The notes: a model not told the origin generated them from the sequence alone. Counted from the stretch's first letter, positions 1 to 64,000 are shown. The stretch: 64,000 bases of DNA from Candidatus Peribacteria bacterium (GCA_943354965.1 CALRDN010000004.1:13121-77120), one strand, 5' to 3'. Program-made: numbers and translations.

Positions 1-726
1 ACTCTGCGGATCGACGCTCTGAACAATAATTCTCGGAACCATGAATGACTCATACAAGCCAATTCCCAAGCCCTTATCGTCAAACTTTTGTTTTGGAATA
101 TTCAATTGTATCAATGAATCACCACGTCGAAGTTTCAGCGATAATCCAAGATCCTTTCCACGCTGAACCGATTGTGTGAGAAGTTCCTGAGTAATCACTC
201 CCCTGCTATTGACCTCAACAAGCAAGTCATCTGGTTTGATACCTACGCTCTCCGCCAAACTACCGGATTTAACCTCCTTGATCATATATCCTGTCTTGAT
301 CTGAAGTTGACCGTCTTGAATAGCCGTTAAAATATCCTGCTGATCAATCAAAAGTGGCTTGATACCTACCAAAAATCCAACAAACAAGAGAAATACCGCT
401 AAAAGTATATTAATACAAACACCGGCAGAAACGATCAAAAAACGCTGACGTAGCGTCTTTGATGCGTAACTTCTCGCATTCTTGAGCGCGCCAGGCTCAC
501 TAGGACTCTCCCCGAAAAGTCTCACAAATCCACCAATAGGAAATAAATTGATAGAATACAGTGTCTCGCCAATTTTCTTGCTCCACAAACGAGGAGGAAG
601 ACCAAAACCAAACTCATCGACTCGCACACCGGCCTTCCGTGCAAAATAATAATGTCCAAACTCATGCGCGAGCACGAGGACGGATAATATCGCAATAAAA
701 ACAATAATAGTGAGGAGGATGTGCAT
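1..726 (-). CDS. rseP: RseP-type site-2 zinc metalloprotease (peptidase M50), N-terminal 242 codons; the 3' end lies beyond the window edge
   Basis: My minus-strand translation from ATG 726..724 reads MHILLTIIVFIAILSVLVLAHEFGHYYFARKAGVRVDEFGFGLPPRLWSKKIGETLYSINLFPIGGFVRLFGE. It has the HEFGH zinc motif and the PIGGFV motif. I checked the frame by hand only down to about 481. It is absent from the ORF track, which fits an ORF with no stop inside the window. Confidence 0.85.
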   Translation of the reverse strand, partial: MHILLTIIVFIAILSVLVLAHEFGHYYFARKAGVRVDEFGFGLPPRLWSKKIGETLYSINLFPIGGFVRLFGESPSEPGALKNARSYASKTLRQRFLIVSAGVCINILLAVFLLFVGFLVGIKPLLIDQQDILTAIQDGQLQIKTGYMIKEVKSGSLAESVGIKPDDLLVEVNSRGVITQELLTQSVQRGKDLGLSLKLRRGDSLIQLNIPKQKFDDKGLGIGLYESFMVPRIIVQSVDPQS

Positions 727-767
727 GGGAGTGAGGTAGAGGGGTGAGGGACTTTACAAATGAAATA

Positions 768-1328
768 TTACACGGTCATTATATCTTGTTCCTTCTTTTT
801 TGCTATGCTATCTATCTCATTATTGGCGTGGTCTACGAATCCCTGGAGCTCCTTTGTAGCGCCAAAATATTCATCCTCGGAGATCTCACTGTCTTTCTTC
901 ATAGCGTTAAGAGTGTTGTTCACGTCTTGTCGTATATTGCGAACCGCGATCTTCCCATCTTCAGCATATCGACCAACAACCTTGACCAACTCCTTTCGTC
1001 GCTCCTCGGTAAGTGGCGGAATATTAATACGGATGACAATACCATCATTATTTGGCATAAGTCCGATATTTGCCATTTGAATTCCCTTCTCGATAGCCGT
1101 GAGTAATGCCCTGTCCCATGGCTGAATCTGAATCGTTTTCGCATCAGGAACCGACACACTGGCAACGCTCTTCAATGGCTGCAAAGAGCCATAAGCATCG
1201 ACTCGGACCTCTTCGACGAGAGCAGGGCTAGCTCTACCGACCTGCAAACGAGAAAATTCATCTTTGAGGTGAGAAATTGCCTTGAGCATGAGATCATGAG
1301 CGCCATGAATAATTTCCTGTGAAGTCAT
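768..1328 (-). CDS. frr: ribosome recycling factor
   Basis: 186 aa. Full-length RRF pattern (LQVGRASPALVEEVRVDAYG, IQPWD, NIPPLTEERRKELVK). Sits in pyrH-frr synteny. Confidence 0.95.
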   Translation of the reverse strand: MTSQEIIHGAHDLMLKAISHLKDEFSRLQVGRASPALVEEVRVDAYGSLQPLKSVASVSVPDAKTIQIQPWDRALLTAIEKGIQMANIGLMPNNDGIVIRINIPPLTEERRKELVKVVGRYAEDGKIAVRNIRQDVNNTLNAMKKDSEISEDEYFGATKELQGFVDHANNEIDSIAKKKEQDIMTV

Positions 1329-1370
1329 AAAAATAAGTAGTAAAAAGGTAAAAGGTACAAAAAATGAATA

Positions 1371-2093
1371 CTATGAGATAGTCGTTCCCACCTGCTCTCC
1401 ACGAACAACCTTCATAAGGTTCTCATCCTTTTGCATATTGAAAACAATAATAGGAAGCTTGTTATCCATGCAAAGTGAAACAGCCGTAAGATCCATAACT
1501 TCCAAGCCAAGCTCCAATACCTGCTGATACGAAACATCCTTGAACTTCTTGGCATCTTCGTGCTTTTTCGGATCCTTGTCGCAAACATAATCAACCTTCG
1601 TCGCTTTCAAGAAAACATGGCACTGTAACTCAAGAGCACGCAACGCAGCCGCAGAGTCAGTAGTGAAATATGGACTTCCCGTCCCACCCGCACACAAAAC
1701 AACATCATGGGTAGCAAAAGCCTCTCTCGCTTTTTGCGGAGTATAGGCATCCAAAACAGATGGCATAGGCAGGGCGGAAAAAGCCTTTGCACTCACTCCG
1801 AGTGATTTCAGTTTTTCCTGCATGGCAACCGCATTCATGACCGTAGCAATCATTCCCATGCTATCGGAAATAGTCCTATCCAGAGCAAGCTCCTTCTGAT
1901 CACGAAATCTCCAAAAGTTCCCTCCTCCAACAACAAGTGCCACCTGCACACCACTAACCGTCACCTCCTGAATACTTTTACATAAATGCTCTATTGTCGC
2001 TCCATCAATGCCGAACTGCTGCTGCCCTGCAAGCACCTCTCCTGAGAGTTTCAACATGATGCGATGATACGGAACCGATTTCTTATTACTCAT
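1371..2093 (-). CDS. pyrH: UMP kinase
   Basis: 240 aa with MLKLSGEVL, VVGGGNFWR and LCAGGTGSPYFTTDSAAALRA motifs. Lies upstream of frr. Confidence 0.95.
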   Translation of the reverse strand: MSNKKSVPYHRIMLKLSGEVLAGQQQFGIDGATIEHLCKSIQEVTVSGVQVALVVGGGNFWRFRDQKELALDRTISDSMGMIATVMNAVAMQEKLKSLGVSAKAFSALPMPSVLDAYTPQKAREAFATHDVVLCAGGTGSPYFTTDSAAALRALELQCHVFLKATKVDYVCDKDPKKHEDAKKFKDVSYQQVLELGLEVMDLTAVSLCMDNKLPIIVFNMQKDENLMKVVRGEQVGTTIS

Positions 2094-2094
2094 A

Positions 2095-2505
2095 CTAAAA
2101 AAGTTTAAACATTACAAGTGCCACAATCAAACCAATCAAAACACCAACACCAATCATCATAGACTGTTTTTTGGAATCATCAGTATCTTCATGGGCAGAA
2201 GCCAAATCCATAAGCAAATTCGAGTTCATAACAATGTCTTCCTCTGCATGGTTCTTCAAAACCTCCTCAAAGTTATGGGTCGCCACTAATTGAACAAACT
2301 TATCAAATCGAACCTTCACTAAATCCCCCGGCTCACGGTCCTCGGCGGGAGCGCTCACAATACCCTCTTCAATCGTATCATCTTCGCTGATTTCACTGAC
2401 CTGAAAACCAATATCTCCACTCGGAACCTCTACGTCGCGAATCTGCCTGCCTGTTTTTTTACCATTTCGATTCAAGCTATTCTCATCAATTCGAATTTCG
2501 CGCAT
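2095..2505 (-). CDS. hypothetical acidic protein with a single C-terminal TM helix (tail-anchored)
   Basis: 136-aa ORF. C-terminus is MMIGVGVLIGLIVALVMFKLF. Its stop is 1 nt from the pyrH start. No recognisable domain. Confidence 0.6.
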   Translation of the reverse strand: MREIRIDENSLNRNGKKTGRQIRDVEVPSGDIGFQVSEISEDDTIEEGIVSAPAEDREPGDLVKVRFDKFVQLVATHNFEEVLKNHAEEDIVMNSNLLMDLASAHEDTDDSKKQSMMIGVGVLIGLIVALVMFKLF

Positions 2506-2628
2506 AAAAATGAGGGTTTAATACAAATACCAAATACGAACGTACGATACCAAAACGCGCCAAAAAGAGCAAAAAAATAAGCCACTGATATTTGTAGTAT
2601 CAATGACTCATTCTGATATTTTCGATAA

Positions 2629-3918
2629 TTACTCTACGAACGTGAGAGCAATACCCGTCTTGTTTGCACGACCGGTACGACCGATTCGGTGTACGTAGTC
2701 TTCATATGTCTGAGGAATATCAAAGTTGATAACATGTGAAACATTTGGAATATCGATACCTCGAGCAGCTACGTCGGTAGCAACGAGAATTTTAATCTTC
2801 TCTGCCTTGAAATCATTGAGAGCCTGCTGACGCTTGGATTGAGGCTTGTCTCCATGGATGGATGCAACCTTGTGACCTAATTTTGCGAGCATGACACATA
2901 ATTTTTCAACACCATGCTTGGTACGTCCGAAAATCAATACCTTTCCAAATTCAGGCTTCATCAAAAGCTCATGGAGAACCTCGAGCTTCTTCTCTTTGTT
3001 TGGAACACGGATAATATCCTGATCAACACTTGCGGCTGTATCACCTGACTTAACCGAGATAGAGATATGTTCAGCTCGTAAGAATGTTCGGATCAAAACC
3101 TCAATCTCCTTCGAAATCGTTGCAGAGAAGAAAAGTGAGTGACGCTCTTTCGGCATCAAGCCAATCAAGAATCGGATATCAGCGATAAAGCCCATGTCGA
3201 CCATACGATCCGCCTCGTCCAAGATAATATTTTGGAACTGAGAAAGGTCGATACATCGTTGTTCAATCAAATCTCTCAAACGACCAGGCGTACCAATAAC
3301 AAAGTTCGGATTGTATCGAAGATCACGTTTCTGAAGTCCCATACTTGCGCCTCCAATACAGAGTGCTGCACGTAAACCAGATCGATCAGCAAACGTATGG
3401 AACTCATCCAAAATCTGCTGTCCAAGCTCACGAGTAGGAACGACGATAAGTGCACGTTCGTTCTTGTTATGAAAAACCTTATTAATAAGAGGAATCAAAA
3501 ATGCCGCCGTCTTGCCAGTGCCCGTATTGGCGATACCTACGACGTCCTTACCCTGTAAGATATGAGGAATAGCCTGATCCTGAATAGGAGTCGTAGACTC
3601 AAATCCTTTTTTCACGATATTCTCCTTAAGCTTAGGATGGATATCGAAGTCGGCGAACTTATTCTTGGAAATATATGCCGCCTCAGCCACAACGGGCTTA
3701 GCTTTATTAACAAATCGGTTAATATCGATTCGTGGACCGCCTTTAGAGAATCGGCTAGGTGAACGTCCACCAAAACCTCCGCTACGTCCTCCACCGCGAC
3801 TAAAACCTCCACGGCTACCGCCTGCGCGGCCTCCTGGGGCTCGACTACCACTACTTGCACCGCCAAATGATGTGCGTCCTGTGCTTGCTGAACTTGAACT
3901 GACTCTTTTTCTGAACAT
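2629..3918 (-). CDS. DEAD-box ATP-dependent RNA helicase with an N-terminal Arg/Gly/Ser-rich low-complexity region
   Basis: 429 aa with Q-motif region, NTGTGKTAAF (Walker A), LDEADRM (DEAD), FSATIS (SAT) and HRIGRTGR. The first ~60 aa are GGRAGGSRGGFSRGGGRSGGFGGR. Confidence 0.9.
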   Translation of the reverse strand: MFRKRVSSSSASTGRTSFGGASSGSRAPGGRAGGSRGGFSRGGGRSGGFGGRSPSRFSKGGPRIDINRFVNKAKPVVAEAAYISKNKFADFDIHPKLKENIVKKGFESTTPIQDQAIPHILQGKDVVGIANTGTGKTAAFLIPLINKVFHNKNERALIVVPTRELGQQILDEFHTFADRSGLRAALCIGGASMGLQKRDLRYNPNFVIGTPGRLRDLIEQRCIDLSQFQNIILDEADRMVDMGFIADIRFLIGLMPKERHSLFFSATISKEIEVLIRTFLRAEHISISVKSGDTAASVDQDIIRVPNKEKKLEVLHELLMKPEFGKVLIFGRTKHGVEKLCVMLAKLGHKVASIHGDKPQSKRQQALNDFKAEKIKILVATDVAARGIDIPNVSHVINFDIPQTYEDYVHRIGRTGRANKTGIALTFVE

Positions 3919-3968
3919 GTAATACTTTTTTTTAAGGACTTGTAATCTATCCTATAAATATACATGTG

Positions 3969-5087
3969 TCAAGTATCAATACCTACCGCCTGGGACACGT
4001 GGGTAAAACCATCTTTTTTGAGAAGCTGAACAAGGCCGAGCTGAATCTCGCTCATAAGTTGCGGTCCTTGGTAGATCATACCAGTGATAAGTTCAAGTAA
4101 ATTCGCCCCAAGACGAATCTTTCGATATGCATCCTCTGCTGAAAAAATACCCCCTACGCCAATAATAAGGAATCTACCCTGCGAACGGCGATATACATAG
4201 GCTATCTGCTCATCCGTAAGTGGCTCTACCACCTTGCCACTAATACCACCGACTCCCGGAACAAAATCTTTCGGATTAATTGTCGCCAAGTCACGTCTCT
4301 TGCTTAAATTAGTACAAACAAAGCCGTCTACATGGTGCTGAGAAGCAATATCAAGAATCTTATCAAGCTGCTCACGGGTAAGATCCGGGGAGATTTTGAT
4401 AAAAATTGGCTTCTCGGTAGGTACAGCATCGAGCGCTATCAACAATCGATTCAAATTCTCCGGCTCATGAAATGGCTGACCGCTGGTAACGTTCGGACAA
4501 CTGATATTGATAGTGAAAAAAGAAGCGATATCCAAGAACTTCTTGAATGTCTCTACGTAATCAGCAATACCAATTGCCACATCATTCGTCTCCCTGCAGT
4601 TCGTCTTGGCAATATTAATCGAAACGGGGATATCAAAAATCTGGCGGTCCAGCTTCCGCGAGATAGCCTCAGCACCTATATTCTTTAGGCCGTAATTGAT
4701 GACCAGAGCGCGCGAGGCGGGCATTCTCCATAAATGCTTGCCAGGATTACCCTCATACGCCCGCGCCGTCACCGACCCTACCTCCATAAATCCAAACCCA
4801 ACCTCAGGCATAATCCGAGTAGTAACCGCATTCTTATCAAATCCCCCACTCAATCCAATGGGATTCTCAAAAACAACATTCATAAATACTTGGCGCAACA
4901 TCGGATCGTTCGGCGAAGCAAATAAGAGAGATGTAATAAATCTGGTCAGGCGAAATGAGCCTAAAACCGTCCCGAATCGTATCATTCCCTCATGCACCCT
5001 CTCCGGATCAAATATGAAGAATATCGGCTTCAAAAGAGTCCGATACAACCACCCTAATACCATATTTCTAGCTTCAATCGTTCTCAT
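3969..5087 (-). CDS. pyrD: dihydroorotate dehydrogenase, class 2 (quinone-type)
   Basis: 372 aa. N-terminal hydrophobic extension plus LSGGFDKN, NISCPNV and IIGVGGIFSAEDAYRKIRLGA motifs. Confidence 0.9.
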   Translation of the reverse strand: MRTIEARNMVLGWLYRTLLKPIFFIFDPERVHEGMIRFGTVLGSFRLTRFITSLLFASPNDPMLRQVFMNVVFENPIGLSGGFDKNAVTTRIMPEVGFGFMEVGSVTARAYEGNPGKHLWRMPASRALVINYGLKNIGAEAISRKLDRQIFDIPVSINIAKTNCRETNDVAIGIADYVETFKKFLDIASFFTINISCPNVTSGQPFHEPENLNRLLIALDAVPTEKPIFIKISPDLTREQLDKILDIASQHHVDGFVCTNLSKRRDLATINPKDFVPGVGGISGKVVEPLTDEQIAYVYRRSQGRFLIIGVGGIFSAEDAYRKIRLGANLLELITGMIYQGPQLMSEIQLGLVQLLKKDGFTHVSQAVGIDT

Positions 5088-5138
5088 AGCCCAAGTATAG
5101 CCCTATCGAACTGGTGTTTAAAGCAAAAATATGATATA

Positions 5139-6650
5139 ATGACAAGAAGATTTTCTATTAAAAATCACATGGCAGATTTACCTATTCCGGAAGCAAAACC
5201 AGAGAAAAAAACAGCGCAGGAAATACTTGACCTACAGGCCCTCAAAAAGGGGGTCGACAAGGTAAAAGCTCGTAAAAAATATACCGACAGGCACGGTGCT
5301 GATTCATTAAAAACAGAGGTAAACACCAAAAAAGAACAAGAAGAGTTGCGAGCAAAAATAGAAGCAGAAATGGACGAGGAACTCGCCAGAAAAGATCTGA
5401 ACGGAGACCCCGTTGTAGAAAATTTGAAGGTAAAGTCAAAAGTCGAAACGGAGATAAAAAAACTCAAAGGAGTTGAAAAAGTCATTAGCCAAATTGACAC
5501 ATTGAATGACATCAGAAATCTCGACGCCAAGACACTTATTGAACTGGAAAATAAGTATCCGGGGATTTTGATGTACTCCTTCACTGATCGGGCTGATGAG
5601 GTAGCAAAAAAGAATTACGAAAAAATAGATCTCGCACAGTGGACGGATTATACAAATCCAAAACCGGGAAAAAAACTCAAGATAAACTTCCACGGAAATC
5701 CCTACGCCGAAAATGAAATTGGTGCAGCGGATCTCCTCCCTCCGACCATCAGAAAAGTAACAGCCTATACAGAAAACGATCCAAGCAACAAACGCACAAG
5801 CGAGAGACGTATTGGAATGAAAGGAGAGAATAAAAAAGGAAGAGGCTTCTTTGACCAAGAGGGTTATATCGCCATATATAGCGAAGATATCGTCATTATC
5901 GGTGGAGAAAAAGAACCGGAAAAAGGAGTAGAAATGGATTTTATGAAAAAGTACCTAGAAAAATCAAATACTCCAAAAAGCGATAATCCGGAGGAACAAC
6001 ACGCTGCGGCAGAAAAACAATATGCCATCGAGCAGGAAAAGGGAGACGCAGAATGGCTCGCCATGCTAGAGAAAAAAAATCCACACTACCAAAAACAGAA
6101 AAAAATGTCAGATGAAGACATATCTGCCCTAGTAGGAAATATCGAATCAACCGGCACAGGGAAAAAAGTCGTAGAAACCATCGTAGCATCTATCAAGTCG
6201 GGATACCGAACACCGCCATTCGACAAGCGCCCAGGTGGAGTAAAGGGTTGCTGTTTCTATTGGGTCGACCACATCTACAAAGAAGCCGGAGTAAAAAGAA
6301 AAATGGTATACAACAGCTTAAATCAATATCAAGGACAGGATTGCGGTGATAAACACGCCGACAAGTTTATGTTAGATCAAATCAAACCTGGAGATCATAT
6401 TTTCTACAATCAGGAACGTCACTACGTTCAAGAGCATAAGGTGAACAAAAAAGGTAAACCATTGCATGCCGTCGATGAAAATGGAAATCACAGTGCCGTC
6501 TTTATCGGCTGGATTGGACCGCAAGAAAATCACCAAGCTCAAATGGCGAGCGCCTCAGCAGGCACGCTCGGAAGATTTCATTCAGATCCGGTAGATTTCA
6601 ATAAAATGCCGGTGACGAGAATATACAAACCCGTGCCAAAAAGAGGATAG
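5139..6650 (+). CDS. hypothetical Lys/Glu-rich protein with a C-terminal NlpC/P60-like (papain-fold Cys/His) region
   Basis: 503-aa ORF. The N-terminal ~330 aa are K/E-rich with no obvious signal peptide. The C-terminus has GCCFYWVDHIYKEAGV ... KPGDHIFY ... NHSAVFIGW, which resembles the Cys...His arrangement of NlpC/P60 amidases. An alternative ATG is at 5169. Confidence 0.65.
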   Translation: MTRRFSIKNHMADLPIPEAKPEKKTAQEILDLQALKKGVDKVKARKKYTDRHGADSLKTEVNTKKEQEELRAKIEAEMDEELARKDLNGDPVVENLKVKSKVETEIKKLKGVEKVISQIDTLNDIRNLDAKTLIELENKYPGILMYSFTDRADEVAKKNYEKIDLAQWTDYTNPKPGKKLKINFHGNPYAENEIGAADLLPPTIRKVTAYTENDPSNKRTSERRIGMKGENKKGRGFFDQEGYIAIYSEDIVIIGGEKEPEKGVEMDFMKKYLEKSNTPKSDNPEEQHAAAEKQYAIEQEKGDAEWLAMLEKKNPHYQKQKKMSDEDISALVGNIESTGTGKKVVETIVASIKSGYRTPPFDKRPGGVKGCCFYWVDHIYKEAGVKRKMVYNSLNQYQGQDCGDKHADKFMLDQIKPGDHIFYNQERHYVQEHKVNKKGKPLHAVDENGNHSAVFIGWIGPQENHQAQMASASAGTLGRFHSDPVDFNKMPVTRIYKPVPKRG

Positions 6651-6720
6651 ATCACGGACATACCACTGAATTAAGGAGGAATAGAATTCAAATAAGATTT
6701 GGAAAATTTCACAAATAGAC

Positions 6721-6771
6721 TTGCAAAATAATGATATTTTCTCTATCCTAAACGCAACTATATTGCGTTTA
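6721..6771 (+). promoter_or_regulatory. sigma70-like promoter (TTGCAA-17-TATCCT) followed directly by a 9+9 bp inverted repeat, a candidate metal-regulator operator
   Basis: -35 TTGCAA at 6721..6726, 17-nt spacer, -10 TATCCT at 6744..6749. TAAACGCAA-ctata-TTGCGTTTA at 6749..6771 has perfect 9-bp arms. It lies 9 nt upstream of the ZnuA-like start. Confidence 0.5.
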
Positions 6772-6779
6772 AAAATTAT

Positions 6780-7676
6780 ATGTACAAAACTATATCACTT
6801 ATTGCACTCATCTCGGCTATAACACTCGCCGGCTGTAGCAGCCAGGAACAGGTAATAAATTCAAATGCGAATCAATCACTAAAGATAGTAACGAGCTTCT
6901 ACCCTCTCTACGAAATTGCACATCAAATTACAGGAGATCTGGCCACAATCAAAAACATCGTACCGGGAGGGACAGAGCCACACGACTATGAACCAACGGC
7001 AAGAGATATTATCGACATGAGAGAGGCAAACCTCGTCATCTATAACGGGCTGGGGCTGGAACCATGGAAAGATAAAATCATCCCTGACCTTCAAAAAAAC
7101 AACACACAGGTGATACAAATATCCGACCTCTTCAAAAGCACCATCATTGCAAATGACCCGCACCTATGGCTGGATCCCGTACATTACAAAACGGAAGTAG
7201 AAGAAGTAAGTAAAAAAATTATTGAGATGGATCCCCCGCACGCTGATATTTACAAGGCAAACACAGAAAAATTCGTACGGGAGTTGGACGCCCTACATCT
7301 CACCTTCGAAAGTGCTCTCAAAAGCTGCAAATTCGATACATTTATTACAAATCATGGAGCATTCGCATACTTGGCCAAACGATATCACCTCAATATAATT
7401 CCAATTGCGGGACTATCCCCTGACATAGAACCTTCACCAAAAACGATGGCAAACATTACAAATATCATTACACAAAAAGGCATACGGTATATCTTGACCG
7501 AGACACTCGTCAGTCAAAAAATTGCTAATACGTTAGCGAAATCAAGTGGAGCCAAAACCCTTACACTCAACCCACTTGAAGGATTAACCAATGAGGAAAT
7601 CTCAGCTGGGAAAAATTATATCAGTGTCATGAAAGACAACCTGCCAAATCTACGGACCGCACTTGAGTGTACGTAG
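6780..7676 (+). CDS. metal (Zn/Mn-type) ABC transporter substrate-binding lipoprotein, ZnuA/TroA family
   Basis: 298 aa. Lipobox LAGCSS. Family pattern VTSFYPLYE, EPHDYEPT, DPHLWLDP. No cognate permease or ATPase gene is adjacent. Confidence 0.85.
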   Translation: MYKTISLIALISAITLAGCSSQEQVINSNANQSLKIVTSFYPLYEIAHQITGDLATIKNIVPGGTEPHDYEPTARDIIDMREANLVIYNGLGLEPWKDKIIPDLQKNNTQVIQISDLFKSTIIANDPHLWLDPVHYKTEVEEVSKKIIEMDPPHADIYKANTEKFVRELDALHLTFESALKSCKFDTFITNHGAFAYLAKRYHLNIIPIAGLSPDIEPSPKTMANITNIITQKGIRYILTETLVSQKIANTLAKSSGAKTLTLNPLEGLTNEEISAGKNYISVMKDNLPNLRTALECT

Positions 7677-7771
7677 AAAAAAATAGTCGTAAAAGGGTAG
7701 TAAAAAGCATTATTTGTGGTATACTCCGCAGGCTTTCCTTTCAAAGATACCTAATTTACAAAGCTACACCC

Positions 7772-9274
7772 ATGGAACACGGCAACGTAATAATCAGATT
7801 TGACCGAGTATCATACTCATATGACAACGAAAAAGTAATCCTCGACGAGTCGAGCTTTTCGGTAAGAGAAAATTCAAAAATAACGATCATGGGACAAAAT
7901 GGAGCGGGAAAAAGTACGATCTTCAAACTCCTTCTGGGAGCAGACGGCACAAAAAATGATGAAGGTGAGGTCGAAACTCTCAAGCCTAACAGAGGAAAAG
8001 TTCACATCACCAACAATGCTACTATTGCTATAGGTCTTCAGGTGATGCCAAGAAAGTTCTTCGAACTAACTATTCTTCAGTATTTCGCTACCGCCTTTTC
8101 AGAAAAAAAACATACATTAGAAAAACTCGTAAAAGACGTACTCGAGGTTGTCCACCTCTCGACGCCTTTTGATAAAAAAATTAAAGACTTCTCCGGAGGA
8201 CAGTTAGCACGCCTACTGCTCGCCTATGCGTTGATTCAAGAACCAGATATTCTCCTGCTTGATGAGCCTACGAACAATCTCGACACGGATGGAATTGACC
8301 ATCTGACAGGCTTTCTCATGGGATATGAAAAAACCGTAATTGTCATTTCCCATGATGCAAACTTCCTGAACGCCTTCACGGAAGGTGTATTGAATCTCGA
8401 TATTTATACCAAAAAAGTTGAGCAGTATGTTGGAGATTACTTCGACGTGGTAGAGCAAATCGCTGCGCAGATCGCCCGTGAAGAACGAAAAAACGCACAG
8501 CTGGAAAAAAACATCCAGGATCGCAAAGACAAAGTAAACTTCTTCTCACACAAGGGTGGAAAGATGCGTAAACTCGCCAGCAAACTTCGCGAAGAGGTAG
8601 AAGAAGACGAGGAGAACAAAGTAGAGGTAAAAAAAGACGACAAAACTATTAGACCGTTCATTATTCCCGTACAGGAGCCATGGTCAGACGTGATGGCAAC
8701 GATTAATTCCGTAGGTGTTATTCAAAACGGAGAACGAAAGGAGAAAAAAACAGACATCAAACTCTGGCGCCGTAACCGTCTTCAGATTCTGGGACCGAAT
8801 GGAATTGGAAAAAGCACACTCCTCCGCGAACTCGCGCTCAGCGAATCAAAAGGAGCCGTGATATCCGACGAGCTCCGAGTTGGATACTATCAACAAGACT
8901 TCTCGGGACTCGACTTCGACAAAACCGTCTACGACTCATTGGCCGAGATGATGGATTACCCAAACCCGAAAGAGATTTATTCCGCAGGGGCACACTTCCT
9001 CCTCACATCAGAATTAATGAAAAACAAGGTTGGCTTCCTCTCTGAGGGTCAAAAAGGTCTCCTCTGCTATGCTCGCTTCGTACTTCAAAAACCAGGACTC
9101 CTCATTCTCGACGAGCCCACAAACCACATCAACTTCCGCCACCTCCCAATCATCGCAAAAGCCATTGATGCCTTTGAAGGTGCAATCATCCTCGTCTCAC
9201 ATATGTCCGAGTTCGTTGAACAAATCAACATCACGGATACGTTGGATTTGGGAACTATTTTGAAGAAGAAGTAA
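7772..9274 (+). CDS. ABC-F family ATPase (two nucleotide-binding domains, no membrane domain)
   Basis: Two Walker A (GQNGAGKST, GPNGIGKST), two signatures (FSGGQLARL, LSEGQKGLL), two Walker B (LLLDEPTNNLD, LILDEPTNHIN) and a charged inter-domain linker. I moved the start to ATG 7772 (MEHGNVIIRF); the ORF-track start at 7667 overlaps the upstream gene. Confidence 0.9.
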   Translation: MEHGNVIIRFDRVSYSYDNEKVILDESSFSVRENSKITIMGQNGAGKSTIFKLLLGADGTKNDEGEVETLKPNRGKVHITNNATIAIGLQVMPRKFFELTILQYFATAFSEKKHTLEKLVKDVLEVVHLSTPFDKKIKDFSGGQLARLLLAYALIQEPDILLLDEPTNNLDTDGIDHLTGFLMGYEKTVIVISHDANFLNAFTEGVLNLDIYTKKVEQYVGDYFDVVEQIAAQIAREERKNAQLEKNIQDRKDKVNFFSHKGGKMRKLASKLREEVEEDEENKVEVKKDDKTIRPFIIPVQEPWSDVMATINSVGVIQNGERKEKKTDIKLWRRNRLQILGPNGIGKSTLLRELALSESKGAVISDELRVGYYQQDFSGLDFDKTVYDSLAEMMDYPNPKEIYSAGAHFLLTSELMKNKVGFLSEGQKGLLCYARFVLQKPGLLILDEPTNHINFRHLPIIAKAIDAFEGAIILVSHMSEFVEQINITDTLDLGTILKKK

Positions 9275-9292
9275 AGATAAGAAAATGGAAAC

Positions 9293-9321
9293 AAAAAAAC
9301 TTCTCACCGAGAAGTTTTCCA
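9293..9321. terminator. bidirectional intrinsic terminator hairpin
   Basis: AAACTTCTC-acc-GAGAAGTTT is a perfect 9-bp stem at 9297..9317. An A7 run lies upstream (U7 on the minus strand) and TTTT lies at the 3' side. Confidence 0.6.
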
Positions 9322-9615
9322 CAAAAAAAGCCTTAAGTTCCAAATAGCACGTTCAGCAGCAGATAAGAGGTTAGAGTAAAAATTATTTCATTACTGAAGT
9401 AATCTTCTACATATCAGGTTATCCCGATATGCAATCTGTCTGCAGCTTCTCCTTAAACACTTAGACCCATCTAAGGTAAGTTTACAGTGGCGATATATTT
9501 TTGGGAAAATATATGACCAGGCTTATTTATGCGATCTGAAGCTTAAGGCACAGCCGGCAAGAAAAACTATTTATTACCGCTTGCGCCCTAAGATTCGTTC
9601 CGTATTTCAATGTAC
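9293..9615 (-). ncRNA. candidate structured non-coding RNA of unknown class (about 320 nt)
   Basis: Minus-strand promoter-like TTGCTT (9649..9644), 16-nt spacer, TGg-TATTAT (-10 at 9627..9622). Terminator at 9297..9317 plus U7. No ORF of 60 aa or more on this strand. Several perfect hairpins (9493..9514, 9460..9475, 9410..9431). Confidence 0.3.
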
Positions 9616-9716
9616 AGATATATAATACCAGATTTTAGGATAAAAGCAAGCAAAATCTTTCAAAATTCAAAAAATAACAGAAATAAAGCTGAATTAAAGA
9701 GAATAATCGCAAAACC

Positions 9717-10814
9717 TCACTCTCTAAAGGCGTCCTTATTGGCCAAATACATCTCCGAAAACGTAATAACAAGAAGCGCGACTAATGGACCCAGTATCAA
9801 TCCGGAAGGGCCGTACACCGCCATGCCACCAAAAAGTGTTAGGAACATGAGGAGCGGATGGATATTCGCCTGTCGTCCAATAAAAAGTGGTTTCAAAAAA
9901 GCATCCACCGAAGACATGACCGTAGCGCACCAAACGGCAAGGAATATTGCCTGCACATGATCACCCGCGAGATAAAGCAATACTACCGTAGGTACCCAAA
10001 CTAACGCCGTACCTACATAGGGAATAGGAGAAAGAAAAGCAACAAATATACCCAATAGCAAAGGTCTCTGCACGCCAACAAGGGAAAAACCAATACTACC
10101 AATAATCCCCTGCATAAGCGCACTCAAAAGAACCCCATAAAAAACAATACTCATCAAAGAACGAATCTTTTTAAAAAGAATATCTTCTTGGTATTGAGGC
10201 AATAAACTATAATGAGCGATTTTTGAAACGATAACTTCTCCATCGCGAAAAAAATAAAAAAGTGTGAAAAGCATGACAAACAAGCCAAAAATGAAACGAA
10301 GAGAACCCTGGAGAATAAGCTGAGATTGTCTCACGAAAAAATCGGCAGCGCTACGTACAAAACCAATAAACTGATCGGCAATATTGATAGACTGCATGGG
10401 AATATCTGCGACAAGTCGTTGATACATATCATAAGGAAGGTGCCCGGGCGACCACTGGAATGCAGCATCCAGAACACCCGGCTGGAACCAATACTGCACA
10501 GATGTATACAAGGAAAGAACCTCCTCTTTGAGAATAAGAACAAGGGCCGTAAGTGGAAGCACGACAGCAAAAACAAAAAGCAAACATGAGATCAAGGCAG
10601 AAACGTTAGGACGAGGGACAAATCTAATAACCCAACGATGAACCGGAGCCAGCGCCGTCGCGGCTACGGCTGAAAAAATAATTATGGAGAAAAAGGGCTT
10701 AAGGAGAAGGGAAAAAAGGAAAAGTGCAACTAGGAAACAAAAAAACAAAAAATAGCTCGAAAAACCTCGAATTTGCAGATTTTGACCGGTTTTCTCCCCT
10801 AAGCTACTTATCAT
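9717..10814 (-). CDS. AI-2E family transporter (PerM/YhhT-like permease)
   Basis: 365 aa, polytopic membrane protein whose overall pattern is typical of the AI-2E/UPF0118 family. Assigned from recalled family features only. Confidence 0.8.
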   Translation of the reverse strand: MISSLGEKTGQNLQIRGFSSYFLFFCFLVALFLFSLLLKPFFSIIIFSAVAATALAPVHRWVIRFVPRPNVSALISCLLFVFAVVLPLTALVLILKEEVLSLYTSVQYWFQPGVLDAAFQWSPGHLPYDMYQRLVADIPMQSINIADQFIGFVRSAADFFVRQSQLILQGSLRFIFGLFVMLFTLFYFFRDGEVIVSKIAHYSLLPQYQEDILFKKIRSLMSIVFYGVLLSALMQGIIGSIGFSLVGVQRPLLLGIFVAFLSPIPYVGTALVWVPTVVLLYLAGDHVQAIFLAVWCATVMSSVDAFLKPLFIGRQANIHPLLMFLTLFGGMAVYGPSGLILGPLVALLVITFSEMYLANKDAFRE

Positions 10815-10932
10815 TGTAATAAAGCTAATAGATAGGTAAAATAAGCTATCTGTGTCGTACTAACCCGCCTATCAGGAAGAATACAGTAATAATGAAGATA
10901 TTTATACTCATTTATGGTATAATAAACCTCGT

Positions 10933-12261
10933 ATGAACGAAATAACCTCAGACATAGCCGTTATCATAGCCCTCATCCTATTGAATGGATTTTTCTCCGG
11001 AACGGAGATGGCTGTCATTTCTCTTCGAAAAACACGACTCAAGCAGCTCGTGAAAAACGGCAATCGCAATGCGATGATTATCGAAAACTTCAAGAAAAAT
11101 CCGGAAGACCTCCTCGCTACCATCCAGGTTGGCTTAACTCTAGTTGGTACTATCGCATCAGCATATGCCGCTACGAAAATCGCTGTAGCACTCACGCCGC
11201 TATTGGAAAAATCATCGGTATCATTCATTTCACAAAACGCCGGAGGTCTTAGCTTGGCATTCATCGTTATTATGATTACCTACCTCACTATTGTATTCGG
11301 GGAACTCATTCCAAAATCACTTGCCATCAAGTTTTCAGAACCCTTTGCGCTCTTCGCCGCACGTCCAATCTACGCACTATCCAAAATATCATTTATCATT
11401 ACGAAATCTCTCACCATTTCAAGCAACCTGATCTTGAAAATATTTGGTGACAAAACAAGCTTCTCCGAAGGAAAACTTTCCGAAGATGAAATACGAATTA
11501 TGCTGCATGAGAGCCAGGAATCCGGCGTAATCAAAAAATACGAACATGAAATTATGGAAAACGTATTTGAATTTGCCGACATCGCCGTAGGTCAGGTAAT
11601 GATGCCACGTACCAAGATATTCGCCATTGATATCGATGCTCCGGTAGGAGAAAACATCAAGCTTATCATTGAATCAGGATACTCACGTATACCGATGTAC
11701 AAAGATTCAATCGATAATATCGTCGGCATTCTTAACGGAAAAGATCTTCTGCAGTATATTGAAAGAGGCCAGAGAGATGACGTAAATCTACTAAAACTAT
11801 CCCGAACACCATTCTATGTAACGAACACAGAGAGAATTAGCGCACTTTTGAGAAAATTCCAAAAAGAGAAAGTTCACCTCGCGGTAGTGACCGATGAATA
11901 TGGAGGTGTAGATGGCCTTATAACCATTGAAGATATCCTCGAAGAGCTCGTAGGTGAGATATCCGATGAAACTGATATGGAACAGAAATCCATCAGAAAG
12001 GAAAAAGATGGAGGCTATATCGTAGAGGGAGATACCAGTATCATCGATTTCAATAGGCACTTCAATACTCTCATTCCGGAAGATGAGACATACACTACCA
12101 TTTCCGGACTCCTCCAGGAGGTCTTTGAACGGCTACCAAAAATTGGCGAAAAAACGATCATAGATACCATGGAGTTCACCGTTCGCGACCGAACAAACAG
12201 AACAATACTAACAGCATACGTAAAACGTTTAGAGGAATCCGATCCATCAGTTGCAGTATAG
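10933..12261 (+). CDS. CNNM/TlyC-family protein (DUF21 membrane domain + CBS pair + CorC_HlyC)
   Basis: 442 aa. N-terminal GFFSGTEMAVISL (DUF21), central CBS pair, and a C-terminal EDILEELVGEI ... transporter-associated domain. Confidence 0.9.
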   Translation: MNEITSDIAVIIALILLNGFFSGTEMAVISLRKTRLKQLVKNGNRNAMIIENFKKNPEDLLATIQVGLTLVGTIASAYAATKIAVALTPLLEKSSVSFISQNAGGLSLAFIVIMITYLTIVFGELIPKSLAIKFSEPFALFAARPIYALSKISFIITKSLTISSNLILKIFGDKTSFSEGKLSEDEIRIMLHESQESGVIKKYEHEIMENVFEFADIAVGQVMMPRTKIFAIDIDAPVGENIKLIIESGYSRIPMYKDSIDNIVGILNGKDLLQYIERGQRDDVNLLKLSRTPFYVTNTERISALLRKFQKEKVHLAVVTDEYGGVDGLITIEDILEELVGEISDETDMEQKSIRKEKDGGYIVEGDTSIIDFNRHFNTLIPEDETYTTISGLLQEVFERLPKIGEKTIIDTMEFTVRDRTNRTILTAYVKRLEESDPSVAV

Positions 12262-12275
12262 TACACAAAACTATT

Positions 12276-12677
12276 ATGGACCTCACCCTAAATCTACCAC
12301 CGGAAGTACTCCAAAAAGCACACGAACTGGGAATAAACCAACAAGATATTGTTGAAAAATTTGTAACAGGAAGTGGCGCCGGAGGTCAAAAAATCAACAA
12401 AACTGCCAGCTGCGTAATGCTGAAGCACATTCCAACCGGTACCATCGTACGATGCCAAAAACATAGAGAGCAGAGCAAAAATAGAGTATCCGCCTATAAA
12501 CTACTCATACTCAAGATTGAAGAACAAATAAAAGGAAGACACTCTGAATTGGCTCAAAAAATTCACAAGATCCGGAAACAGAAACAAAAACGTTCCAAGC
12601 GTGCCAAAGAAAAAATGCTCAAAGACAAGGCGCATAAAAGCGAAATCAAAGAACAACGAAAATCCGTACAACTGTGA
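12276..12677 (+). CDS. arfB: peptidyl-tRNA hydrolase ArfB-type ribosome rescue factor (GGQ domain + basic tail)
   Basis: 133 aa. GSGAGGQKINKTAS GGQ motif. Lys/Arg-rich C-terminal tail. Ends in TGA. Confidence 0.8.
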   Translation: MDLTLNLPPEVLQKAHELGINQQDIVEKFVTGSGAGGQKINKTASCVMLKHIPTGTIVRCQKHREQSKNRVSAYKLLILKIEEQIKGRHSELAQKIHKIRKQKQKRSKRAKEKMLKDKAHKSEIKEQRKSVQL

Positions 12678-12723
12678 CATAGTAATGCATTTAATTTAAA
12701 CTTGCCTTTTTATTGATGAACCT

Positions 12724-12736
12724 GTACCCTAGGTAC
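12724..12736. promoter_or_regulatory. candidate CsoR operator (GTACC-cta-GGTAC pseudo-palindrome) overlapping a promoter-like element
   Basis: GTACCCTAGGTAC at 12724..12736. It overlaps the -10-like TACCCT of TTGCCT(12702..12707)-17-TACCCT(12725..12730), about 30 nt upstream of csoR. Confidence 0.45.
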
Positions 12737-12767
12737 GAGGTAGTAATTATTTTGTAATATCATACTA

Positions 12768-13037
12768 ATGGTAAAACATCCCCCTACGAAGAAATCAAAA
12801 TCCTTGAAACTCGTAAAACAGGCGAGAGGAACACTAGAAACCGTAATTGCCATGATGGAGAAGGACGCCTATTGCCCTGAGATTATTCAGCAAGTAGACA
12901 GTGTCGCAGGCCTGCTCAAATCCGTAAAAAGAGAACTTTTGGCCGGTCACCTGGATACATGCGCTGTCCATCAGCTCAAAGAAAACAAGGAAAAAGCCAT
13001 AAAGGAATTGCTCAAAATCTATAACCTCTCTAACTAA
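12768..13037 (+). CDS. csoR: CsoR/RcnR-family metal-sensing transcriptional repressor
   Basis: 89 aa. Cys...His-x3-Cys ligand pattern (AYCPEII ... GHLDTC). The stop overlaps the copA ATG (TAATG). Confidence 0.85.
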   Translation: MVKHPPTKKSKSLKLVKQARGTLETVIAMMEKDAYCPEIIQQVDSVAGLLKSVKRELLAGHLDTCAVHQLKENKEKAIKELLKIYNLSN

Positions 13038-15304
13038 TGAATACCTCAAAAACATTCAAGATTAAGGGTATGCACTGTGCTTCATGCGCGGGCATTATTG
13101 AAAAAACTTTTCAAAAAACAGATGGAGTAACTTCTGCAGAAGTAAACTACGGAACCGAAGCGGCAAAAGTTTCATTTGATGCAGAAAAAATTAGCCCACA
13201 GGCCCTCTCGGAAAAGATCAAACCATTAGGATACTCGCTGGTCCTAGAGGAAAAATCATCAGGAGGAGCAGGGGTAAATCAACAGAAAGCGGAAAAATTG
13301 GCAGAACTTTCAGCAATGAAGAATCAAGTTATAACCGCCATACCTCTAACGATAATCAGCATATTTGTCATGGGTTGGGATATTCTGGCATCATTCGAAA
13401 AAGTAGAAATGATGTCTAATTTCTGGAGTGAATTCTTCCACCATCTCCTACCTCTCATGGCGACCTACATGTTATTCGTGGTAGGAAAGCCATATCTTCA
13501 AGGATTTTATAGATTTATGCGATACGGGAAGGCAAATATGGACACGCTCATCGGTATCGGTACATCCGCAGCTTATATCTATAGCGCTGCTGTTGGAGCA
13601 TTTAAAGAAAGTCTAAAGCCTTATATTAATGTAGAAAATACGTACTTCGATGTGACAATCGTCGTTATCGCATTTATCTCACTTGGAAAATATCTAGAGG
13701 CACGATCAAAAATAAAAACAGGTGACGCTATTGAAAAATTGCTCAATATGCAGGCAAAAACGGCTCTCGTCATTCGTGACGGAAAAGAAATAGAAATTCC
13801 CGTAGAGCAGGTAGTCCACGGCGAGCTCATCATTGTAAAACCCGCAGGGAAAATCCCTGTCGATGGAGTTATTACTGAAGGATCATCATATGTTGATGAA
13901 TCCATGCTCACGGGCGAGCCGATGCCGGTTAAGAAAACAATTGGAGACACTATCGCAGCAGGAACGATGAATACCAGCGGATCATTCACCTTCAAGGCGA
14001 CAAAAGTAGGATCGGAAACGATGATCGCGCATATCATTAAAATGGTAGAAGAAGCTCAGGGAAGCAAGGCACCTATTCAGGCACTTGCTGATAAAATTTC
14101 AAGTATATTTGTGCCAATTGTACTCGTCCTCGCATTTCTAGATCTAGGAATATGGCTCACGGTAGGAACAGCATATTTGGGCTTCTCTCAGGCACTTTCG
14201 TTCGGTCTCATGTCATTCGTAGGCATCCTCGTGATCGCCTGTCCTTGCGCACTGGGACTCGCTACGCCAACAGCTATTATCGTTGGAGTTGGAAAAGGAG
14301 CCCGTGAAGGCATTCTCATCAAAGACGCAGCCACACTCGAAAAATTATACAAAGTCACCGATGTTGTCGTCGACAAAACAGGAACCATCACCAAAGGAAA
14401 ACCGGAGCTGACATCCATTCAAAATAGCTCTCAGAAAAGCGATAATGAACTTATTGCGATACTCGCATCCCTGGAAAATAAATCAGAACATCCAATCTCT
14501 CACGCTATCACCGTTCATGCAAAAGAGAAAAACATATCACTCTCCCCTGTCGAAGATTTTGAAATGATAAAAGGAAAAGGAATCAAAGGCACCATCGGGA
14601 AAACGCAGTACTATGCGGGAAATACGAAACTTATAGAAGATCTTAAAATTTCATTTAATAAAAATTCCATAGAAAAAGAAACTCTCGAAGGAAAAACACC
14701 AATCATTCTCGCAACGAAAGAAAATATTCTTGGAATAATACTTATCGCCGATGCCATCAAGCCGGAGGCAATCGAGGCGGTCGCGCGACTGCATCAGCTC
14801 GGTATCCAAATAACGATGCTCACAGGAGACAACAAAAACACCGCAGCATTTATAGCCAAACAGGTAGGAATAGACGAGGTGGTTTCTGATGTAATGCCAG
14901 AAGCAAAACTCGACAAGATCAAAGAACTTCAGGCTCAGGGCAAAGTCGTCGCAATGGCTGGAGATGGCGTAAATGACGCGCCGGCGCTCGCCCAGGCGGA
15001 CGTAGGAATCGCTATGGCCACAGGAACAGATGTAGCTATCGAGTCGGCGGGAATCACCTTACTCAATGGAGATATCTCAAAATTAGTGAAGGCGATCGCC
15101 CTCTCGAAAATGACGATGCGCGGCATTAAACAAAATCTCTTCTGGGCATTTTTCTATAATGTCGTTGGAATTCCACTCGCCGGAGGAGTATTTTATCCCG
15201 TATTCGGACTTCTTCTCAATCCGGTGTTTGCCGGCCTGGCAATGGCGTTCTCGAGTGTTTCTGTCGTAGGAAACTCCCTCCGCATCAAAGCAAAAAAATT
15301 ATAA
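13037..15304 (+). CDS. copA: copper-translocating P1B-type ATPase
   Basis: 755 aa with N-terminal HMA GMHCASCA, transmembrane CPC (IACPCALG), DKTGTIT phosphorylation site and GDGVNDAP hinge. Confidence 0.95.
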   Translation: MNTSKTFKIKGMHCASCAGIIEKTFQKTDGVTSAEVNYGTEAAKVSFDAEKISPQALSEKIKPLGYSLVLEEKSSGGAGVNQQKAEKLAELSAMKNQVITAIPLTIISIFVMGWDILASFEKVEMMSNFWSEFFHHLLPLMATYMLFVVGKPYLQGFYRFMRYGKANMDTLIGIGTSAAYIYSAAVGAFKESLKPYINVENTYFDVTIVVIAFISLGKYLEARSKIKTGDAIEKLLNMQAKTALVIRDGKEIEIPVEQVVHGELIIVKPAGKIPVDGVITEGSSYVDESMLTGEPMPVKKTIGDTIAAGTMNTSGSFTFKATKVGSETMIAHIIKMVEEAQGSKAPIQALADKISSIFVPIVLVLAFLDLGIWLTVGTAYLGFSQALSFGLMSFVGILVIACPCALGLATPTAIIVGVGKGAREGILIKDAATLEKLYKVTDVVVDKTGTITKGKPELTSIQNSSQKSDNELIAILASLENKSEHPISHAITVHAKEKNISLSPVEDFEMIKGKGIKGTIGKTQYYAGNTKLIEDLKISFNKNSIEKETLEGKTPIILATKENILGIILIADAIKPEAIEAVARLHQLGIQITMLTGDNKNTAAFIAKQVGIDEVVSDVMPEAKLDKIKELQAQGKVVAMAGDGVNDAPALAQADVGIAMATGTDVAIESAGITLLNGDISKLVKAIALSKMTMRGIKQNLFWAFFYNVVGIPLAGGVFYPVFGLLLNPVFAGLAMAFSSVSVVGNSLRIKAKKL

Positions 15305-15338
15305 TATTCTCAAATCATAACTTTTGACACTCCCCTCT

Positions 15339-16361
15339 ATGCAAAAAACATTTATCTTCCACGTTACCGGAATGCACTGCAAAGCCTGCATCATGATGAT
15401 TGAAAGTGAGCTACAGGATCTGCCAAATATCACACGCTCATCAGTAAGTCTCAAGGCACACACCGCTGAAGTAACAGGCGATTTCGGCGATAAAAGTCCC
15501 GAAGCAATTGCGGAAGAATTAACGAAGGTATTAGAAAAACGCGGATACAGCCTTTCGGTAGAGAAGAAAAATCAGGACAAAAAATGGAACGAATTCAAAA
15601 CGGCTATTCCAGTAGCTCTCGCATTCATGGCAGCCTTTTATATACTTCAAAAAGTTGGACTCATAAATCTTATCAGTACCAGTAAAGTATCGTATGGCAC
15701 CGCATTCGTTGTGGGAATAGTAGCATCACTATCGACGTGCATGGCTGTTGTTGGCGGTCTACTCCTCTCCATGTCAGCAACATTCGCAAAGGAAGGAGAT
15801 AAAATACGGCCTCAAATCCTCTTCCACATCGGACGAATAGTTTCATTTTTCATTCTCGGTGGTGTAATCGGATCGATTGGATCAGCCTTTCAACTCAATG
15901 TTACAGCCACTTTCGTCCTTGGTATCATTATAGGAATCGTGATGCTCATTCTGGGCATTAACCTCCTCGATGTTTTTCCATGGGCAAAAAGATTCCAACC
16001 AGGTATGCCAAAATTTCTCTCAAAACATGCGATGGGAATTTCTGAAATAAATCATACATTAACGCCGGTTCTCGTAGGTATCGCTACATTTTTTCTCCCA
16101 TGCGGATTTACACAGTCCATGCAAATCTATACACTCTCGACAGGTAACTTCCTCACGGGCGCCCTCACTATGCTCTCATTTGCACTTGGGACGCTTCCAG
16201 TACTGGGTCTCATTAGTTTTAGCTCATTTAGTATTCAGCAGAGCTCAAAAGCAGGAATTTTCTTCAAAACAGCAGGACTCATCGTTATTATTTTCGCCCT
16301 ATTTAACATCATCAACAGTCTGGCCGTGATAGGAATCATTCCCCCTATCTTTAACTTTTAA
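15339..16361 (+). CDS. HMA (heavy-metal-associated) domain fused to a polytopic membrane domain (TauE/DsbD_2-like, tentative)
   Basis: N-terminal FHVTGMHCKAC followed by about 6-7 hydrophobic helices. I chose ATG 15339 over the ORF-track TTG at 15324. Confidence 0.7.
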   Translation: MQKTFIFHVTGMHCKACIMMIESELQDLPNITRSSVSLKAHTAEVTGDFGDKSPEAIAEELTKVLEKRGYSLSVEKKNQDKKWNEFKTAIPVALAFMAAFYILQKVGLINLISTSKVSYGTAFVVGIVASLSTCMAVVGGLLLSMSATFAKEGDKIRPQILFHIGRIVSFFILGGVIGSIGSAFQLNVTATFVLGIIIGIVMLILGINLLDVFPWAKRFQPGMPKFLSKHAMGISEINHTLTPVLVGIATFFLPCGFTQSMQIYTLSTGNFLTGALTMLSFALGTLPVLGLISFSSFSIQQSSKAGIFFKTAGLIVIIFALFNIINSLAVIGIIPPIFNF

Positions 16362-16384
16362 TTCGAAAGAACTACAATACATCT

Positions 16385-16777
16385 ATGAAAACAATAACAT
16401 TCTCTCTACTCGCAATACTCCTTCTCGGAGGTATGTATCTCGCTGCGCAAGAAAACTCTTATCAAGACGAAGCCTCTGGAGAATCAGCAAATAACGTCAC
16501 CATGGAAGATGGCAAACAAATAATAGCCATCACGGCAAGAGGTGGGTACTCCCCGAAAGTTAGTAATGCCAAAGCGGAAATACCAACGATCATTAGAATG
16601 AAAACAAAAGGTGCGTTTGACTGCTCATCCTCAGTGGTAATTCCAAGTATCGGATATCAGGGCTTTCTCCCAACATCAGGCGAAACCAATATTGACGTAC
16701 CGGCACAAAAAGCAGGCACTACGCTCCAGGGCATGTGCGGAATGGGAATGTATCGATTTCAGATACAATTCAGCTAA
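16385..16777 (+). CDS. secreted or anchored cupredoxin-like small protein
   Basis: 130 aa. N-terminal hydrophobic segment, then a beta-rich domain ending in CSSS...LQGMCGMGMYRF, as in cupredoxin_1-type proteins found beside copper ATPases. Confidence 0.6.
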   Translation: MKTITFSLLAILLLGGMYLAAQENSYQDEASGESANNVTMEDGKQIIAITARGGYSPKVSNAKAEIPTIIRMKTKGAFDCSSSVVIPSIGYQGFLPTSGETNIDVPAQKAGTTLQGMCGMGMYRFQIQFS

Positions 16778-16793
16778 AGGCAAGTACATAGCG

Positions 16794-17030
16794 TTATGCA
16801 TGCTTCTCAATCTTAATAATTCGCATCGGACAGACATCAGCAGCATCTCTATTCGCCTTCTCATCTTCTTCAAAAATATCTGCAACATAGAGGTTACCTT
16901 TTTGAACAGAATCGTTCAGCAAAACTTTTCCCTCTTTCTCATCCATCACCCACGTTTGAGGGGCGATACAGACGCAGGAGTTACATCCAATACATCGGGA
17001 ACGATCGTGAACAATTTTAAGCGATGACAC
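16794..17030 (-). CDS. small 4Fe-4S ferredoxin
   Basis: KIVHDRSRCIGCNSCVCIAPQTW ... DVCPMRIIKIE. The start is uncertain: GTG 17030 overlaps the U32 gene by 14 nt, and the ORF-track start at 17081 overlaps it by 65 nt. Confidence 0.7.
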   Translation of the reverse strand: MSSLKIVHDRSRCIGCNSCVCIAPQTWVMDEKEGKVLLNDSVQKGNLYVADIFEEDEKANRDAADVCPMRIIKIEKHA

Positions 17031-18267
17031 GGGCAATAGGCTTACGGAGTAAATATAACTTATCATTTCTATGGACCGCACGTGGTACAGGCATCGTTAT
17101 CGTTACGCCCTTTCCGGATTTCTCTACGAAAGCATCATCAATCTTCATCTCCTTCACATGGTCCTGAATAAGACCCGTAGCCTTGCCCATAATGGCATAC
17201 TTATCACCCTTATTAATTTCATTCGCCTGAACTTCTATCTCAGCAACGCCAGCCTTATCGAAATAATGAACAACATTACCCACATACACCCGCTCCTCAG
17301 TCGCATGATTTCCCGGGTCTCCACTCCACTCCGGAAGTTTCCTTCCTAAATAGTATCCTTCCGTGAATCCTCGATTATAAACCGTCTCCAACTCTTTCAT
17401 CCAGGAAGTAATTTTCTCAGGGGTAAATGTTCCTGCAAGCACGGCATCAGCCGCCTCTCGATAGACTCGCACAACCGTAGCGACATATACCGGAGAACGT
17501 CCGCGTCCCTCGATTTTCAGCACACTCACGCCAGTATCAATGAGTGCATCCAGAAATGGCAAGGTGCAAAGATCCTTCGGGCTCAAGACATACTCGTTAT
17601 CAACCACCATCTCCTTCCCGGTCTCGTCATCAATAATTCGATACTTACGACGACACTCCTGGAGGCAGGCGCCACGCTGAGCGGAAGTATTGTTCTGCAG
17701 CAAGCTCATATGGCAACGTCCGCTCTGCGCAATGCAAAGCGCCCCATGCACAAAAACCTCAATACGAACCAACTCACCCGCAGGACCACGAACTTGTTCT
17801 TTTTCAATGCCATCACAAATTCGTTTCATCATGGGAATATCCACCTCACGTGCCAGAACAATCGTATCCGCAAACTGCGCATAAAATTTCACACTCTCAA
17901 AATTAGAAATGGAAAGTTGCGTAGAGGCCTGTACCGGCATACCGATCTGACGCGCATACTGAATCGCCGCAATATCCTGAGCAATAATCGCATTGATACC
18001 GGCCGCTTTCGCGGCCTCCACAATCGTACGCATCATCGACATATCATGCTCATACAGCAAAACATTCAAGGTAATATAACTCCGTATACCGGCCACCTTG
18101 CAGCGATCCGCTACCTCTTTCAGCTCCTCCAGCGTAAAGTTATGAGCCGCCCTCGTACGCATATTCAACTGCGCCACTCCGAAATAAATACTATTACATC
18201 CCGCATCAATAGAAGCACCAAGTGCCTCAAAAGACCCAACCGGAGCCATAATTTCTATTTTTCTCAT
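17017..18267 (-). CDS. peptidase U32 family protein
   Basis: Carries the U32 signature EVFVHGALCIAQSGRCHMS. Start moved to ATG 18267 (MRKIEIMAPVG); the track start at 18285 is TTG. Confidence 0.9.
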   Translation of the reverse strand: MRKIEIMAPVGSFEALGASIDAGCNSIYFGVAQLNMRTRAAHNFTLEELKEVADRCKVAGIRSYITLNVLLYEHDMSMMRTIVEAAKAAGINAIIAQDIAAIQYARQIGMPVQASTQLSISNFESVKFYAQFADTIVLAREVDIPMMKRICDGIEKEQVRGPAGELVRIEVFVHGALCIAQSGRCHMSLLQNNTSAQRGACLQECRRKYRIIDDETGKEMVVDNEYVLSPKDLCTLPFLDALIDTGVSVLKIEGRGRSPVYVATVVRVYREAADAVLAGTFTPEKITSWMKELETVYNRGFTEGYYLGRKLPEWSGDPGNHATEERVYVGNVVHYFDKAGVAEIEVQANEINKGDKYAIMGKATGLIQDHVKEMKIDDAFVEKSGKGVTITMPVPRAVHRNDKLYLLRKPIARVIA

Positions 18268-18390
18268 GCGCCAATTCTTCCGCAAAAGCCGGGTAAAGTA
18301 AATGGGAAAATGACTTGATCCAGGAATAATTATTGAAATTACAAGAAATTAGGACTATAAAGCCATTAGACCACATAAAAAAAAATAGGT

Positions 18391-19170
18391 ATGTATACGA
18401 GAATATCATCATACGTCACCCTCATAATAGCCATTTGCCTCATTCCGGGAATAGGACTTGCATCAAGCGATAACGCCAAAACGGCACTCCTGAAGAGAAT
18501 CGGTCCAAACGCACAAGAACTAACATCCCTATCGGAAATTGGGCTCGATTTCTATTCACAAAAAGGAAAAATATCAATTCTCGTTACGAAATATGAAGTA
18601 AATAAAGATGGATCAACATGGAGCCGGATACGATTAAAGAAACTTCTTAGTTCGGACGCGGCATCCTTTTAGAAAATCAGCAAGACGCTTTATATAGACA
18701 AAAACGCGCTCTACTATGTAAAAAATGAAAGAGGAAGACTTGATCTCGTCCGAAACCCAAAAATAAAAAATCAAATTACGATACTCAGAAAATATAGATC
18801 CTACATGGACATGTGGAGCATTATCGAAAATAACAATCATCTATTCTGGTCGGTAGACGACAAAAACTTTTACGAACTAAATGGCTTCAATAGCAACGAA
18901 TTCGAAGAAATAGGCGCTACGGATAACATGATCATCTTTAAGGACAAAAAATCAGTGTATTACGGAATGATACAGAAATCATATAGGTATGATATGAGCG
19001 ACGTTGTCGTTGAACAAATAAAAGATGCTGATCCGGAAACGTTTACAATGCTAAGTGCAGAAAATGCTCAAGATAAAAATGCCACATACTATTTCGGCAC
19101 AACACAAAAGGAGATAGAAAAAGGCTTCTATGAGGTATTTCGAAACAAGCCCGTGAGAACAATTACATAA
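18391..19170 (+). pseudogene. DKNYY-repeat secreted protein interrupted by a single in-frame TAG (18670..18672)
   Basis: ORFs 18391..18672 (signal-peptide-like N-terminus) and 18805..19170 share a frame. My translation of 18673..18804 has no further stop and starts a DKNYY-like repeat (YIDKNALYYVKNE). More repeats follow downstream (DDKNFYEL, KDKKSVYYG, QDKNATYYFG). Confidence 0.5.
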
Positions 19171-19250
19171 ACTACTTAGGCGACAATTCATCATCTTGAA
19201 TTTAATACTCTTTTCATGGATAGTAAGAGCACCTCATTACTCCAAAACAC

Positions 19251-19727
19251 ATGACTAAAAAAATCATCCAAGCGATCGTTTCAATTCTCGGCTGTCTGTC
19301 AGTAGGAATCGTAGGATCTCTCTTCACCGCTCCCGCTATCCCGAATTGGTATAGCACGCTCAGCAAGCCATTTTTCAGCCCTCCATCATGGGTATTCGGA
19401 CCGGCATGGACCATCCTCTATATCCTCATCGGTATCTCGCTCTTCCTAGTATGGACCAAAAAAGCCGATAGCGACATCAAGCGAAATGCCCTCTATATCT
19501 TCTTCGCACAGCTCTTCTTGAACGCCATCTGGTCTCCTATTTTCTTTGGCCTGCAATCCCCCTTCACCGCACTCATCATCATCGCCCTTCTCTGGGTTAC
19601 GATTATTATCAACATAAACGTCTTCTACAAAGTCTCAAAAACGGCTGCACTACTGCTCATTCCCTATTTACTCTGGGTAAGTTTCGCAAGTGTTCTCAAC
19701 TTCGCCATATGGCAGCTAAACATATAA
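19251..19727 (+). CDS. tspO: TspO/MBR family tryptophan-rich sensory protein
   Basis: 158 aa, 5 TM helices, Trp-rich, with FFSPPSWVFGPAWTILY and LNAIWSPIFFG. Confidence 0.9.
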   Translation: MTKKIIQAIVSILGCLSVGIVGSLFTAPAIPNWYSTLSKPFFSPPSWVFGPAWTILYILIGISLFLVWTKKADSDIKRNALYIFFAQLFLNAIWSPIFFGLQSPFTALIIIALLWVTIIININVFYKVSKTAALLLIPYLLWVSFASVLNFAIWQLNI

Positions 19728-19753
19728 ACGTGCTAGTGAAGGTGAATGATAAG

Positions 19754-20230
19754 ATGCAAAAACATTGCAGCTACGTTCTCACTGAGCCGGTAGGCAAACA
19801 CTTTCATCAAGATTTCAAACCCGAACTTACCCCTAAAGAGATGCTCGAATTAGGTGTTTTCGGTGGTCGATATATGACTGACTGCAAAAAGGAGTTCCCT
19901 GAAAGTTGGTACAAGAAAGCCAAACTCTGCCCGCAACGCCATGATGCTGCACTGAATTATTTTGGAGTAAACGCCTCGCAGCCACTTTCGGTTTGGCGGA
20001 AAAAAGACTGGATTCATCCTGCCGATCCAAGAGGCTGGTTTCAATGGTACTGCCGCTACTATATGGGTAGACGCATGCCGGAAGAAGATCTAAGACAAAT
20101 CAAAAGATGGAGAGCCATGACGCGGCACATAGCTCAACTCAAGAAAAACTGTCATCCCGGAGACTTCAACTGTCGAAGAAAGCAACGACAAGCGCTCCTG
20201 CACTGGGCCTATGATACTCGGAAGATGTAG
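19754..20230 (+). CDS. conserved-looking hypothetical protein, Trp/Cys/Arg-rich
   Basis: ATG 19754 is preceded by AAGGTG. Contains DPRGWFQWYCRYYMGRR. No domain I can name. The ORF-track start at 19709 overlaps tspO. Confidence 0.7.
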   Translation: MQKHCSYVLTEPVGKHFHQDFKPELTPKEMLELGVFGGRYMTDCKKEFPESWYKKAKLCPQRHDAALNYFGVNASQPLSVWRKKDWIHPADPRGWFQWYCRYYMGRRMPEEDLRQIKRWRAMTRHIAQLKKNCHPGDFNCRRKQRQALLHWAYDTRKM

Positions 20231-20237
20231 AAGGGAG

Positions 20238-20525
20238 CTATTTACTCCAAAACCCCATAAAAACCATCAAGACAAACACCACTTTCACGATATAGCCGCC
20301 ACTAGGATCGATAAACATTTTCGTCAAAGGCGTCTGGGATCCGACGAGAATATGCACAAGAATACTTACCGGGACTACAAACCACATCATCTGAACACGG
20401 GAAAGCTTCAATCCCATCTTTTGCAAATACGGAGCGAGGAAATACACCGCCAAAAATGACGCGGCAAAATCAAAAATAGCGAAAGGCCCAACTCTGAATG
20501 AACGTAAAAAAGTAATAATATTCAT
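20238..20525 (-). CDS. small membrane protein, hypothetical
   Basis: 95 aa with 3 hydrophobic segments. Confidence 0.55.
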   Translation of the reverse strand: MNIITFLRSFRVGPFAIFDFAASFLAVYFLAPYLQKMGLKLSRVQMMWFVVPVSILVHILVGSQTPLTKMFIDPSGGYIVKVVFVLMVFMGFWSK

Positions 20526-20556
20526 AGAAAAAAGTTGAGCCTTTTTAGCAAACTAA

Positions 20557-22260
20557 TTAAAACTTCCAATCCTGATCTCCTGATGGCACTGCGACGGAAT
20601 AGATCGTAGGTAAGCCAATATGGCCCTTTGTATCTTCATCGTAGTTATGAGCATCCTTGTCATAGAGGAGCCAGTTCTTAGAACCAACATCGAGGTTGTA
20701 CCAGTTAGACTTGCTACCACTCAACCAGACACCCTTATCTTTAAAAATATTATAGAGACTCGTAGCATTTTCTCCACCGCTTGAGTAGAAAACAATCTTC
20801 TTCAAGGAGTCAGCAGGAACGATACCAGGTCCATTATTCGTAAAAATAACCTCTCCATCACCAGCACTCACGATAGGATTTGGACGAGCAATCTTCTCCG
20901 TCACATACTTACTTGCGATAACGACTGGCTTATTAGACGCATCAGAAAAGGCAAAATCAACATCTACCTTTCCCCATTCAGCTGTATCGCTTGGAAGTGG
21001 AATACCAGGGAATGGAATACGAACCTTCACAGCAAGACTGCCATCCTTCTGGTCGGCAAATGTAGAAGAACCAGCAGAAAGTGCATTTTCAGCAAATGTT
21101 ACATTGCCATTAATAACCTGAATATTGTATGGACCCTCATGGACAATCTGCCAAGCCTTGTCTCCCCAATGTGGATTCTTCAAAACCTTAATACGGAGAT
21201 TTTTGTCAGTAACAGTCTTATAGCTATCAACAAAAACTCGATAACTTACATATAAATCACCGCTATTCACATCCTGCTTTTCTGAACCTGCTACACGTTC
21301 CCATTTCAGATACTTAGAAAGAGTAGCAAGATTCTGCTCATGCGTCTGGGTTACGGCTGGAACTACAGCCGGGACAACAGCCGGAACTACCACCACCGGA
21401 GTTTGCGGAATAGGTCTCGTAGTAGCGACAATACTCTCACGAGCAGGAGCAAGCTTGATCCAGACGAGGAAGTATCGCGTTAGGGCAAACCTTTCTAGAT
21501 TCTCAACCTTCTCAAAGGTATTACGAGTAGTGAGATGCCATACCGATAACACTCGATCCTTATACAACGCGGTCATATCAGAGATCTTCGATGTATTAGA
21601 AGGGAGAAGAACCCAACCGCCCAATTTAGCGTCCATTGGTGCGCTATTAGCAGCAACACTCAGTGCAGTAGACGTCATCTGTACCGGAGATGTGAGACCA
21701 TACGATACCGTATCTCTCTCTGTCATGACGACCACACCCCTATTGGCAGGAATAACAAAAGAATTCAAATCGTTAGTTTTGATTTCATACGTATCTCTAA
21801 ACGGACCCTTGGCAAAGGTATAAAAACCCTGAGCGCGTCCAAGCTCACCCGATGAGTAATAAGCCAAAATCAAACGATTAGCCACAGGATCAATCCCACG
21901 GAAAATCTCCCCCATAGTCGTCTCCTTGTTCGTGAAGAGATAATTTGTCCCTGCAGGAATACTGGTAGCAACAGGATTTTTGACCTTGAGACTTGGAAGA
22001 CTATTGAGAAAAGCCTGACGATCATTCGCCTGATATTGGATATAACCAAACGTCGGATCAATAAAAGCCCCCTGACCCACGGCAGCTATCTGCAATGATG
22101 GAGGCGGTTCGTTATCCCGTCGAGATTCATTCCGTACATCAACAGCAACCGTGACAAAAAGAGCAACGGCGAGAAATGCAAGACCCCCAAGTATCACTTT
22201 CCGCAAGCCCTTGGAGAGTGGATTAACCTTAGCATGATGAGACTTCGATCGATGAACCAT
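20557..22260 (-). CDS. large N-terminally anchored extracytoplasmic protein, hypothetical
   Basis: 567 aa. One TM helix (VILGGLAFLAVALFVTVAV), then a beta-rich region containing a (PAVV)3 repeat. Confidence 0.8.
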   Translation of the reverse strand: MVHRSKSHHAKVNPLSKGLRKVILGGLAFLAVALFVTVAVDVRNESRRDNEPPPSLQIAAVGQGAFIDPTFGYIQYQANDRQAFLNSLPSLKVKNPVATSIPAGTNYLFTNKETTMGEIFRGIDPVANRLILAYYSSGELGRAQGFYTFAKGPFRDTYEIKTNDLNSFVIPANRGVVVMTERDTVSYGLTSPVQMTSTALSVAANSAPMDAKLGGWVLLPSNTSKISDMTALYKDRVLSVWHLTTRNTFEKVENLERFALTRYFLVWIKLAPARESIVATTRPIPQTPVVVVPAVVPAVVPAVTQTHEQNLATLSKYLKWERVAGSEKQDVNSGDLYVSYRVFVDSYKTVTDKNLRIKVLKNPHWGDKAWQIVHEGPYNIQVINGNVTFAENALSAGSSTFADQKDGSLAVKVRIPFPGIPLPSDTAEWGKVDVDFAFSDASNKPVVIASKYVTEKIARPNPIVSAGDGEVIFTNNGPGIVPADSLKKIVFYSSGGENATSLYNIFKDKGVWLSGSKSNWYNLDVGSKNWLLYDKDAHNYDEDTKGHIGLPTIYSVAVPSGDQDWKF

Positions 22261-22329
22261 ATATATGTTTGTTATTTATTTATGTATATTATAACACAAT
22301 TAAGATAACAAAGCAATGGCGTCAATATA

Positions 22330-22554
22330 CTACTTCTTAAAGAGCTGTTCAGCCTTGAGCTTCAGTACCAAGAAGAGATAGACGATCTCGAGAATTCCGG
22401 CAGAATTTATCACCAGAAGAGCCACAAACCACCAATGCTGACCTTTTCTTCCAGAGTGCCAAAGAGCTAATCCCTTCCAAAACAAACTCCACAAAAGCAA
22501 AAAACCCATCATCGGCAAAAATCCACGAAATCCCATTGGATTAAAATAGTTCAT
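22330..22554 (-). CDS. small 2-TM membrane protein (DUF5652-like, tentative)
   Basis: 74 aa. LWSLFWKGLALWHSGRKGQHWWFVALLVINSAGILEIVYL. Confidence 0.6.
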   Translation of the reverse strand: MNYFNPMGFRGFLPMMGFLLLWSLFWKGLALWHSGRKGQHWWFVALLVINSAGILEIVYLFLVLKLKAEQLFKK

Positions 22555-22628
22555 AGAAGAAAGGTTAGAGGAATATACGGTAAGTATACTCTCCTGATAA
22601 ATCTTTGTATAAATTTAGCTGAGCTTGT

Positions 22629-23267
22629 TTATTCAGCTAACTCAACCATAATTTCATTTTTCAGGAATAAGGGAAAACTAAAAGGAGGATTGTACCCAGC
22701 ATAAATAGGCATCCCGACATATTTAACCCCCTTCGCACGTAAAGCATCAACAAGTTCCAGTTTTTTAGCCTCGACATTATCAGCAGTCGGATACCATCCA
22801 AAACTCAAAACTGCCATTTTCCTAGCAGGAACTTCACGCAACTTGACTCGGTCATCATTTGGAATTGGCAAAGTATCCATTGAATACTTCGACGGCATAA
22901 CAAAAGCAACCTTTCGTGACTTTTCAGACTGCTTCTCTTCAGTCACCGGTACGGTCATAGCAATTTTTTCCGAACCCTCCTCGGTAACCGGTGCCGTCAT
23001 GGCAATAGACTCCTGGCTCTTATTGCCACCAAAAATATATCCCGCTATTCGCCGAAAACCTTCATTAAGAGCTTCTGAATAACCTACGTCCTCAATAACA
23101 GTTTCAGCTAGCAGGGAGGGCTCATACTGCCTGACTTCATAATTCTCATTTTGTTCCAAAACCTGATATTTCAACTGCTCAACATTGCGAATTACAAAAT
23201 AACTCCAAGTGACCCAAACCAACAACATAACTGCCAAAAAAATCAAAAAATAGACAAATTTGCTCAT
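22629..23267 (-). CDS. SOUL/HBP heme-binding family protein, membrane-anchored
   Basis: 212 aa. YEVRQYEP, GFRRIAGYIFGGN, duplicated IAMT(A/V)PVTEE, and FVMPSKY. Confidence 0.85.
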   Translation of the reverse strand: MSKFVYFLIFLAVMLLVWVTWSYFVIRNVEQLKYQVLEQNENYEVRQYEPSLLAETVIEDVGYSEALNEGFRRIAGYIFGGNKSQESIAMTAPVTEEGSEKIAMTVPVTEEKQSEKSRKVAFVMPSKYSMDTLPIPNDDRVKLREVPARKMAVLSFGWYPTADNVEAKKLELVDALRAKGVKYVGMPIYAGYNPPFSFPLFLKNEIMVELAE

Positions 23268-23384
23268 AGCAATAATGATAAACTAATAAAAACTAATTTA
23301 GTTTAACACGCCTCATGGCCTTTCTACCATTCTTTGTTTTTTATAAAATTCACAAACGACTCCCTGAAAACAATACTCACAAAA

Positions 23385-24101
23385 TCAACCTTTCGTCATA
23401 TAACGCTTCCTCTGCTCCCCAGAAAGCCGTTCAATCGCATATCGAAGCATCGTTCTCGGCATAGTTTTGTAATGCTCATCGAGGAACTGGAGTTCAGATT
23501 TTTCACTACACCGCTTTCCCACCTCTCGCAGCATCCAGCCGACAGCCTTTTGTATCAAGTCATGAGGATCATGCAAAAGTATTCGCGCGATCTCGATCGC
23601 ATCCGTAGCATCTCCATTTTTGATATAAGCAAACGTCGAAATAATGGCTATTCGTCGCTCCCACAAGGACTTCGAATGAGCAAGCGTTGTGAGTATTTTC
23701 TTAGGACGATTTTTGAGAAACTCCCCCACAATATATCCGGCACTCGAATCAACCAAATCCCAGTTATTAATCCACTGAGTATTGGCGAGATACAAATCAT
23801 ATATCGTTTCGCGCACCTCATCACTTTTCGCCTTCTGAAACTGACCAACCAAAATATAGAGAGCCAAAAGCCGAAACTCATGCTCCGGCGAATGCAACAA
23901 TGTCTCAATATCCACAACCGACAGCTGCGCATATGCTCGCGCAACCTTCCTCAACGAAGGCACCGTCACGCCAATAAACACATCCCCCTCCCCATACTGC
24001 CCCGCTCCCGTCTTAAAAAACCACACCGAATTCTTCGCCCTCTCCTTCGTCCCAAGCGAACGCACTTCCTGCTGCAATGTATAGAGTTCAGAGTGAGGCA
24101 T
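23385..24101 (-). CDS. DNA alkylation repair protein (AlkD-like HEAT-repeat family)
   Basis: 238 aa. VWFFKTGAGQYGEGDVFIGVTVPSLRKVA and the helical repeat pattern. Confidence 0.8.
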   Translation of the reverse strand: MPHSELYTLQQEVRSLGTKERAKNSVWFFKTGAGQYGEGDVFIGVTVPSLRKVARAYAQLSVVDIETLLHSPEHEFRLLALYILVGQFQKAKSDEVRETIYDLYLANTQWINNWDLVDSSAGYIVGEFLKNRPKKILTTLAHSKSLWERRIAIISTFAYIKNGDATDAIEIARILLHDPHDLIQKAVGWMLREVGKRCSEKSELQFLDEHYKTMPRTMLRYAIERLSGEQRKRYMTKG

Positions 24102-24127
24102 ATGAGTATCTTATGAATCTAGTACCC

Positions 24128-24451
24128 TTAAGCAGGAAACCGAAAAAGTACAGCTATAAAAAAGATGGTCGTCAGTAAATAGCAAGAAACAAGGTGATAT
24201 CGAAAGTGAGAGATTTTTATCCTTAGTTCATTCACCATCTCAGGTGATAGCTTTTTCACGTAACTCACATGAAAATAAAAAGCTGCGAAAAATAAAAATT
24301 GCCCCAATAATCCTGTTAAAAAACAGAGAGTAAAATTCACGATTGAAGCAAAATATGCAACTCCTACAAGGTCAATGAGAAAACCAAAAAAACCTAAGGC
24401 GCTCCAATGCGACATCTGTTTATTAATAGCCGAAAGTCGTCTCTGATCCAT
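24128..24451 (-). CDS. small membrane protein, hypothetical
   Basis: This is the ORF-track entry 24128..24589 trimmed to ATG 24451, because the upstream part overlaps tRNA-Gln. 107 aa with 3 hydrophobic helices. Confidence 0.4.
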   Translation of the reverse strand: MDQRRLSAINKQMSHWSALGFFGFLIDLVGVAYFASIVNFTLCFLTGLLGQFLFFAAFYFHVSYVKKLSPEMVNELRIKISHFRYHLVSCYLLTTIFFIAVLFRFPA

Positions 24452-24460
24452 AGAATTATC

Positions 24461-24534
24461 TGGCTGGGGATGAGGGATTCGAACCCCCGATGCTGCCTCC
24501 AGAGGGCAGTGCCTTACCGCTTGGCGAATCCCCA
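24461..24534 (-). tRNA. tRNA-Gln (anticodon CUG), CCA encoded
   Basis: Folded by hand: acceptor UGGGGAU/AUCCCCA, D arm GCC-AAGCGGUAA-GGC, anticodon arm CUGCC-CUCUGGA-GGCAG, T loop UUCGAAU, discriminator G, CCA. 74 nt. Confidence 0.95.
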
Positions 24535-24640
24535 ACGTAAAAAATGAACACGATGCGAAGCAGGGTGAATTGTACAAGAGGCACGGCAAATAGGCAATGG
24601 CTAAGGTGAAGCTGAGAAACGGCGAGAGATAGGTTTAAAA

Positions 24641-24913
24641 TTACATATCAATCTCGCAGTAGCCTCGATCACTATCGCCATCATCAGTCATTCGATCATC
24701 GGAAACAGGACGACGAGATGGCATAGGTGGCATATCATAGAGTCCGGGAACGGTAACGCCTATCCTTTGTCTCGTATCCCTCCGCTTTTCCTCCTCCTGC
24801 TTCTTGATCTGCTCAATAATGAAAGCGTCTAGAATAGTGTGCTGTTCCGGTGGGGTAATGACTACCCCACCTTCTAAATAAGAAAAATTAGGACCGACGT
24901 TGTCGAGTGCCAT
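24641..24913 (-). CDS. hypothetical protein
   Basis: 90-aa ORF with a charged middle (KKQEEEKRRDTRQR). No recognisable domain. Confidence 0.45.
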   Translation of the reverse strand: MALDNVGPNFSYLEGGVVITPPEQHTILDAFIIEQIKKQEEEKRRDTRQRIGVTVPGLYDMPPMPSRRPVSDDRMTDDGDSDRGYCEIDM

Positions 24914-24989
24914 AAAAATGGGGGTTAAGAAAATAGGTTAGAAGCAAGTATACCTCTAATCAAATTCACAAAACAACACTTTATGAAAA

Positions 24990-25571
24990 TTATGACGTAA
25001 TCTCTTTTGCAATAATAACCTCCATGTCATTCGCCATGCGGTCGATCTCGCCGGGGATACTATCAATTTTGTACTTACAGATATCGGACTGATCAATCTC
25101 TTTTTGCGCGCTAATAAGCCGCTTCTCGATCTCTTCATCAGGAAGTTTTCCTCGCATGAGAATTCGTCGCTTGAGTTCATTCAGATCCGGAACGTAGATG
25201 AAGACACCAACCAAGTTTTCCGGAGGAACGATTTTCGAAACCGATTTGAATCCCTGAATATCAATCTCTCGGATAATAATCTTCCCCTCCTCGAGAGCCT
25301 GGAAGATCGGTCCCTTGAGGATGCCGTAATAATGGTCCTGATGGACCTCGGCCCACTCCAGGAACTCACCGCCCTCGATACCCTTTACAAACTCGTCCTT
25401 GCTTATGTAGTTATAGACCTCGCCCGGCTTCTCGCCAGGGCGTGGATCGCGCGTAGTACAGGAAAGCGGGAAAACATAGTGCGGATGGCGCTGTTTCAGC
25501 TTTGCGATCATTGATCCCTTGCCGGAACCCGAGGGTCCGACGACGAGGAAAAGCTTACCTGGTAATGACAT
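24990..25571 (-). CDS. gmk: guanylate kinase
   Basis: P-loop GPSGSGKGS plus CTTRDPRPGE. Start set to ATG 25571, which has GGAGGT 8 nt upstream; the track start at 25586 lies inside that SD. Confidence 0.95.
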   Translation of the reverse strand: MSLPGKLFLVVGPSGSGKGSMIAKLKQRHPHYVFPLSCTTRDPRPGEKPGEVYNYISKDEFVKGIEGGEFLEWAEVHQDHYYGILKGPIFQALEEGKIIIREIDIQGFKSVSKIVPPENLVGVFIYVPDLNELKRRILMRGKLPDEEIEKRLISAQKEIDQSDICKYKIDSIPGEIDRMANDMEVIIAKEITS

Positions 25572-25649
25572 ATTTGTGACCTCCATGGCCGCAAGTCTAC
25601 AACAAACTCATTCAAATCGCAAAACAGGAAAAGAATATCGCCTCAATGC

Positions 25650-25678
25650 TTGAAAAAATACCGAATTAATGGTAGAAT
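25650..25678 (+). promoter_or_regulatory. sigma70-like promoter TTGAAA-17-TAGAAT
   Basis: -35 at 25650..25655, exact 17-nt spacer, -10 at 25673..25678. No protein gene lies downstream on this strand. Confidence 0.35.
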
Positions 25679-25684
25679 ACTGAG

Positions 25685-26127
25685 ATTTATTCGTTCTTTG
25701 AAGAATACCGTAATACCCACCCCAGCTGCTTTTCTTTTCAGAGAAAAGTATGGAAACAAGGCGACAAACAATATAGGATTCTCGCTTTCTTCCCCTACTT
25801 TTCGATCATAGGCACGACGATGCCTGAAAAAAGTAGCCAAACAAAAACTTATCTTCGCGCTCTAAATATTGAATGCGAGATACAAAAACAAAAATAAACG
25901 AGATGAAGGTGAACCTCATCTATAAACAAAACACCAAAGGAAGGCAGGGGAACTCTCCGGTAGCGGAGAATACATGAAGGTTCGTCGACCATAATGTATG
26001 AACCGACCCTGTGTATGCTTCACCTGCGCATGAAAAATTTTTGCGTCAGATGGGAACATCCATAGAAGTTGGTCTAAAAAGAGCGTCTGTATACTATTAT
26101 ATTTGTATATCAGGCGCTCTTTTTTTG
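25685..26127 (+). ncRNA. candidate structured non-coding RNA of unknown class (about 440 nt); strand uncertain
   Basis: Bounded by the promoter-like element above and a hairpin plus U-tract at 26076..26127. Only ORFs of 25 aa or less lie on this strand. Perfect hairpins at 25810..25825, 25901..25921, 25954..25969, 25970..25999 and 26049..26060 (GGAA loop). Confidence 0.3.
26076..26127. terminator. bidirectional intrinsic terminator (probably ends ssb on the minus strand)
   Basis: AAAAAGAGCGtCTG ... CAGgCGCTCTTTTTTT. A long imperfect hairpin flanked by an A5 run and a T7 run. Confidence 0.65.
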
Positions 26128-26200
26128 TGTGCGTAAAACAAAATCGCAATCAACGCTCGTCTTCCCCCAAGGGACAAATCTACTGATTCGCGCTCGCGTG

Positions 26201-26674
26201 CTAGAAAGGCAAATCTTCAATATTAATACTCTCCTCGATATCAGCTGTTGCAGGAGCGGAAGCCCGTACAGAGCTATGTCCTCGATCGCTGCTCGCCTCC
26301 TCGGAAGAGCCGCTGTCTGAGTATGATTCACTCATGCCGCCTTTCTTATCAAGCATAATCATATTGTCGAGAATAATTTCGGTCTTGTAACGCTTTGCGC
26401 CATCCTGACCCTCCCACTCTCTTGTCTGGATTCGTCCCTCGACGAAGACCTTGCTCCCCTTCTTCACATATTGAGAAACAATCTCTCCCAACTTTCTCCA
26501 TGCTACCAAGTTGTGAAACTCGGCCTTGTCCTGTTTCTGACCACTCTGATCCTTCCACGTGTAGTTCGTAGCGATACTAAATGTCGCAACGGTTGTACCG
26601 CCGGGAATCTGCTTCACATCCGGATCCTTCGTAACATTACCAATCAACTGCACACGATTCAGTGACATACTCAT
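26201..26674 (-). CDS. ssb: single-stranded DNA-binding protein
   Basis: 157 aa. OB-fold N-terminus (LNRVQLIGNVTKDPD), disordered tail, and acidic tip INIEDLPF. Confidence 0.95.
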   Translation of the reverse strand: MSMSLNRVQLIGNVTKDPDVKQIPGGTTVATFSIATNYTWKDQSGQKQDKAEFHNLVAWRKLGEIVSQYVKKGSKVFVEGRIQTREWEGQDGAKRYKTEIILDNMIMLDKKGGMSESYSDSGSSEEASSDRGHSSVRASAPATADIEESINIEDLPF

Positions 26675-26867
26675 AAAAAATTGGAGTTAAAAATACAAGT
26701 AACGGCACTGTATCAAATACCCCTTCAAAAAACAACACTCCCAAGTGGCAATTACATGCAAAGCAGGAAGTTGTTATATAATGTAATTTATGGTATAATT
26801 CGACAGTTAGAGGATTGCAAAATTATCCAAGAATCTGTACAGTATTTCGGCTCCCAGAAACATATAT

Positions 26868-27698
26868 ATGAATTTTAACGATTACACAAAAGGCCCAGCA
26901 GAATATCCCTTCCTCGAAGAGGTAGCGAGCGAGTATCTGATAAAACCCGACGGGAAGCCAACGCTCCTCACCTATCTTCTCAAGGACCTCGGCTGCACCA
27001 TTCATCCGGTATCAGAAGCCCACGGACTTACGCCGGTAGCACATGATGAAAAAATCCTCAGTCCAATGATAGATAAAGTTATCGAAGATTATATTCGATA
27101 TCATAATCATCATCCCGAAACCCATGATGAAACGGCGATTGGTGACGCCATGCGCGATCATACCTCGAGTTTCCTGGATCCAAATGATTTCATACCGGGA
27201 ACGGCAGATCTGAAACCGATATCCATAGATGATATACGTAGATTCATGCACGATACTATCCTCATGCGCGTAGGAAAAAGTAGTCACTTCAAGCACAATC
27301 CGCACATACAAAAATTACAGCATCGAATTAGTGAGATTTCCAAGGCACTCGCCATGGAAGTTTCCCATAGTGAAATATCAAGAATCGCAAAAGAAAGAAG
27401 CGACATTGTGCACAAAATACATCGAGAAGTAGGAGAAAAAGCAGGCTTCGAACGATTTACCGATCAGATGGATGCCCTTCGTAAAACCGTAAATAAAAAT
27501 GAGATAAAGAAAGTTGATACAGCAAATCCCATCAAGGATACAAATGTTCTCACACAATTTACAACCCTGAGGGCACTCGTCAGAGCCTGCAATAGAGAAA
27601 TGGGTATTGATACGGAAAACGAACAGAAGCGGCTACGTGAAGAAAGGGCAAGCGCTGAGATCAAGAAAAATCAGCCTAGGTGGAGATGGGCAGCGTAG
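26868..27698 (+). CDS. hypothetical protein (His-rich middle, charged helical C-terminus)
   Basis: 276-aa ORF with no recognisable domain. Confidence 0.65.
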   Translation: MNFNDYTKGPAEYPFLEEVASEYLIKPDGKPTLLTYLLKDLGCTIHPVSEAHGLTPVAHDEKILSPMIDKVIEDYIRYHNHHPETHDETAIGDAMRDHTSSFLDPNDFIPGTADLKPISIDDIRRFMHDTILMRVGKSSHFKHNPHIQKLQHRISEISKALAMEVSHSEISRIAKERSDIVHKIHREVGEKAGFERFTDQMDALRKTVNKNEIKKVDTANPIKDTNVLTQFTTLRALVRACNREMGIDTENEQKRLREERASAEIKKNQPRWRWAA

Positions 27699-27841
27699 AT
27701 GACATCGTAGCCGGAACGATCGGGCAAAGAGCCTCCGAAGACGTTTCAAAGCGGAAAACCGTGTAGCCTGCGAGGAAAACAACCAGTATACTGAGAGCCA
27801 GCAAACACGACATACCATATATCTGACCGACCGTCGCACTC

Positions 27842-29113
27842 ATGAGTACTTTTCTCTTCATTCTAGGTAGGAAACCACTGATATCATTGGCGGAAATCAT
27901 TTCAATATGGGGTGAAAAATGTATAAAGGGTTTCGAGGATGAGTTGGCATTGGTGGAGTTGGATGAGGAGGATCCCCGCGTTCGTAACATTGAATCGACG
28001 CTACTACGCATGGGCGGAACGATGAAGATTGCGAAGGTATTCCAGGAATTCGACCGTGAGCCAGCCCTAGAAACACTCATCGAGAAGTCCTATGCAGGCG
28101 TACACTCCAGGATCATGGCGCTCAAAAAAGTTATCTTTGCCGCGAACACCTACAATCTACCAGAACGTTCTAACAAACTCGTGATAGATTTCTTAAAAAT
28201 ATATAAAAAATACCTGACAGAGCTAGGATACATGAGCCGATATCTCAACAAATCCAACGCCAACGTCGAGAGTGCCGTCGCCCTCACGGAAAATATTATT
28301 CGCAAAGGAGTAGAGTTCAATTTTGCGATGGTAGAGGGGAAATTCTACGGTACCTATAGCGTAGCCGCCCAAGACTTCCGACTCTATGCCGAACGCGACT
28401 ACAACAAGCCCTACCGTGACAACCAGGCGGGAATGCTTCCTCCAAAACTCGCTCAAATCATGATCAGCCTCGGCGAAGGAATGTGCAAAGACGTCGCGAC
28501 AAGCCTCCTCTACGACCCATTCTGCGGCAGTGGCACCATTCTTATGGAGTCTCTTCTTTGCCGTATCAACTGCATCGGATCCGACATTCGTCAGGAAACC
28601 GTTATCGGCGCCCAAGAAAACTGCGAATGGATCCAGAAAAATTTCGAACATACTCAACATTATACCTTCAAAACATTCCACCAGGACGTAACGAGCATGA
28701 ACCCTGAAGAAATTCTCAAACAGTACAACCCATCCATGGTCGTCTCCGAGAGCTTCCTCGGCCCCTACTTCAAGAAAAAGCCAACCGTAGCCGAAACCAG
28801 ACAGGTCCAACAAAACCTCGGCGACCTCTATAAAAAAGCCATTCAGAAGTTCGCCCAGCTCCACGTACCCATCGTATTCGCGATCGCCACACACCGAAAC
28901 GGTGCAACCGATTACGTCTTCAACGAACAAATTATCGAAGGTATCAAATCCTCCGGCCTCAAGTTCACTCCCCTCCTCCCCAACTGGATCCTCAAACGCT
29001 TCACTCCCGAACAAGCCCTCACAAAAGGCTACTGCCTCGACCGCCACACCCTCATCTACGACCGCGAAGACGCCATGGTCGGCAGAGAGATTTTCGTGTT
29101 AATGCCGCAGTAG
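27842..29113 (+). CDS. Trm11/UPF0020-like class I SAM-dependent (RNA) methyltransferase
   Basis: N-terminal FLFILGRKPLISLAEI (Trm11-like) and motif I LYDPFCGSGTILMES. The position where DPPY/NPPY is expected reads VVSESFLGPY. Confidence 0.75.
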   Translation: MSTFLFILGRKPLISLAEIISIWGEKCIKGFEDELALVELDEEDPRVRNIESTLLRMGGTMKIAKVFQEFDREPALETLIEKSYAGVHSRIMALKKVIFAANTYNLPERSNKLVIDFLKIYKKYLTELGYMSRYLNKSNANVESAVALTENIIRKGVEFNFAMVEGKFYGTYSVAAQDFRLYAERDYNKPYRDNQAGMLPPKLAQIMISLGEGMCKDVATSLLYDPFCGSGTILMESLLCRINCIGSDIRQETVIGAQENCEWIQKNFEHTQHYTFKTFHQDVTSMNPEEILKQYNPSMVVSESFLGPYFKKKPTVAETRQVQQNLGDLYKKAIQKFAQLHVPIVFAIATHRNGATDYVFNEQIIEGIKSSGLKFTPLLPNWILKRFTPEQALTKGYCLDRHTLIYDREDAMVGREIFVLMPQ

Positions 29114-29117
29114 AAAA

Positions 29118-30041
29118 TTACACTTCTACCGCTGGCTGAGCATGGGCCATTTTCAAATAGTTCATCATTAATTTCCAAGGACGACTGCAATAATCCGCAT
29201 AGGTAACAGGATCTAAATCTACTTGATCTCCCTCAAAACGATTTAAAAGGGTGACGCACATACAAGCCGCAGGAATACCAAGCCGATTACAAAATGAAGC
29301 AAACCCCGCAGCCTCCATTTCAAAATTACGGACACCTTTATCATGCATTCGAGCTAAATAAGCCTGCTGCTCATCTTTCGTAAAATCACAATATGCCCCA
29401 TCCATTCGCGCCTGTTCATAATGAAAATCGTTATTGGATGATGTATTTCCCAATACCACCGAAATATCATCACGAACATCGAGAATTTTGCCAACAAGTT
29501 CCGGATCGAAATTCGTAGGAGCTACATTCACTAATTCACCCAAACGATGAAGCTTGTATTGAGCCTCTCCCGAAGGATCCACGCCATTTTCAGAAAGTAC
29601 AATCGTTCCCGGCTCAACTCCAATACCACCAGAAGTTCCCAATCGGAAATACTCAACATTTTTCACGCCTGCATGCGCCAAAAGCTTCGTGACCTCATGA
29701 AGCAAAATCGAGTGAGACGGCTGCCCCATTCCATGGGAAACAGAAATAACATCGCCAACTTTATAAAGGAAAAAACGATCCGTAGACCCAAGTGGCTTCA
29801 ATTCATCCTCGCTCATATCAGCACCCATACTTTCACCCGCAGCATTCGCAAAATCCTTTGCCATTGTGTCATTGAGCGTATGCGCAAAATCCCCTGCTCG
29901 ATGATTTGCACCATGCATAACAACATATCGAACATCGCCAAACATTTCCTTCAAATTATCTTTACTATTAAATCCCAAATGATAGAGCATATCCGTATTG
30001 AGATCGGCAAGATGGGGATTCGTTTCAGCAAGATTATTCAT
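29118..30041 (-). CDS. udp: uridine phosphorylase (PNP_UDP_1 family, eukaryote-like long form)
   Basis: 307 aa. VSHGMGQPSHSILLHE, FRLGTSGGIG, EMEAAGFA. Confidence 0.8.
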   Translation of the reverse strand: MNNLAETNPHLADLNTDMLYHLGFNSKDNLKEMFGDVRYVVMHGANHRAGDFAHTLNDTMAKDFANAAGESMGADMSEDELKPLGSTDRFFLYKVGDVISVSHGMGQPSHSILLHEVTKLLAHAGVKNVEYFRLGTSGGIGVEPGTIVLSENGVDPSGEAQYKLHRLGELVNVAPTNFDPELVGKILDVRDDISVVLGNTSSNNDFHYEQARMDGAYCDFTKDEQQAYLARMHDKGVRNFEMEAAGFASFCNRLGIPAACMCVTLLNRFEGDQVDLDPVTYADYCSRPWKLMMNYLKMAHAQPAVEV

Positions 30042-30067
30042 AAAGTTTAAAATAATGTTAGGAAGTT

Positions 30068-30096
30068 AATTTAATAGCATCCTCAAAACATGTCAA
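30068..30096 (-). promoter_or_regulatory. promoter-like TTGACA-17-TAAATT upstream of udp
   Basis: Minus strand: -35 is the reverse complement of 30091..30096, -10 is the reverse complement of 30068..30073, and the spacer is 17 nt. Confidence 0.4.
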
Positions 30097-30230
30097 CATA
30101 TCCAAAGCTGTGCGTGCGCACAAAGCTGAAGGACATTGACATATAAAATATATAATTTTTGAATTCTTCACGTGAAGACACATGGAGACACTCAATCAGA
30201 TATATCCTCGCTCGAAGCTGTAAATACACA

Positions 30231-30259
30231 TTGAATTTCACCCTCAGGTTCGCTATAGT
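30231..30259 (+). promoter_or_regulatory. promoter TTGAAT-17-TATAGT for tRNA-Asn
   Basis: -35 at 30231..30236, 17-nt spacer, -10 at 30254..30259. The mature tRNA 5' end is 29 nt downstream. Confidence 0.5.
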
Positions 30260-30287
30260 TGGCGGGCTAGTAATTTTGTCTCCGCGG

Positions 30288-30362
30288 TCCCTGATAGCTC
30301 AGCGGTAGAGCAACCGGCTGTTAACCGGTAGGTCGTTGGTTCGAATCCAACTCGGGGAGCCA
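30288..30362 (+). tRNA. tRNA-Asn (anticodon GUU), CCA encoded
   Basis: Folded by hand: acceptor UCCCUGA/UCGGGGA, D arm GCUC-AGCGGUA-GAGC, anticodon arm ACCGG-CUGUUAA-CCGGU, T arm GUUGG-UUCGAAU-CCAAC. 75 nt. Confidence 0.95.
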
Positions 30363-30392
30363 GTTTAAAATCAACATGGATATATATCCTTG

Positions 30393-30824
30393 ATGCACTT
30401 CATAATGGACAAAGCACAGTCAGAAAAAATACTGGTAGAACTCGCCACCTTCAGCCAAACACTCCTGGCTCTCCATAAAGAGCTATTAGGATTTGAGCGA
30501 AAGCAGTATGAATCCATTAACGGAAGCGTGGGATCAAGCGGCAACTTCCTCGGGATCCTCATGAACCATCCATCATTCAATTGGCTCCGGAAACTCTCTG
30601 GTCTGATTGTCATGATCGATGAAATAATTGATCCTTCAGAAAAAAACAAGATCGAACAATCTCCCCGAGAAATACTTCTCGATATAGAAAAACTACTTCA
30701 GCCGGACGAACAAGGGCAAGAGTTTGCTCAAAAATATCATACCGCCATCCACAACGAGCCAACAATAGCCATAGCACACGGGCAGGCGATGAATGAGCTG
30801 AAGAAAATTATCGCCATGGCGTAG
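30393..30824 (+). CDS. hypothetical helical protein
   Basis: 143-aa ORF (ATG 30393; alternative ATG 30405). No recognisable domain. Confidence 0.55.
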   Translation: MHFIMDKAQSEKILVELATFSQTLLALHKELLGFERKQYESINGSVGSSGNFLGILMNHPSFNWLRKLSGLIVMIDEIIDPSEKNKIEQSPREILLDIEKLLQPDEQGQEFAQKYHTAIHNEPTIAIAHGQAMNELKKIIAMA

Positions 30825-30929
30825 TCCATTATAGCACAAATAAGGCAAAAGAGGAAGGTAGTCCGGACTCCTTGTCTAGAGAGGGTTTTCCCCTGTATGG
30901 TATAGACAATATATACTCACCTTTCCTCT

Positions 30930-31397
30930 ATGTCAGAACAGATCCAAAATGGCGGAGATGAAGCAGAAATAGAAGCACCTGCCGCCCAGATTCAGCCAAA
31001 TGCAGCTGATGCAGGTGCCCTCGAAAAAGGCCCTGAGCACGTACCAAATCTCGAAGAAGTGAACGCGGTGATGGGAGCTTTGATCAAAATTGGGCAGAAG
31101 GATAAACTAGTGAAAGAGAATGGAGAGATAAAAGTGACAAAACAAACCATGGATGACAAAGGCCTCTATGAGCTTGAAATTGAAATAGAAGGAGTAGAAG
31201 AAGGCGAAAAAGTTGGATATGCATACCGAAGATTCGCGATACCCGATCGTACCGGAATGAAAGTTATACCACCGGGACTTCCTGAGATCCATGTCGCCTA
31301 CTATACCGACGGAGACTGTATGGGTGGTGATACGGCAGCACGCCGTATTAACGGCGAGTGGAAGCCTCTTCTTCACGCGGCCTGGCTGACTATTTAA
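30930..31397 (+). CDS. hypothetical acidic protein
   Basis: 155-aa ORF with no recognisable domain. Confidence 0.6.
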   Translation: MSEQIQNGGDEAEIEAPAAQIQPNAADAGALEKGPEHVPNLEEVNAVMGALIKIGQKDKLVKENGEIKVTKQTMDDKGLYELEIEIEGVEEGEKVGYAYRRFAIPDRTGMKVIPPGLPEIHVAYYTDGDCMGGDTAARRINGEWKPLLHAAWLTI

Positions 31398-31582
31398 ATA
31401 ATTATTTCAATATATGCTTTTCTGCGCCTGCTAGTTTTATAACGGGAGCGACACCTACACGCGAATAGCGGGAAGATATGTCAAGGGAACATGGAAGGTT
31501 CTATAAGCAAATCTATCCGCTTTACAGAAAAACAAGCTCACGATACGATGCACCCTCATCGTACTTATTATTATAAAATCTC
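31398..31582 (+). promoter_or_regulatory. structured 5' leader with a terminator-like hairpin immediately upstream of hom-lysC
   Basis: A 10-bp helix GCGGGAAGAT...ATCTATCCGC (one mismatch) encloses smaller hairpins. TACGATG-caccct-CATCGTA (31544..31563) is followed by CTTATTATTAT, and the GTG start is at 31583. Confidence 0.3.
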
Positions 31583-32719
31583 GTGCGACAAAACGTTTTT
31601 ATTCTGGGTGCCACGGGAAATGTAGGACGCGAAATCATACAGCAGATAGCGCAACAGGATGTCCCGGAATGGCAGCGTCACAAAAATCCAACAGTAGTAG
31701 TTGGCCTAGCCGACAGTCAAAACTTTGCCATAAACACGGGTGGATTTTCCCGGGAATTTCTTCAGCATTTCGCCTCGACGAGACAGCGCGTGGGAGATGT
31801 TATGGGAGCGGAAAAACACGGACCCGAAGGTAACAGCAACATGCTTCAAACAATGGAAGGCAAAGGATACGGAGAAGATATGGTATATATCGACGTGACG
31901 GGAGAAAAAGAAACAGCGCGCGATCTGCACCTGAATATCATCAAAAATACGAAATCACAAATTGCGACAGCCAACAAAAATCCGGTTGGATTGTATGATT
32001 ATAATACCTACCAAGAACTCACCAAAGATCCGACCAGGTATCAGTACAGCGCTACGGCAATGGCGGGACTTGGAGCGGTTCCATGGTTAAGCGAAAGACA
32101 TACTATCGGTGATCGAATACATCGAATCGACGCCTCGCTCTCCGGAACGCTTGGATTCATCACGGACGAAATGTCGAAAGGGATGAAACTCTCAAATGCC
32201 ATCATGGAAGCCAAAAAAAGAGGCTACACAGAACCGGATTTTCGTGACGATTTAAACGGAATCGACGTCGCGAGAAAATTGACAATTCTTGCCAGGGAAG
32301 CAGGCTTTCCTATTGGATTTAACGATATAGCCATTACATCATTTTTACCTCAAGAATATTTCATGATTACCGATCCGCAGGATTGTCTCGAACGGATCGG
32401 TAAAAACCTGGATGAACCTTATGCCGATAACGCAAAATCAACGCTCAAATCCCATGCGCAAACCTACCGATATCTCGCCTCGCTCAGATGGTCCGGCGGG
32501 AATAGTAAACCTGAGCTACGCGTCGGAACAGAAGCGGTTTCGCTCGAAAGTCCATTTGCTCGATTGCATGGCACAGATAACTTCATCCAAGTCGTAACGG
32601 ATATGTACACCGAAGCGAAACCATATCGACTGCAAGGTCCGGGCGCGGGACTTGATATTACCGCCTCCGTACTTCGTAGGGACCTACTTCGTCTCCAGAG
32701 CAGCGTAGCAAGATTTTAA
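31583..32719 (+). CDS. hom: homoserine dehydrogenase
   Basis: 378 aa. NAD-binding ILGATGNVGREI and a C-terminal catalytic region ending LQGPGAGLDITASVLRRDL. GTG start. Confidence 0.85.
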   Translation: MRQNVFILGATGNVGREIIQQIAQQDVPEWQRHKNPTVVVGLADSQNFAINTGGFSREFLQHFASTRQRVGDVMGAEKHGPEGNSNMLQTMEGKGYGEDMVYIDVTGEKETARDLHLNIIKNTKSQIATANKNPVGLYDYNTYQELTKDPTRYQYSATAMAGLGAVPWLSERHTIGDRIHRIDASLSGTLGFITDEMSKGMKLSNAIMEAKKRGYTEPDFRDDLNGIDVARKLTILAREAGFPIGFNDIAITSFLPQEYFMITDPQDCLERIGKNLDEPYADNAKSTLKSHAQTYRYLASLRWSGGNSKPELRVGTEAVSLESPFARLHGTDNFIQVVTDMYTEAKPYRLQGPGAGLDITASVLRRDLLRLQSSVARF

Positions 32720-32732
32720 CGTATAGACGCGC

Positions 32733-34307
32733 ATGAATACTACGGTTAACAAAATCGGCGGGAAGAATATGCTACAATTAGATGTTGTTCTCAACGCCAT
32801 AAATATTTTCGAGGAACGTGGAGAAAAAATCGTCTTGGTTGTATCGGCATTTGAGAAAGTCACAAACAAATTGTACAAAGCAATGGATGATCTTAATGAA
32901 AAAGATTATTCCGAAGACGACATAAATAAAGCCTTTGAAACCGTAAAAACAGCACATGATGCAGTCATAGAGAAATCTTTCGAAGGTGAATACAAAACAG
33001 AAGCCTATACCGCATATGAATCAATGTTTGCCGTTCTCAGGCAGGCACTTGTAAGTCACAAACAGATTTCAAAAGTGCTCATGCCCGTTGTAAATTCATA
33101 TGAAATTCGAGATCAGGTCATTGGCTTCGGAGAGGATATGTCGAGAACGTTATTAGGCGTCTACTTGCGACAAAATGGAAAACATGTACAAACCTACGGA
33201 GATGTAAAATGTAAAAAAACAACAGAAAAGGGCGGAAAAGTTTCAAACAGAAAAATAGAGAAAGGTATTCATGCGGCCATCAGAAAATCATTAGAAAGAG
33301 GAAAAGAAACTGACACAAAAGATGATAAAACTATTCGCATTTTTGGAGGTCATGTAGGCGGAACACCAAGAGGTATCTCCATCGACCAAGGACGTGGATA
33401 CAGTGATGTCACGGGCGTAGATGTAGCCATCGTATTGCGAGAAGAAGGAGAAAATATCAAAGCAACAAGATTCTTGAAAGATGTACGTGGCGTATACACT
33501 GCCAATCCCAAAAAACTCGATGGCAAAAAGAGTGCAGCTGTTTTACATGAAGACATATCGGTAAAAATAGCACTCGAGATTGCAGGTGCAGGGAGTAAAT
33601 TAATCAATCCCCGCGCACTTTCACGGGCACTCAAACATAAAATTCCCCTTGAAATACGTGATATTAATAATCTAAGAGACGATAAGGGAACAAGCATTTC
33701 TGGCAAAAATTTATTAACCCGTCATGCTTTCAAAACCATCGTAACAAATATGAATGTAGATGCTATTACCATTGATATTCCGGAAATGGCAGATGAGGCA
33801 GGTTTTATTGCAGCTATTTCCGCCATATTCGCAAAGCATGGCATAAGTATCGATGGTGTTTTCCCGGAAGGCACGAGCATCACATTCAGCATTCCCCTTC
33901 CAGAAGACGAATCTGATCGAAATGTAGAGCGCGAAAAACTGCAAGCCGTCATAAAAGATCTCAAAACCATCGAAGTAAATGACGAACAATATAATGTTGA
34001 TGATGACGATATTGAACTAGACCAAAGCCGTGCCTCCATATCGGTAGTCGGCAAGGAAATGCATGATCGAGTCGGAATACTTGCAAACATTTCCGGTGTT
34101 TTTTCTGCATTTGGTATTAATATCACCGCCGTCGTACACGGACGAAAACAAAATCGCATTCACTTCCTGATCGACAAACAAGACTGTCAACGCGCTGAAC
34201 AACTTCTTCATAGTATATTCGTTGATGGTGACTCTGAAGTGATACGAGAATTTATCGAGAGAAGAAGTGAGCAAACTAAAGCTCTTACCGCCACATTCAG
34301 GTCGTAA
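32733..34307 (+). CDS. lysC: aspartate kinase with C-terminal ACT domains
   Basis: 524 aa. NKIGGKNM ... VVSAFEKVTNKL amino-acid-kinase N-terminus and two ACT-like repeats at the C-terminus. Confidence 0.85.
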   Translation: MNTTVNKIGGKNMLQLDVVLNAINIFEERGEKIVLVVSAFEKVTNKLYKAMDDLNEKDYSEDDINKAFETVKTAHDAVIEKSFEGEYKTEAYTAYESMFAVLRQALVSHKQISKVLMPVVNSYEIRDQVIGFGEDMSRTLLGVYLRQNGKHVQTYGDVKCKKTTEKGGKVSNRKIEKGIHAAIRKSLERGKETDTKDDKTIRIFGGHVGGTPRGISIDQGRGYSDVTGVDVAIVLREEGENIKATRFLKDVRGVYTANPKKLDGKKSAAVLHEDISVKIALEIAGAGSKLINPRALSRALKHKIPLEIRDINNLRDDKGTSISGKNLLTRHAFKTIVTNMNVDAITIDIPEMADEAGFIAAISAIFAKHGISIDGVFPEGTSITFSIPLPEDESDRNVEREKLQAVIKDLKTIEVNDEQYNVDDDDIELDQSRASISVVGKEMHDRVGILANISGVFSAFGINITAVVHGRKQNRIHFLIDKQDCQRAEQLLHSIFVDGDSEVIREFIERRSEQTKALTATFRS

Positions 34308-34958
34308 TCAAAGCACCTTCTTCGCAAAATGCACTGTCAGATATAACTTCCCTTTCTTCTCGTCGACAACAATGCCGAGACCAATTTTGGTATACACAGA
34401 GCTAATAATACTATTGTAGTGAGGGCGATAACTCTTCCCCTTCTCGGCCATATACGCATCAAACGTATAGCGAATCGTATCGATCATCTCACTGGTGCAA
34501 TCTTTTTTCGTACAACGATACGGTCCCCAGCCGATATTTTCCGTGAAGAGCGTTCCTGAACCGGTGAAGACAACACCCTGAGACGCAAACCATTTCTTTA
34601 TAAGAGTATAATCATAATACGCCGTCTGACCGTCGCGTTTATGATTGAGATATCCTCTCTCTTTCGCCGTTGTCGACCATGCAGTGGCAGTACGACTAAG
34701 GGTTGAATTATAAACATAAGGCGAAAGTTTCGCCTTCAGGCGCACGGCATTGTACCAACCAAGCCAGGTAGACTGGACTTTCTTTGCATCTACATTTACA
34801 GGAAGAGAAGAAACACTGAGAGAAGAAGCACCAGCGGAAATCACTGCACCATACGCTAAAGGAGTAAGCGCAATAGACAAACTCACAACAAATAAACCGA
34901 TAATAGTAAGCATGAAAAACCGAAAACACCGATGTTGACATCTGGAGAAATAACTCAT
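34308..34958 (-). CDS. secreted CAP/SCP/PR-1 domain protein
   Basis: 216 aa. Signal or anchor segment, then WLGWYNAVR ... ATAWSTTAKERGYLNHKR ... ENIGWG, typical of CAP domains. Confidence 0.8.
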   Translation of the reverse strand: MSYFSRCQHRCFRFFMLTIIGLFVVSLSIALTPLAYGAVISAGASSLSVSSLPVNVDAKKVQSTWLGWYNAVRLKAKLSPYVYNSTLSRTATAWSTTAKERGYLNHKRDGQTAYYDYTLIKKWFASQGVVFTGSGTLFTENIGWGPYRCTKKDCTSEMIDTIRYTFDAYMAEKGKSYRPHYNSIISSVYTKIGLGIVVDEKKGKLYLTVHFAKKVL

Positions 34959-34995
34959 TAGTTACAGTATAAACATAGTTAGGTATAATAGCGCC

Positions 34996-35499
34996 ATGAT
35001 TATCGGACTTATCGTACTCCTCATTATTAATATCATCGTTCTGGTGGGGTTTATTTTGATGTTTTGGGGAGCTCCATACGTACCATCGAGAAGTGCCAGT
35101 GTAGAAAATATGATGAAACTGGGAGGCATTGGTCCGGGGCAAAAGGTCGCTGACCTAGGTTCTGGAGACGGGAGGGTAGTAATAGAGATGGCGCGGCGCG
35201 GCGCGCAGGCCCATGGGTATGACAACGATCCCCTTCTGGTATTTCTCGCCCGACGCAACATTCGCCGCGCCGGCCTAACAGGCAAAGCCTTCATCCACTG
35301 GAAAAATCTCTGGAAAACCGATCTATCCAGCTTTGACGCCATTACCGTGTATGGCATTCCTTATATGATGAAACCCCTCAAAGAAAAAATCCAAAAAGAA
35401 ATGAAACCTGGTTCAAAAGTCATCTCGAACGCCTTTCCCTTTCCAAATTGGCAGCCAGATGCTAAACATGAGGGCGTATTTCTCTATCAAATTGTATAA
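34996..35499 (+). CDS. membrane-anchored class I SAM-dependent methyltransferase
   Basis: 167 aa. N-terminal TM helix and motif I VADLGSGDGRVVIEMA. Confidence 0.8.
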   Translation: MIIGLIVLLIINIIVLVGFILMFWGAPYVPSRSASVENMMKLGGIGPGQKVADLGSGDGRVVIEMARRGAQAHGYDNDPLLVFLARRNIRRAGLTGKAFIHWKNLWKTDLSSFDAITVYGIPYMMKPLKEKIQKEMKPGSKVISNAFPFPNWQPDAKHEGVFLYQIV

Positions 35500-35538
35500 A
35501 ACTTGTAACATCTTAAGAGATAGAGCGTATACACGTAC

Positions 35539-36390
35539 ATGAAAGTCAAAATATTCTCCTTCGGCCTTATCGCAACATTCTATGCTCTTTGCATCATTTT
35601 GATTCAGGGAACCTTCGCTATATCACAGGCAAAAGCCCCATGGATCGAACAGGTAATGCCAAGTTTTGCATCTGAACCGGTAGACTCCGTACAAGTTCCA
35701 ATCCTCACCTATCATTACATCCGCACCGTCACAAATCCGAAAGACGTACTCGGAGCCAGACTTTCCGTCACTCCGACGGTATTCGAAGAACAACTAAAAA
35801 TATTACGCGACGAAGGCTACCAATCCATCACACTCGATGACCTCAGTGCATCATGGGAAGGAAAATATACCATGCCAAAAAAACCAGTCATCCTCACGTT
35901 TGATGATGGATATGATGACTTCTATACCAACGCCTATCCCCTTTTACAAAAATACCAAGTAAAAGCCACGGCCTATATTGTTCCAAACTTTCTCAACAAA
36001 GCGCATTACATGACATCGGCACAGATAATAGAACTTTCGAAGAGTCCTCTTGTAACGATCGGTGCACATACGATGAATCACGTCGACCTGCGAACAACCA
36101 ACAAAAGAACAAGTATGCAGGAAATTCTTGGAAGCAAAATGGTTCTGGAACGTCTCACTGGAAAAACCGTACATCACTTCGCCTATCCATTCGGAAAATA
36201 CACAAAAAACATCGTAAAAGCCGTGAAAAATGCAGGGTTCACCACAGCAACAACCATGGAGCGCGGAAATGACCACAAGACAATACACAATTTCACAGTA
36301 ACGAGAGAAGAAATTATCGGGGGGGCAGTTCAGCAGAATAGTCCCTTGGGGGATAGCTTGGAGAAATTCAAAAAAAGTATACTATTATAG
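35539..36390 (+). CDS. polysaccharide deacetylase (NodB homology domain), secreted or anchored
   Basis: 283 aa. LTFDDGYDDFY, GAHTMNHVDL, FAYPFG. Confidence 0.9.
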   Translation: MKVKIFSFGLIATFYALCIILIQGTFAISQAKAPWIEQVMPSFASEPVDSVQVPILTYHYIRTVTNPKDVLGARLSVTPTVFEEQLKILRDEGYQSITLDDLSASWEGKYTMPKKPVILTFDDGYDDFYTNAYPLLQKYQVKATAYIVPNFLNKAHYMTSAQIIELSKSPLVTIGAHTMNHVDLRTTNKRTSMQEILGSKMVLERLTGKTVHHFAYPFGKYTKNIVKAVKNAGFTTATTMERGNDHKTIHNFTVTREEIIGGAVQQNSPLGDSLEKFKKSILL

Positions 36391-36423
36391 TAAATCCTTC
36401 TTCTTAATTTTTTTCATACTATT

Positions 36424-39400
36424 ATGTTCCAACCAAATCGTGAGTCTACCGCGAAAGTTATTGCTAGTATAACCCTCGGTGCCGCTTTGGCCGCTGTTGC
36501 GTTATATTTTATTTTCCCAACGCACAGAGTGCCCACCCTAAGCGCCAAAGATATCTCCCTGAGGGCGATTCAGGCCGATACATTAGGCATAGAAAAAGAT
36601 ACCGGATTTATTTTGACAAGCACAAAAGGCATTAGCGTAGATGATGTAAAAGAGGTGTTAAAAGTAAACCCACAAACCGAACTTACTTATACGCAAAAAT
36701 CAGCGAACGAGATTGAGTTCGTCGCAACCAAGCCACTTACAGCGAATAAAGTGTATCAGTTTAGTGTTCCTACAACCGAGCAAAAACTCTCATGGGCCTT
36801 CCAAGTAAAGGGTGAGTTCAGCGTAACCGGTACGTTGCCGGATACGAAACAAACAGGTGTTCCTCTGGACACTGGCATTGAAATTACCTTCACGCATGAG
36901 AACTTCAAAAACTTCGAGCAGTTCATCAGTATCTCGCCAAAAGTAGAGGGACGATTTGAAAAACACAAAAAAGTTCTCGTCTTCGTTCCAAAAAAACTTG
37001 AAACAAAAACAATCTATACCGTCACCGTCAAAAAAGGACTCCCGCTTGATGGATCCCCTATCATGCTTCAGGAAGACAAAGTAATACGCTTCGAAACAGC
37101 CTCATCGGAAGCCCGTGAACCAAGCATATTCGAGCTATCAGCAAACGAAATGCAGTTCGACACGGTCAATGATCAGGTGATGACCATATTCGGAAACAGC
37201 CTAAACACAGGAGATAAAATCGAGGCAACCATCTTCCAGTTTTCAAAAGCTCAAGACTATATCGACTCTTACAAAAAACTCCTCGGCACCAACTACTGGT
37301 CAACCTTCAACAAATATCAATTCGGAGATATTTCAAAAATTGCCACGAAGAAAAGTGTTCTTAATCTAGAAACAAAAGAAAGTTCCGGACAATCATTAGT
37401 GCTCTTTCCCGAAAAACTTCAAAAAGGTCTCTACCTCATAGCCCTCAAGCATCCCGCAATCGACGAACCTCGATATGCCTGGGTTCAGGTTACGGATATC
37501 GGCAGCTACATACAGCTAAACAAAAACAACGCTATCGTCTGGTCTCATGACTTGAAGACAAAAAATCCTTCCAAAAATGCAAAGGTAACATTTTCCAGCG
37601 GGGCTACGGCAACAACCGATAACCAAGGAATGGCTATAATTCCGGTACCGGAAGAATTTCATAAGGCAGAAAACGGTATCTCTACCATCACAGTAACGAG
37701 CTCAAATAACGACTCTGTCATAGCCTTTGTAAACAATTATTACGAAGACAAAAGAACATCCCAAGACTTCTGGAGTTACATCTCGACCGACAGGCCAACA
37801 TACAAACAAACAGACTCATTCTCGTATTGGGGGGTAGCAAAATCCAGGCGCCCAGAGGAGAAAGTAACGGAAGTCCATGCCACATTCCGATCTACGAGCT
37901 ACGATTACGAGTTCACAAATGGAGATGGTCAGCCAAAACTTTTTGATACAACGCTACCGGTAACAGCAAATGGTACATTCACCGGCGAATGGAAACTCCA
38001 AAATATCCCTACAGGATCATACATTATGGAGGTAACGGCAAATGGAATCGTCATCGCAACAAAATGGATCTCAATAGAGCAGTATATCAAACCAGCCTAC
38101 GCAATTGATATAGACTCATCCAGAGAGAATTACTTCACGGGAGAAAAAGCCCGTATCAATATTTTTGCCCATTTCTTTGATGGAACAGCCGTAGCGAACA
38201 AGCGTATTCGCGTAACGATGCGAGGATACCAGAACGTAGAAAAAATACTCACTACAGACGGACAAGGAAAAACATTTATTGATTTCATTCCACCCGCAAG
38301 CGAAACGGTATCAAATTATCCACGATATGAAACCATCCAAGCGACACCGGAATCCAATGAAGAAGGGGAAATCAGCTCAGATATAACGCTTTTCGTCTAT
38401 ACAACCGACATAAAAATTGAAACCGATACCGTCAGAAAAAACGGAAAAGATACGTTAAATATTCTCGTTCGAAAAATTGATCTGACAAAAGACGATATGA
38501 ATGGTGAGGTAATTCCAAACTATCCGGTCACACTCAGTCCTTTTGAGACTCATTATGAGAAAAACAAAACAGGAGAAAATTATGACTTTATAAGTAAAAA
38601 AGTCATCCCGATATATCAGTATAATGCTATCAAAACTCTCGGAACGGTCGCCACGCTGACAACGGACAAAAATGGAAAAATCGCATATACATTTGATTAC
38701 GAAGAGGGAAAATTTAAGACAGTAGAGATCGAAGCGAAAGATTCACTGCAGCATATAATAAAAACTACGGCATACTCCTACGACTATTCAGGATATATGT
38801 ATTTTGGAGAATCAGTGGACGTCACCCCGTCAAAATCAAAAGATGGATTCGCGATTAATGAGAAGGTCGAGCTACGCATAACAAAAGAGGAATTGCCGGC
38901 ACCAAAAGGAAACTACCTCTATTTGAAAACAAATTGGGAACAGACAAAAGGTTTTGCCTCGAGTGATCCAAATTTTTCTACAACATTTGGAGATGGCGAT
39001 TCGCCAGGATTTTCCGTAGATGTCATCTCGTTTACCGGATCAACCTACACAAAAATAGGAACTGGCTATGCTATGATTGATCAAAAGCAAAAGGATCTAG
39101 ATATCGAAATTCAAACGGACAAAACCAGATATCGACCGGGAGAAAATGTAGAATTAACAGTAAAAACAAAGAAGGATGGGAAAAATGTTTCGGGCGATGT
39201 GAACATAAACTTAATCGATGAGGCCTATTACAAACTCTATTATGGAACTGTAGATCCACTAAGATCGATCTATGGCAACAATATGCCGTGGTATTCCAGA
39301 CAATTTACCTTCTACAGTCACGTAACGATGACTTATGGAGGTGGAGCGGAAAAAGGTGGTGGAGGTGGAGATGATGTAAGAAGCAACTTCAAAGATAAAG

Positions 39401-41310
39401 CATTATTCAGAACCGTAACAACAGACGGCTCAGGCACCGCAAAAGTTTCATTCAAACTTCCTGATAATATTACATCATGGAGGGCTACGGCGCAGGGAGT
39501 AGATAGCAACATGAATGTCGGAGTCAGCATGAAGGCCATTCCGGTAGGACTCCCCTTCTTTATCGATGCGGTGATGGCTCCGGAATTTATCGTCTCAGAT
39601 AAGCCAATACTTCAAGTAGCAAGCTATGGTGATGCTATAACATCCGGTAATGAAGTTACCTATTCGTATGCAATTCCCGGACTCACCGTTGGGCAAGAAA
39701 CCGTTACGGGCAAAGGTCTCGGACGAGCTGATATTCCCCTACCAACACTCAAAATCGGAAAGTACAAAGTTACTATTTCGGCCACGACAAAAGGAAAAGA
39801 CGGAACAGAAATGAAAGATGCCATCGTCAGAGAGTTCACCGTCATTGAATCACGTCTCAGTAGTATCAAAATGTCAAAGATGGATCTCGCAGGAGCCAAA
39901 ACAGTTCCGAATGAGGTTTTTGGATCAACATCGGAGGTAACAATGAAGGTGCAGGAAGCCGAGAAGGCGCGCGCGTATGAAACTCTCTGGAACATGATAG
40001 ACCGATCGGGCGCGCGCCTCGACCAGCAAGCCGCCGAAGAGAAATCCGTTCAAATTTTGAAAAACTTCTTCAAAGAAGAAGTTCCGGAGCTCAGCACGAG
40101 CGTCTCGCTCGGTGAAATATACCAAGCGCCATCAGGAGGCATGCGTCTACTCCCCTACGCCAGCGACGACTTGGAACTCTCCGCAAAAACAGCACTACTA
40201 AGCGGAACAAGTGACACTACCGGCATCTCAAAAGAAAATCTCAGACTTTATTTCATGAAGATTCTCTCCGAAGAGCAGGCAAAGAAATTCCCTCTCGCCA
40301 CACGTGAACGATTCGTAATGGCCGTCAGCGGTCTCGCAGCACTCAATGAGCCGATATTACTTACTCTACAAAATCTCGCGAAAGAAGCTAACCTCACACC
40401 AATAGAGAAGCTCTACATTGCAGCAGGAGCCATGGCAATCGGCGACCAGCAAACAGCAGAAAACCTCGCCAAAGATCTTGTCACCAACAACCTTGAAAAA
40501 ATAAACGATTACAGTCGTCTCAAAGTCGGAAAAGACAATGATGATATTCTCGCCCATACAGCTCTCATGGCCGTGATCGCCGCAGACATTAACCTCTCCG
40601 AGTTCCAAAACTTGGCAACATATATAGCACAGCAACCTGGAAATGATATTCTTACCAGCCTGGAGCAGGTGTCTATCATCGAGAAGAGACTTCCATTTAT
40701 TCGTCAAGAGGATGCCACATTTGACTACTCCCTCAACGGAAAAAACGAACATGTAACGTTGAAAAATAATGAATCCTTCTCGGTGAATCTTTCAACGGAC
40801 ATGCTCAAATCTCTGACATTCGCAAATCCAAAAGGAGCGCTCACGGCTACCTTCCTCTATCATACACTCGCAAATAAATCTCAACTCAAATCCGATCCGA
40901 ACAAGAGTAATATCAAAATTTCTCACACCTACCAACTCCATGGCAAACCAACAACCTCCTGGTCAACAGGCGATATCGTATTCGTCGATATTCAGCCATC
41001 ATTAAGCCAAAATGCGCTAGAAGGCTGCTACACCATTACGGAACAACTCCCATCAAATCTCAAACCACTTTCATGGAATGTGCAGACGCTCGAAGAGGCA
41101 AATCAAAAAGAATATTACGGATCACGTCCATACGCGGTGAACGGTCAAACCGTCAAATACTGTGTATCAAAAGGATATAAACCAAGAATCCACTTCCCCG
41201 TCCGCGTCATCAACAAAGGAACATTCACTGCCGAACCAACCGTAATTCAAATGTCCTCAAAACCGGACATTGTAAACTCCACCAATGAAACTACTATCAC
41301 GGTTAAATAA
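36424..41310 (+). CDS. alpha-2-macroglobulin family protein, thioester-less, N-terminally membrane-anchored
   Basis: 1628 aa. TM anchor VIASITLGAALAAVALYFIF, many MG/Ig-like beta domains, Gly-rich stretch GGGAEKGGGGGDDVRSNFKDKALF, and DNITSWRATAQGV. A helical TED-like region reads LLPYASDDLEL where A2Ms carry PYGCxEQ. No CxEQ occurs anywhere in the protein. Confidence 0.85.
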   Translation: MFQPNRESTAKVIASITLGAALAAVALYFIFPTHRVPTLSAKDISLRAIQADTLGIEKDTGFILTSTKGISVDDVKEVLKVNPQTELTYTQKSANEIEFVATKPLTANKVYQFSVPTTEQKLSWAFQVKGEFSVTGTLPDTKQTGVPLDTGIEITFTHENFKNFEQFISISPKVEGRFEKHKKVLVFVPKKLETKTIYTVTVKKGLPLDGSPIMLQEDKVIRFETASSEAREPSIFELSANEMQFDTVNDQVMTIFGNSLNTGDKIEATIFQFSKAQDYIDSYKKLLGTNYWSTFNKYQFGDISKIATKKSVLNLETKESSGQSLVLFPEKLQKGLYLIALKHPAIDEPRYAWVQVTDIGSYIQLNKNNAIVWSHDLKTKNPSKNAKVTFSSGATATTDNQGMAIIPVPEEFHKAENGISTITVTSSNNDSVIAFVNNYYEDKRTSQDFWSYISTDRPTYKQTDSFSYWGVAKSRRPEEKVTEVHATFRSTSYDYEFTNGDGQPKLFDTTLPVTANGTFTGEWKLQNIPTGSYIMEVTANGIVIATKWISIEQYIKPAYAIDIDSSRENYFTGEKARINIFAHFFDGTAVANKRIRVTMRGYQNVEKILTTDGQGKTFIDFIPPASETVSNYPRYETIQATPESNEEGEISSDITLFVYTTDIKIETDTVRKNGKDTLNILVRKIDLTKDDMNGEVIPNYPVTLSPFETHYEKNKTGENYDFISKKVIPIYQYNAIKTLGTVATLTTDKNGKIAYTFDYEEGKFKTVEIEAKDSLQHIIKTTAYSYDYSGYMYFGESVDVTPSKSKDGFAINEKVELRITKEELPAPKGNYLYLKTNWEQTKGFASSDPNFSTTFGDGDSPGFSVDVISFTGSTYTKIGTGYAMIDQKQKDLDIEIQTDKTRYRPGENVELTVKTKKDGKNVSGDVNINLIDEAYYKLYYGTVDPLRSIYGNNMPWYSRQFTFYSHVTMTYGGGAEKGGGGGDDVRSNFKDKALFRTVTTDGSGTAKVSFKLPDNITSWRATAQGVDSNMNVGVSMKAIPVGLPFFIDAVMAPEFIVSDKPILQVASYGDAITSGNEVTYSYAIPGLTVGQETVTGKGLGRADIPLPTLKIGKYKVTISATTKGKDGTEMKDAIVREFTVIESRLSSIKMSKMDLAGAKTVPNEVFGSTSEVTMKVQEAEKARAYETLWNMIDRSGARLDQQAAEEKSVQILKNFFKEEVPELSTSVSLGEIYQAPSGGMRLLPYASDDLELSAKTALLSGTSDTTGISKENLRLYFMKILSEEQAKKFPLATRERFVMAVSGLAALNEPILLTLQNLAKEANLTPIEKLYIAAGAMAIGDQQTAENLAKDLVTNNLEKINDYSRLKVGKDNDDILAHTALMAVIAADINLSEFQNLATYIAQQPGNDILTSLEQVSIIEKRLPFIRQEDATFDYSLNGKNEHVTLKNNESFSVNLSTDMLKSLTFANPKGALTATFLYHTLANKSQLKSDPNKSNIKISHTYQLHGKPTTSWSTGDIVFVDIQPSLSQNALEGCYTITEQLPSNLKPLSWNVQTLEEANQKEYYGSRPYAVNGQTVKYCVSKGYKPRIHFPVRVINKGTFTAEPTVIQMSSKPDIVNSTNETTITVK

Positions 41311-42214
41311 TCTTTCTTCCAAGAAAAAAACAATGAGTGCCCTCGCATCTGCGGGGGTACTTGTTGGTATTATGGCGCTCGTACTCACGCTAAATGATTC
41401 CAATGCACAGGAATTCAATACGAATCACGCAAAAACTTTTTTCGAGGCAAGTGATTTCTATAGAGGTATAAAAGAAAAAAATCTCTTCACGCTCGACAAC
41501 CCAATCTACGGCGGCATAATTCCCCATCACCTCATTCCAAGCGATGGACTCAACACATACTTTTCTCAACTCCAAAAACAAAACCCAAAACGGATTATCC
41601 TCATCTCTCCCAATCATTTCCTTCAGGGGAATAGCAACTTCATAACAAGTCCATACGGATACAACACACCATTTGGCACGGTACGTATCGATAAAAATCT
41701 TTACGAAAAAATCACGAATCCATCAACTACTTCCGAAAAAAAACTCGACATCACGCGCAACGATAATGGCATGAATCTCGAACACGGCATCGGAAACCTA
41801 ACCTCATATATCAGCTACTACCTGCCGGAAACGACCATCATGCCTATAGCCGTCATGCCGACAACCACACCTCAGCAAATTGAAAATCTTGTCGCAAAAA
41901 TCGCACCACTTATAGATAAGGATACTATTCTTCTTGCCTCAATAGACTTTTCTCATTATCTTCCCGCAGAAATGGCAGCCAAAAACGACGAGACAACATG
42001 GAAACTAATTCAGGAGAGAAATTACAATGAAATCCTCGTCCTCAACAACAACGACTATCTCGACACACCACCCTCTCTCGTCACCATACTCAAAACCATG
42101 GAGCAGATCGGAGCAAAAAACATGAAACAGCCCTATCACAACAACTCAGGATTCATCATGCGCGACATGACCATGCCCACAACCAGTTACTTCATGCTTT
42201 CGTTTACAAAGTAA
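41285..42214 (+). CDS. MEMO1/AmmeMemoRadiSam-B-like protein with an N-terminal signal anchor
   Basis: 309 aa. GGIIPHHLIP, ILISPNHF, SIDFSHYL. The start overlaps A2M by 26 nt; the alternative ATG 41333 does not overlap. Confidence 0.65.
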   Translation: MKLLSRLNNLSSKKKTMSALASAGVLVGIMALVLTLNDSNAQEFNTNHAKTFFEASDFYRGIKEKNLFTLDNPIYGGIIPHHLIPSDGLNTYFSQLQKQNPKRIILISPNHFLQGNSNFITSPYGYNTPFGTVRIDKNLYEKITNPSTTSEKKLDITRNDNGMNLEHGIGNLTSYISYYLPETTIMPIAVMPTTTPQQIENLVAKIAPLIDKDTILLASIDFSHYLPAEMAAKNDETTWKLIQERNYNEILVLNNNDYLDTPPSLVTILKTMEQIGAKNMKQPYHNNSGFIMRDMTMPTTSYFMLSFTK

Positions 42215-42220
42215 GAATAA

Positions 42221-43339
42221 ATGTTCATAATAGGAAGGAAGATTCTTATTATTTCTTTATTCTATTCTTATATGGCAGATAATGTTGTTTCAGAAACAGT
42301 CCTCGGCAGTTCCGGGTTCTTCGGACGGTATGGACGTGGAGTCACAAACTCCATTAAGGGAATTGGTGGAGGTTTCACCTCAATCGCTCTCGGTTTTGCC
42401 ATTATTTATTTCACGGCAGGTATGACGGAAAATTCTGCAATCGTTCAGAAACTCGTTCTCACGCCGGCAGAAAACATAACAACCGCACAGACAGGACTCG
42501 TCAAAATCGCAGGAACACCAGTAGTATCATCAGCGCTCACTGCTCCAAAAAGCACAGAAAAAGTTCTCTATTACAAAGACACTATTGAAGAATTCAGAAA
42601 AATAGAAGAAACAACGGTTTCCACAAAAACCGTCCAAAAAGACGGCCAGGACGTTCAGCAACAGATCGAAAGTAAGCAATGGGTCGACAAGTGGATCGAC
42701 AAATCTGACACCACCAGCGGCACAAAATGGGCAAACTTTAGTCTAGGCGGTTCAAAAGTTCAGGTAGAGCCACAATCCAGCAGCGCGATGCTAAACACAA
42801 AAACATTCTTCAGCGAAGAAAAGCCTTTCGTAGATCCAAACCCAACGGTTGTTTCTCAGATAACCTACCTTGGAAAATCCGTAAACTCCTATCCGCCTAC
42901 CAAAACTCGTCAAATCGTCACGGGCATCACGGCAGATCAGCCGCTTATTGTTATTGGTGAGGTGAACAGCGGAGTAATTCGCTCTGGAAAGCCATTTATC
43001 GTCAGTAACAAAACAGATGCAGAAATCCTCGCCGACCTGAAGAGTACCGAAAAAATGATCTTCTGGATCACAAAAGGTCTCGCATGGCTCCTCATCGCAG
43101 GTGGTCTCACGGCGATAATCGGACCGATCTTCGCCGTACTTGATATTCTCCCGGGACTTGGTGGTGCGCTCAAATCCATCGTCTTCCTCGTCAATGGAGT
43201 CATCGCCGCTATTATCGTCTTCCTCGGCACACTCGTTATTGAATATTGGTACGTCGCTCTCGGAATACTTATTGCACTCATCGCCCTTCTCTTTGTCATG
43301 AAGAAAGGAAAATCAACAACCCCTTCAAGCGCTCAATAA
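42221..43339 (+). CDS. membrane protein, possibly TMEM43/DUF1625-like
   Basis: 372 aa (alternative ATG 42272). One N-terminal TM helix, a ~230-aa loop, and 3 C-terminal TM helices. The family call is tentative. Confidence 0.6.
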   Translation: MFIIGRKILIISLFYSYMADNVVSETVLGSSGFFGRYGRGVTNSIKGIGGGFTSIALGFAIIYFTAGMTENSAIVQKLVLTPAENITTAQTGLVKIAGTPVVSSALTAPKSTEKVLYYKDTIEEFRKIEETTVSTKTVQKDGQDVQQQIESKQWVDKWIDKSDTTSGTKWANFSLGGSKVQVEPQSSSAMLNTKTFFSEEKPFVDPNPTVVSQITYLGKSVNSYPPTKTRQIVTGITADQPLIVIGEVNSGVIRSGKPFIVSNKTDAEILADLKSTEKMIFWITKGLAWLLIAGGLTAIIGPIFAVLDILPGLGGALKSIVFLVNGVIAAIIVFLGTLVIEYWYVALGILIALIALLFVMKKGKSTTPSSAQ

Positions 43340-43340
43340 C

Positions 43341-44537
43341 GTGAAAGACAAGCGACAACTGATCGTCATTGCTACGATCCTTACGGATATGATAGGACTG
43401 GGAATTATCCTCCCAGTCCTTCCTATCTATGTTCAGCAATTCGGAATTTCCACATTTACTTTTGGGCTTCTCACTTCCATCTTCGCCCTTTTTTCATTTA
43501 TTGCAGGACCAATTCTCGGCACTCTCTCCGACAAATATGGACGTAGGCCAATTCTTATACTCAGTATCTTCGGAACAGCGATCGGATGGTATATGTTCGC
43601 CATGGCTCAGAGTATTTGGCTCATTTTCCTCGCTCGTGCCGTCGACGGCGCAACCGCTGGAAATATATCGGTCGCCCAGAGCTATCTCACCGATATCGCC
43701 ACTGATCACAAGGACCGAATCATGAAACTCTCCATGATCTCGACATGCATAGGCATCGGCTTCATTGCCGGTCCGGCCATCGGAGGGCTCCTTAGTGAGT
43801 TTTCTCAAACGCTTCCATTTTGGGTTACAGCAGGCATTGCAACAGTAAATGGTATTCTTGCCATCTTCTTCCTCCCGGAAAGCATCCGTGAAAAGAAAAA
43901 AGATCTCAAAATAGGGTGGAATCCCTTCAAGAGCATCTGGTACGCCATCTCAAATATAAAATATCGTACCTACATACTTCTCATCTTCTTCACCACACTC
44001 GCCTTCGAAAGTTATCATTCAAGTTTCTTCCTCTATGTCAGCAGACAGTTCGGCATGTCGCAGGCATCTTCAGGACTACTATTCTCAGGGATAGGAATTC
44101 TGATCGCTCTCAATCAGGTCGTACTCATGAAGCACTTCTGGCTCAAATTTTTCAAACCACACAAAGTACAAATCCTCACCGCAAGTGCTTTAATCCTCAT
44201 CTTTTTCGGACTCAGTCAGTTCTCGATGATTCCATTTCTTCTCACAATTTGCCTCCTAGGAGTCACCGAAGGAACACTCATCAGCATGAATAGCGGTGAA
44301 CTTTCAGGAGTCGCTCAGGAACACGAACGTGGCAAGATTATCGGCATCTCTCACTCTCTCGTCGCCCTTTCCCAAATGATAGGTCCCGCCGTCTCCGGCT
44401 ATGCAATGGACCACCATATCAGATGGCCATGGATGATCGCCTCTTTCTGGATGGTTGTCGTCCTGGGGATTATTATCGTCAAGAATAAACAACTCAAAAC
44501 AAGCGAGGTAAATCTAGAAACCGGCATAACCTATTAA
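43341..44537 (+). CDS. MFS transporter (drug:H+ antiporter-like)
   Basis: 398 aa, 12 TM helices. GxLSDKYGRRP motif (GTLSDKYGRRPIL). GTG start. Confidence 0.9.
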   Translation: MKDKRQLIVIATILTDMIGLGIILPVLPIYVQQFGISTFTFGLLTSIFALFSFIAGPILGTLSDKYGRRPILILSIFGTAIGWYMFAMAQSIWLIFLARAVDGATAGNISVAQSYLTDIATDHKDRIMKLSMISTCIGIGFIAGPAIGGLLSEFSQTLPFWVTAGIATVNGILAIFFLPESIREKKKDLKIGWNPFKSIWYAISNIKYRTYILLIFFTTLAFESYHSSFFLYVSRQFGMSQASSGLLFSGIGILIALNQVVLMKHFWLKFFKPHKVQILTASALILIFFGLSQFSMIPFLLTICLLGVTEGTLISMNSGELSGVAQEHERGKIIGISHSLVALSQMIGPAVSGYAMDHHIRWPWMIASFWMVVVLGIIIVKNKQLKTSEVNLETGITY

Positions 44538-44541
44538 AAAA

Positions 44542-44841
44542 ATGACGAAAAAGGAACTTCAAGCTGCCTACGACATAATTATGTCAGGGAAAGCCACGCT
44601 ACTCGACGTTCGAACGGAGCAAGAACGACAAGAAGATGGATTCGAGCCAAAAGCACTTCACATGGATTACGAGCTCTTCACTCAGGGGAAACTTCCAAAC
44701 GTACCAAAAGATACAACGATATATATTCATTGCCGATCGGGAGGTAGGGCAGGCGTTATCGCTCATGTAATGCAAATAAAAGGTTTCAAAAATACCTTCA
44801 ATCTAGGAGGCTTCAAGGACTGGCTCATGCTGAAAAAATAA
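44542..44841 (+). CDS. single-domain rhodanese sulfurtransferase
   Basis: 99 aa. Active-site loop HCRSGGRAG. Confidence 0.85.
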   Translation: MTKKELQAAYDIIMSGKATLLDVRTEQERQEDGFEPKALHMDYELFTQGKLPNVPKDTTIYIHCRSGGRAGVIAHVMQIKGFKNTFNLGGFKDWLMLKK

Positions 44842-44912
44842 AGAAGCATACTGTTGTCGCAGCTAATGTAATATGATACCATTCAAACGGTTTATATTTT
44901 TACTATTTCTCT

Positions 44913-45494
44913 ATGAATCTCTCTCGCACCGCAAAAATTTGGATCGGTATTGTTGCCGTAGTGTTGATTTTTGGCATGTGGCTCATGGGTTCATATAATA
45001 ATTTCGTAGGATTAGAAGAAAACGTGAAGACGAGCTTTGCCAATATGGATACACAGTACCAGAGACGTTATGATTTGATTCCTAATCTCGTCGCCTCCGT
45101 ACAGGGAACGCTCAAGCAGGAACAGGATATTTTTGGAAAGTTAGCGGAAGCACGAAAGCAGTATGGCACAGCAGGAAACGATATCAGCAAGAAGCAAGCA
45201 GCAGCCAAGGAATTAGAGACAGGCCTCGGCAGACTTCTCGTAATCATGGAGAATTATCCTAACCTGCGATCAGTTGAGGCGGTACAATCACTGATGATCG
45301 AGCTTGAGGCATCGGAAAATCGAGTATCTGTAGCTCGTGAACGCTACAACACCGCTGTTGAATCTCTCAATATCGGCACACGTCGATTCCCTGGAAATAT
45401 CGTTGCCGGAATATTCAACTTTGAGCAGAAACAGAGATTTGAGGCAGAAGTCGGAGCAAAAGTAGTTCCAAAAGTCGACCTAACGGTGAAGTAA
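44913..45494 (+). CDS. lemA: LemA family protein
   Basis: 193 aa. N-terminal TM helix, YNNFVGLEENV and RRYDLIPNLV. Confidence 0.9.
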   Translation: MNLSRTAKIWIGIVAVVLIFGMWLMGSYNNFVGLEENVKTSFANMDTQYQRRYDLIPNLVASVQGTLKQEQDIFGKLAEARKQYGTAGNDISKKQAAAKELETGLGRLLVIMENYPNLRSVEAVQSLMIELEASENRVSVARERYNTAVESLNIGTRRFPGNIVAGIFNFEQKQRFEAEVGAKVVPKVDLTVK

Positions 45495-45515
45495 CATACC
45501 AAACTCACTCTCAAT

Positions 45516-46421
45516 ATGAGGCACTTACGCTCACGAGTTCTACTGGGACTCATGACCATACTGATGATACTGCCAAACACTCCGGTGTTTGCAGCATCTG
45601 ATACGGTATACCCAAAACCTGCTACAGTAAGCGATTATACCGGAACACTTACAGGCGAAGAACAGGCCGCCCTCACGGAAAAAATTAATACATTCCGCCA
45701 AGAAACTTCCAACGAAATTGCCCTCCTTATCGTTAACACCACCGCACCGGAAACAATAGAGCAATACAGTATCCATGTCGCCGAACAGTGGAAAATTGGA
45801 AAGAAAGATATCGACAATGGATTGCTCTTCGTCATCGCGATTCAAGATCGTGAAATGAGGATAGAGGTTGGAAGAGGTCTAGAGGGCGTTCTCCCTGATC
45901 TTCTCACGACAATAATTCTCTCAAAATACACTACTCCGGAATTCAAGGCGGGAAACTATTTCAAAGGAATTAATGACACACTCGATGTAGTAATGGCAGC
46001 GGCAAAAAAAGAATTTAATACGGAAGAGCTTCTGAAGGGTGGCAGCGGGTCCTCTTCCGGAATAAGTGAAAACAATCTATCCTTCATTATATGGCTGGTA
46101 TTCATATTCGCCTTTAGTTTTGTGCAGTATTTAGCCAAAAGTAAGTCCTGGTGGCAGGGCGGTGTATTCGGCGGAGGTACAGCATTTATCTTGAGTCTTA
46201 TATTCTCCTTTGGCTTTACGTTGCTTATCGGAGTAACAATAAGCTTTGCACTTCTCGGATTCCTCATAGATTATGCCGTCTCAAAAAATCCCGACATATT
46301 TGGCGGAGGAAAAGGTGGTGGCGGATTCTTCTTCGGAGGAGGATCAGGAGGAAGCGGTGGAGGATTTAGTGGCTTCGGAGGAGGCGGATTCTCGGGCGGC
46401 GGCGGATCAGGACGCTGGTAA
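45516..46421 (+). CDS. TPM-domain (YgcG-like) protein with TM helices and a Gly-rich tail
   Basis: 301 aa. TPM pattern (VSDYTGTLTGEEQAAL, IALLIVNT, GLLFVIAIQDREMRIEVG). Classic LemA-TPM gene pair. Confidence 0.85.
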   Translation: MRHLRSRVLLGLMTILMILPNTPVFAASDTVYPKPATVSDYTGTLTGEEQAALTEKINTFRQETSNEIALLIVNTTAPETIEQYSIHVAEQWKIGKKDIDNGLLFVIAIQDREMRIEVGRGLEGVLPDLLTTIILSKYTTPEFKAGNYFKGINDTLDVVMAAAKKEFNTEELLKGGSGSSSGISENNLSFIIWLVFIFAFSFVQYLAKSKSWWQGGVFGGGTAFILSLIFSFGFTLLIGVTISFALLGFLIDYAVSKNPDIFGGGKGGGGFFFGGGSGGSGGGFSGFGGGGFSGGGGSGRW

Positions 46422-46422
46422 A

Positions 46423-47136
46423 TTACACAACTCTCCAAACTTTCGTTCCATTGCGAGGAAGTTCCTTCATCTTCACACCCACCTCGATACCCTTTTTGGC
46501 GGTTTTTACATTCTTCCGATCAATCTGCATCTCAACAATCATCTCCTCAAACATACAACCATCACCTTCGAAAAAGAGCATACTATTAAGCTTAATTGCC
46601 TGTGATAATTTAATAATGGTAACGCTAATTTTATTCAAAACCATTGTAACCTCACCAACAAGTACATATCTTCGCGGGGCGTCACTTACACTTCTCCTAC
46701 TCTCAGGCAACCTAGTATCAAGCAACGAAGTCTGCTCCAAACTTATCCGCTGAAAATTCGATGCATGTACATCGTGAGGAGTAAAAGTCATCACTCTCTT
46801 CGCATTCCTCGCACTACGTGCCGTCGACTTCACGCTACTCAACTCATCAGGAATCGCCGAACCGATATCCCCAATCATATTCATCGATGATGTCGGCACA
46901 CGCCTATAGCCCACCTCTTCCGTCCTCCCACGACGTTCTGTACCAAATCCCCTTTCATGGGAGCTCACACCTCTCTTATCCTTCTCTGTAGCCTCCTTCT
47001 GCCTATCCAGTGCCGTCCACGCCAAAGGATGCCTCGCCTTCGCATCCAAACTTCTCTTGCGCTTATATGCGGGTATCTTGATGGTCTCGGGATCGATCGG
47101 ATTATTCTGTGAAGTCATAAGTAAATGATACTGCAT
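46423..47136 (-). CDS. hypothetical protein: disordered basic N-terminus plus a C-terminal beta-barrel-like domain
   Basis: 237-aa ORF. The N-terminal IKIPAYKRKR resembles the FtsZ C-terminal peptide. The C-terminal ~90 aa resemble a translation-factor domain-II-type barrel. Both are by-eye impressions. Confidence 0.65.
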   Translation of the reverse strand: MQYHLLMTSQNNPIDPETIKIPAYKRKRSLDAKARHPLAWTALDRQKEATEKDKRGVSSHERGFGTERRGRTEEVGYRRVPTSSMNMIGDIGSAIPDELSSVKSTARSARNAKRVMTFTPHDVHASNFQRISLEQTSLLDTRLPESRRSVSDAPRRYVLVGEVTMVLNKISVTIIKLSQAIKLNSMLFFEGDGCMFEEMIVEMQIDRKNVKTAKKGIEVGVKMKELPRNGTKVWRVV

Positions 47137-47360
47137 GAGTGAGTAACGGGTAAAGAAAATTAGGTGGAATTATCATCAGATATTTTTTATCCAAATATGA
47201 ACTCTCAAATCTAGGTATAATCGCAGGAAAATACGACAAAAAAAGTGTCAATAGAATCAGCCTAAATAGGCACCAGTTTTTTCAAAATCAGCACATTGAC
47301 TTTTCCGTTTATGAGTTAATAATACTATTAATGTCAAAAAAGTGCCATTTTTGAAGCTAA

Positions 47361-47380
47361 AAATTTCCCCGGGGAAATTT
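47361..47380. repeat. perfect 20-bp palindrome AAATTTCCCCGGGGAAATTT
   Basis: Read directly from the sequence. Pairing breaks at 47360/47381. Confidence 0.95.
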
Positions 47381-47392
47381 GAACATCATACG

Positions 47393-47602
47393 ATGAAAAT
47401 GGCATATATCAAACGACTGATTTTTTTGGTGGCTTATAAAAGCCATAATATAGACGTTGGAAAAACTGGGGTCTTTTTAGAATCTGCAAAACTAAAAAAC
47501 ATGCAGGACTTCCTCGTCGTACCGAGTACCCATACACACATTATGAATTCCAATAGAGTAATAAAAGCCGTTCAACGATTTCTCGAAGAAGGGAAATTTT
47601 AG
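47393..47602 (+). CDS. doubtful small ORF, possibly a C-terminal remnant of an alpha/beta hydrolase
   Basis: 69 aa from ATG 47393 (the track uses GTG 47342). The ending VVPSTHTHIMNSNRVIKAVQRFLEEG looks like the catalytic-His/C-terminal helix of alpha/beta hydrolases, but the rest of such a protein is missing. Confidence 0.3.
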   Translation: MKMAYIKRLIFLVAYKSHNIDVGKTGVFLESAKLKNMQDFLVVPSTHTHIMNSNRVIKAVQRFLEEGKF

Positions 47603-47629
47603 AACATAGATATCAGACTACATGCTGAT

Positions 47630-48187
47630 TTACTTCGCCCTTTCTACATACTCATGTGTCTCCGTATTGACACGAATTGAGTCGCCTTCTTTGATGAAGA
47701 GTGGAGCAGTGATCGTAGCGCCGGTCTCGATGACAACAGGTTTGGTACCTCCAGTGGCTGTATCGCCTTTTTCACCCGGTGGAGCGGAGATAACCTTGAA
47801 ATCCATTTTTGTAGGAAGTTGAACTGATGCAGGATTGTCATCCACAAAGACGACAACAACCTCCGTACCATCGATCAAGAAGTCAGAGTCATCACCAATC
47901 ATCTCATTTGAGATAGTGAACTGGTCATAAGTGCCATTGTCCATGAATGTGTATTCCGTAGCATCCTTGTAGAGATACTGGCAACGCTTGTTCTCCATAT
48001 TAGCTTCTGGAACATCTTCACCTGATTTGAAGGTAACTTCGACGTTCTTACCCGTCTTTACACTTTTCATTTTCGCACGAGTGAAAGCCGCTCCTTTTCC
48101 TGGATTCACAAACTGATATCCAACGATAACATATGTATCACCATTGTATTTGACGGCTGCACCTTTTTTGAAATCTGATGTTTGCAT
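47630..48187 (-). CDS. efp: elongation factor P
   Basis: 185 aa from ATG 48187 (MQTSDFKKG). Modification loop NPGKGAAF with the conserved Lys. Confidence 0.95.
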   Translation of the reverse strand: MQTSDFKKGAAVKYNGDTYVIVGYQFVNPGKGAAFTRAKMKSVKTGKNVEVTFKSGEDVPEANMENKRCQYLYKDATEYTFMDNGTYDQFTISNEMIGDDSDFLIDGTEVVVVFVDDNPASVQLPTKMDFKVISAPPGEKGDTATGGTKPVVIETGATITAPLFIKEGDSIRVNTETHEYVERAK

Positions 48188-48244
48188 AGGAGAAAAAGTT
48201 AGTATTGGAATCAGGCGGGCGCATTCTACCACATGTATTAAACT

Positions 48245-49276
48245 CTACAAGTCTCGAAACGGGAAAAAGATGATGTTTTCTATAGAATCCTGATCCAAAA
48301 GCAGCATAATCAACCGATCCACCCCTAGGGCGATACCTCCGGACTGTGGCATTCCTAAGGCAAGAGCATCCAAAAAACTCTGATCTACATCGTAAAGAGG
48401 CTTGCCCATCGTCGCTCGCTGCGCTCGCTCCTCCCTCAATCTCCTCCCCTGCTCCTGCGCATCCGTAAGCTCTGAAAACGCATTACACAACTCTATTCCA
48501 GAAATGTATATCTCAAATCGCTCGGCATACTTTGGATTATCCGGACACACTTTCGAAAGCGCCGCCATACTCACCGGATACTCATACAAAATCGTTGGAC
48601 GTCCCGTCCCCAACTTGCCCTCAATTTCATTAAGAAAAATAAGGAAAAATGCATCATCATAATTTTCAGCTTTATAGCCCTTTTCCTGAGCCGCACGCAC
48701 TAACGCTTCCGCACTTTCAAAAACCTCACAAGAAATTTCCGCATATTTCTCAAAAGCCTCCGCGACACTCAACCGCTCAAAATCACCGGAAACATCAATA
48801 ATTTTATTCTTATACGTAAACTCCTTTTTCTGAAAAAGTCCCTCGCACAAATATCGGATTAGCTCCTCTGTATCCGTCATTATCTCCCTATAATTGCCAT
48901 TTGCTCGATACCACTCGAGAATAGCAAACTCAGGATTATGCAGCACACCACCTGTTTCCTTGTTACGGAAACTCTTCGTAATCTGAAAAATCTTCGGTAA
49001 CCCCGCCACCAAGAGCTTCTTCATGGCATACTCAGGCGAGGTAATCAGGTACATGTCTCTCGAATCCCCTTTACCCTCAGGCTCAAACTGCGTCTTGAAC
49101 ACATCCAAATATGGCTCCATGCCAGGTAAGTTCACCAGTATTGGAGTATCTGTCTCGAGGAAATTCCGCTCCCAGAAAAACTCACGAATTTTCCGTATAA
49201 TCAGGGATCTCTTCTCAAAAAGCGCTCTCGTCTGAGGATTACTACGAATGAGACTATAATTAGGGTTTTGTGCCAT
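48245..49276 (-). CDS. epmA: EF-P lysine aminoacylase (truncated class II LysRS paralog, EpmA/PoxA/GenX)
   Basis: 343 aa from ATG 49276. Class II motifs FRNKETGGVLHNPEFAILEWY and GIALGVDRLIMLL, with no anticodon-binding domain. Lies directly upstream of efp. Confidence 0.85.
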   Translation of the reverse strand: MAQNPNYSLIRSNPQTRALFEKRSLIIRKIREFFWERNFLETDTPILVNLPGMEPYLDVFKTQFEPEGKGDSRDMYLITSPEYAMKKLLVAGLPKIFQITKSFRNKETGGVLHNPEFAILEWYRANGNYREIMTDTEELIRYLCEGLFQKKEFTYKNKIIDVSGDFERLSVAEAFEKYAEISCEVFESAEALVRAAQEKGYKAENYDDAFFLIFLNEIEGKLGTGRPTILYEYPVSMAALSKVCPDNPKYAERFEIYISGIELCNAFSELTDAQEQGRRLREERAQRATMGKPLYDVDQSFLDALALGMPQSGGIALGVDRLIMLLLDQDSIENIIFFPFRDL

Positions 49277-49344
49277 CGAGGGTAACTTTACACGAAAAGA
49301 AAAAAATACTACACTCGCAACACTATTTTTATAAAAAAACACGT

Positions 49345-49770
49345 ATGAAAAACTCCCATCTCATCGTTATAGCTTCAGCCGTTCTATTGACGATCTCCCT
49401 TCCGTTCGCGGCATTTGGAGAAACCACGCCTACAACACCTTTAACGGTTCCTGTAGCACCAGTATCAGGCGAAGCTGCCAAAAAAGAGGTGAAGAAGGAT
49501 AATTACGGCCAGCAGATGAAGAAAATCAATATGGAGAAAAAGGATCTCAAGAAGGCATCACAAGAAGCAAAGAAGGAGGTGAAGAAGGAGGAATTGATGA
49601 AAAAGGTCGAAAAAAAGATCATAAAGAAAGTAATCAAAAAAGAAGCAAAGAAGAAAGCAAAGAAAGTTTTAAAATCATTGAAACCAGTAACAGAACCAAC
49701 CGTTCCAGCTTCAACCCCAGCAGTCACTCCAGCTCCTGCGACCACTCCGGCAACAACACCAATACAATAA
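49345..49770 (+). CDS. secreted Lys-rich protein with a Pro/Thr/Ala-rich tail, hypothetical
   Basis: ATG 49345. Signal peptide MKNSHLIVIASAVLLTISLPFAAFG, KKEVKK repeats, C-terminal TPAVTPAPATTPATTP. Confidence 0.7.
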   Translation: MKNSHLIVIASAVLLTISLPFAAFGETTPTTPLTVPVAPVSGEAAKKEVKKDNYGQQMKKINMEKKDLKKASQEAKKEVKKEELMKKVEKKIIKKVIKKEAKKKAKKVLKSLKPVTEPTVPASTPAVTPAPATTPATTPIQ

Positions 49771-49804
49771 TATACTGGACAAGTAAGCCAAAAAAGGATA
49801 CAAA

Positions 49805-49833
49805 GGGTGCGACTAAAAACCGCACCTTTTTTT
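49805..49833 (+). terminator. intrinsic terminator
   Basis: GGTGCG-actaaaaac-CGCACC followed by T7 (49827..49833). Confidence 0.7.
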
Positions 49834-49841
49834 AAACTCCA

Positions 49842-50279
49842 ATGAGTAAGAAAACGAACCCAAAGCAGAAACAAGAGATAAGCAGCTACGAAGGTCGACA
49901 AGACCATATTCGTGAACTGAAGCTGCCCACTATCGAAACATGGGAAAACCAATACCCGGACAAGGATTATATCATCGACTTCACCGTACCGGAGTTTACC
50001 TGTATCTGCCCAAAAACCGGACTTCCGGACTTCGCCTCTATTCAGTTCATTTACGTACCACACAACGACTGCATCGAGCTGAAGTCATTCAAAGAGTACA
50101 TTCTCGCCTATCGTGAGCTTGGTATCTTCCATGAGCATGTCGTAAACAAAATGCTGGAAGACTTCGTTCGCTACTGCAAACCAAAAAAACTCGACATTAT
50201 CGGAGATTTCAATCCACGTGGCGGCATCAAAACCATCGTAAAAGCATCCTATGTCCGTCCAAACAGCAAACGAAAGTAA
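49842..50279 (+). CDS. queF: NADPH-dependent 7-cyano-7-deazaguanine (preQ0) reductase, unimodular type
   Basis: 145 aa. EFTCICPKTGLPDFA and the HEH motif region (IFHEHV). Confidence 0.9.
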   Translation: MSKKTNPKQKQEISSYEGRQDHIRELKLPTIETWENQYPDKDYIIDFTVPEFTCICPKTGLPDFASIQFIYVPHNDCIELKSFKEYILAYRELGIFHEHVVNKMLEDFVRYCKPKKLDIIGDFNPRGGIKTIVKASYVRPNSKRK

Positions 50280-50910
50280 AACGATCCTCATCGCTGAGAT
50301 GTTTGAAACGGTTCAGGGTGAAGGAAAATGGGTCGGAACTCCGGCGTTTTTTATTCGTACCGGTATGTGCAATTTAGCATGTATTTGGTGCGACACGCCT
50401 TATACGTGGAAAGAAGGAGAGACAACTTACGAGAAAAAAACACATGAAGAAGTGTTCCAACGTGTAGAGAAATCCCCTATTCAACACATCGTCGTTACCG
50501 GAGGTGAGCCAATGCTTCACCAAGAATTCATCCTCGCACTTCGAAAAAGGAATCCACATCGATTCATCGAGGTCGAAACCAATGGTACTATCCCAAGCAC
50601 CCTGCCGCCTGGAACCGTTAATCAATTCAATATCTCACCAAAACTCAGCAACAGCGGAAATAGCTGGTACAAGCTCAATCTTCGAGTTTATAACAGCATC
50701 TTTAAGTTCGTCGTACAATCACCCGACGATATCATCGAGATAGAAAATTTCACCGAACAGAATAACATCGACCGCACAAAAATTTTCTTAATGCCAGAGG
50801 GAACAACTCGGGATATACTACTATCACGTGCTAAGTGGCTTATTCCCCTCTGCCGGGAGAAAAAATTTCACTACAGCCCAAGACTTCATATTATGAAAAA
50901 TATTCGATGA
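50251..50910 (+). CDS. queE: 7-carboxy-7-deazaguanine synthase (radical SAM)
   Basis: 219 aa. ETVQGEGKWVG, and CNLACIWCDTPYTW (CxxxCxxC with the insert typical of QueE). Overlaps queF by 29 nt. Confidence 0.9.
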   Translation: MSVQTANESKTILIAEMFETVQGEGKWVGTPAFFIRTGMCNLACIWCDTPYTWKEGETTYEKKTHEEVFQRVEKSPIQHIVVTGGEPMLHQEFILALRKRNPHRFIEVETNGTIPSTLPPGTVNQFNISPKLSNSGNSWYKLNLRVYNSIFKFVVQSPDDIIEIENFTEQNNIDRTKIFLMPEGTTRDILLSRAKWLIPLCREKKFHYSPRLHIMKNIR

Positions 50911-51551
50911 AAAAAGCACTCGTACTTCACTCCGGAGGTCAGGATTCCACAACATGCTTAGCATGGGCCATGGAAAAATTCGATCAAATCGAAACGGTAA
51001 GTTTTGATTACGGCCAACGGCATAAAGTAGAGCTACAAGCCGCAAAACGCATCGCCAAAAAACTAAAACTCAAACACACCATCCTCAAAACGGATACTTT
51101 TTCTCAACTGGGGAAAAACGCCCTTACACACAAGATGAAAATCGAAAAAGGTAAAAATGGCCTACCGACAACATTCGTTCCGGGTAGAAATATTTTTTTT
51201 CTCACGATTGCCGCTGCGTACGCCTACTCTCACGGAATTACGGACATCGTGACTGGCGTCTGTCAGACCGATTATTCAGGCTATCCCGACTGTCGTGACG
51301 CAACGATACGTTTATTAGAGAAAACACTTTCCCTAGGTATGGATTACAATCTCAAAATTCACACTCCGCTCATGTTCCTCACAAAGGCGCAAACCGTTGA
51401 GATGATTGACGAGTTAGGATATTTTGATCTACTCAAACTCACACATACATGTTACGAAGGAAAGGCACCTCCCTGCGGTCGGTGCCCCGCCTGCAAACTC
51501 CGCGCAAAGGGCTTCAGAGAAGCAAAAAAACATGATCCACTTTTGAAGTAA
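50907..51551 (+). CDS. queC: 7-cyano-7-deazaguanine synthase
   Basis: ATG 50907 forms an ATGA overlap with the queE stop. LHSGGQDSTT PP-loop and the C-terminal zinc motif CYEGKAPPCGRCPAC. Confidence 0.95.
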   Translation: MKKALVLHSGGQDSTTCLAWAMEKFDQIETVSFDYGQRHKVELQAAKRIAKKLKLKHTILKTDTFSQLGKNALTHKMKIEKGKNGLPTTFVPGRNIFFLTIAAAYAYSHGITDIVTGVCQTDYSGYPDCRDATIRLLEKTLSLGMDYNLKIHTPLMFLTKAQTVEMIDELGYFDLLKLTHTCYEGKAPPCGRCPACKLRAKGFREAKKHDPLLK

Positions 51552-51569
51552 ATCTTCACACCTCACCTC

Positions 51570-52385
51570 ATGCTCCCCTATCCGAACATATCTCCCATTG
51601 CGCTCAGTCTTGGACCCGTGAAAATTCATTGGTACGGCATTATGTATCTCTTAACATTCGTAATCGCCTACTATCTCATCCCCATTTTTTTCAAAGAAAA
51701 AAAGATCCCAACCGACAAAGATACCGTCGCAGATCTGCTCCTCATGTCGCTTCTCGGAGTAATCTTAGGAGGTCGATTAGGCTACATTCTCTTCTATCAA
51801 CTTCCCCTCTATCTTCATCGCCCACTCGACGTATTCAAAATATGGGAGGGGGGCATGTCGTTCCACGGAGGAATGCTAGGCGTTATTTTAGGGTTTATTA
51901 TTTTTGCCAGAAAAAGAAAAATCAAACTATATCAGCTCACTGATGCCATTATTCCAATCATTCCCATAGGAATATTTCTCGTTCGAATCGGCAATTTCAT
52001 CAATGCCGAGCTCTATGGTCGCATCACGAATTCCGCAATCTGCATGCGCTTCCCGACCGATCCTTTCAACTGCCGCTATCCGTCACAACTCATCGAGGCT
52101 CTCCTGGAAGGTATCGTGCTTTTCGCCATACTTTTCTTCGCGCGCAGCAAGATCAAGACTCCGGGCGTCCTGAGCTGGATGTTCATTGCAGGATACGGTC
52201 TTCTTCGATTCTTCGCAGAATTTTTCCGTGAACCCGACGTCCAAATCGGATATCTTTGGAACATCATTACACTTGGTCAAATCTTCTCCATACTGATGGT
52301 TATTACTGGAACAATCGGAATGATATGGAGTCTCAAAAATGTGCGCACGCACACTTTGCACGTAGTAAATAATAAGGTAAAATAA
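51570..52385 (+). CDS. lgt: prolipoprotein diacylglyceryl transferase
   Basis: 271 aa. IHWYGIMY, GGRLGYILFY, GGMSFHGG. Confidence 0.95.
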   Translation: MLPYPNISPIALSLGPVKIHWYGIMYLLTFVIAYYLIPIFFKEKKIPTDKDTVADLLLMSLLGVILGGRLGYILFYQLPLYLHRPLDVFKIWEGGMSFHGGMLGVILGFIIFARKRKIKLYQLTDAIIPIIPIGIFLVRIGNFINAELYGRITNSAICMRFPTDPFNCRYPSQLIEALLEGIVLFAILFFARSKIKTPGVLSWMFIAGYGLLRFFAEFFREPDVQIGYLWNIITLGQIFSILMVITGTIGMIWSLKNVRTHTLHVVNNKVK

Positions 52386-52411
52386 CGCCGTATCCCTCAC
52401 CCATTCCTTTT

Positions 52412-52921
52412 ATGGAAAAGTCCTATCGACCTATAGACAAAAGAAGCAACAGCCAAAATCTCCTCCATGCGCTAAAAGCTAAGGCAGATGCCAAGCGAAG
52501 TTTTTCGGAAAAAGTTGCTGATTCCATGACGAGAATTTTCGGAAGCATCGGCTTCCTAACAGTCAATATACTCCTATTCGCTACATGGATATTGATCAAT
52601 ATCGGGTGGGTATCCGGAATAAAAGTATTCGACCCATTCCCATTCGGCCTACTAACCACTGCCGTATCACTTCAAGCAATTTTTCTCGCTATTATCGTAT
52701 TAATCTCACAAAACCGAGCTTCAAAAGTGGCTGACCTTCGCGAAGAAGTAGACTTACATATCGACATCATCAGCGAGCAAGAAATCACGAAAATACTTCA
52801 TCTCGTGAGCATGCTTTGCAAGAAAGAAGGAATTGATCTGGAACATGACAAATCCCTAAAAGACATGCTACGATCTATCGATACCGACAAAATAGAAACG
52901 GTCCTGGAGACACAGATATAA
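52412..52921 (+). CDS. DUF1003 membrane protein
   Basis: 169 aa with two TM helices and DPFPFGLLTTAVSLQAIFLAIIVLISQNR. Confidence 0.8.
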   Translation: MEKSYRPIDKRSNSQNLLHALKAKADAKRSFSEKVADSMTRIFGSIGFLTVNILLFATWILINIGWVSGIKVFDPFPFGLLTTAVSLQAIFLAIIVLISQNRASKVADLREEVDLHIDIISEQEITKILHLVSMLCKKEGIDLEHDKSLKDMLRSIDTDKIETVLETQI

Positions 52922-53473
52922 TTATTGTTTCCATTTGATGGAACACCCCATCGAAGGAAGTTGAGCTGAATCAACTTTTTTATGATTAATAATAGCCTCG
53001 AGCGCAACGCGTAAATCTTGAGATGTTACCTTCGAAATATCCCTCCAGTTATTATCAATGCGTCCATGATACTGTAGCGCACGCTGGTCATCGTATACAA
53101 AAACATCCGGAGTGCAGACCGCTTTATATGCTTTCGCTATCTGTTGTGTCTCATCGCGTAAATAAGGGAAATTCATGTCTCTCTCACGGGCGAACACCTT
53201 CATCGCCTCGAAATCATCTTCGGGAACATCCAAAGCATCATTCGGATTAATGCCAATGAAACGCACTCCGCGATCAATAAAATCCCGTTGTAGTGCTATC
53301 AGCCTCTCAATACAAGCTTGCACATAAGGGCAGTGATTACACATAAAAACAATAACCAAAATAGATCTTTCCTTGAAATCAACGAATGAATATACATTTC
53401 CATCTACGCCCTTAAGCTGAAAATCAGGAGCAATCGTACCGAGCGGAACATCAATGGATTCAAGTAATGACAT
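52922..53473 (-). CDS. thioredoxin-fold thiol-disulfide oxidoreductase (AhpC/TSA-TlpA-like)
   Basis: 183 aa. VIVFMCNHCPYV (CxxC). Confidence 0.8.
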   Translation of the reverse strand: MSLLESIDVPLGTIAPDFQLKGVDGNVYSFVDFKERSILVIVFMCNHCPYVQACIERLIALQRDFIDRGVRFIGINPNDALDVPEDDFEAMKVFARERDMNFPYLRDETQQIAKAYKAVCTPDVFVYDDQRALQYHGRIDNNWRDISKVTSQDLRVALEAIINHKKVDSAQLPSMGCSIKWKQ

Positions 53474-53553
53474 AATAATGAGGATAAAAACTACCTTCTC
53501 GCAGTATAGGTTTAGTGCTAGAATTAGGCAAGCAACGCCTTTTTCAGCAAGCC

Positions 53554-54360
53554 ATGATCCAATCCAAAGCCGATCTCCACTTCCACACCTGGCACTCTAT
53601 TGACTCCTTCATCTCTCCGAAGGACGCTGTAAAAATGGCCGTAAAAAAAGATATCAAAGTGTTGGCTGTTACCGACCATGACACCATCGAAGGGGCAAAA
53701 GCGGCACGCAATTACGCCATCAAAAACAATCTCCCCGTTGAAATAATTATCGGAGAAGAAATTTATACCAATGGTGGACACGTGATAGGACTTTTTCTCA
53801 CAAAACGAGTGCCATCATTTCAATCCCTCGAAGAAACGCTCATACAGATAAAAGAACAAGAAGGATTAGCTATTATTCCTCATCTCATGTTCGAAGAGGA
53901 CGCACTGGGAGAATACATCTATCGATATCAGGTATGCTATCTCGACCTCATAAATAGACCCGATTTATTGGCTATGGTGGATGCTATCGAAGTTCAAAAC
54001 TTTGGTCTCATCGAACCGCAATACTTCGAAAAGACTCACTTCATTAACGAAAAATTCCTTCAAAAAGCAGAGGTAAGTTCGAGTGATTGTCATATAAAAA
54101 TGAATTTCGGTCATACTTTTTCCCTCTTTGATGGAGAAACGGCTGATGACTTGAGAGAAGCCATACAAGAACGGAAGACAACTCCTCTGTGCATAAAAAA
54201 ACAAAACTTCATCCAGCAAGTATTTGGATGGGGACCTATCATCAAACTTCCAGTTCATATTACTCTGCAGTTCACCTATCGCATCATTGAAGGCATATAC
54301 ACCAGAACAAGAGACTCTCTCAGACGACGGTATCCGATAAAGGATCAGAAGTCGGCATAA
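53554..54360 (+). CDS. PHP-domain metal-dependent phosphoesterase
   Basis: ADLHFHTWHS and VTDHDTIEGA. ATG 53554 preferred; the track uses GTG 53515. Confidence 0.8.
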   Translation: MIQSKADLHFHTWHSIDSFISPKDAVKMAVKKDIKVLAVTDHDTIEGAKAARNYAIKNNLPVEIIIGEEIYTNGGHVIGLFLTKRVPSFQSLEETLIQIKEQEGLAIIPHLMFEEDALGEYIYRYQVCYLDLINRPDLLAMVDAIEVQNFGLIEPQYFEKTHFINEKFLQKAEVSSSDCHIKMNFGHTFSLFDGETADDLREAIQERKTTPLCIKKQNFIQQVFGWGPIIKLPVHITLQFTYRIIEGIYTRTRDSLRRRYPIKDQKSA

Positions 54361-54361
54361 C

Positions 54362-54400
54362 AAAAAAGAGTCTCAATAGATTGAGACTCTCTTAAATTTT
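54362..54400. terminator. bidirectional intrinsic terminator between the PHP gene and rpmB
   Basis: AGAGTCTCAA-taga-TTGAGACTCT is a perfect 10-bp stem at 54367..54390. An A6 run lies upstream and a T-rich stretch downstream. Confidence 0.7.
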
Positions 54401-54411
54401 ATATGTGAATA

Positions 54412-54606
54412 CTACTTAGATCGCTTGTCGAGAACCTTCAAGCCCTGAGTGGAAACCTTGATTCTCTCAAAACGCTTCTTCAATGGGTTCCAAACACGCT
54501 TCCAAAGCAAGTTAGGCAAAAACCTACGCTTAGTGTGGCGCATGGAGTGACTGACGTTATTTCCAGCTAATGGCCTCTTTCCTGTGATTGAGCAGACGTT
54601 TGACAT
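54412..54606 (-). CDS. rpmB: 50S ribosomal protein L28
   Basis: 64 aa from ATG 54606: MSNVCSITGKRPLAGNNVSHSMRHTKRRFLPNL. Confidence 0.95.
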   Translation of the reverse strand: MSNVCSITGKRPLAGNNVSHSMRHTKRRFLPNLLWKRVWNPLKKRFERIKVSTQGLKVLDKRSK

Positions 54607-54754
54607 AAAATTGACGTTTAAAATACTTCGCTGAAGCTGGAACAATCTACCAAGAGATCTAGAGAAAAGCAAGCCAAAAGTCAGCTTTAGGCTCTACTTG
54701 TCACCATTTCGAAAGCATGGGAAACTGGAGCCATTCATTGACCAATACATTCAC

Positions 54755-56167
54755 ATGTCATCAAAAAACCCTTCTACTCGAACCGAAAACGACGCAATCG
54801 GCAATATTGAAGTGCCCAAGAATGCCTACTATGGCTCCTTCACCACTAGAGCACTAGAAAACTTCAAGATAAGTGGAATTACCGCTCCATGTAGCTTCAG
54901 AAAGGCAATCGCCTGCGTAAAATATGCCGCTGCCGAGACAAATCTCGAACTTAAAAAACTCGACCCTACATTAGCAAAAGCCATGATTACCGCCCTGCAG
55001 GAGTTCATCGGAGGACAGTTTGATCATGAGTATATGATCGATATTTTTCAGGCAGGCGCAGGGACACCATACAACATGAACCTCAACGAAATTATCGCCA
55101 ACCGAGCCAATGAGATACTCGATCCGAAGTCCGTAAAAGGATCGTACACGCCGGTAAATCCGAATAATCATGTAAACATGGCACAGTCGAGCAACGATGC
55201 TATTCCTACGGCCGTACGTATCGCAATCGCTTGGGAGTCGGAAGATCTGCAGCAGGAGATGAAAAACTTCATCGCGGCACTCAGGAGAAAAGCAAAAAAA
55301 TTCGCCAAAATTCTCAAGGTCGGACGCACGCATTTACAAGACGCCGTACCAGTTACCCTCGGCCAAGAGTTCGAGTCGCTCGCCGTCGCCGTAGAAAAAG
55401 ACCTGGCGCAGCTGAAACACGCCACCACCCTACTCTATGAAATTGGCCTCGGGGGCACCGCACTCGGCACGGGGATCAATACTCACAAGCAGTATCAAAA
55501 ACTCGTTACACGTCACTTAGCGAAGCTCACGGGTCTTCCACTCAAACCCACCGCCAATCTCTTCGAGACGACAAGTAATATGAATGTGTTCACGAGTGTC
55601 TCATCCGCCATCAGGAATTGCGCCATCACGATGCAGCGCATCGCCCAAGACCTCAAACTTCTCAACATGGGACCACTTGGCGGTATCGGAGAAATTATCC
55701 TTCCGGAAGTCGAACCGGGTTCATCCATCATGCCGGGAAAAGTTAATCCATCTGTTCCCGAGTGCATCCAGATGATCGCCTTCCAGGTTCAGGGCAATGA
55801 CCGTGCCGTCGAACTCTGCGTCATGCACGGCCAGCTCGAGCTCAACGTGATGACCCCGTTAATTCTCAAAACACTCACGGAAAACTGCTCACTCCTCCGC
55901 AACGGACTCGAGATGTTCCGCACCTTCTGCATCGACTCAATCATCGCCAATGAAAAACGCTGCCAAGAACTCCTAGAAAAATCTCTATGCGTAGCCACCG
56001 GCCTCAATCCCTACCTCGGATATCATCTCGTCGCCGAACTCGTCAACGAAGCACTGAAGCGAAAAACATCACTTCACGCGCTCATCCTCGAGAAAAAACT
56101 TATGCCAAAAGACAAGCTGGATGAAGTTCTCAATCCAAAAAATCTCACACAGCCGAACATCGGTTAA
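54755..56167 (+). CDS. aspartate ammonia-lyase / class II fumarase family lyase (aspartase-like)
   Basis: 470 aa from ATG 54755. Signature GSSIMPGKVNPSVPE, plus QSSNDAIPTA. The VPE after KVNP is aspartase-like while the G in MPGK is fumarase-like, so specificity is unresolved. Confidence 0.85.
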   Translation: MSSKNPSTRTENDAIGNIEVPKNAYYGSFTTRALENFKISGITAPCSFRKAIACVKYAAAETNLELKKLDPTLAKAMITALQEFIGGQFDHEYMIDIFQAGAGTPYNMNLNEIIANRANEILDPKSVKGSYTPVNPNNHVNMAQSSNDAIPTAVRIAIAWESEDLQQEMKNFIAALRRKAKKFAKILKVGRTHLQDAVPVTLGQEFESLAVAVEKDLAQLKHATTLLYEIGLGGTALGTGINTHKQYQKLVTRHLAKLTGLPLKPTANLFETTSNMNVFTSVSSAIRNCAITMQRIAQDLKLLNMGPLGGIGEIILPEVEPGSSIMPGKVNPSVPECIQMIAFQVQGNDRAVELCVMHGQLELNVMTPLILKTLTENCSLLRNGLEMFRTFCIDSIIANEKRCQELLEKSLCVATGLNPYLGYHLVAELVNEALKRKTSLHALILEKKLMPKDKLDEVLNPKNLTQPNIG

Positions 56168-56169
56168 AT

Positions 56170-57432
56170 TTAGACCAAATCCCCCACCCCGGCCACATCG
56201 GTCAACACCGCGGACTCCACTCCACGCGCGATCAACGCTGCGGCAATTCCAGGTAACTCTTTGCGATCATTGAACAATAACGCCGCATTCAACCTAAATA
56301 CTTTTGAGCCGTGTGTTAGTACCGTGATATACATTTGCTGACCGGCTCCAGGGCGTGCCACGGGCAAGATTTTCTCTCTAAACTCCTTCTCGCTTCCATG
56401 AAACACTCCGGTAAAACTGAGTAATGATTTTTTGATAATATTATTTCGAGCCAAGAAATCATAAACCGTCATGCCAGTCATACGGAAGTTCGGATCCACA
56501 AAATAAAATCGTTCGTCTTCAGTCATCAAGATATCAAAACCTCCCACTCCATACCATCCACGACGTCGTACCTCAGGCAAAATCTTCTCCAACAATACTT
56601 TATTTAATGGCTCAAAAAGCGGATCTTCCAAGCAATCTTCAATAATGCCACCCAAAAATGATCCATTCGGAGCAATCAACTGCTCGTGCCAGTTAATAAT
56701 TTCAATATCTTTTGAATTGTCATGCGGTACGCCGAACTGCACAGCAAAATTTCGATGAATTTTCACATACTCGCTCGCCTGAATCATACCCTCCAAGTGA
56801 CCAAAATCAGCAACTGCCCTATCTAAATCCTCCTGCGTGTGACAAATTCTCACACCATCACCGGATGAAGATGAAGTTACCTTGATAACACATGGAAGTG
56901 GCAACTGATTCACCTGTTGAAAACAAGCTCCATCCATAAACTCCTCATAAATCTCAGGTAAATACGCCTTCGGAATATATGAACTCATATTTCTCTTATC
57001 GTTCAACCAAATACTTCGATGTGGCGGAATCTGGAAAAATTCTTTGGCGCGAGGGTCCAAATACGGCTGTGCCATAACCAATTTATGCGGCTCAGCTAAA
57101 TCAAATAATGCATTTTTAATTAATTTATTTCTCTTGGAACCTCTCACTTTTCCCGTAATATTTTTTGGCAATAAAATAATCTGTTTTCTATCGACGCGAA
57201 TCACATCCAAATCATCTTTCAAAATTCGAAACGGTACACTATCCAAACATGCTGTGAAACATACCACCTTCACATTAGGACCAGCACACACCATCGGCCT
57301 TCCCGAAACCATCTCCTCTATCTCCGGCGGAACACCATTAAAAAAATGAGAATCCTCATCAGCAGGATATCCATAGAAATACTCCGTACCTTCCGGGAAA
57401 TAGCGAGAGAGTGAATATTTAGGTAATGACAT
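56170..57432 (-). CDS. ATP-grasp-type ligase, uncharacterised family (paralog 1)
   Basis: 420 aa from ATG 57432. PCVIKVTSSSSGDGVRI, GWYGVGGFDILMTEDERFYFVDPNFRMTG. The N-terminal ~150 aa (FFNGVPPEIEEMV, VCAGPNVK) match no domain I recognise. Confidence 0.8.
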   Translation of the reverse strand: MSLPKYSLSRYFPEGTEYFYGYPADEDSHFFNGVPPEIEEMVSGRPMVCAGPNVKVVCFTACLDSVPFRILKDDLDVIRVDRKQIILLPKNITGKVRGSKRNKLIKNALFDLAEPHKLVMAQPYLDPRAKEFFQIPPHRSIWLNDKRNMSSYIPKAYLPEIYEEFMDGACFQQVNQLPLPCVIKVTSSSSGDGVRICHTQEDLDRAVADFGHLEGMIQASEYVKIHRNFAVQFGVPHDNSKDIEIINWHEQLIAPNGSFLGGIIEDCLEDPLFEPLNKVLLEKILPEVRRRGWYGVGGFDILMTEDERFYFVDPNFRMTGMTVYDFLARNNIIKKSLLSFTGVFHGSEKEFREKILPVARPGAGQQMYITVLTHGSKVFRLNAALLFNDRKELPGIAAALIARGVESAVLTDVAGVGDLV

Positions 57433-57541
57433 GAAAGTTAAAAAACGAATAGGAATAGGCAAAAACAACGAAAATAGTATACATCATTATAAGAGAAAAA
57501 GCTAGTTCAGGGACTGGAAATACCCCCAAAAGCCGAGTAAA

Positions 57542-58885
57542 ATGTATGCAATGAATAAAAGCACAAAAGACCGCAGCCAGAAGCTCGTCCTCAAGCTCCT
57601 CCAAGAAAAACCACGAGGGACAAAAGGAACGCTCGTTCATATTGCAAAGAACATAATCTCGCAGAGGAAAGCCCTTATGGAACATGCTGCAGCCCACCGG
57701 TCCCCTCTCTATCTCATTGATGAGAATCATCTCCATAGTGATGTGCAGGCCTTCATGAAGGGATTTGACGCACACCTTCCCGGCCACGAGGCCTATTACG
57801 CGGTGAAGGCAAACTATCATCCATTTATTCTCAAAAAAGTAGTTCAGGATGGGCTCGGTCTCGATGTCTCAAGTGAGCGAGAACTAAAACTCGCCCTAGA
57901 GGCAGGTGCCAAAAAAATCCTCTTCAGCGGTCCAGGAAAAAGCGAACAAGATCTACAACTCGCCCTAAAACACGCCGATATTCTTACGGTGAATATGGAC
58001 AGTTTCGAGGAACTCGATCGTCTAGGAAAACTCACCAATCAAACCAAAACGCATATCCGTGCCGGAATACGTTTTTTTTCCTCCGTTCACGGAGCCTGGT
58101 CGAAATTCGGCATACCCCTCAACCAACTCAAAAAATTTTGGACCACGGCAGAAAAATACCCCTATATTCATCTCGAAGGACTTCACTTCCATATAAGCCT
58201 CAATCTCAAATCAGAAAAATACTCGCAAGTTCTCCGTGAACTCGCCGCATATTTAGAAAAAGATTTCACGAAAAAATTACGAGAAAAAATTAAGTTCATC
58301 GATATTGGAGGTGGCTATTATCCCGACAACGTCGAGGGATTTTATCCTTGGTCCGATCACTACCCATGGACACTTTCCGGCGGCCACATCAAGAAACTCG
58401 CCCATGAATACTACGGAGAAAAAGCATCGTTCAAAGACAAATACTTCATCACCCGAGCTGAGTCCCAAGAAGAAATGGCAAAAAAAATCGGCCAAACCAT
58501 AGAGAAGCATCTGAAGAAACTCGTTAACTGCGTCTACTACACCGAACCAGGCCGTATACTCGTCAACAACTCCACCTACATCATCGGAACCGTCATGGAC
58601 GTGAAGGACAAGGTCGTCATTACGGATATAGGTATCAACGCTACGGGCTGGGAGTTCGGGCAACACTTCTATATGCCAATTGTGAATCTCACCCACCCGG
58701 ATACAAAGGAAAAAGAAATACTCGTTTATGGATCCCTCTGCACTCCGCGAGACTTCTGGGGATATTACATTTATGCCAAAACCGTGAAAACAGGTGACCT
58801 CATCGTCATCCCAAATCAGGGCGCCTACAAGTTCACACTCGCGCAAACGTTCATCAAGGAGATTCCCCCAACGTTTACAATCTAG
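57542..58885 (+). CDS. PLP-dependent decarboxylase, Orn/DAP/Arg (alanine-racemase-fold, group IV) family
   Basis: 447 aa. YAVKANYHP (PLP lysine), GLHFHISL, DIGGGYY, TEPGRILV, GSLCTPRD. Substrate not assignable. Confidence 0.85.
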   Translation: MYAMNKSTKDRSQKLVLKLLQEKPRGTKGTLVHIAKNIISQRKALMEHAAAHRSPLYLIDENHLHSDVQAFMKGFDAHLPGHEAYYAVKANYHPFILKKVVQDGLGLDVSSERELKLALEAGAKKILFSGPGKSEQDLQLALKHADILTVNMDSFEELDRLGKLTNQTKTHIRAGIRFFSSVHGAWSKFGIPLNQLKKFWTTAEKYPYIHLEGLHFHISLNLKSEKYSQVLRELAAYLEKDFTKKLREKIKFIDIGGGYYPDNVEGFYPWSDHYPWTLSGGHIKKLAHEYYGEKASFKDKYFITRAESQEEMAKKIGQTIEKHLKKLVNCVYYTEPGRILVNNSTYIIGTVMDVKDKVVITDIGINATGWEFGQHFYMPIVNLTHPDTKEKEILVYGSLCTPRDFWGYYIYAKTVKTGDLIVIPNQGAYKFTLAQTFIKEIPPTFTI

Positions 58886-58903
58886 TTAACATCGCGACTT
58901 ATA

Positions 58904-60250
58904 TTAGAGCCTATCTGTTTTGACGAGCGTGCTCAACGAAGAAGACTCAACTCCAAGATCCAAAAGTCTCTGGGCATTTAATTTCAATGATGCAGCAGTA
59001 TCAAACAAAATTCCCGCATTGAAACGGAAGAGTCCGTCACGATGTGTAAGGGCGATAACACTCATGATCTGATCGCTGTGTCCTTTTCGTCCCAGTGGGG
59101 CAATCTTATTCAAGAAATCATCATAAGAGCCACGGAACAATCCGGCAAAACTAGCAGTAGCATGCGAAACCTGATGCGTCTGGTGCAAATAAATAAACGT
59201 AAACGTCGCCGTCATACGGAAGTTCGAATCGATGAAGTAGAACTCATTCTCATCAACAATCAAAACATCAATACCTCCAACACCGTACCAACCCATCGAA
59301 CGAACCTTCGGAAGAATTTCATTCAAGAGAACCTTGTTGACGTTTTCTATACCGGAAACTGTCTTCGAAGGATCTACAATTCCAGCCAAAAATCCACCAT
59401 GCTCCGTCGTCACCTGCTCATTATATCCAAGCATTTGAATTGGCTGAGTAGGATCCGCAGGAATACCGAATTGGACACATAAATTATGAGCACTCCGTAT
59501 AAACTGCTCAATAATAATCGTCGTAGTGATATTAGAAAATTCCTTCTTGATCGCCTCAAGCTCGGCCTGATCCATGGCGATACGTACGCCATCTCCGGAA
59601 CTGGAAGAAGAGACTTTGATAACCGATGGGAATGGAATATTCGCTGTGGATTGAGCAAACTCTTGACCATTCATATACGTTCCCAAAATCTTCGGTACGT
59701 ATTTTTCTGAAATGTACTGCTCTCTACTAAATTTATCATTAAGATTAATCGTTACCCTAGGAGGAATCTGATACAGGTGCTGAAGATGTTCATCCATGAA
59801 TGGTTGCGCCTGAATAAGCTGTCCCGAAGAAAGAGATGAAGCAATGGACTCCTTCACAAGACGGTTTCTCTCTTCTCCGGAAATATGATTTGTTACCGCG
59901 CTGGAAAGACGAATAGCCGAGCTCTTCTCTATCAATTCGACACCAAAATGCTGTGTCATGATATCCCATGTCAACGGATCCATTGATGGAGAAAATACAA
60001 CGCCTTTTACATTCGGACCAGCACATACGAGGCTTCGTGCAGCCACTAACTCTTCCATCCACGGCGGAACCCCATTGAAAAAGCTCGAGTCCTGACCCGA
60101 TGGAAATGAATAAAAATAAGCCGTATTGGAAGGAAAAAACTCTGACAACCCCTGAAAAGTTCGGGGAGTTGGAGTTGGATGAACGAGTTGAGATGAGCTG
60201 AGAGTAGGTGCGTATCCGTTTCTGATCTGTAAGGCTCCAATAGGTGTCAT
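58904..60250 (-). CDS. ATP-grasp-type ligase, uncharacterised family (paralog 2)
   Basis: 448 aa, collinear with paralog 1. FFNGVPPWMEELV, VCAGPNVK, PSVIKVSSSSSGDGVRI, GWYGVGGIDVLIVDENEFYFIDSNFRMTA. Confidence 0.8.
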   Translation of the reverse strand: MTPIGALQIRNGYAPTLSSSQLVHPTPTPRTFQGLSEFFPSNTAYFYSFPSGQDSSFFNGVPPWMEELVAARSLVCAGPNVKGVVFSPSMDPLTWDIMTQHFGVELIEKSSAIRLSSAVTNHISGEERNRLVKESIASSLSSGQLIQAQPFMDEHLQHLYQIPPRVTINLNDKFSREQYISEKYVPKILGTYMNGQEFAQSTANIPFPSVIKVSSSSSGDGVRIAMDQAELEAIKKEFSNITTTIIIEQFIRSAHNLCVQFGIPADPTQPIQMLGYNEQVTTEHGGFLAGIVDPSKTVSGIENVNKVLLNEILPKVRSMGWYGVGGIDVLIVDENEFYFIDSNFRMTATFTFIYLHQTHQVSHATASFAGLFRGSYDDFLNKIAPLGRKGHSDQIMSVIALTHRDGLFRFNAGILFDTAASLKLNAQRLLDLGVESSSLSTLVKTDRL

Positions 60251-60430
60251 ATAATGACATAAAGAAATAAAACCATCCGACGAGTAGCGTACGAAAAAAC
60301 GCCACAGAATATCAATTCTTATGGGACTATAGGTAGCTGTCTCTCAACCGCCGCGGCGGGTAAAGGATCTTCCGAAAAATGTTCGAGTTGAGAGTTCATA
60401 ACGATTTTTATCGCAAGAAACGTTATCCCC

Positions 60431-60497
60431 GAACAAAATAAAAATCAAGAGAAAATAGAGCATTGTAGCTTAAGTTTGGCTACAGGATGCTCTATTT
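60431..60497 (-). terminator. intrinsic terminator downstream of the 187-aa gene
   Basis: The 17-nt arm AAATAGAGCATTGTAGC (60453..60469) pairs with GCTACAggATGCTCTATTT (60479..60497). On the minus strand it is followed by UCUCUUGAUUUUUAUUUUG. Confidence 0.7.
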
Positions 60498-60522
60498 ACA
60501 CTTCGACAAATACGTCGTTATG

Positions 60523-61086
60523 TTAGTACTCCAGAAGTCCCCTCTTGCGAAGCTGCTCATGGGCCCCTACCCCACCCCACGTAGCTACGGCACGTTTAAT
60601 GCCCATAGTCTGAAGCGATCGACCAGGGTTACCTCCCTTCAACGGTCTACCATTCTTATCCAAAGGAGGAAGTTCAATATGCCAGTTTTCACCGCCCCAG
60701 TTATCCTCCCTGTTCGCCTGTGTATCGGAGAACATCGTCGCCCCTACAGCAACTGCCGTATGGAAGAAGATTCTCTGATAATCGCGCCACGTAGTCCATA
60801 AATTCCACGTAATCATATCAACAAGCTGATCCACCGTGACATCATCGCCAACCTCAAGCTGTCTTCTCAAATGATCCTGAAGCTGCTTATTGATCCTAAC
60901 TTGTCCACGATACTCATCATAATTTTTAGGATCCTCCATGTAGTCCATCGCGCCCTGTACGCCGATATCGCCAGGATTACGATTATCAATACCTTTAAAC
61001 TTCGGAAGCTTCTCGAGCACCACCGGACGCTCATGAAAAGGACGCGTATCATTACTATAAGCAGAAGGAAAACCATCGAATGCCAT
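60523..61086 (-). CDS. hypothetical protein (187 aa), no recognisable domain
   Basis: Clean ORF with its own promoter-like element and terminator. Trp-rich (ITWNLWTTWRDY, DNWGGENWH). Confidence 0.7.
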   Translation of the reverse strand: MAFDGFPSAYSNDTRPFHERPVVLEKLPKFKGIDNRNPGDIGVQGAMDYMEDPKNYDEYRGQVRINKQLQDHLRRQLEVGDDVTVDQLVDMITWNLWTTWRDYQRIFFHTAVAVGATMFSDTQANREDNWGGENWHIELPPLDKNGRPLKGGNPGRSLQTMGIKRAVATWGGVGAHEQLRKRGLLEY

Positions 61087-61119
61087 AAAAGTATGGGTAA
61101 AATAATAGCCTGGATGAAA

Positions 61120-61149
61120 ATCCTACTGCATGGCTATGAAGATTGTCAA
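61120..61149 (-). promoter_or_regulatory. promoter-like TTGACA-18-TAGGAT upstream of the 187-aa gene
   Basis: Minus strand: -35 is the reverse complement of 61144..61149, and -10 is the reverse complement of 61120..61125. Confidence 0.4.
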
Positions 61150-61278
61150 ATTTATGGGATAATTCGCTGTCTCCAAGCGGACGGATACATCACACTATCA
61201 TTATCCATTTTACTAGTCCCATGCCATACATTCGGATATAGGTATAAACATACTACCCAGACTATCTTCGCCTGTCAC

Positions 61279-61917
61279 CTAGCGAACATTCTCACCAATA
61301 CGAAAGACTTTGCGAGCAAGCACTAAGGAAATACCTACGTGCACAATGAGCAATAGTCCAAATATGATATTCATCATACTCAAAGAAAGCACTCCAAACC
61401 TCACATAAGACCAGGTGACACTGAAACGATCCAGGAAGTCCTTTGTGAAAAAATACAGGATAATAAAGCTAAACTGCCACCAAGGAATCCTTTTTATATA
61501 TTTCCAGAGAAGGAAGGCTTGAGAAGCATAAAGCCAAACCCAAAAGATATTACCAAACTCGTACAACGCAAAACCGTTCTCATACATATAGTAGGTATAG
61601 AAAAATGGAGCGATGATTCCGTACCCAATAATGCCAAAAAGACTAAAATAAAGCAGAAATTGGGAAAAATACCCTCTTTTCAAGAAAAGAAGATAGTTAA
61701 GAGCAAGCAAAAAAGGATAAAGCGGGCACACTGGCACAAATATCCACAGATACATAGGGGTCTCCACGAAGTCATGAAGATCGACTCTCAGGGCTCCAAA
61801 AGTCATCGCAAAGCCGAGAACGATCAAAAACCAGAAGAAACGACGCGAAAGTGATGGCGGTAGGGTTATCACATCGAATAGTCTATCATAATGCCTTGAA
61901 GCTAAGAAATGTATCAA
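61279..61917 (-). CDS. DUF1405 (YpjA-like) polytopic membrane protein
   Basis: 212 aa with 6 hydrophobic helices. PMYLWIFVPVCPLYPF matches the DUF1405 pattern as I recall it. Confidence 0.75.
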   Translation of the reverse strand: MIHFLASRHYDRLFDVITLPPSLSRRFFWFLIVLGFAMTFGALRVDLHDFVETPMYLWIFVPVCPLYPFLLALNYLLFLKRGYFSQFLLYFSLFGIIGYGIIAPFFYTYYMYENGFALYEFGNIFWVWLYASQAFLLWKYIKRIPWWQFSFIILYFFTKDFLDRFSVTWSYVRFGVLSLSMMNIIFGLLLIVHVGISLVLARKVFRIGENVR

Positions 61918-62028
61918 TTCTCATATAAAAAACATGCACGCGCAAAAATTCACATCAAAAAAGAATCTACTCATTGACAACAGGCTCATTGCACGGCTAC
62001 AGTAACCCCGCACTAATTCAAAACACCT

Positions 62029-62199
62029 ATGTCAAACGCACACGTCAATCACCACCACGGAGTCGTACTGAGACCTACTCAGCGTCCAAAATCCAGCGTA
62101 TCAAAAAAGAAGAACAAGGCAGGAGCCAAGGTTCGTAAAGCTTCAGTTCTCGCAAACGTTGCATCAAAGAAAGCTATGCAGATGGCGAAGCTCGTCTAA
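62029..62199 (+). CDS. small highly basic protein (56 aa), hypothetical
   Basis: Below the ORF-track size cutoff. My translation: MSNAHVNHHHGVVLRPTQRPKSSVSKKKNKAGAKVRKASVLANVASKKAMQMAKLV. TTGACA at 61974..61979 lies upstream. Confidence 0.4.
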   Translation: MSNAHVNHHHGVVLRPTQRPKSSVSKKKNKAGAKVRKASVLANVASKKAMQMAKLV

Positions 62200-62259
62200 A
62201 GTTTCACACAATTGCATCCTAGGCTGTACCTCATTACACCTTAAGGCTATACTTTCAGT

Positions 62260-63243
62260 ATGTTTTTTCGCGCGCGGACAAAAAAGAGCTCAAGTCATCA
62301 GGCACGATACGGTAGAGGCCTCGTTTTGACGAGCCGTTCGTCGCGTCGTACGCCCCGAACAAGCGGCAAAAGCCTCATCTCAAATCTCTCACTCCCCTCT
62401 CTTACATCGGTAAAAAGAGTTCTTCTCGCGATGATTGCCATTGGCATAGTAGGAGCGGTTTCCTATTTCGTCTGGTTCTCGGGATATTTCAAAATTACCA
62501 AAATCTACGTTCAATATGAGGAGTTTCAAAATGAAAACAGTGACATTCTAAATTATTTCGACACCCTCAAGGGAAAAAATTACCTATTCACTGACCCAGC
62601 AGAGAAAAAAACTGATATCCAAAAAGCTCATCCGGAGATCAGTAATATTATCATTCAAAAAATATTCCCGGACACTATCAAAATTAGTTTCACCGAGTTC
62701 CCTATTACCGCCAACGTCGAATCAATCGTAAATGGAAAATCGGTAGAAAAAGTGCTCATCAACTCGGTAGGAATGGTTATATATCACGATACGGAAAACC
62801 CAAATCTTCCCTATATCAAGATGATAACAACAGCCGAAATTGATGATACTATGACGCTTCCGTCAGTCGAAGTACCCGGCGAAAATAGCACGCCACCTGC
62901 ACCGATCGTACCTCCGACGCCAACACAACCAGCAGAAAAACCACTTCCGGTTATTTCTCAAGAATATCTCACCTATATGCTCAGCGCGACAAAAAGTTTC
63001 GAGGAACGATTTGGCATGAAAATTACAGAGTTACAACTTCTCCCGCAGGCACGAGAGCTGCATTTCAAAACAGAAAAAAACTTCGAAATATGGCTTGATA
63101 TTCAAATTCCTTTTGAAAAGCAGTTCCTCAAACTCAAAAAAGCGATGACCACACTCGACATATACAAAACACCACTTTTCTACATCGATCTACGAGTCTC
63201 CGGAGCAAACGGCGAAAAAGTTATTTTCAAAAGAAAAAAATAG
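62260..63243 (+). CDS. ftsQ: cell division protein FtsQ/DivIB (POTRA domain)
   Basis: 327 aa. Basic cytoplasmic N-terminus, one TM helix, POTRA-like ITKIYVQYEEFQNENSDILNYF, and a Pro-rich insert. Confidence 0.8.
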   Translation: MFFRARTKKSSSHQARYGRGLVLTSRSSRRTPRTSGKSLISNLSLPSLTSVKRVLLAMIAIGIVGAVSYFVWFSGYFKITKIYVQYEEFQNENSDILNYFDTLKGKNYLFTDPAEKKTDIQKAHPEISNIIIQKIFPDTIKISFTEFPITANVESIVNGKSVEKVLINSVGMVIYHDTENPNLPYIKMITTAEIDDTMTLPSVEVPGENSTPPAPIVPPTPTQPAEKPLPVISQEYLTYMLSATKSFEERFGMKITELQLLPQARELHFKTEKNFEIWLDIQIPFEKQFLKLKKAMTTLDIYKTPLFYIDLRVSGANGEKVIFKRKK

Positions 63244-63295
63244 GGTATCATAGGGGCGAAAGACAAAAGTATCTCAATCCCTAAAACACCACTTC

Positions 63296-63679
63296 ATGGT
63301 TTGGGCTCTCCTCGGCATTCTCATCGGCATCTTGCTCGGACTCGGTATTGATTATACGATTCCATTTGCCTATACCAAGTTCACGGCCGTCGTGCTCGTG
63401 GGTATTCTAGATGCGCTTTTTGGAGCCATTCGCGCCGAAGTAACCAAGGATCAGTACGATGCTATGATCTTCATCTCGGGACTTTTCTTCAACATTATTC
63501 TCGCCCTCGTTATTACCTATCTCGGTGACAAACTAGGTCTCGACCTCTATCTCGCTGCCACGGTCGTCTTCACCTTCAGAATCTTCTCAAACGTAGGTAT
63601 CACACGCCGCGCCCTCCTCACTCGACTTCTCGAGAAACGTAAAAAAGTGAAGGAAGAAAACAGTATAGTAACTTTGTAA
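63296..63679 (+). CDS. small basic membrane protein, DUF1290 (Sbp-like)
   Basis: 127 aa. Its position downstream of ftsQ matches division clusters in Firmicutes. LDALFGAIRA motif. Confidence 0.75.
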   Translation: MVWALLGILIGILLGLGIDYTIPFAYTKFTAVVLVGILDALFGAIRAEVTKDQYDAMIFISGLFFNIILALVITYLGDKLGLDLYLAATVVFTFRIFSNVGITRRALLTRLLEKRKKVKEENSIVTL

Positions 63680-63747
63680 AGGGCATGGGTTTGAGAAAAT
63701 GGCTAAAAAATGCTATAATACACCTAACATCGTAAACAAAAATAAAC

Positions 63748-64000
63748 ATGTCTAATGACGCTCTTTCCCAGGTACGTGAAATGATTGAATCAGCCGAGAC
63801 GAGCCTTCGAGCAGCGAAGCAGCTTCTTTTTGAATTAACCGGAGACGCTCCGGTAAGCAAATCTCCACGCTCAAAGCTTGTGAAGAAAGCCACATCACTC
63901 GAGAGCGAAGAGACCGAGGATAATGTCCTCGAGGGCGTATTCGACGGCCAAGGTATGATCGGTCCGGACAAGCGAGCCTATCCCGTACCGGCAAACTACG
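63748..64000 (+). CDS. hypothetical protein, 5' partial (runs off the window)
   Basis: My translation from ATG 63748: MSNDALSQVREMIESAETSLRAAKQLLFELTG...EGVFDGQGMIGPDKRAYPVPANY. No stop before position 64000. Confidence 0.55.
   Translation, partial: MSNDALSQVREMIESAETSLRAAKQLLFELTGDAPVSKSPRSKLVKKATSLESEETEDNVLEGVFDGQGMIGPDKRAYPVPANY

What the first reader, a model, noticed from the sequence alone, without database searches (positions are those of the whole stretch)
54755..61086. Two paralogous ATP-grasp ligases bracketing an Orn/DAP-type PLP decarboxylase: candidate uncharacterised small-molecule or cell-envelope modification module
Two full-length paralogs (56170..57432 and 58904..60250, minus strand) share collinear motifs along their whole length: FFNGVPP, VCAGPNVK, IKV(T/S)SSSSGDGVRI, GWYGVGG(F/I)D, and FYF(V/I)D(P/S)NFRMT. 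Their C-terminal halves look like ATP-grasp nucleotide-binding folds. Their ~150-aa N-terminal halves match nothing I recognise. They flank a plus-strand group-IV PLP decarboxylase (YAVKANYHP, GLHFHISL, EPGR, CTPRD). Packing is tight: the decarboxylase stop and the paralog-2 stop are 18 nt apart, and the stop of an aspartase-like lyase and the paralog-1 stop are 2 nt apart. A 187-aa protein with no recognisable domain follows, with its own promoter-like element and terminator. I see no carrier protein, transporter or regulator. Known precedents for pairing an ATP-grasp ligase with a DAP-decarboxylase-like enzyme include butirosin BtrJ/BtrK and the tabtoxin genes. ATP-grasp ligases also build peptidoglycan cross-bridges, for example D-Asp ligase. 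In a genome with so little biosynthesis, two sequential ATP-dependent ligations plus a decarboxylation, next to an aspartate/fumarate lyase, is unexpected.
Basis: partly seen in the sequence, partly recalled or inferred. Interest (0 to 1): 0.72.

Follow-up and report, generated by a model that had tools for sequence, protein, structure and literature searches.

The report
CPR ligase–decarboxylase module of unknown product
Two related ATP-dependent ligases and a vitamin-B6 decarboxylase in this Peribacteria genome form a gene module conserved across many candidate-phyla-radiation bacteria. It probably makes an unknown amide-linked amine, and it is neither lysine biosynthesis nor any characterised pathway.

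Summary
Two full-length paralogous ATP-grasp genes (40% identity, E 4e-112) flank a fold-type-III PLP decarboxylase, next to an aspartate ammonia-lyase, at the stated coordinates.

- **Ligases.** They belong to a compact CPR-restricted family. Their only close solved relative is S. aureus LdmS (L-Asp–L-Met ligase). The "unrecognisable" N-terminal half is LdmS domain N. Catalytic residues are kept; LdmS's Asp-pocket residues are not.
- **Decarboxylase.** It is not lysA. It scores below the lysA cut-off. DAPDC's RPxxY and CE(S/T)GD motifs are replaced by GWEFG and CTPRD, the latter as in SbnH.
- **Linkage.** All 19 metagenomic orthologues (≥43% identity) with enough flank have this ATP-grasp convergent next to them. 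More distant relatives sit beside other ATP-grasp ligases.
- **187-aa gene.** It is an in-frame deletion remnant of a ~430-aa VanX-like zinc peptidase, a recurrent third partner.
- **Near-identical relative.** It also carries a third ligase paralog.

No carrier protein, riboswitch or known pathway match was found.

Best reading: the ligase forms an amide and the decarboxylase removes the alpha-carboxylate of the conjugated amino acid, as SbnH, FigC and BtrK do. Substrates are unknown; aspartate is a weak candidate. I rate it a new variant of a known kind, of moderate interest.

The parts
54755..56167 (+). Aspartate ammonia-lyase (AspA-type class II lyase), convergent with ligase paralog 1. It possibly supplies or consumes L-aspartate.
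   Evidence: Pfam Lyase_1 2e-89 plus FumaraseC_C. NCBIfam PRK12273 scores 575.5 bits against a cut-off of 510. It is linked to the module only in the Peribacteria/Gracilibacteria-like relatives. There it occurs in two different arrangements, including aspA-deC on one strand 24-28 nt apart in L010, L062 and L063.
56170..57432 (-). ATP-grasp ligase paralog 1 (420 aa), a member of the LdmS-like CPR family.
   Evidence: 40% identical to paralog 2, E 4e-112. NCBIfam LdmS 70.9 bits, far below the 475 cut-off. The invariant ATP, Mg and catalytic residues are present in the alignment. Single-copy members of its clade also pair with the decarboxylase: L023, L027, L072, L096.
57433..57541 (.). 109-nt divergent intergenic region between ligase paralog 1 and the decarboxylase. 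It probably holds a shared promoter region (inferred).
   Evidence: Gene geometry. One weak promoter-like match lies at 57515-57543 (+), no better than chance. No Rfam match.
57542..58885 (+). Fold-type-III (alanine-racemase-fold) PLP decarboxylase of a CPR subfamily dedicated to the ATP-grasp ligase. It is not LysA.
   Evidence: Pfam Orn_Arg_deC_N 6e-31 and Orn_DAP_Arg_deC 1e-7. lysA TIGR01048 scores 165 bits against a cut-off of 298. PDB hits are DAPDC 2p3e, SbnH 6knh, FigC/FslC 7kh2 and BtrK. Invariant K89, GGG, EPGR, GWE(F/Y)G and CTP(R/H)D. 19 of 19 orthologues with flank have the ligase adjacent.
58904..60250 (-). ATP-grasp ligase paralog 2 (448 aa), convergent with the decarboxylase. 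This is the arrangement conserved across CPR.
   Evidence: Pfam CPSase_L_D2 4e-8 and ATP-grasp_3. NCBIfam LdmS 91 bits. AlphaFold pLDDT 93.7. Foldseek top hits are LdmS 7r8q/7r8p, E 3e-22, TM 0.72/0.82. More than 120 full-length CPR homologues.
60523..61086 (-). In-frame deletion remnant (187 aa) of a ~430-aa VanX-like (LAS-fold) zinc peptidase. It lacks the FRSxxRQ and H-x6-D motifs and keeps ExxH, so it is probably inactive.
   Evidence: Alignment with full-length neighbours of ligase+decarboxylase in L007, L008, L021, L027 and L048. blastn shows about 717 bp missing relative to L007. A model of full-length relative P0124 has pLDDT 88.7. Foldseek top hit is VanX 1r44 (prob 1.0, E 1.9e-3), followed by VanY, LdcB and hedgehog N-domain.

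Best explanation
This is a cytoplasmic two-enzyme module (three enzymes ancestrally) found in CPR/Patescibacteria.

**Step 1 (ligation).** An LdmS-like ATP-grasp ligase activates a carboxylate as an acyl-phosphate and condenses it with an amino group of an amino acid. Two paralogs are present here. That the proteins are catalytically competent ligases is shown by conserved residues and fold. The substrates are inferred.

**Step 2 (decarboxylation).** The dedicated alanine-racemase-fold PLP decarboxylase removes the alpha-carboxylate of the conjugated amino acid. This leaves an amide-linked amine, either a peptidyl or acyl amine or an N-acyl diamine. The logic is that of SbnH, FigC/FslC and BtrK, which decarboxylate products of a partner ligase. 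That the enzyme is a decarboxylase and not DAPDC is shown. That it acts on the ligase product is inferred.

**Third partner.** A VanX-like zinc peptidase, the ancestral third partner, would hydrolyse the amide or supply a precursor. It has decayed in this genome.

**Aspartate.** In this lineage the linked aspartate ammonia-lyase makes L-aspartate a candidate substrate. This inference is weak.

**Two paralogs.** They have near-identical pocket motifs. They probably do the same chemistry on related substrates rather than two obligatory sequential steps.
For: **Ligase family**
- More than 120 full-length homologues, all CPR where named.
- 52 species loci.
- Only 71 cluster representatives at E<=1e-30 among 1.84 billion.
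- Best solved relative is LdmS, by profile (E 5e-29) and by fold over the full length.
- LdmS residues K136, K173, D288, D301, N303 and R305 (PMC9486568) align with the invariant K173, K212, D328, D341, N343 and R345.

**Linkage**
- The decarboxylase is the only widely recurrent neighbour, present in 16 of 55 ligase loci from several CPR lineages.
- In the reverse test, 19 of 19 decarboxylase orthologues (>=43% identity) with flank have the ligase convergent next to them.
- Relatives at 32-42% identity always follow other ATP-grasp or L-amino-acid-ligase genes, often 2-3 in tandem.

**Decarboxylase**
- The PLP lysine, GGG, EPGR and the catalytic Cys loop are invariant.
- The C-loop reads CTP(R/H)D, as in SbnH (CTPKD). 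The basic residue there (SbnH K347, FigC H357) binds the conjugate's carboxylate (PMC7857480).
- That paper places FigC, SbnH, AcsE, MccE and BtrK with DAPDC in one clade of conjugate decarboxylases. The best PDB hits here are DAPDC, SbnH, FigC/FslC and BtrK.

**VanX-like partner**
- It lies next to the ligase+decarboxylase pair in nine loci: L007, L008, L021, L027, L048, L061, L070, L072 and L087.
- LAS fold and motifs.
Against: - No substrate is identified.
- LdmS's aspartate-pocket residues Y252, N255, N307 and S309 align to F287, G290, T347 and T/M349. Aspartate specificity therefore cannot be transferred.
- About 70% of ligase loci have no decarboxylase within 10 kb, so the ligase product must also be useful on its own.
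- The order of the two steps is not determined.
- AspA linkage is confined to one syntenic lineage.
- Nothing was tested biochemically.
- The NJ tree used for paralog history is rough.
Confidence: 0.45

Rival explanations
1. Reverse order. The decarboxylase first turns a free amino acid into an amine, for example lysine, ornithine or DAP into cadaverine, putrescine or lysine. The ATP-grasp ligase then couples that amine to a carboxylate. This is the logic of MfnA/MfnD in methanofuran synthesis and of glutathionylspermidine synthetase.
For: - Tight ligase-decarboxylase linkage fits either order.
- ATP-grasp genes beside the more distant decarboxylase relatives hit the MfnD (tyramine-glutamate ligase) and PylC models weakly.
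- Ligases without a neighbouring decarboxylase could use a scavenged amine.
Against: - The residues DAPDC uses for its small substrate are replaced (RPxxY to GWEFG; CE(S/T)GD to CTPRD).
- The C-loop carries the basic residue that SbnH and FigC use for a distal carboxylate of a larger conjugate.
- A ~45-aa insertion after GGGYY is also specific to the subfamily.
Confidence: 0.22
2. Peptidoglycan-related module. The ligases add an amino acid to a peptidoglycan precursor, as D-Asp ligase Aslfm or Ddl do. The decarboxylase supplies lysine or modifies DAP in a stem peptide. The VanX-like enzyme trims D-Ala-containing peptides.
For: - The third partner has the LAS fold of VanX, VanY and LdcB, enzymes that act on D-amino-acid peptide bonds.
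- The ligase + D,D-peptidase + fold-type-III PLP enzyme trio recalls the VanC/VanXY/VanT clusters (my knowledge).
- DAPDC and D-Orn/D-Lys decarboxylase are among the nearest relatives.
- The module lies near ftsQ (62260..63243).
- In L059 the VanX-like gene neighbours a penicillin-binding protein.
Against: - There is no significant similarity to Ddl beyond the superfamily level (E 1e-3 to 1e-4).
- No Mur or Fem genes lie in the conserved neighbourhood.
- DAP-binding motifs are absent from the decarboxylase.
- The closest structural relative makes a free dipeptide.
Confidence: 0.15
3. Dipeptide synthesis and turnover, as in the LdmS/HmrA pair. The ligase makes a free dipeptide for storage or signalling and the peptidase recycles it. 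The decarboxylase acts on a separate free amino acid and is linked only through shared metabolism.
For: - LdmS is encoded in an operon with the peptidase HmrA (PMC9486568).
- Here the ligase family recurs with a VanX-like peptidase.
- Many ligases occur without the decarboxylase.
Against: - It does not explain why every orthologue of the decarboxylase sits beside the ligase.
- It does not explain why related decarboxylases always accompany other ATP-grasp ligases.
Confidence: 0.1
4. Unrelated neighbours. The decarboxylase is an ordinary lysA (or, as NCBI names a close relative, an alanine racemase), and the ligases merely happen to lie nearby.
For: - The best NCBIfam hit is lysA.
- NCBI calls the 93%-identical protein "alanine racemase".
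- The window encodes aspartate kinase and homoserine dehydrogenase, so some aspartate-family metabolism exists.
Against: - lysA scores 165 bits against a cut-off of 298.
- DAPDC specificity motifs are replaced.
- Linkage holds in 19 of 19 cases across divergent lineages.
- The decarboxylase-type N and C domains score far better than Ala_racemase_N, which reaches only 26.9 bits.
Confidence: 0.04

Closest known systems
LdmS, L-aspartate–L-methionine ligase of Staphylococcus aureus (PDB 7R8P/7R8Q; PMC9486568)
   Same: - Four-domain ATP-grasp fold, including the unusual N domain. TM is 0.72/0.82 over about 417 columns.
- Profile E 5e-29.
- Conserved ATP-binding lysines, Mg ligands and catalytic Arg.
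- Encoded next to a peptidase.
   Different: - Only about 20% identity.
- NCBIfam score is 71-91 bits against a cut-off of 475.
- Asp-pocket residues are not conserved.
- The N-loop is acidic (PxGEDSxFFN) rather than hydrophobic.
- It is CPR-restricted, whereas LdmS homologues were reported only in Firmicutes.
- It is partnered with a PLP decarboxylase.
SbnH / FigC(FslC) / AcsE citryl-amino-acid decarboxylases with their NIS synthetases (PMC7857480)
   Same: - An alanine-racemase-fold decarboxylase encoded beside the ligase whose product it decarboxylates.
- SbnH and FigC/FslC are the second and third best PDB hits.
- The C-loop CTP(R/H)D has a basic residue at the position of SbnH K347 and FigC H357.
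   Different: - The partner ligase is an ATP-grasp, not an IucA/IucC-type NIS synthetase.
- No siderophore transport genes are present.
- FslC model scores 105 bits against a cut-off of 500.
- The specificity helix reads GWE(F/Y)G.
- The subfamily has a specific ~45-aa insertion.
BtrJ/BtrK of butirosin biosynthesis
   Same: An ATP-grasp ligase paired with a DAPDC-like decarboxylase that acts on the ligated glutamyl group. BtrK is among the PDB hits, E 8e-16.
   Different: BtrJ and BtrK work on the carrier protein BtrI. No carrier protein occurs in the window or among conserved neighbours. The host is not an antibiotic producer.
Diaminopimelate decarboxylase LysA
   Same: Best-scoring named family. 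Same fold, PLP lysine, GGG and EPGR motifs.
   Different: - Below the curated cut-off (165 vs 298 bits).
- RPxxY is replaced by GWE(F/Y)G, and CE(S/T)GD by CTP(R/H)D.
- It is obligately linked to a ligase.
VanX D-Ala-D-Ala dipeptidase and the LAS zinc peptidases (for the degraded third gene)
   Same: Foldseek top hit is VanX 1r44, followed by VanY, LdcB and hedgehog N-domain. The motifs FRSxxRQ, H-x6-D and ExxH are invariant in full-length relatives.
   Different: - Twice the size of VanX, with large helical insertions.
- No Pfam, NCBIfam or PDB sequence match.
- The window copy has lost about 239 codons, including H-x6-D.

Membership tests
ATP-grasp superfamily | ATP-grasp fold with two ATP-binding lysines, Mg-binding Asp/Asp/Asn and a catalytic Arg | tested here: met
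   - Pfam hits for paralog 2.
- Model fold.
- K173, K212, D328, D341, N343 and R345 are invariant in 119 sequences. They align with LdmS K136, K173, D288, D301, N303 and R305.
- Paralog 1 has the same residues.
LdmS (L-Asp–L-Met ligase) equivalog | NCBIfam NF047900 score above the 475-bit cut-off | tested here: not met
   70.9 bits (paralog 1) and 91.1 bits (paralog 2).
LdmS (L-Asp–L-Met ligase) equivalog | Asp-recognising polar pocket Y252/N255/N307/S309, shown essential by mutagenesis | tested here: not met
   These align to F287, G290, T347 and T/M349.
LdmS (L-Asp–L-Met ligase) equivalog | Four-domain architecture with a dedicated N domain | tested here: met
   Foldseek alignment of about 417 columns to 7r8q, TM 0.72/0.82.
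Diaminopimelate decarboxylase (LysA) | TIGR01048 score above the 297.9-bit cut-off | tested here: not met
   165.5 bits, split into two stretches.
Diaminopimelate decarboxylase (LysA) | DAP-binding motifs: RPxxY on the specificity helix and CE(S/T)GD on the Cys loop. Their roles are from my knowledge of DAPDC structures. | tested here: not met
   Aquifex DAPDC has RPSIY and CETGD where the window protein has GWEFGQ and CTPRD. The replacements are invariant across 12 orthologues.
Alanine-racemase-fold PLP decarboxylases | PLP lysine, glycine loop, EPGR and catalytic Cys loop, with a barrel plus C-terminal sheet domain | tested here: met
   Pfam Orn_Arg_deC_N and Orn_DAP_Arg_deC. K89, G256-G258, E335-R338 and C400 are invariant.
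Conjugate (ligase-product) decarboxylases such as SbnH and FigC | Encoded with the ligase that makes the substrate, with a basic residue three positions after the catalytic Cys | tested here: met
   19 of 19 orthologues lie next to the ligase. CTP(R/H)D compares with SbnH CTPKD. Activity on a conjugate was not tested.
Conjugate (ligase-product) decarboxylases such as SbnH and FigC | Partner is an NIS synthetase and the product is a citrate siderophore | tested here: not met
   No IucA/IucC-type gene occurs in the window or in conserved neighbourhoods. FslC model scores 105 bits against a cut-off of 500.
BtrJ/BtrK-type carrier-protein pathway | A small acyl-carrier protein encoded with the pair | tested here: not met
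   No carrier-protein domain among called genes or recurrent neighbours.
VanX/LAS zinc peptidases (187-aa gene) | Zn ligands H-x6-D and ExxH plus the catalytic Arg motif | tested here: not met
   Full-length relatives have all three motifs and a VanX-like fold. The window copy keeps only ExxH (GGENWH) after a ~717-bp deletion.
Aspartate ammonia-lyase | NCBIfam subfamily PRK12273 above cut-off | tested here: met
   575.5 bits against 510. The stricter TIGR00839 gives 500 against 681, so enzyme-level specificity (AspA vs FumC) is probable but not certain.
D-aspartate ligase (Aslfm) / Ddl peptidoglycan ligases | Specific similarity to Aslfm or Ddl and use of UDP-MurNAc-peptide or D-Ala | tested here: inconclusive
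   Only superfamily-level hits: Dala_Dala_lig_C E 1.7e-3 and PRK12767 E 8e-3. No Aslfm profile was available. Substrate use is not testable here.

The most novel reading that the evidence does not exclude
The ligase–decarboxylase pair makes a previously unknown small amide-linked amine. Candidates are an N-acyl or aminoacyl diamine, or a beta-alanyl-type amide made from aspartate. Many CPR bacteria would use it in place of a pathway they lack, such as a polyamine surrogate or a cell-wall or cofactor building block. The VanX-like peptidase and two further uncharacterised families would complete a CPR-specific pathway. Those families are a 523-aa protein that is fused to the ligase in one organism and a ~300-aa protein.
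Probability: 0.3. Interest if true: 0.75.

Novelty: new variant of a known kind. Interest (0 to 1): 0.55.

Why it matters
CPR bacteria have very small genomes with few biosynthetic pathways. A conserved, uncharacterised ATP-consuming pathway retained in such genomes is likely to make something they cannot scavenge.

This work gives a concrete, testable enzyme pair: a soluble ligase and a soluble PLP decarboxylase, both with confident models and clear active-site residues. It also corrects misleading database names ("alanine racemase", "hypothetical protein").

It extends the rule that DAPDC-like decarboxylases outside polyamine metabolism usually act on ligase products. The partner ligases now include ATP-grasp enzymes, both in CPR and in other uncultured lineages.

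It also shows gene decay within the module. The peptidase is truncated and a third ligase paralog has been lost between near-identical genomes.

Tried and rejected
1. **Sequence identification of the 187-aa protein.** Pfam, NCBIfam and PDB sequence searches of it and its full-length relatives found nothing. Only structure prediction plus Foldseek identified the LAS fold.
2. **Homologue search with the truncated protein.** It returned a single fragment. Repeating with the alignment of full-length neighbours worked.
3. **Riboswitch or RNA leader that could name the ligand.** No Rfam match in 54000-62500.
4. **Promoter and terminator scan.** Counts were no better than shuffled sequence.
5. **The 523-aa and ~306-aa recurrent neighbours.** No Pfam, NCBIfam or PDB sequence match.
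6. **Literature search.** I searched for ATP-grasp + decarboxylase in Patescibacteria, and for L-amino-acid ligase + DAP decarboxylase clusters. Nothing relevant turned up.
7. **Transfer of LdmS's Asp/Met specificity.** Rejected because the pocket residues differ.
8. **"lysA plus unrelated neighbours".** Rejected.
9. **Carrier-protein (BtrI-like) pathway.** Rejected because no such gene is present.

Full report
**1. Observation**

The ORF map matches the finding:
- a class II lyase at 54698/54755..56167 (+)
- ATP-grasp paralog 1 at 56170..57432 (-)
- a PLP decarboxylase at 57542..58885 (+)
- ATP-grasp paralog 2 at 58904..60250 (-)
- a 187-aa ORF at 60523..61086 (-)

The stop-to-stop gaps are 2 nt and 18 nt, as stated. 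The paralogs are 40% identical over 408 residues, E 4e-112, and all quoted motifs are present.

Family assignments:
- Pfam places paralog 2 in the ATP-grasp families.
- Pfam places the decarboxylase in Orn_Arg_deC_N / Orn_DAP_Arg_deC.
- Pfam places the lyase in Lyase_1 + FumaraseC_C.
- NCBIfam puts the lyase above the cut-off of the aspartate ammonia-lyase subfamily model, 575 vs 510 bits.

The contig is a 188.7-kb metagenome assembly. Its closest genomes are Candidatus Peribacteria/Peregrinibacteria MAGs, with 88-92% protein identity.

**2. The ligases**

Paralog 2 has more than 120 full-length homologues. Every named one comes from CPR lineages: Uhrbacteria, Kerfeldbacteria, Peribacteria, Gracilibacteria and Parcubacteria. 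A scan of one genome per species found 52 loci, in Peribacteria, Doudna-, Magasanik-, Nomura-, Kerfeld- and Saccharibacteria among others.

The family is compact. Among 1.84 billion cluster representatives only 71 score E<=1e-30. Scores then fall to about 1e-17 and below for partial matches to roughly 400-aa proteins.

The family is conserved over its whole length, N-terminal part included. Motifs include LSxYFPxGTxYFYxFPxGEDSxFFN and EELVAAR.

The only close solved relative is S. aureus LdmS, an L-aspartate–L-methionine ligase:
- profile E 2e-27 to 5e-29
- NCBIfam LdmS is the best hit for both paralogs, but at 71 and 91 bits against a 475-bit cut-off

An AlphaFold model of paralog 2 (pLDDT 93.7) superposes on LdmS over about 417 columns with TM 0.72/0.82. 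It lies well ahead of PGM1-like peptide ligases, PurK and biotin carboxylases.

LdmS's ATP-binding lysines, Mg ligands and catalytic arginine align with residues that are invariant in 119 family members. Both paralogs should therefore be active ligases.

The residues that recognise aspartate in LdmS are Y252, N255, N307 and S309, and they are essential by mutagenesis. They align with F, G, T and T/M here. Substrate specificity cannot be transferred.

**3. The decarboxylase is not lysA**

- Its best named family is lysA, but at 165 bits against a cut-off of 298.
- Its best PDB hits are a DAPDC, then SbnH (6knh), FigC/FslC (7kh2), further DAPDCs and BtrK.
- Twelve orthologues share an invariant PLP lysine, glycine loop, EPGR and catalytic cysteine.
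- Where Aquifex DAPDC has RPSIY on the specificity helix and CETGD on the cysteine loop, this subfamily has an invariant GWE(F/Y)G and CTP(R/H)D.
- SbnH has CTPKD at the same place. In SbnH and FigC the basic residue there (K347, H357) binds a carboxylate of the citryl conjugate (PMC7857480).
- That paper defines a clade of polyamine-unrelated decarboxylases: FigC, SbnH, AcsE, MccE and BtrK, together with DAPDC and D-ODC. Most of them act on amino acids already conjugated by a partner ligase.
- NCBI names a 93%-identical protein "alanine racemase". That name rests on a 26.9-bit domain hit and is misleading.

**4. Linkage**

Starting from the ligase, the decarboxylase is the only broadly recurrent neighbour. 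It lies convergent and immediately downstream in 16 of 55 loci from several CPR lineages, at 45-50% identity to the window protein outside the close Peribacteria relatives.

The reverse test started from a profile of the decarboxylase in metagenomes:
- All 19 loci with >=43% identity and usable flank have a member of this ligase family convergent next to it. Some of these loci duplicate genome loci.
- Loci with 32-42% identity lack this ligase family. Every one of the ten examined has a different ATP-grasp or L-amino-acid-ligase gene directly upstream on the same strand, often two or three in tandem.

The decarboxylase clade is thus a dedicated partner of ATP-grasp ligases. The ligase family also exists on its own.

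The ligase-decarboxylase-ligase arrangement is restricted to close relatives (L007-L010, L061-L063).

A rough neighbour-joining tree places paralogs 1 and 2 in two different clades. In single-ligase genomes each clade pairs with the decarboxylase on its own. The paralogs are therefore old, and two sequential ligations are not implied. Their pocket and N-loop motifs are nearly the same.

**5. Aspartate ammonia-lyase**

It adjoins the module only in the Peribacteria/Gracilibacteria-like lineage, where surrounding synteny (PHP, AhpC, Lgt) is also kept.

It does survive a rearrangement. In the window it is convergent with paralog 1. In L010, L062 and L063 it lies 24-28 nt upstream of the decarboxylase on the same strand.

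This gives modest support for aspartate or fumarate as a linked metabolite, no more.

**6. The 187-aa gene is a remnant**

Its homologues next to the ligase+decarboxylase pair in L007, L008, L021, L027 and L048 are 420-470 aa. The window protein aligns to both ends and lacks about 250 central residues.

At the DNA level the window lacks about 717 bp relative to L007, with the flanks joining in frame.

The full-length family is small and CPR-only, with 15 clusters. It has no Pfam, NCBIfam or PDB sequence match. Its invariant motifs are FRSxxRQ, NNAHAGGGAVD (H-x6-D) and ENWH (ExxH).

A model of full-length relative P0124 (pLDDT 88.7) has VanX as its top Foldseek hit (prob 1.0, E 1.9e-3, TM 0.54 on the target). 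VanY, LdcB and hedgehog N-domains follow, which together define the LAS zinc-peptidase fold. The E-values are weak because of large insertions, but fold and motifs agree.

The window copy has lost the arginine motif and H-x6-D, so it is probably inactive.

L061 is a relative with 98-99% protein identity. It carries the full-length peptidase, a third ligase paralog upstream of it, and two extra genes between paralog 2 and the decarboxylase. The module is therefore being remodelled between near-identical genomes.

**7. Wider neighbourhood network**

An uncharacterised 523-aa family (motif STADHHGP):
- lies directly upstream of paralog-1-type ligases in L004, L020 and L035
- lies upstream of the VanX-like gene in L059
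- is fused to the ligase in a 942-aa protein, P0143

A ~306-aa uncharacterised family recurs beside the ligase, the decarboxylase or the 523-aa gene in seven loci.

RimK-like ATP-grasp genes adjoin the ligase in L006, L049 and L054, and lie about 800 nt from the VanX-like gene in L060.

None of these occurs in the window.

**8. Mechanism**

Shown:
- two catalytically intact LdmS-fold ligases
- an intact alanine-racemase-fold decarboxylase that lacks DAP-binding motifs
- obligate linkage of the decarboxylase to ATP-grasp ligases

Inferred:
- The ligase forms an amide through an acyl-phosphate.
- The decarboxylase removes the alpha-carboxylate of the conjugated amino acid, giving an amide-linked amine. 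The arginine on the cysteine loop would bind a distal carboxylate.
- The VanX-like enzyme hydrolyses the amide or supplies a precursor.

All proteins lack obvious export signals and the ligase needs ATP, so the chemistry is cytoplasmic (inference).

Rivals:
- the reverse order, with decarboxylation first (MfnA/MfnD logic)
- a peptidoglycan role
- a dipeptide synthesis-and-turnover pair like LdmS/HmrA
- chance adjacency, which is essentially excluded

No riboswitch, carrier protein, transporter or regulator was found in the window. No literature on this module was found.

**9. Verdict**

The module is a new variant of a known design: an amide-forming ligase plus a DAPDC-like decarboxylase. It is built from an LdmS-like ATP-grasp family and a decarboxylase subfamily, both apparently specific to CPR bacteria. 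Its substrates and product are unknown.

Interest is moderate. The module is widespread in a poorly understood radiation and easy to test biochemically. No evidence yet shows chemistry outside known types.

Noticed in passing
L061:3373-4635 and L061:4659-5912 (relative with 98-99% protein identity); the corresponding window region is 60251..61278: The near-identical relative carries a third paralog of the ligase and a full-length VanX-like gene between DUF1405 and paralog 2. It also has two extra genes (117 and 358 aa) between paralog 2 and the decarboxylase. The window lacks all of these, so the module is changing quickly between close genomes.
   Followed up: partly
P0143 (942 aa); L004:6332-7903; L059:5279-6913: A 523-aa uncharacterised family (motif STADHHGP, no Pfam, NCBIfam or PDB match) sits upstream of the ligase or of the VanX-like gene. 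In one organism it is fused to the ligase (32% identity, E 5e-84 to the free-standing form).
   Followed up: partly
L004:9254-10174, L019, L024, L031, L033, L048:6196-7104, L072:4957-5850: A ~300-aa uncharacterised family recurs next to the ligase, the decarboxylase or the 523-aa gene. It has no database match.
   Followed up: partly
L080-L093 and L099 (metagenome loci), e.g. L081:967-7194: Decarboxylases 32-42% identical to the window protein always follow other ATP-grasp or L-amino-acid-ligase genes, often 2-3 in tandem. One is an 800-aa LAL–Ddl fusion. L084 adds a sodium/solute symporter, and L088 and L089 add a DUF1611 gene. These are uncharacterised oligopeptide-like clusters.
   Followed up: partly
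window 31583..34307: Homoserine dehydrogenase and an aspartate kinase with ACT domains lie side by side. This Peribacteria genome therefore keeps part of the aspartate-family pathway, which bears on whether it could make DAP or lysine.
   Followed up: no
window 36424..41310: A 1628-aa bacterial alpha-2-macroglobulin-like protein, followed by Memo-like, GIDE/TMEM43-like and MFS transporter genes.
   Followed up: no
window 49842..51551: QueF, QueE and QueC genes (queuosine precursor synthesis) in a row, followed by lgt.
   Followed up: no
L056:5789-7758: The ligase gene is split into two tblastn pieces about 650 nt apart. This could be an insertion, an intervening element or a pseudogene.
   Followed up: no
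L006:10554-11534, L049, L054, L060:9006-9896: RimK/glutathione-synthetase-like ATP-grasp genes lie next to the LdmS-like ligase in three loci, and about 800 nt from the VanX-like gene in one.
   Followed up: no
L004:3763-4593 (also L020, L035): A CntK_N (DAP-epimerase-like racemase) gene lies a few kb from the paralog-1-type ligase in the Gracilibacteria-labelled relatives. It may hint at D-amino-acid chemistry.
   Followed up: no
window 57542..58885: NCBI annotates the 93%-identical protein MCX6734109.1 as "alanine racemase" and paralog 1's counterpart as "hypothetical protein". Both names understate what the sequences show.
   Followed up: yes
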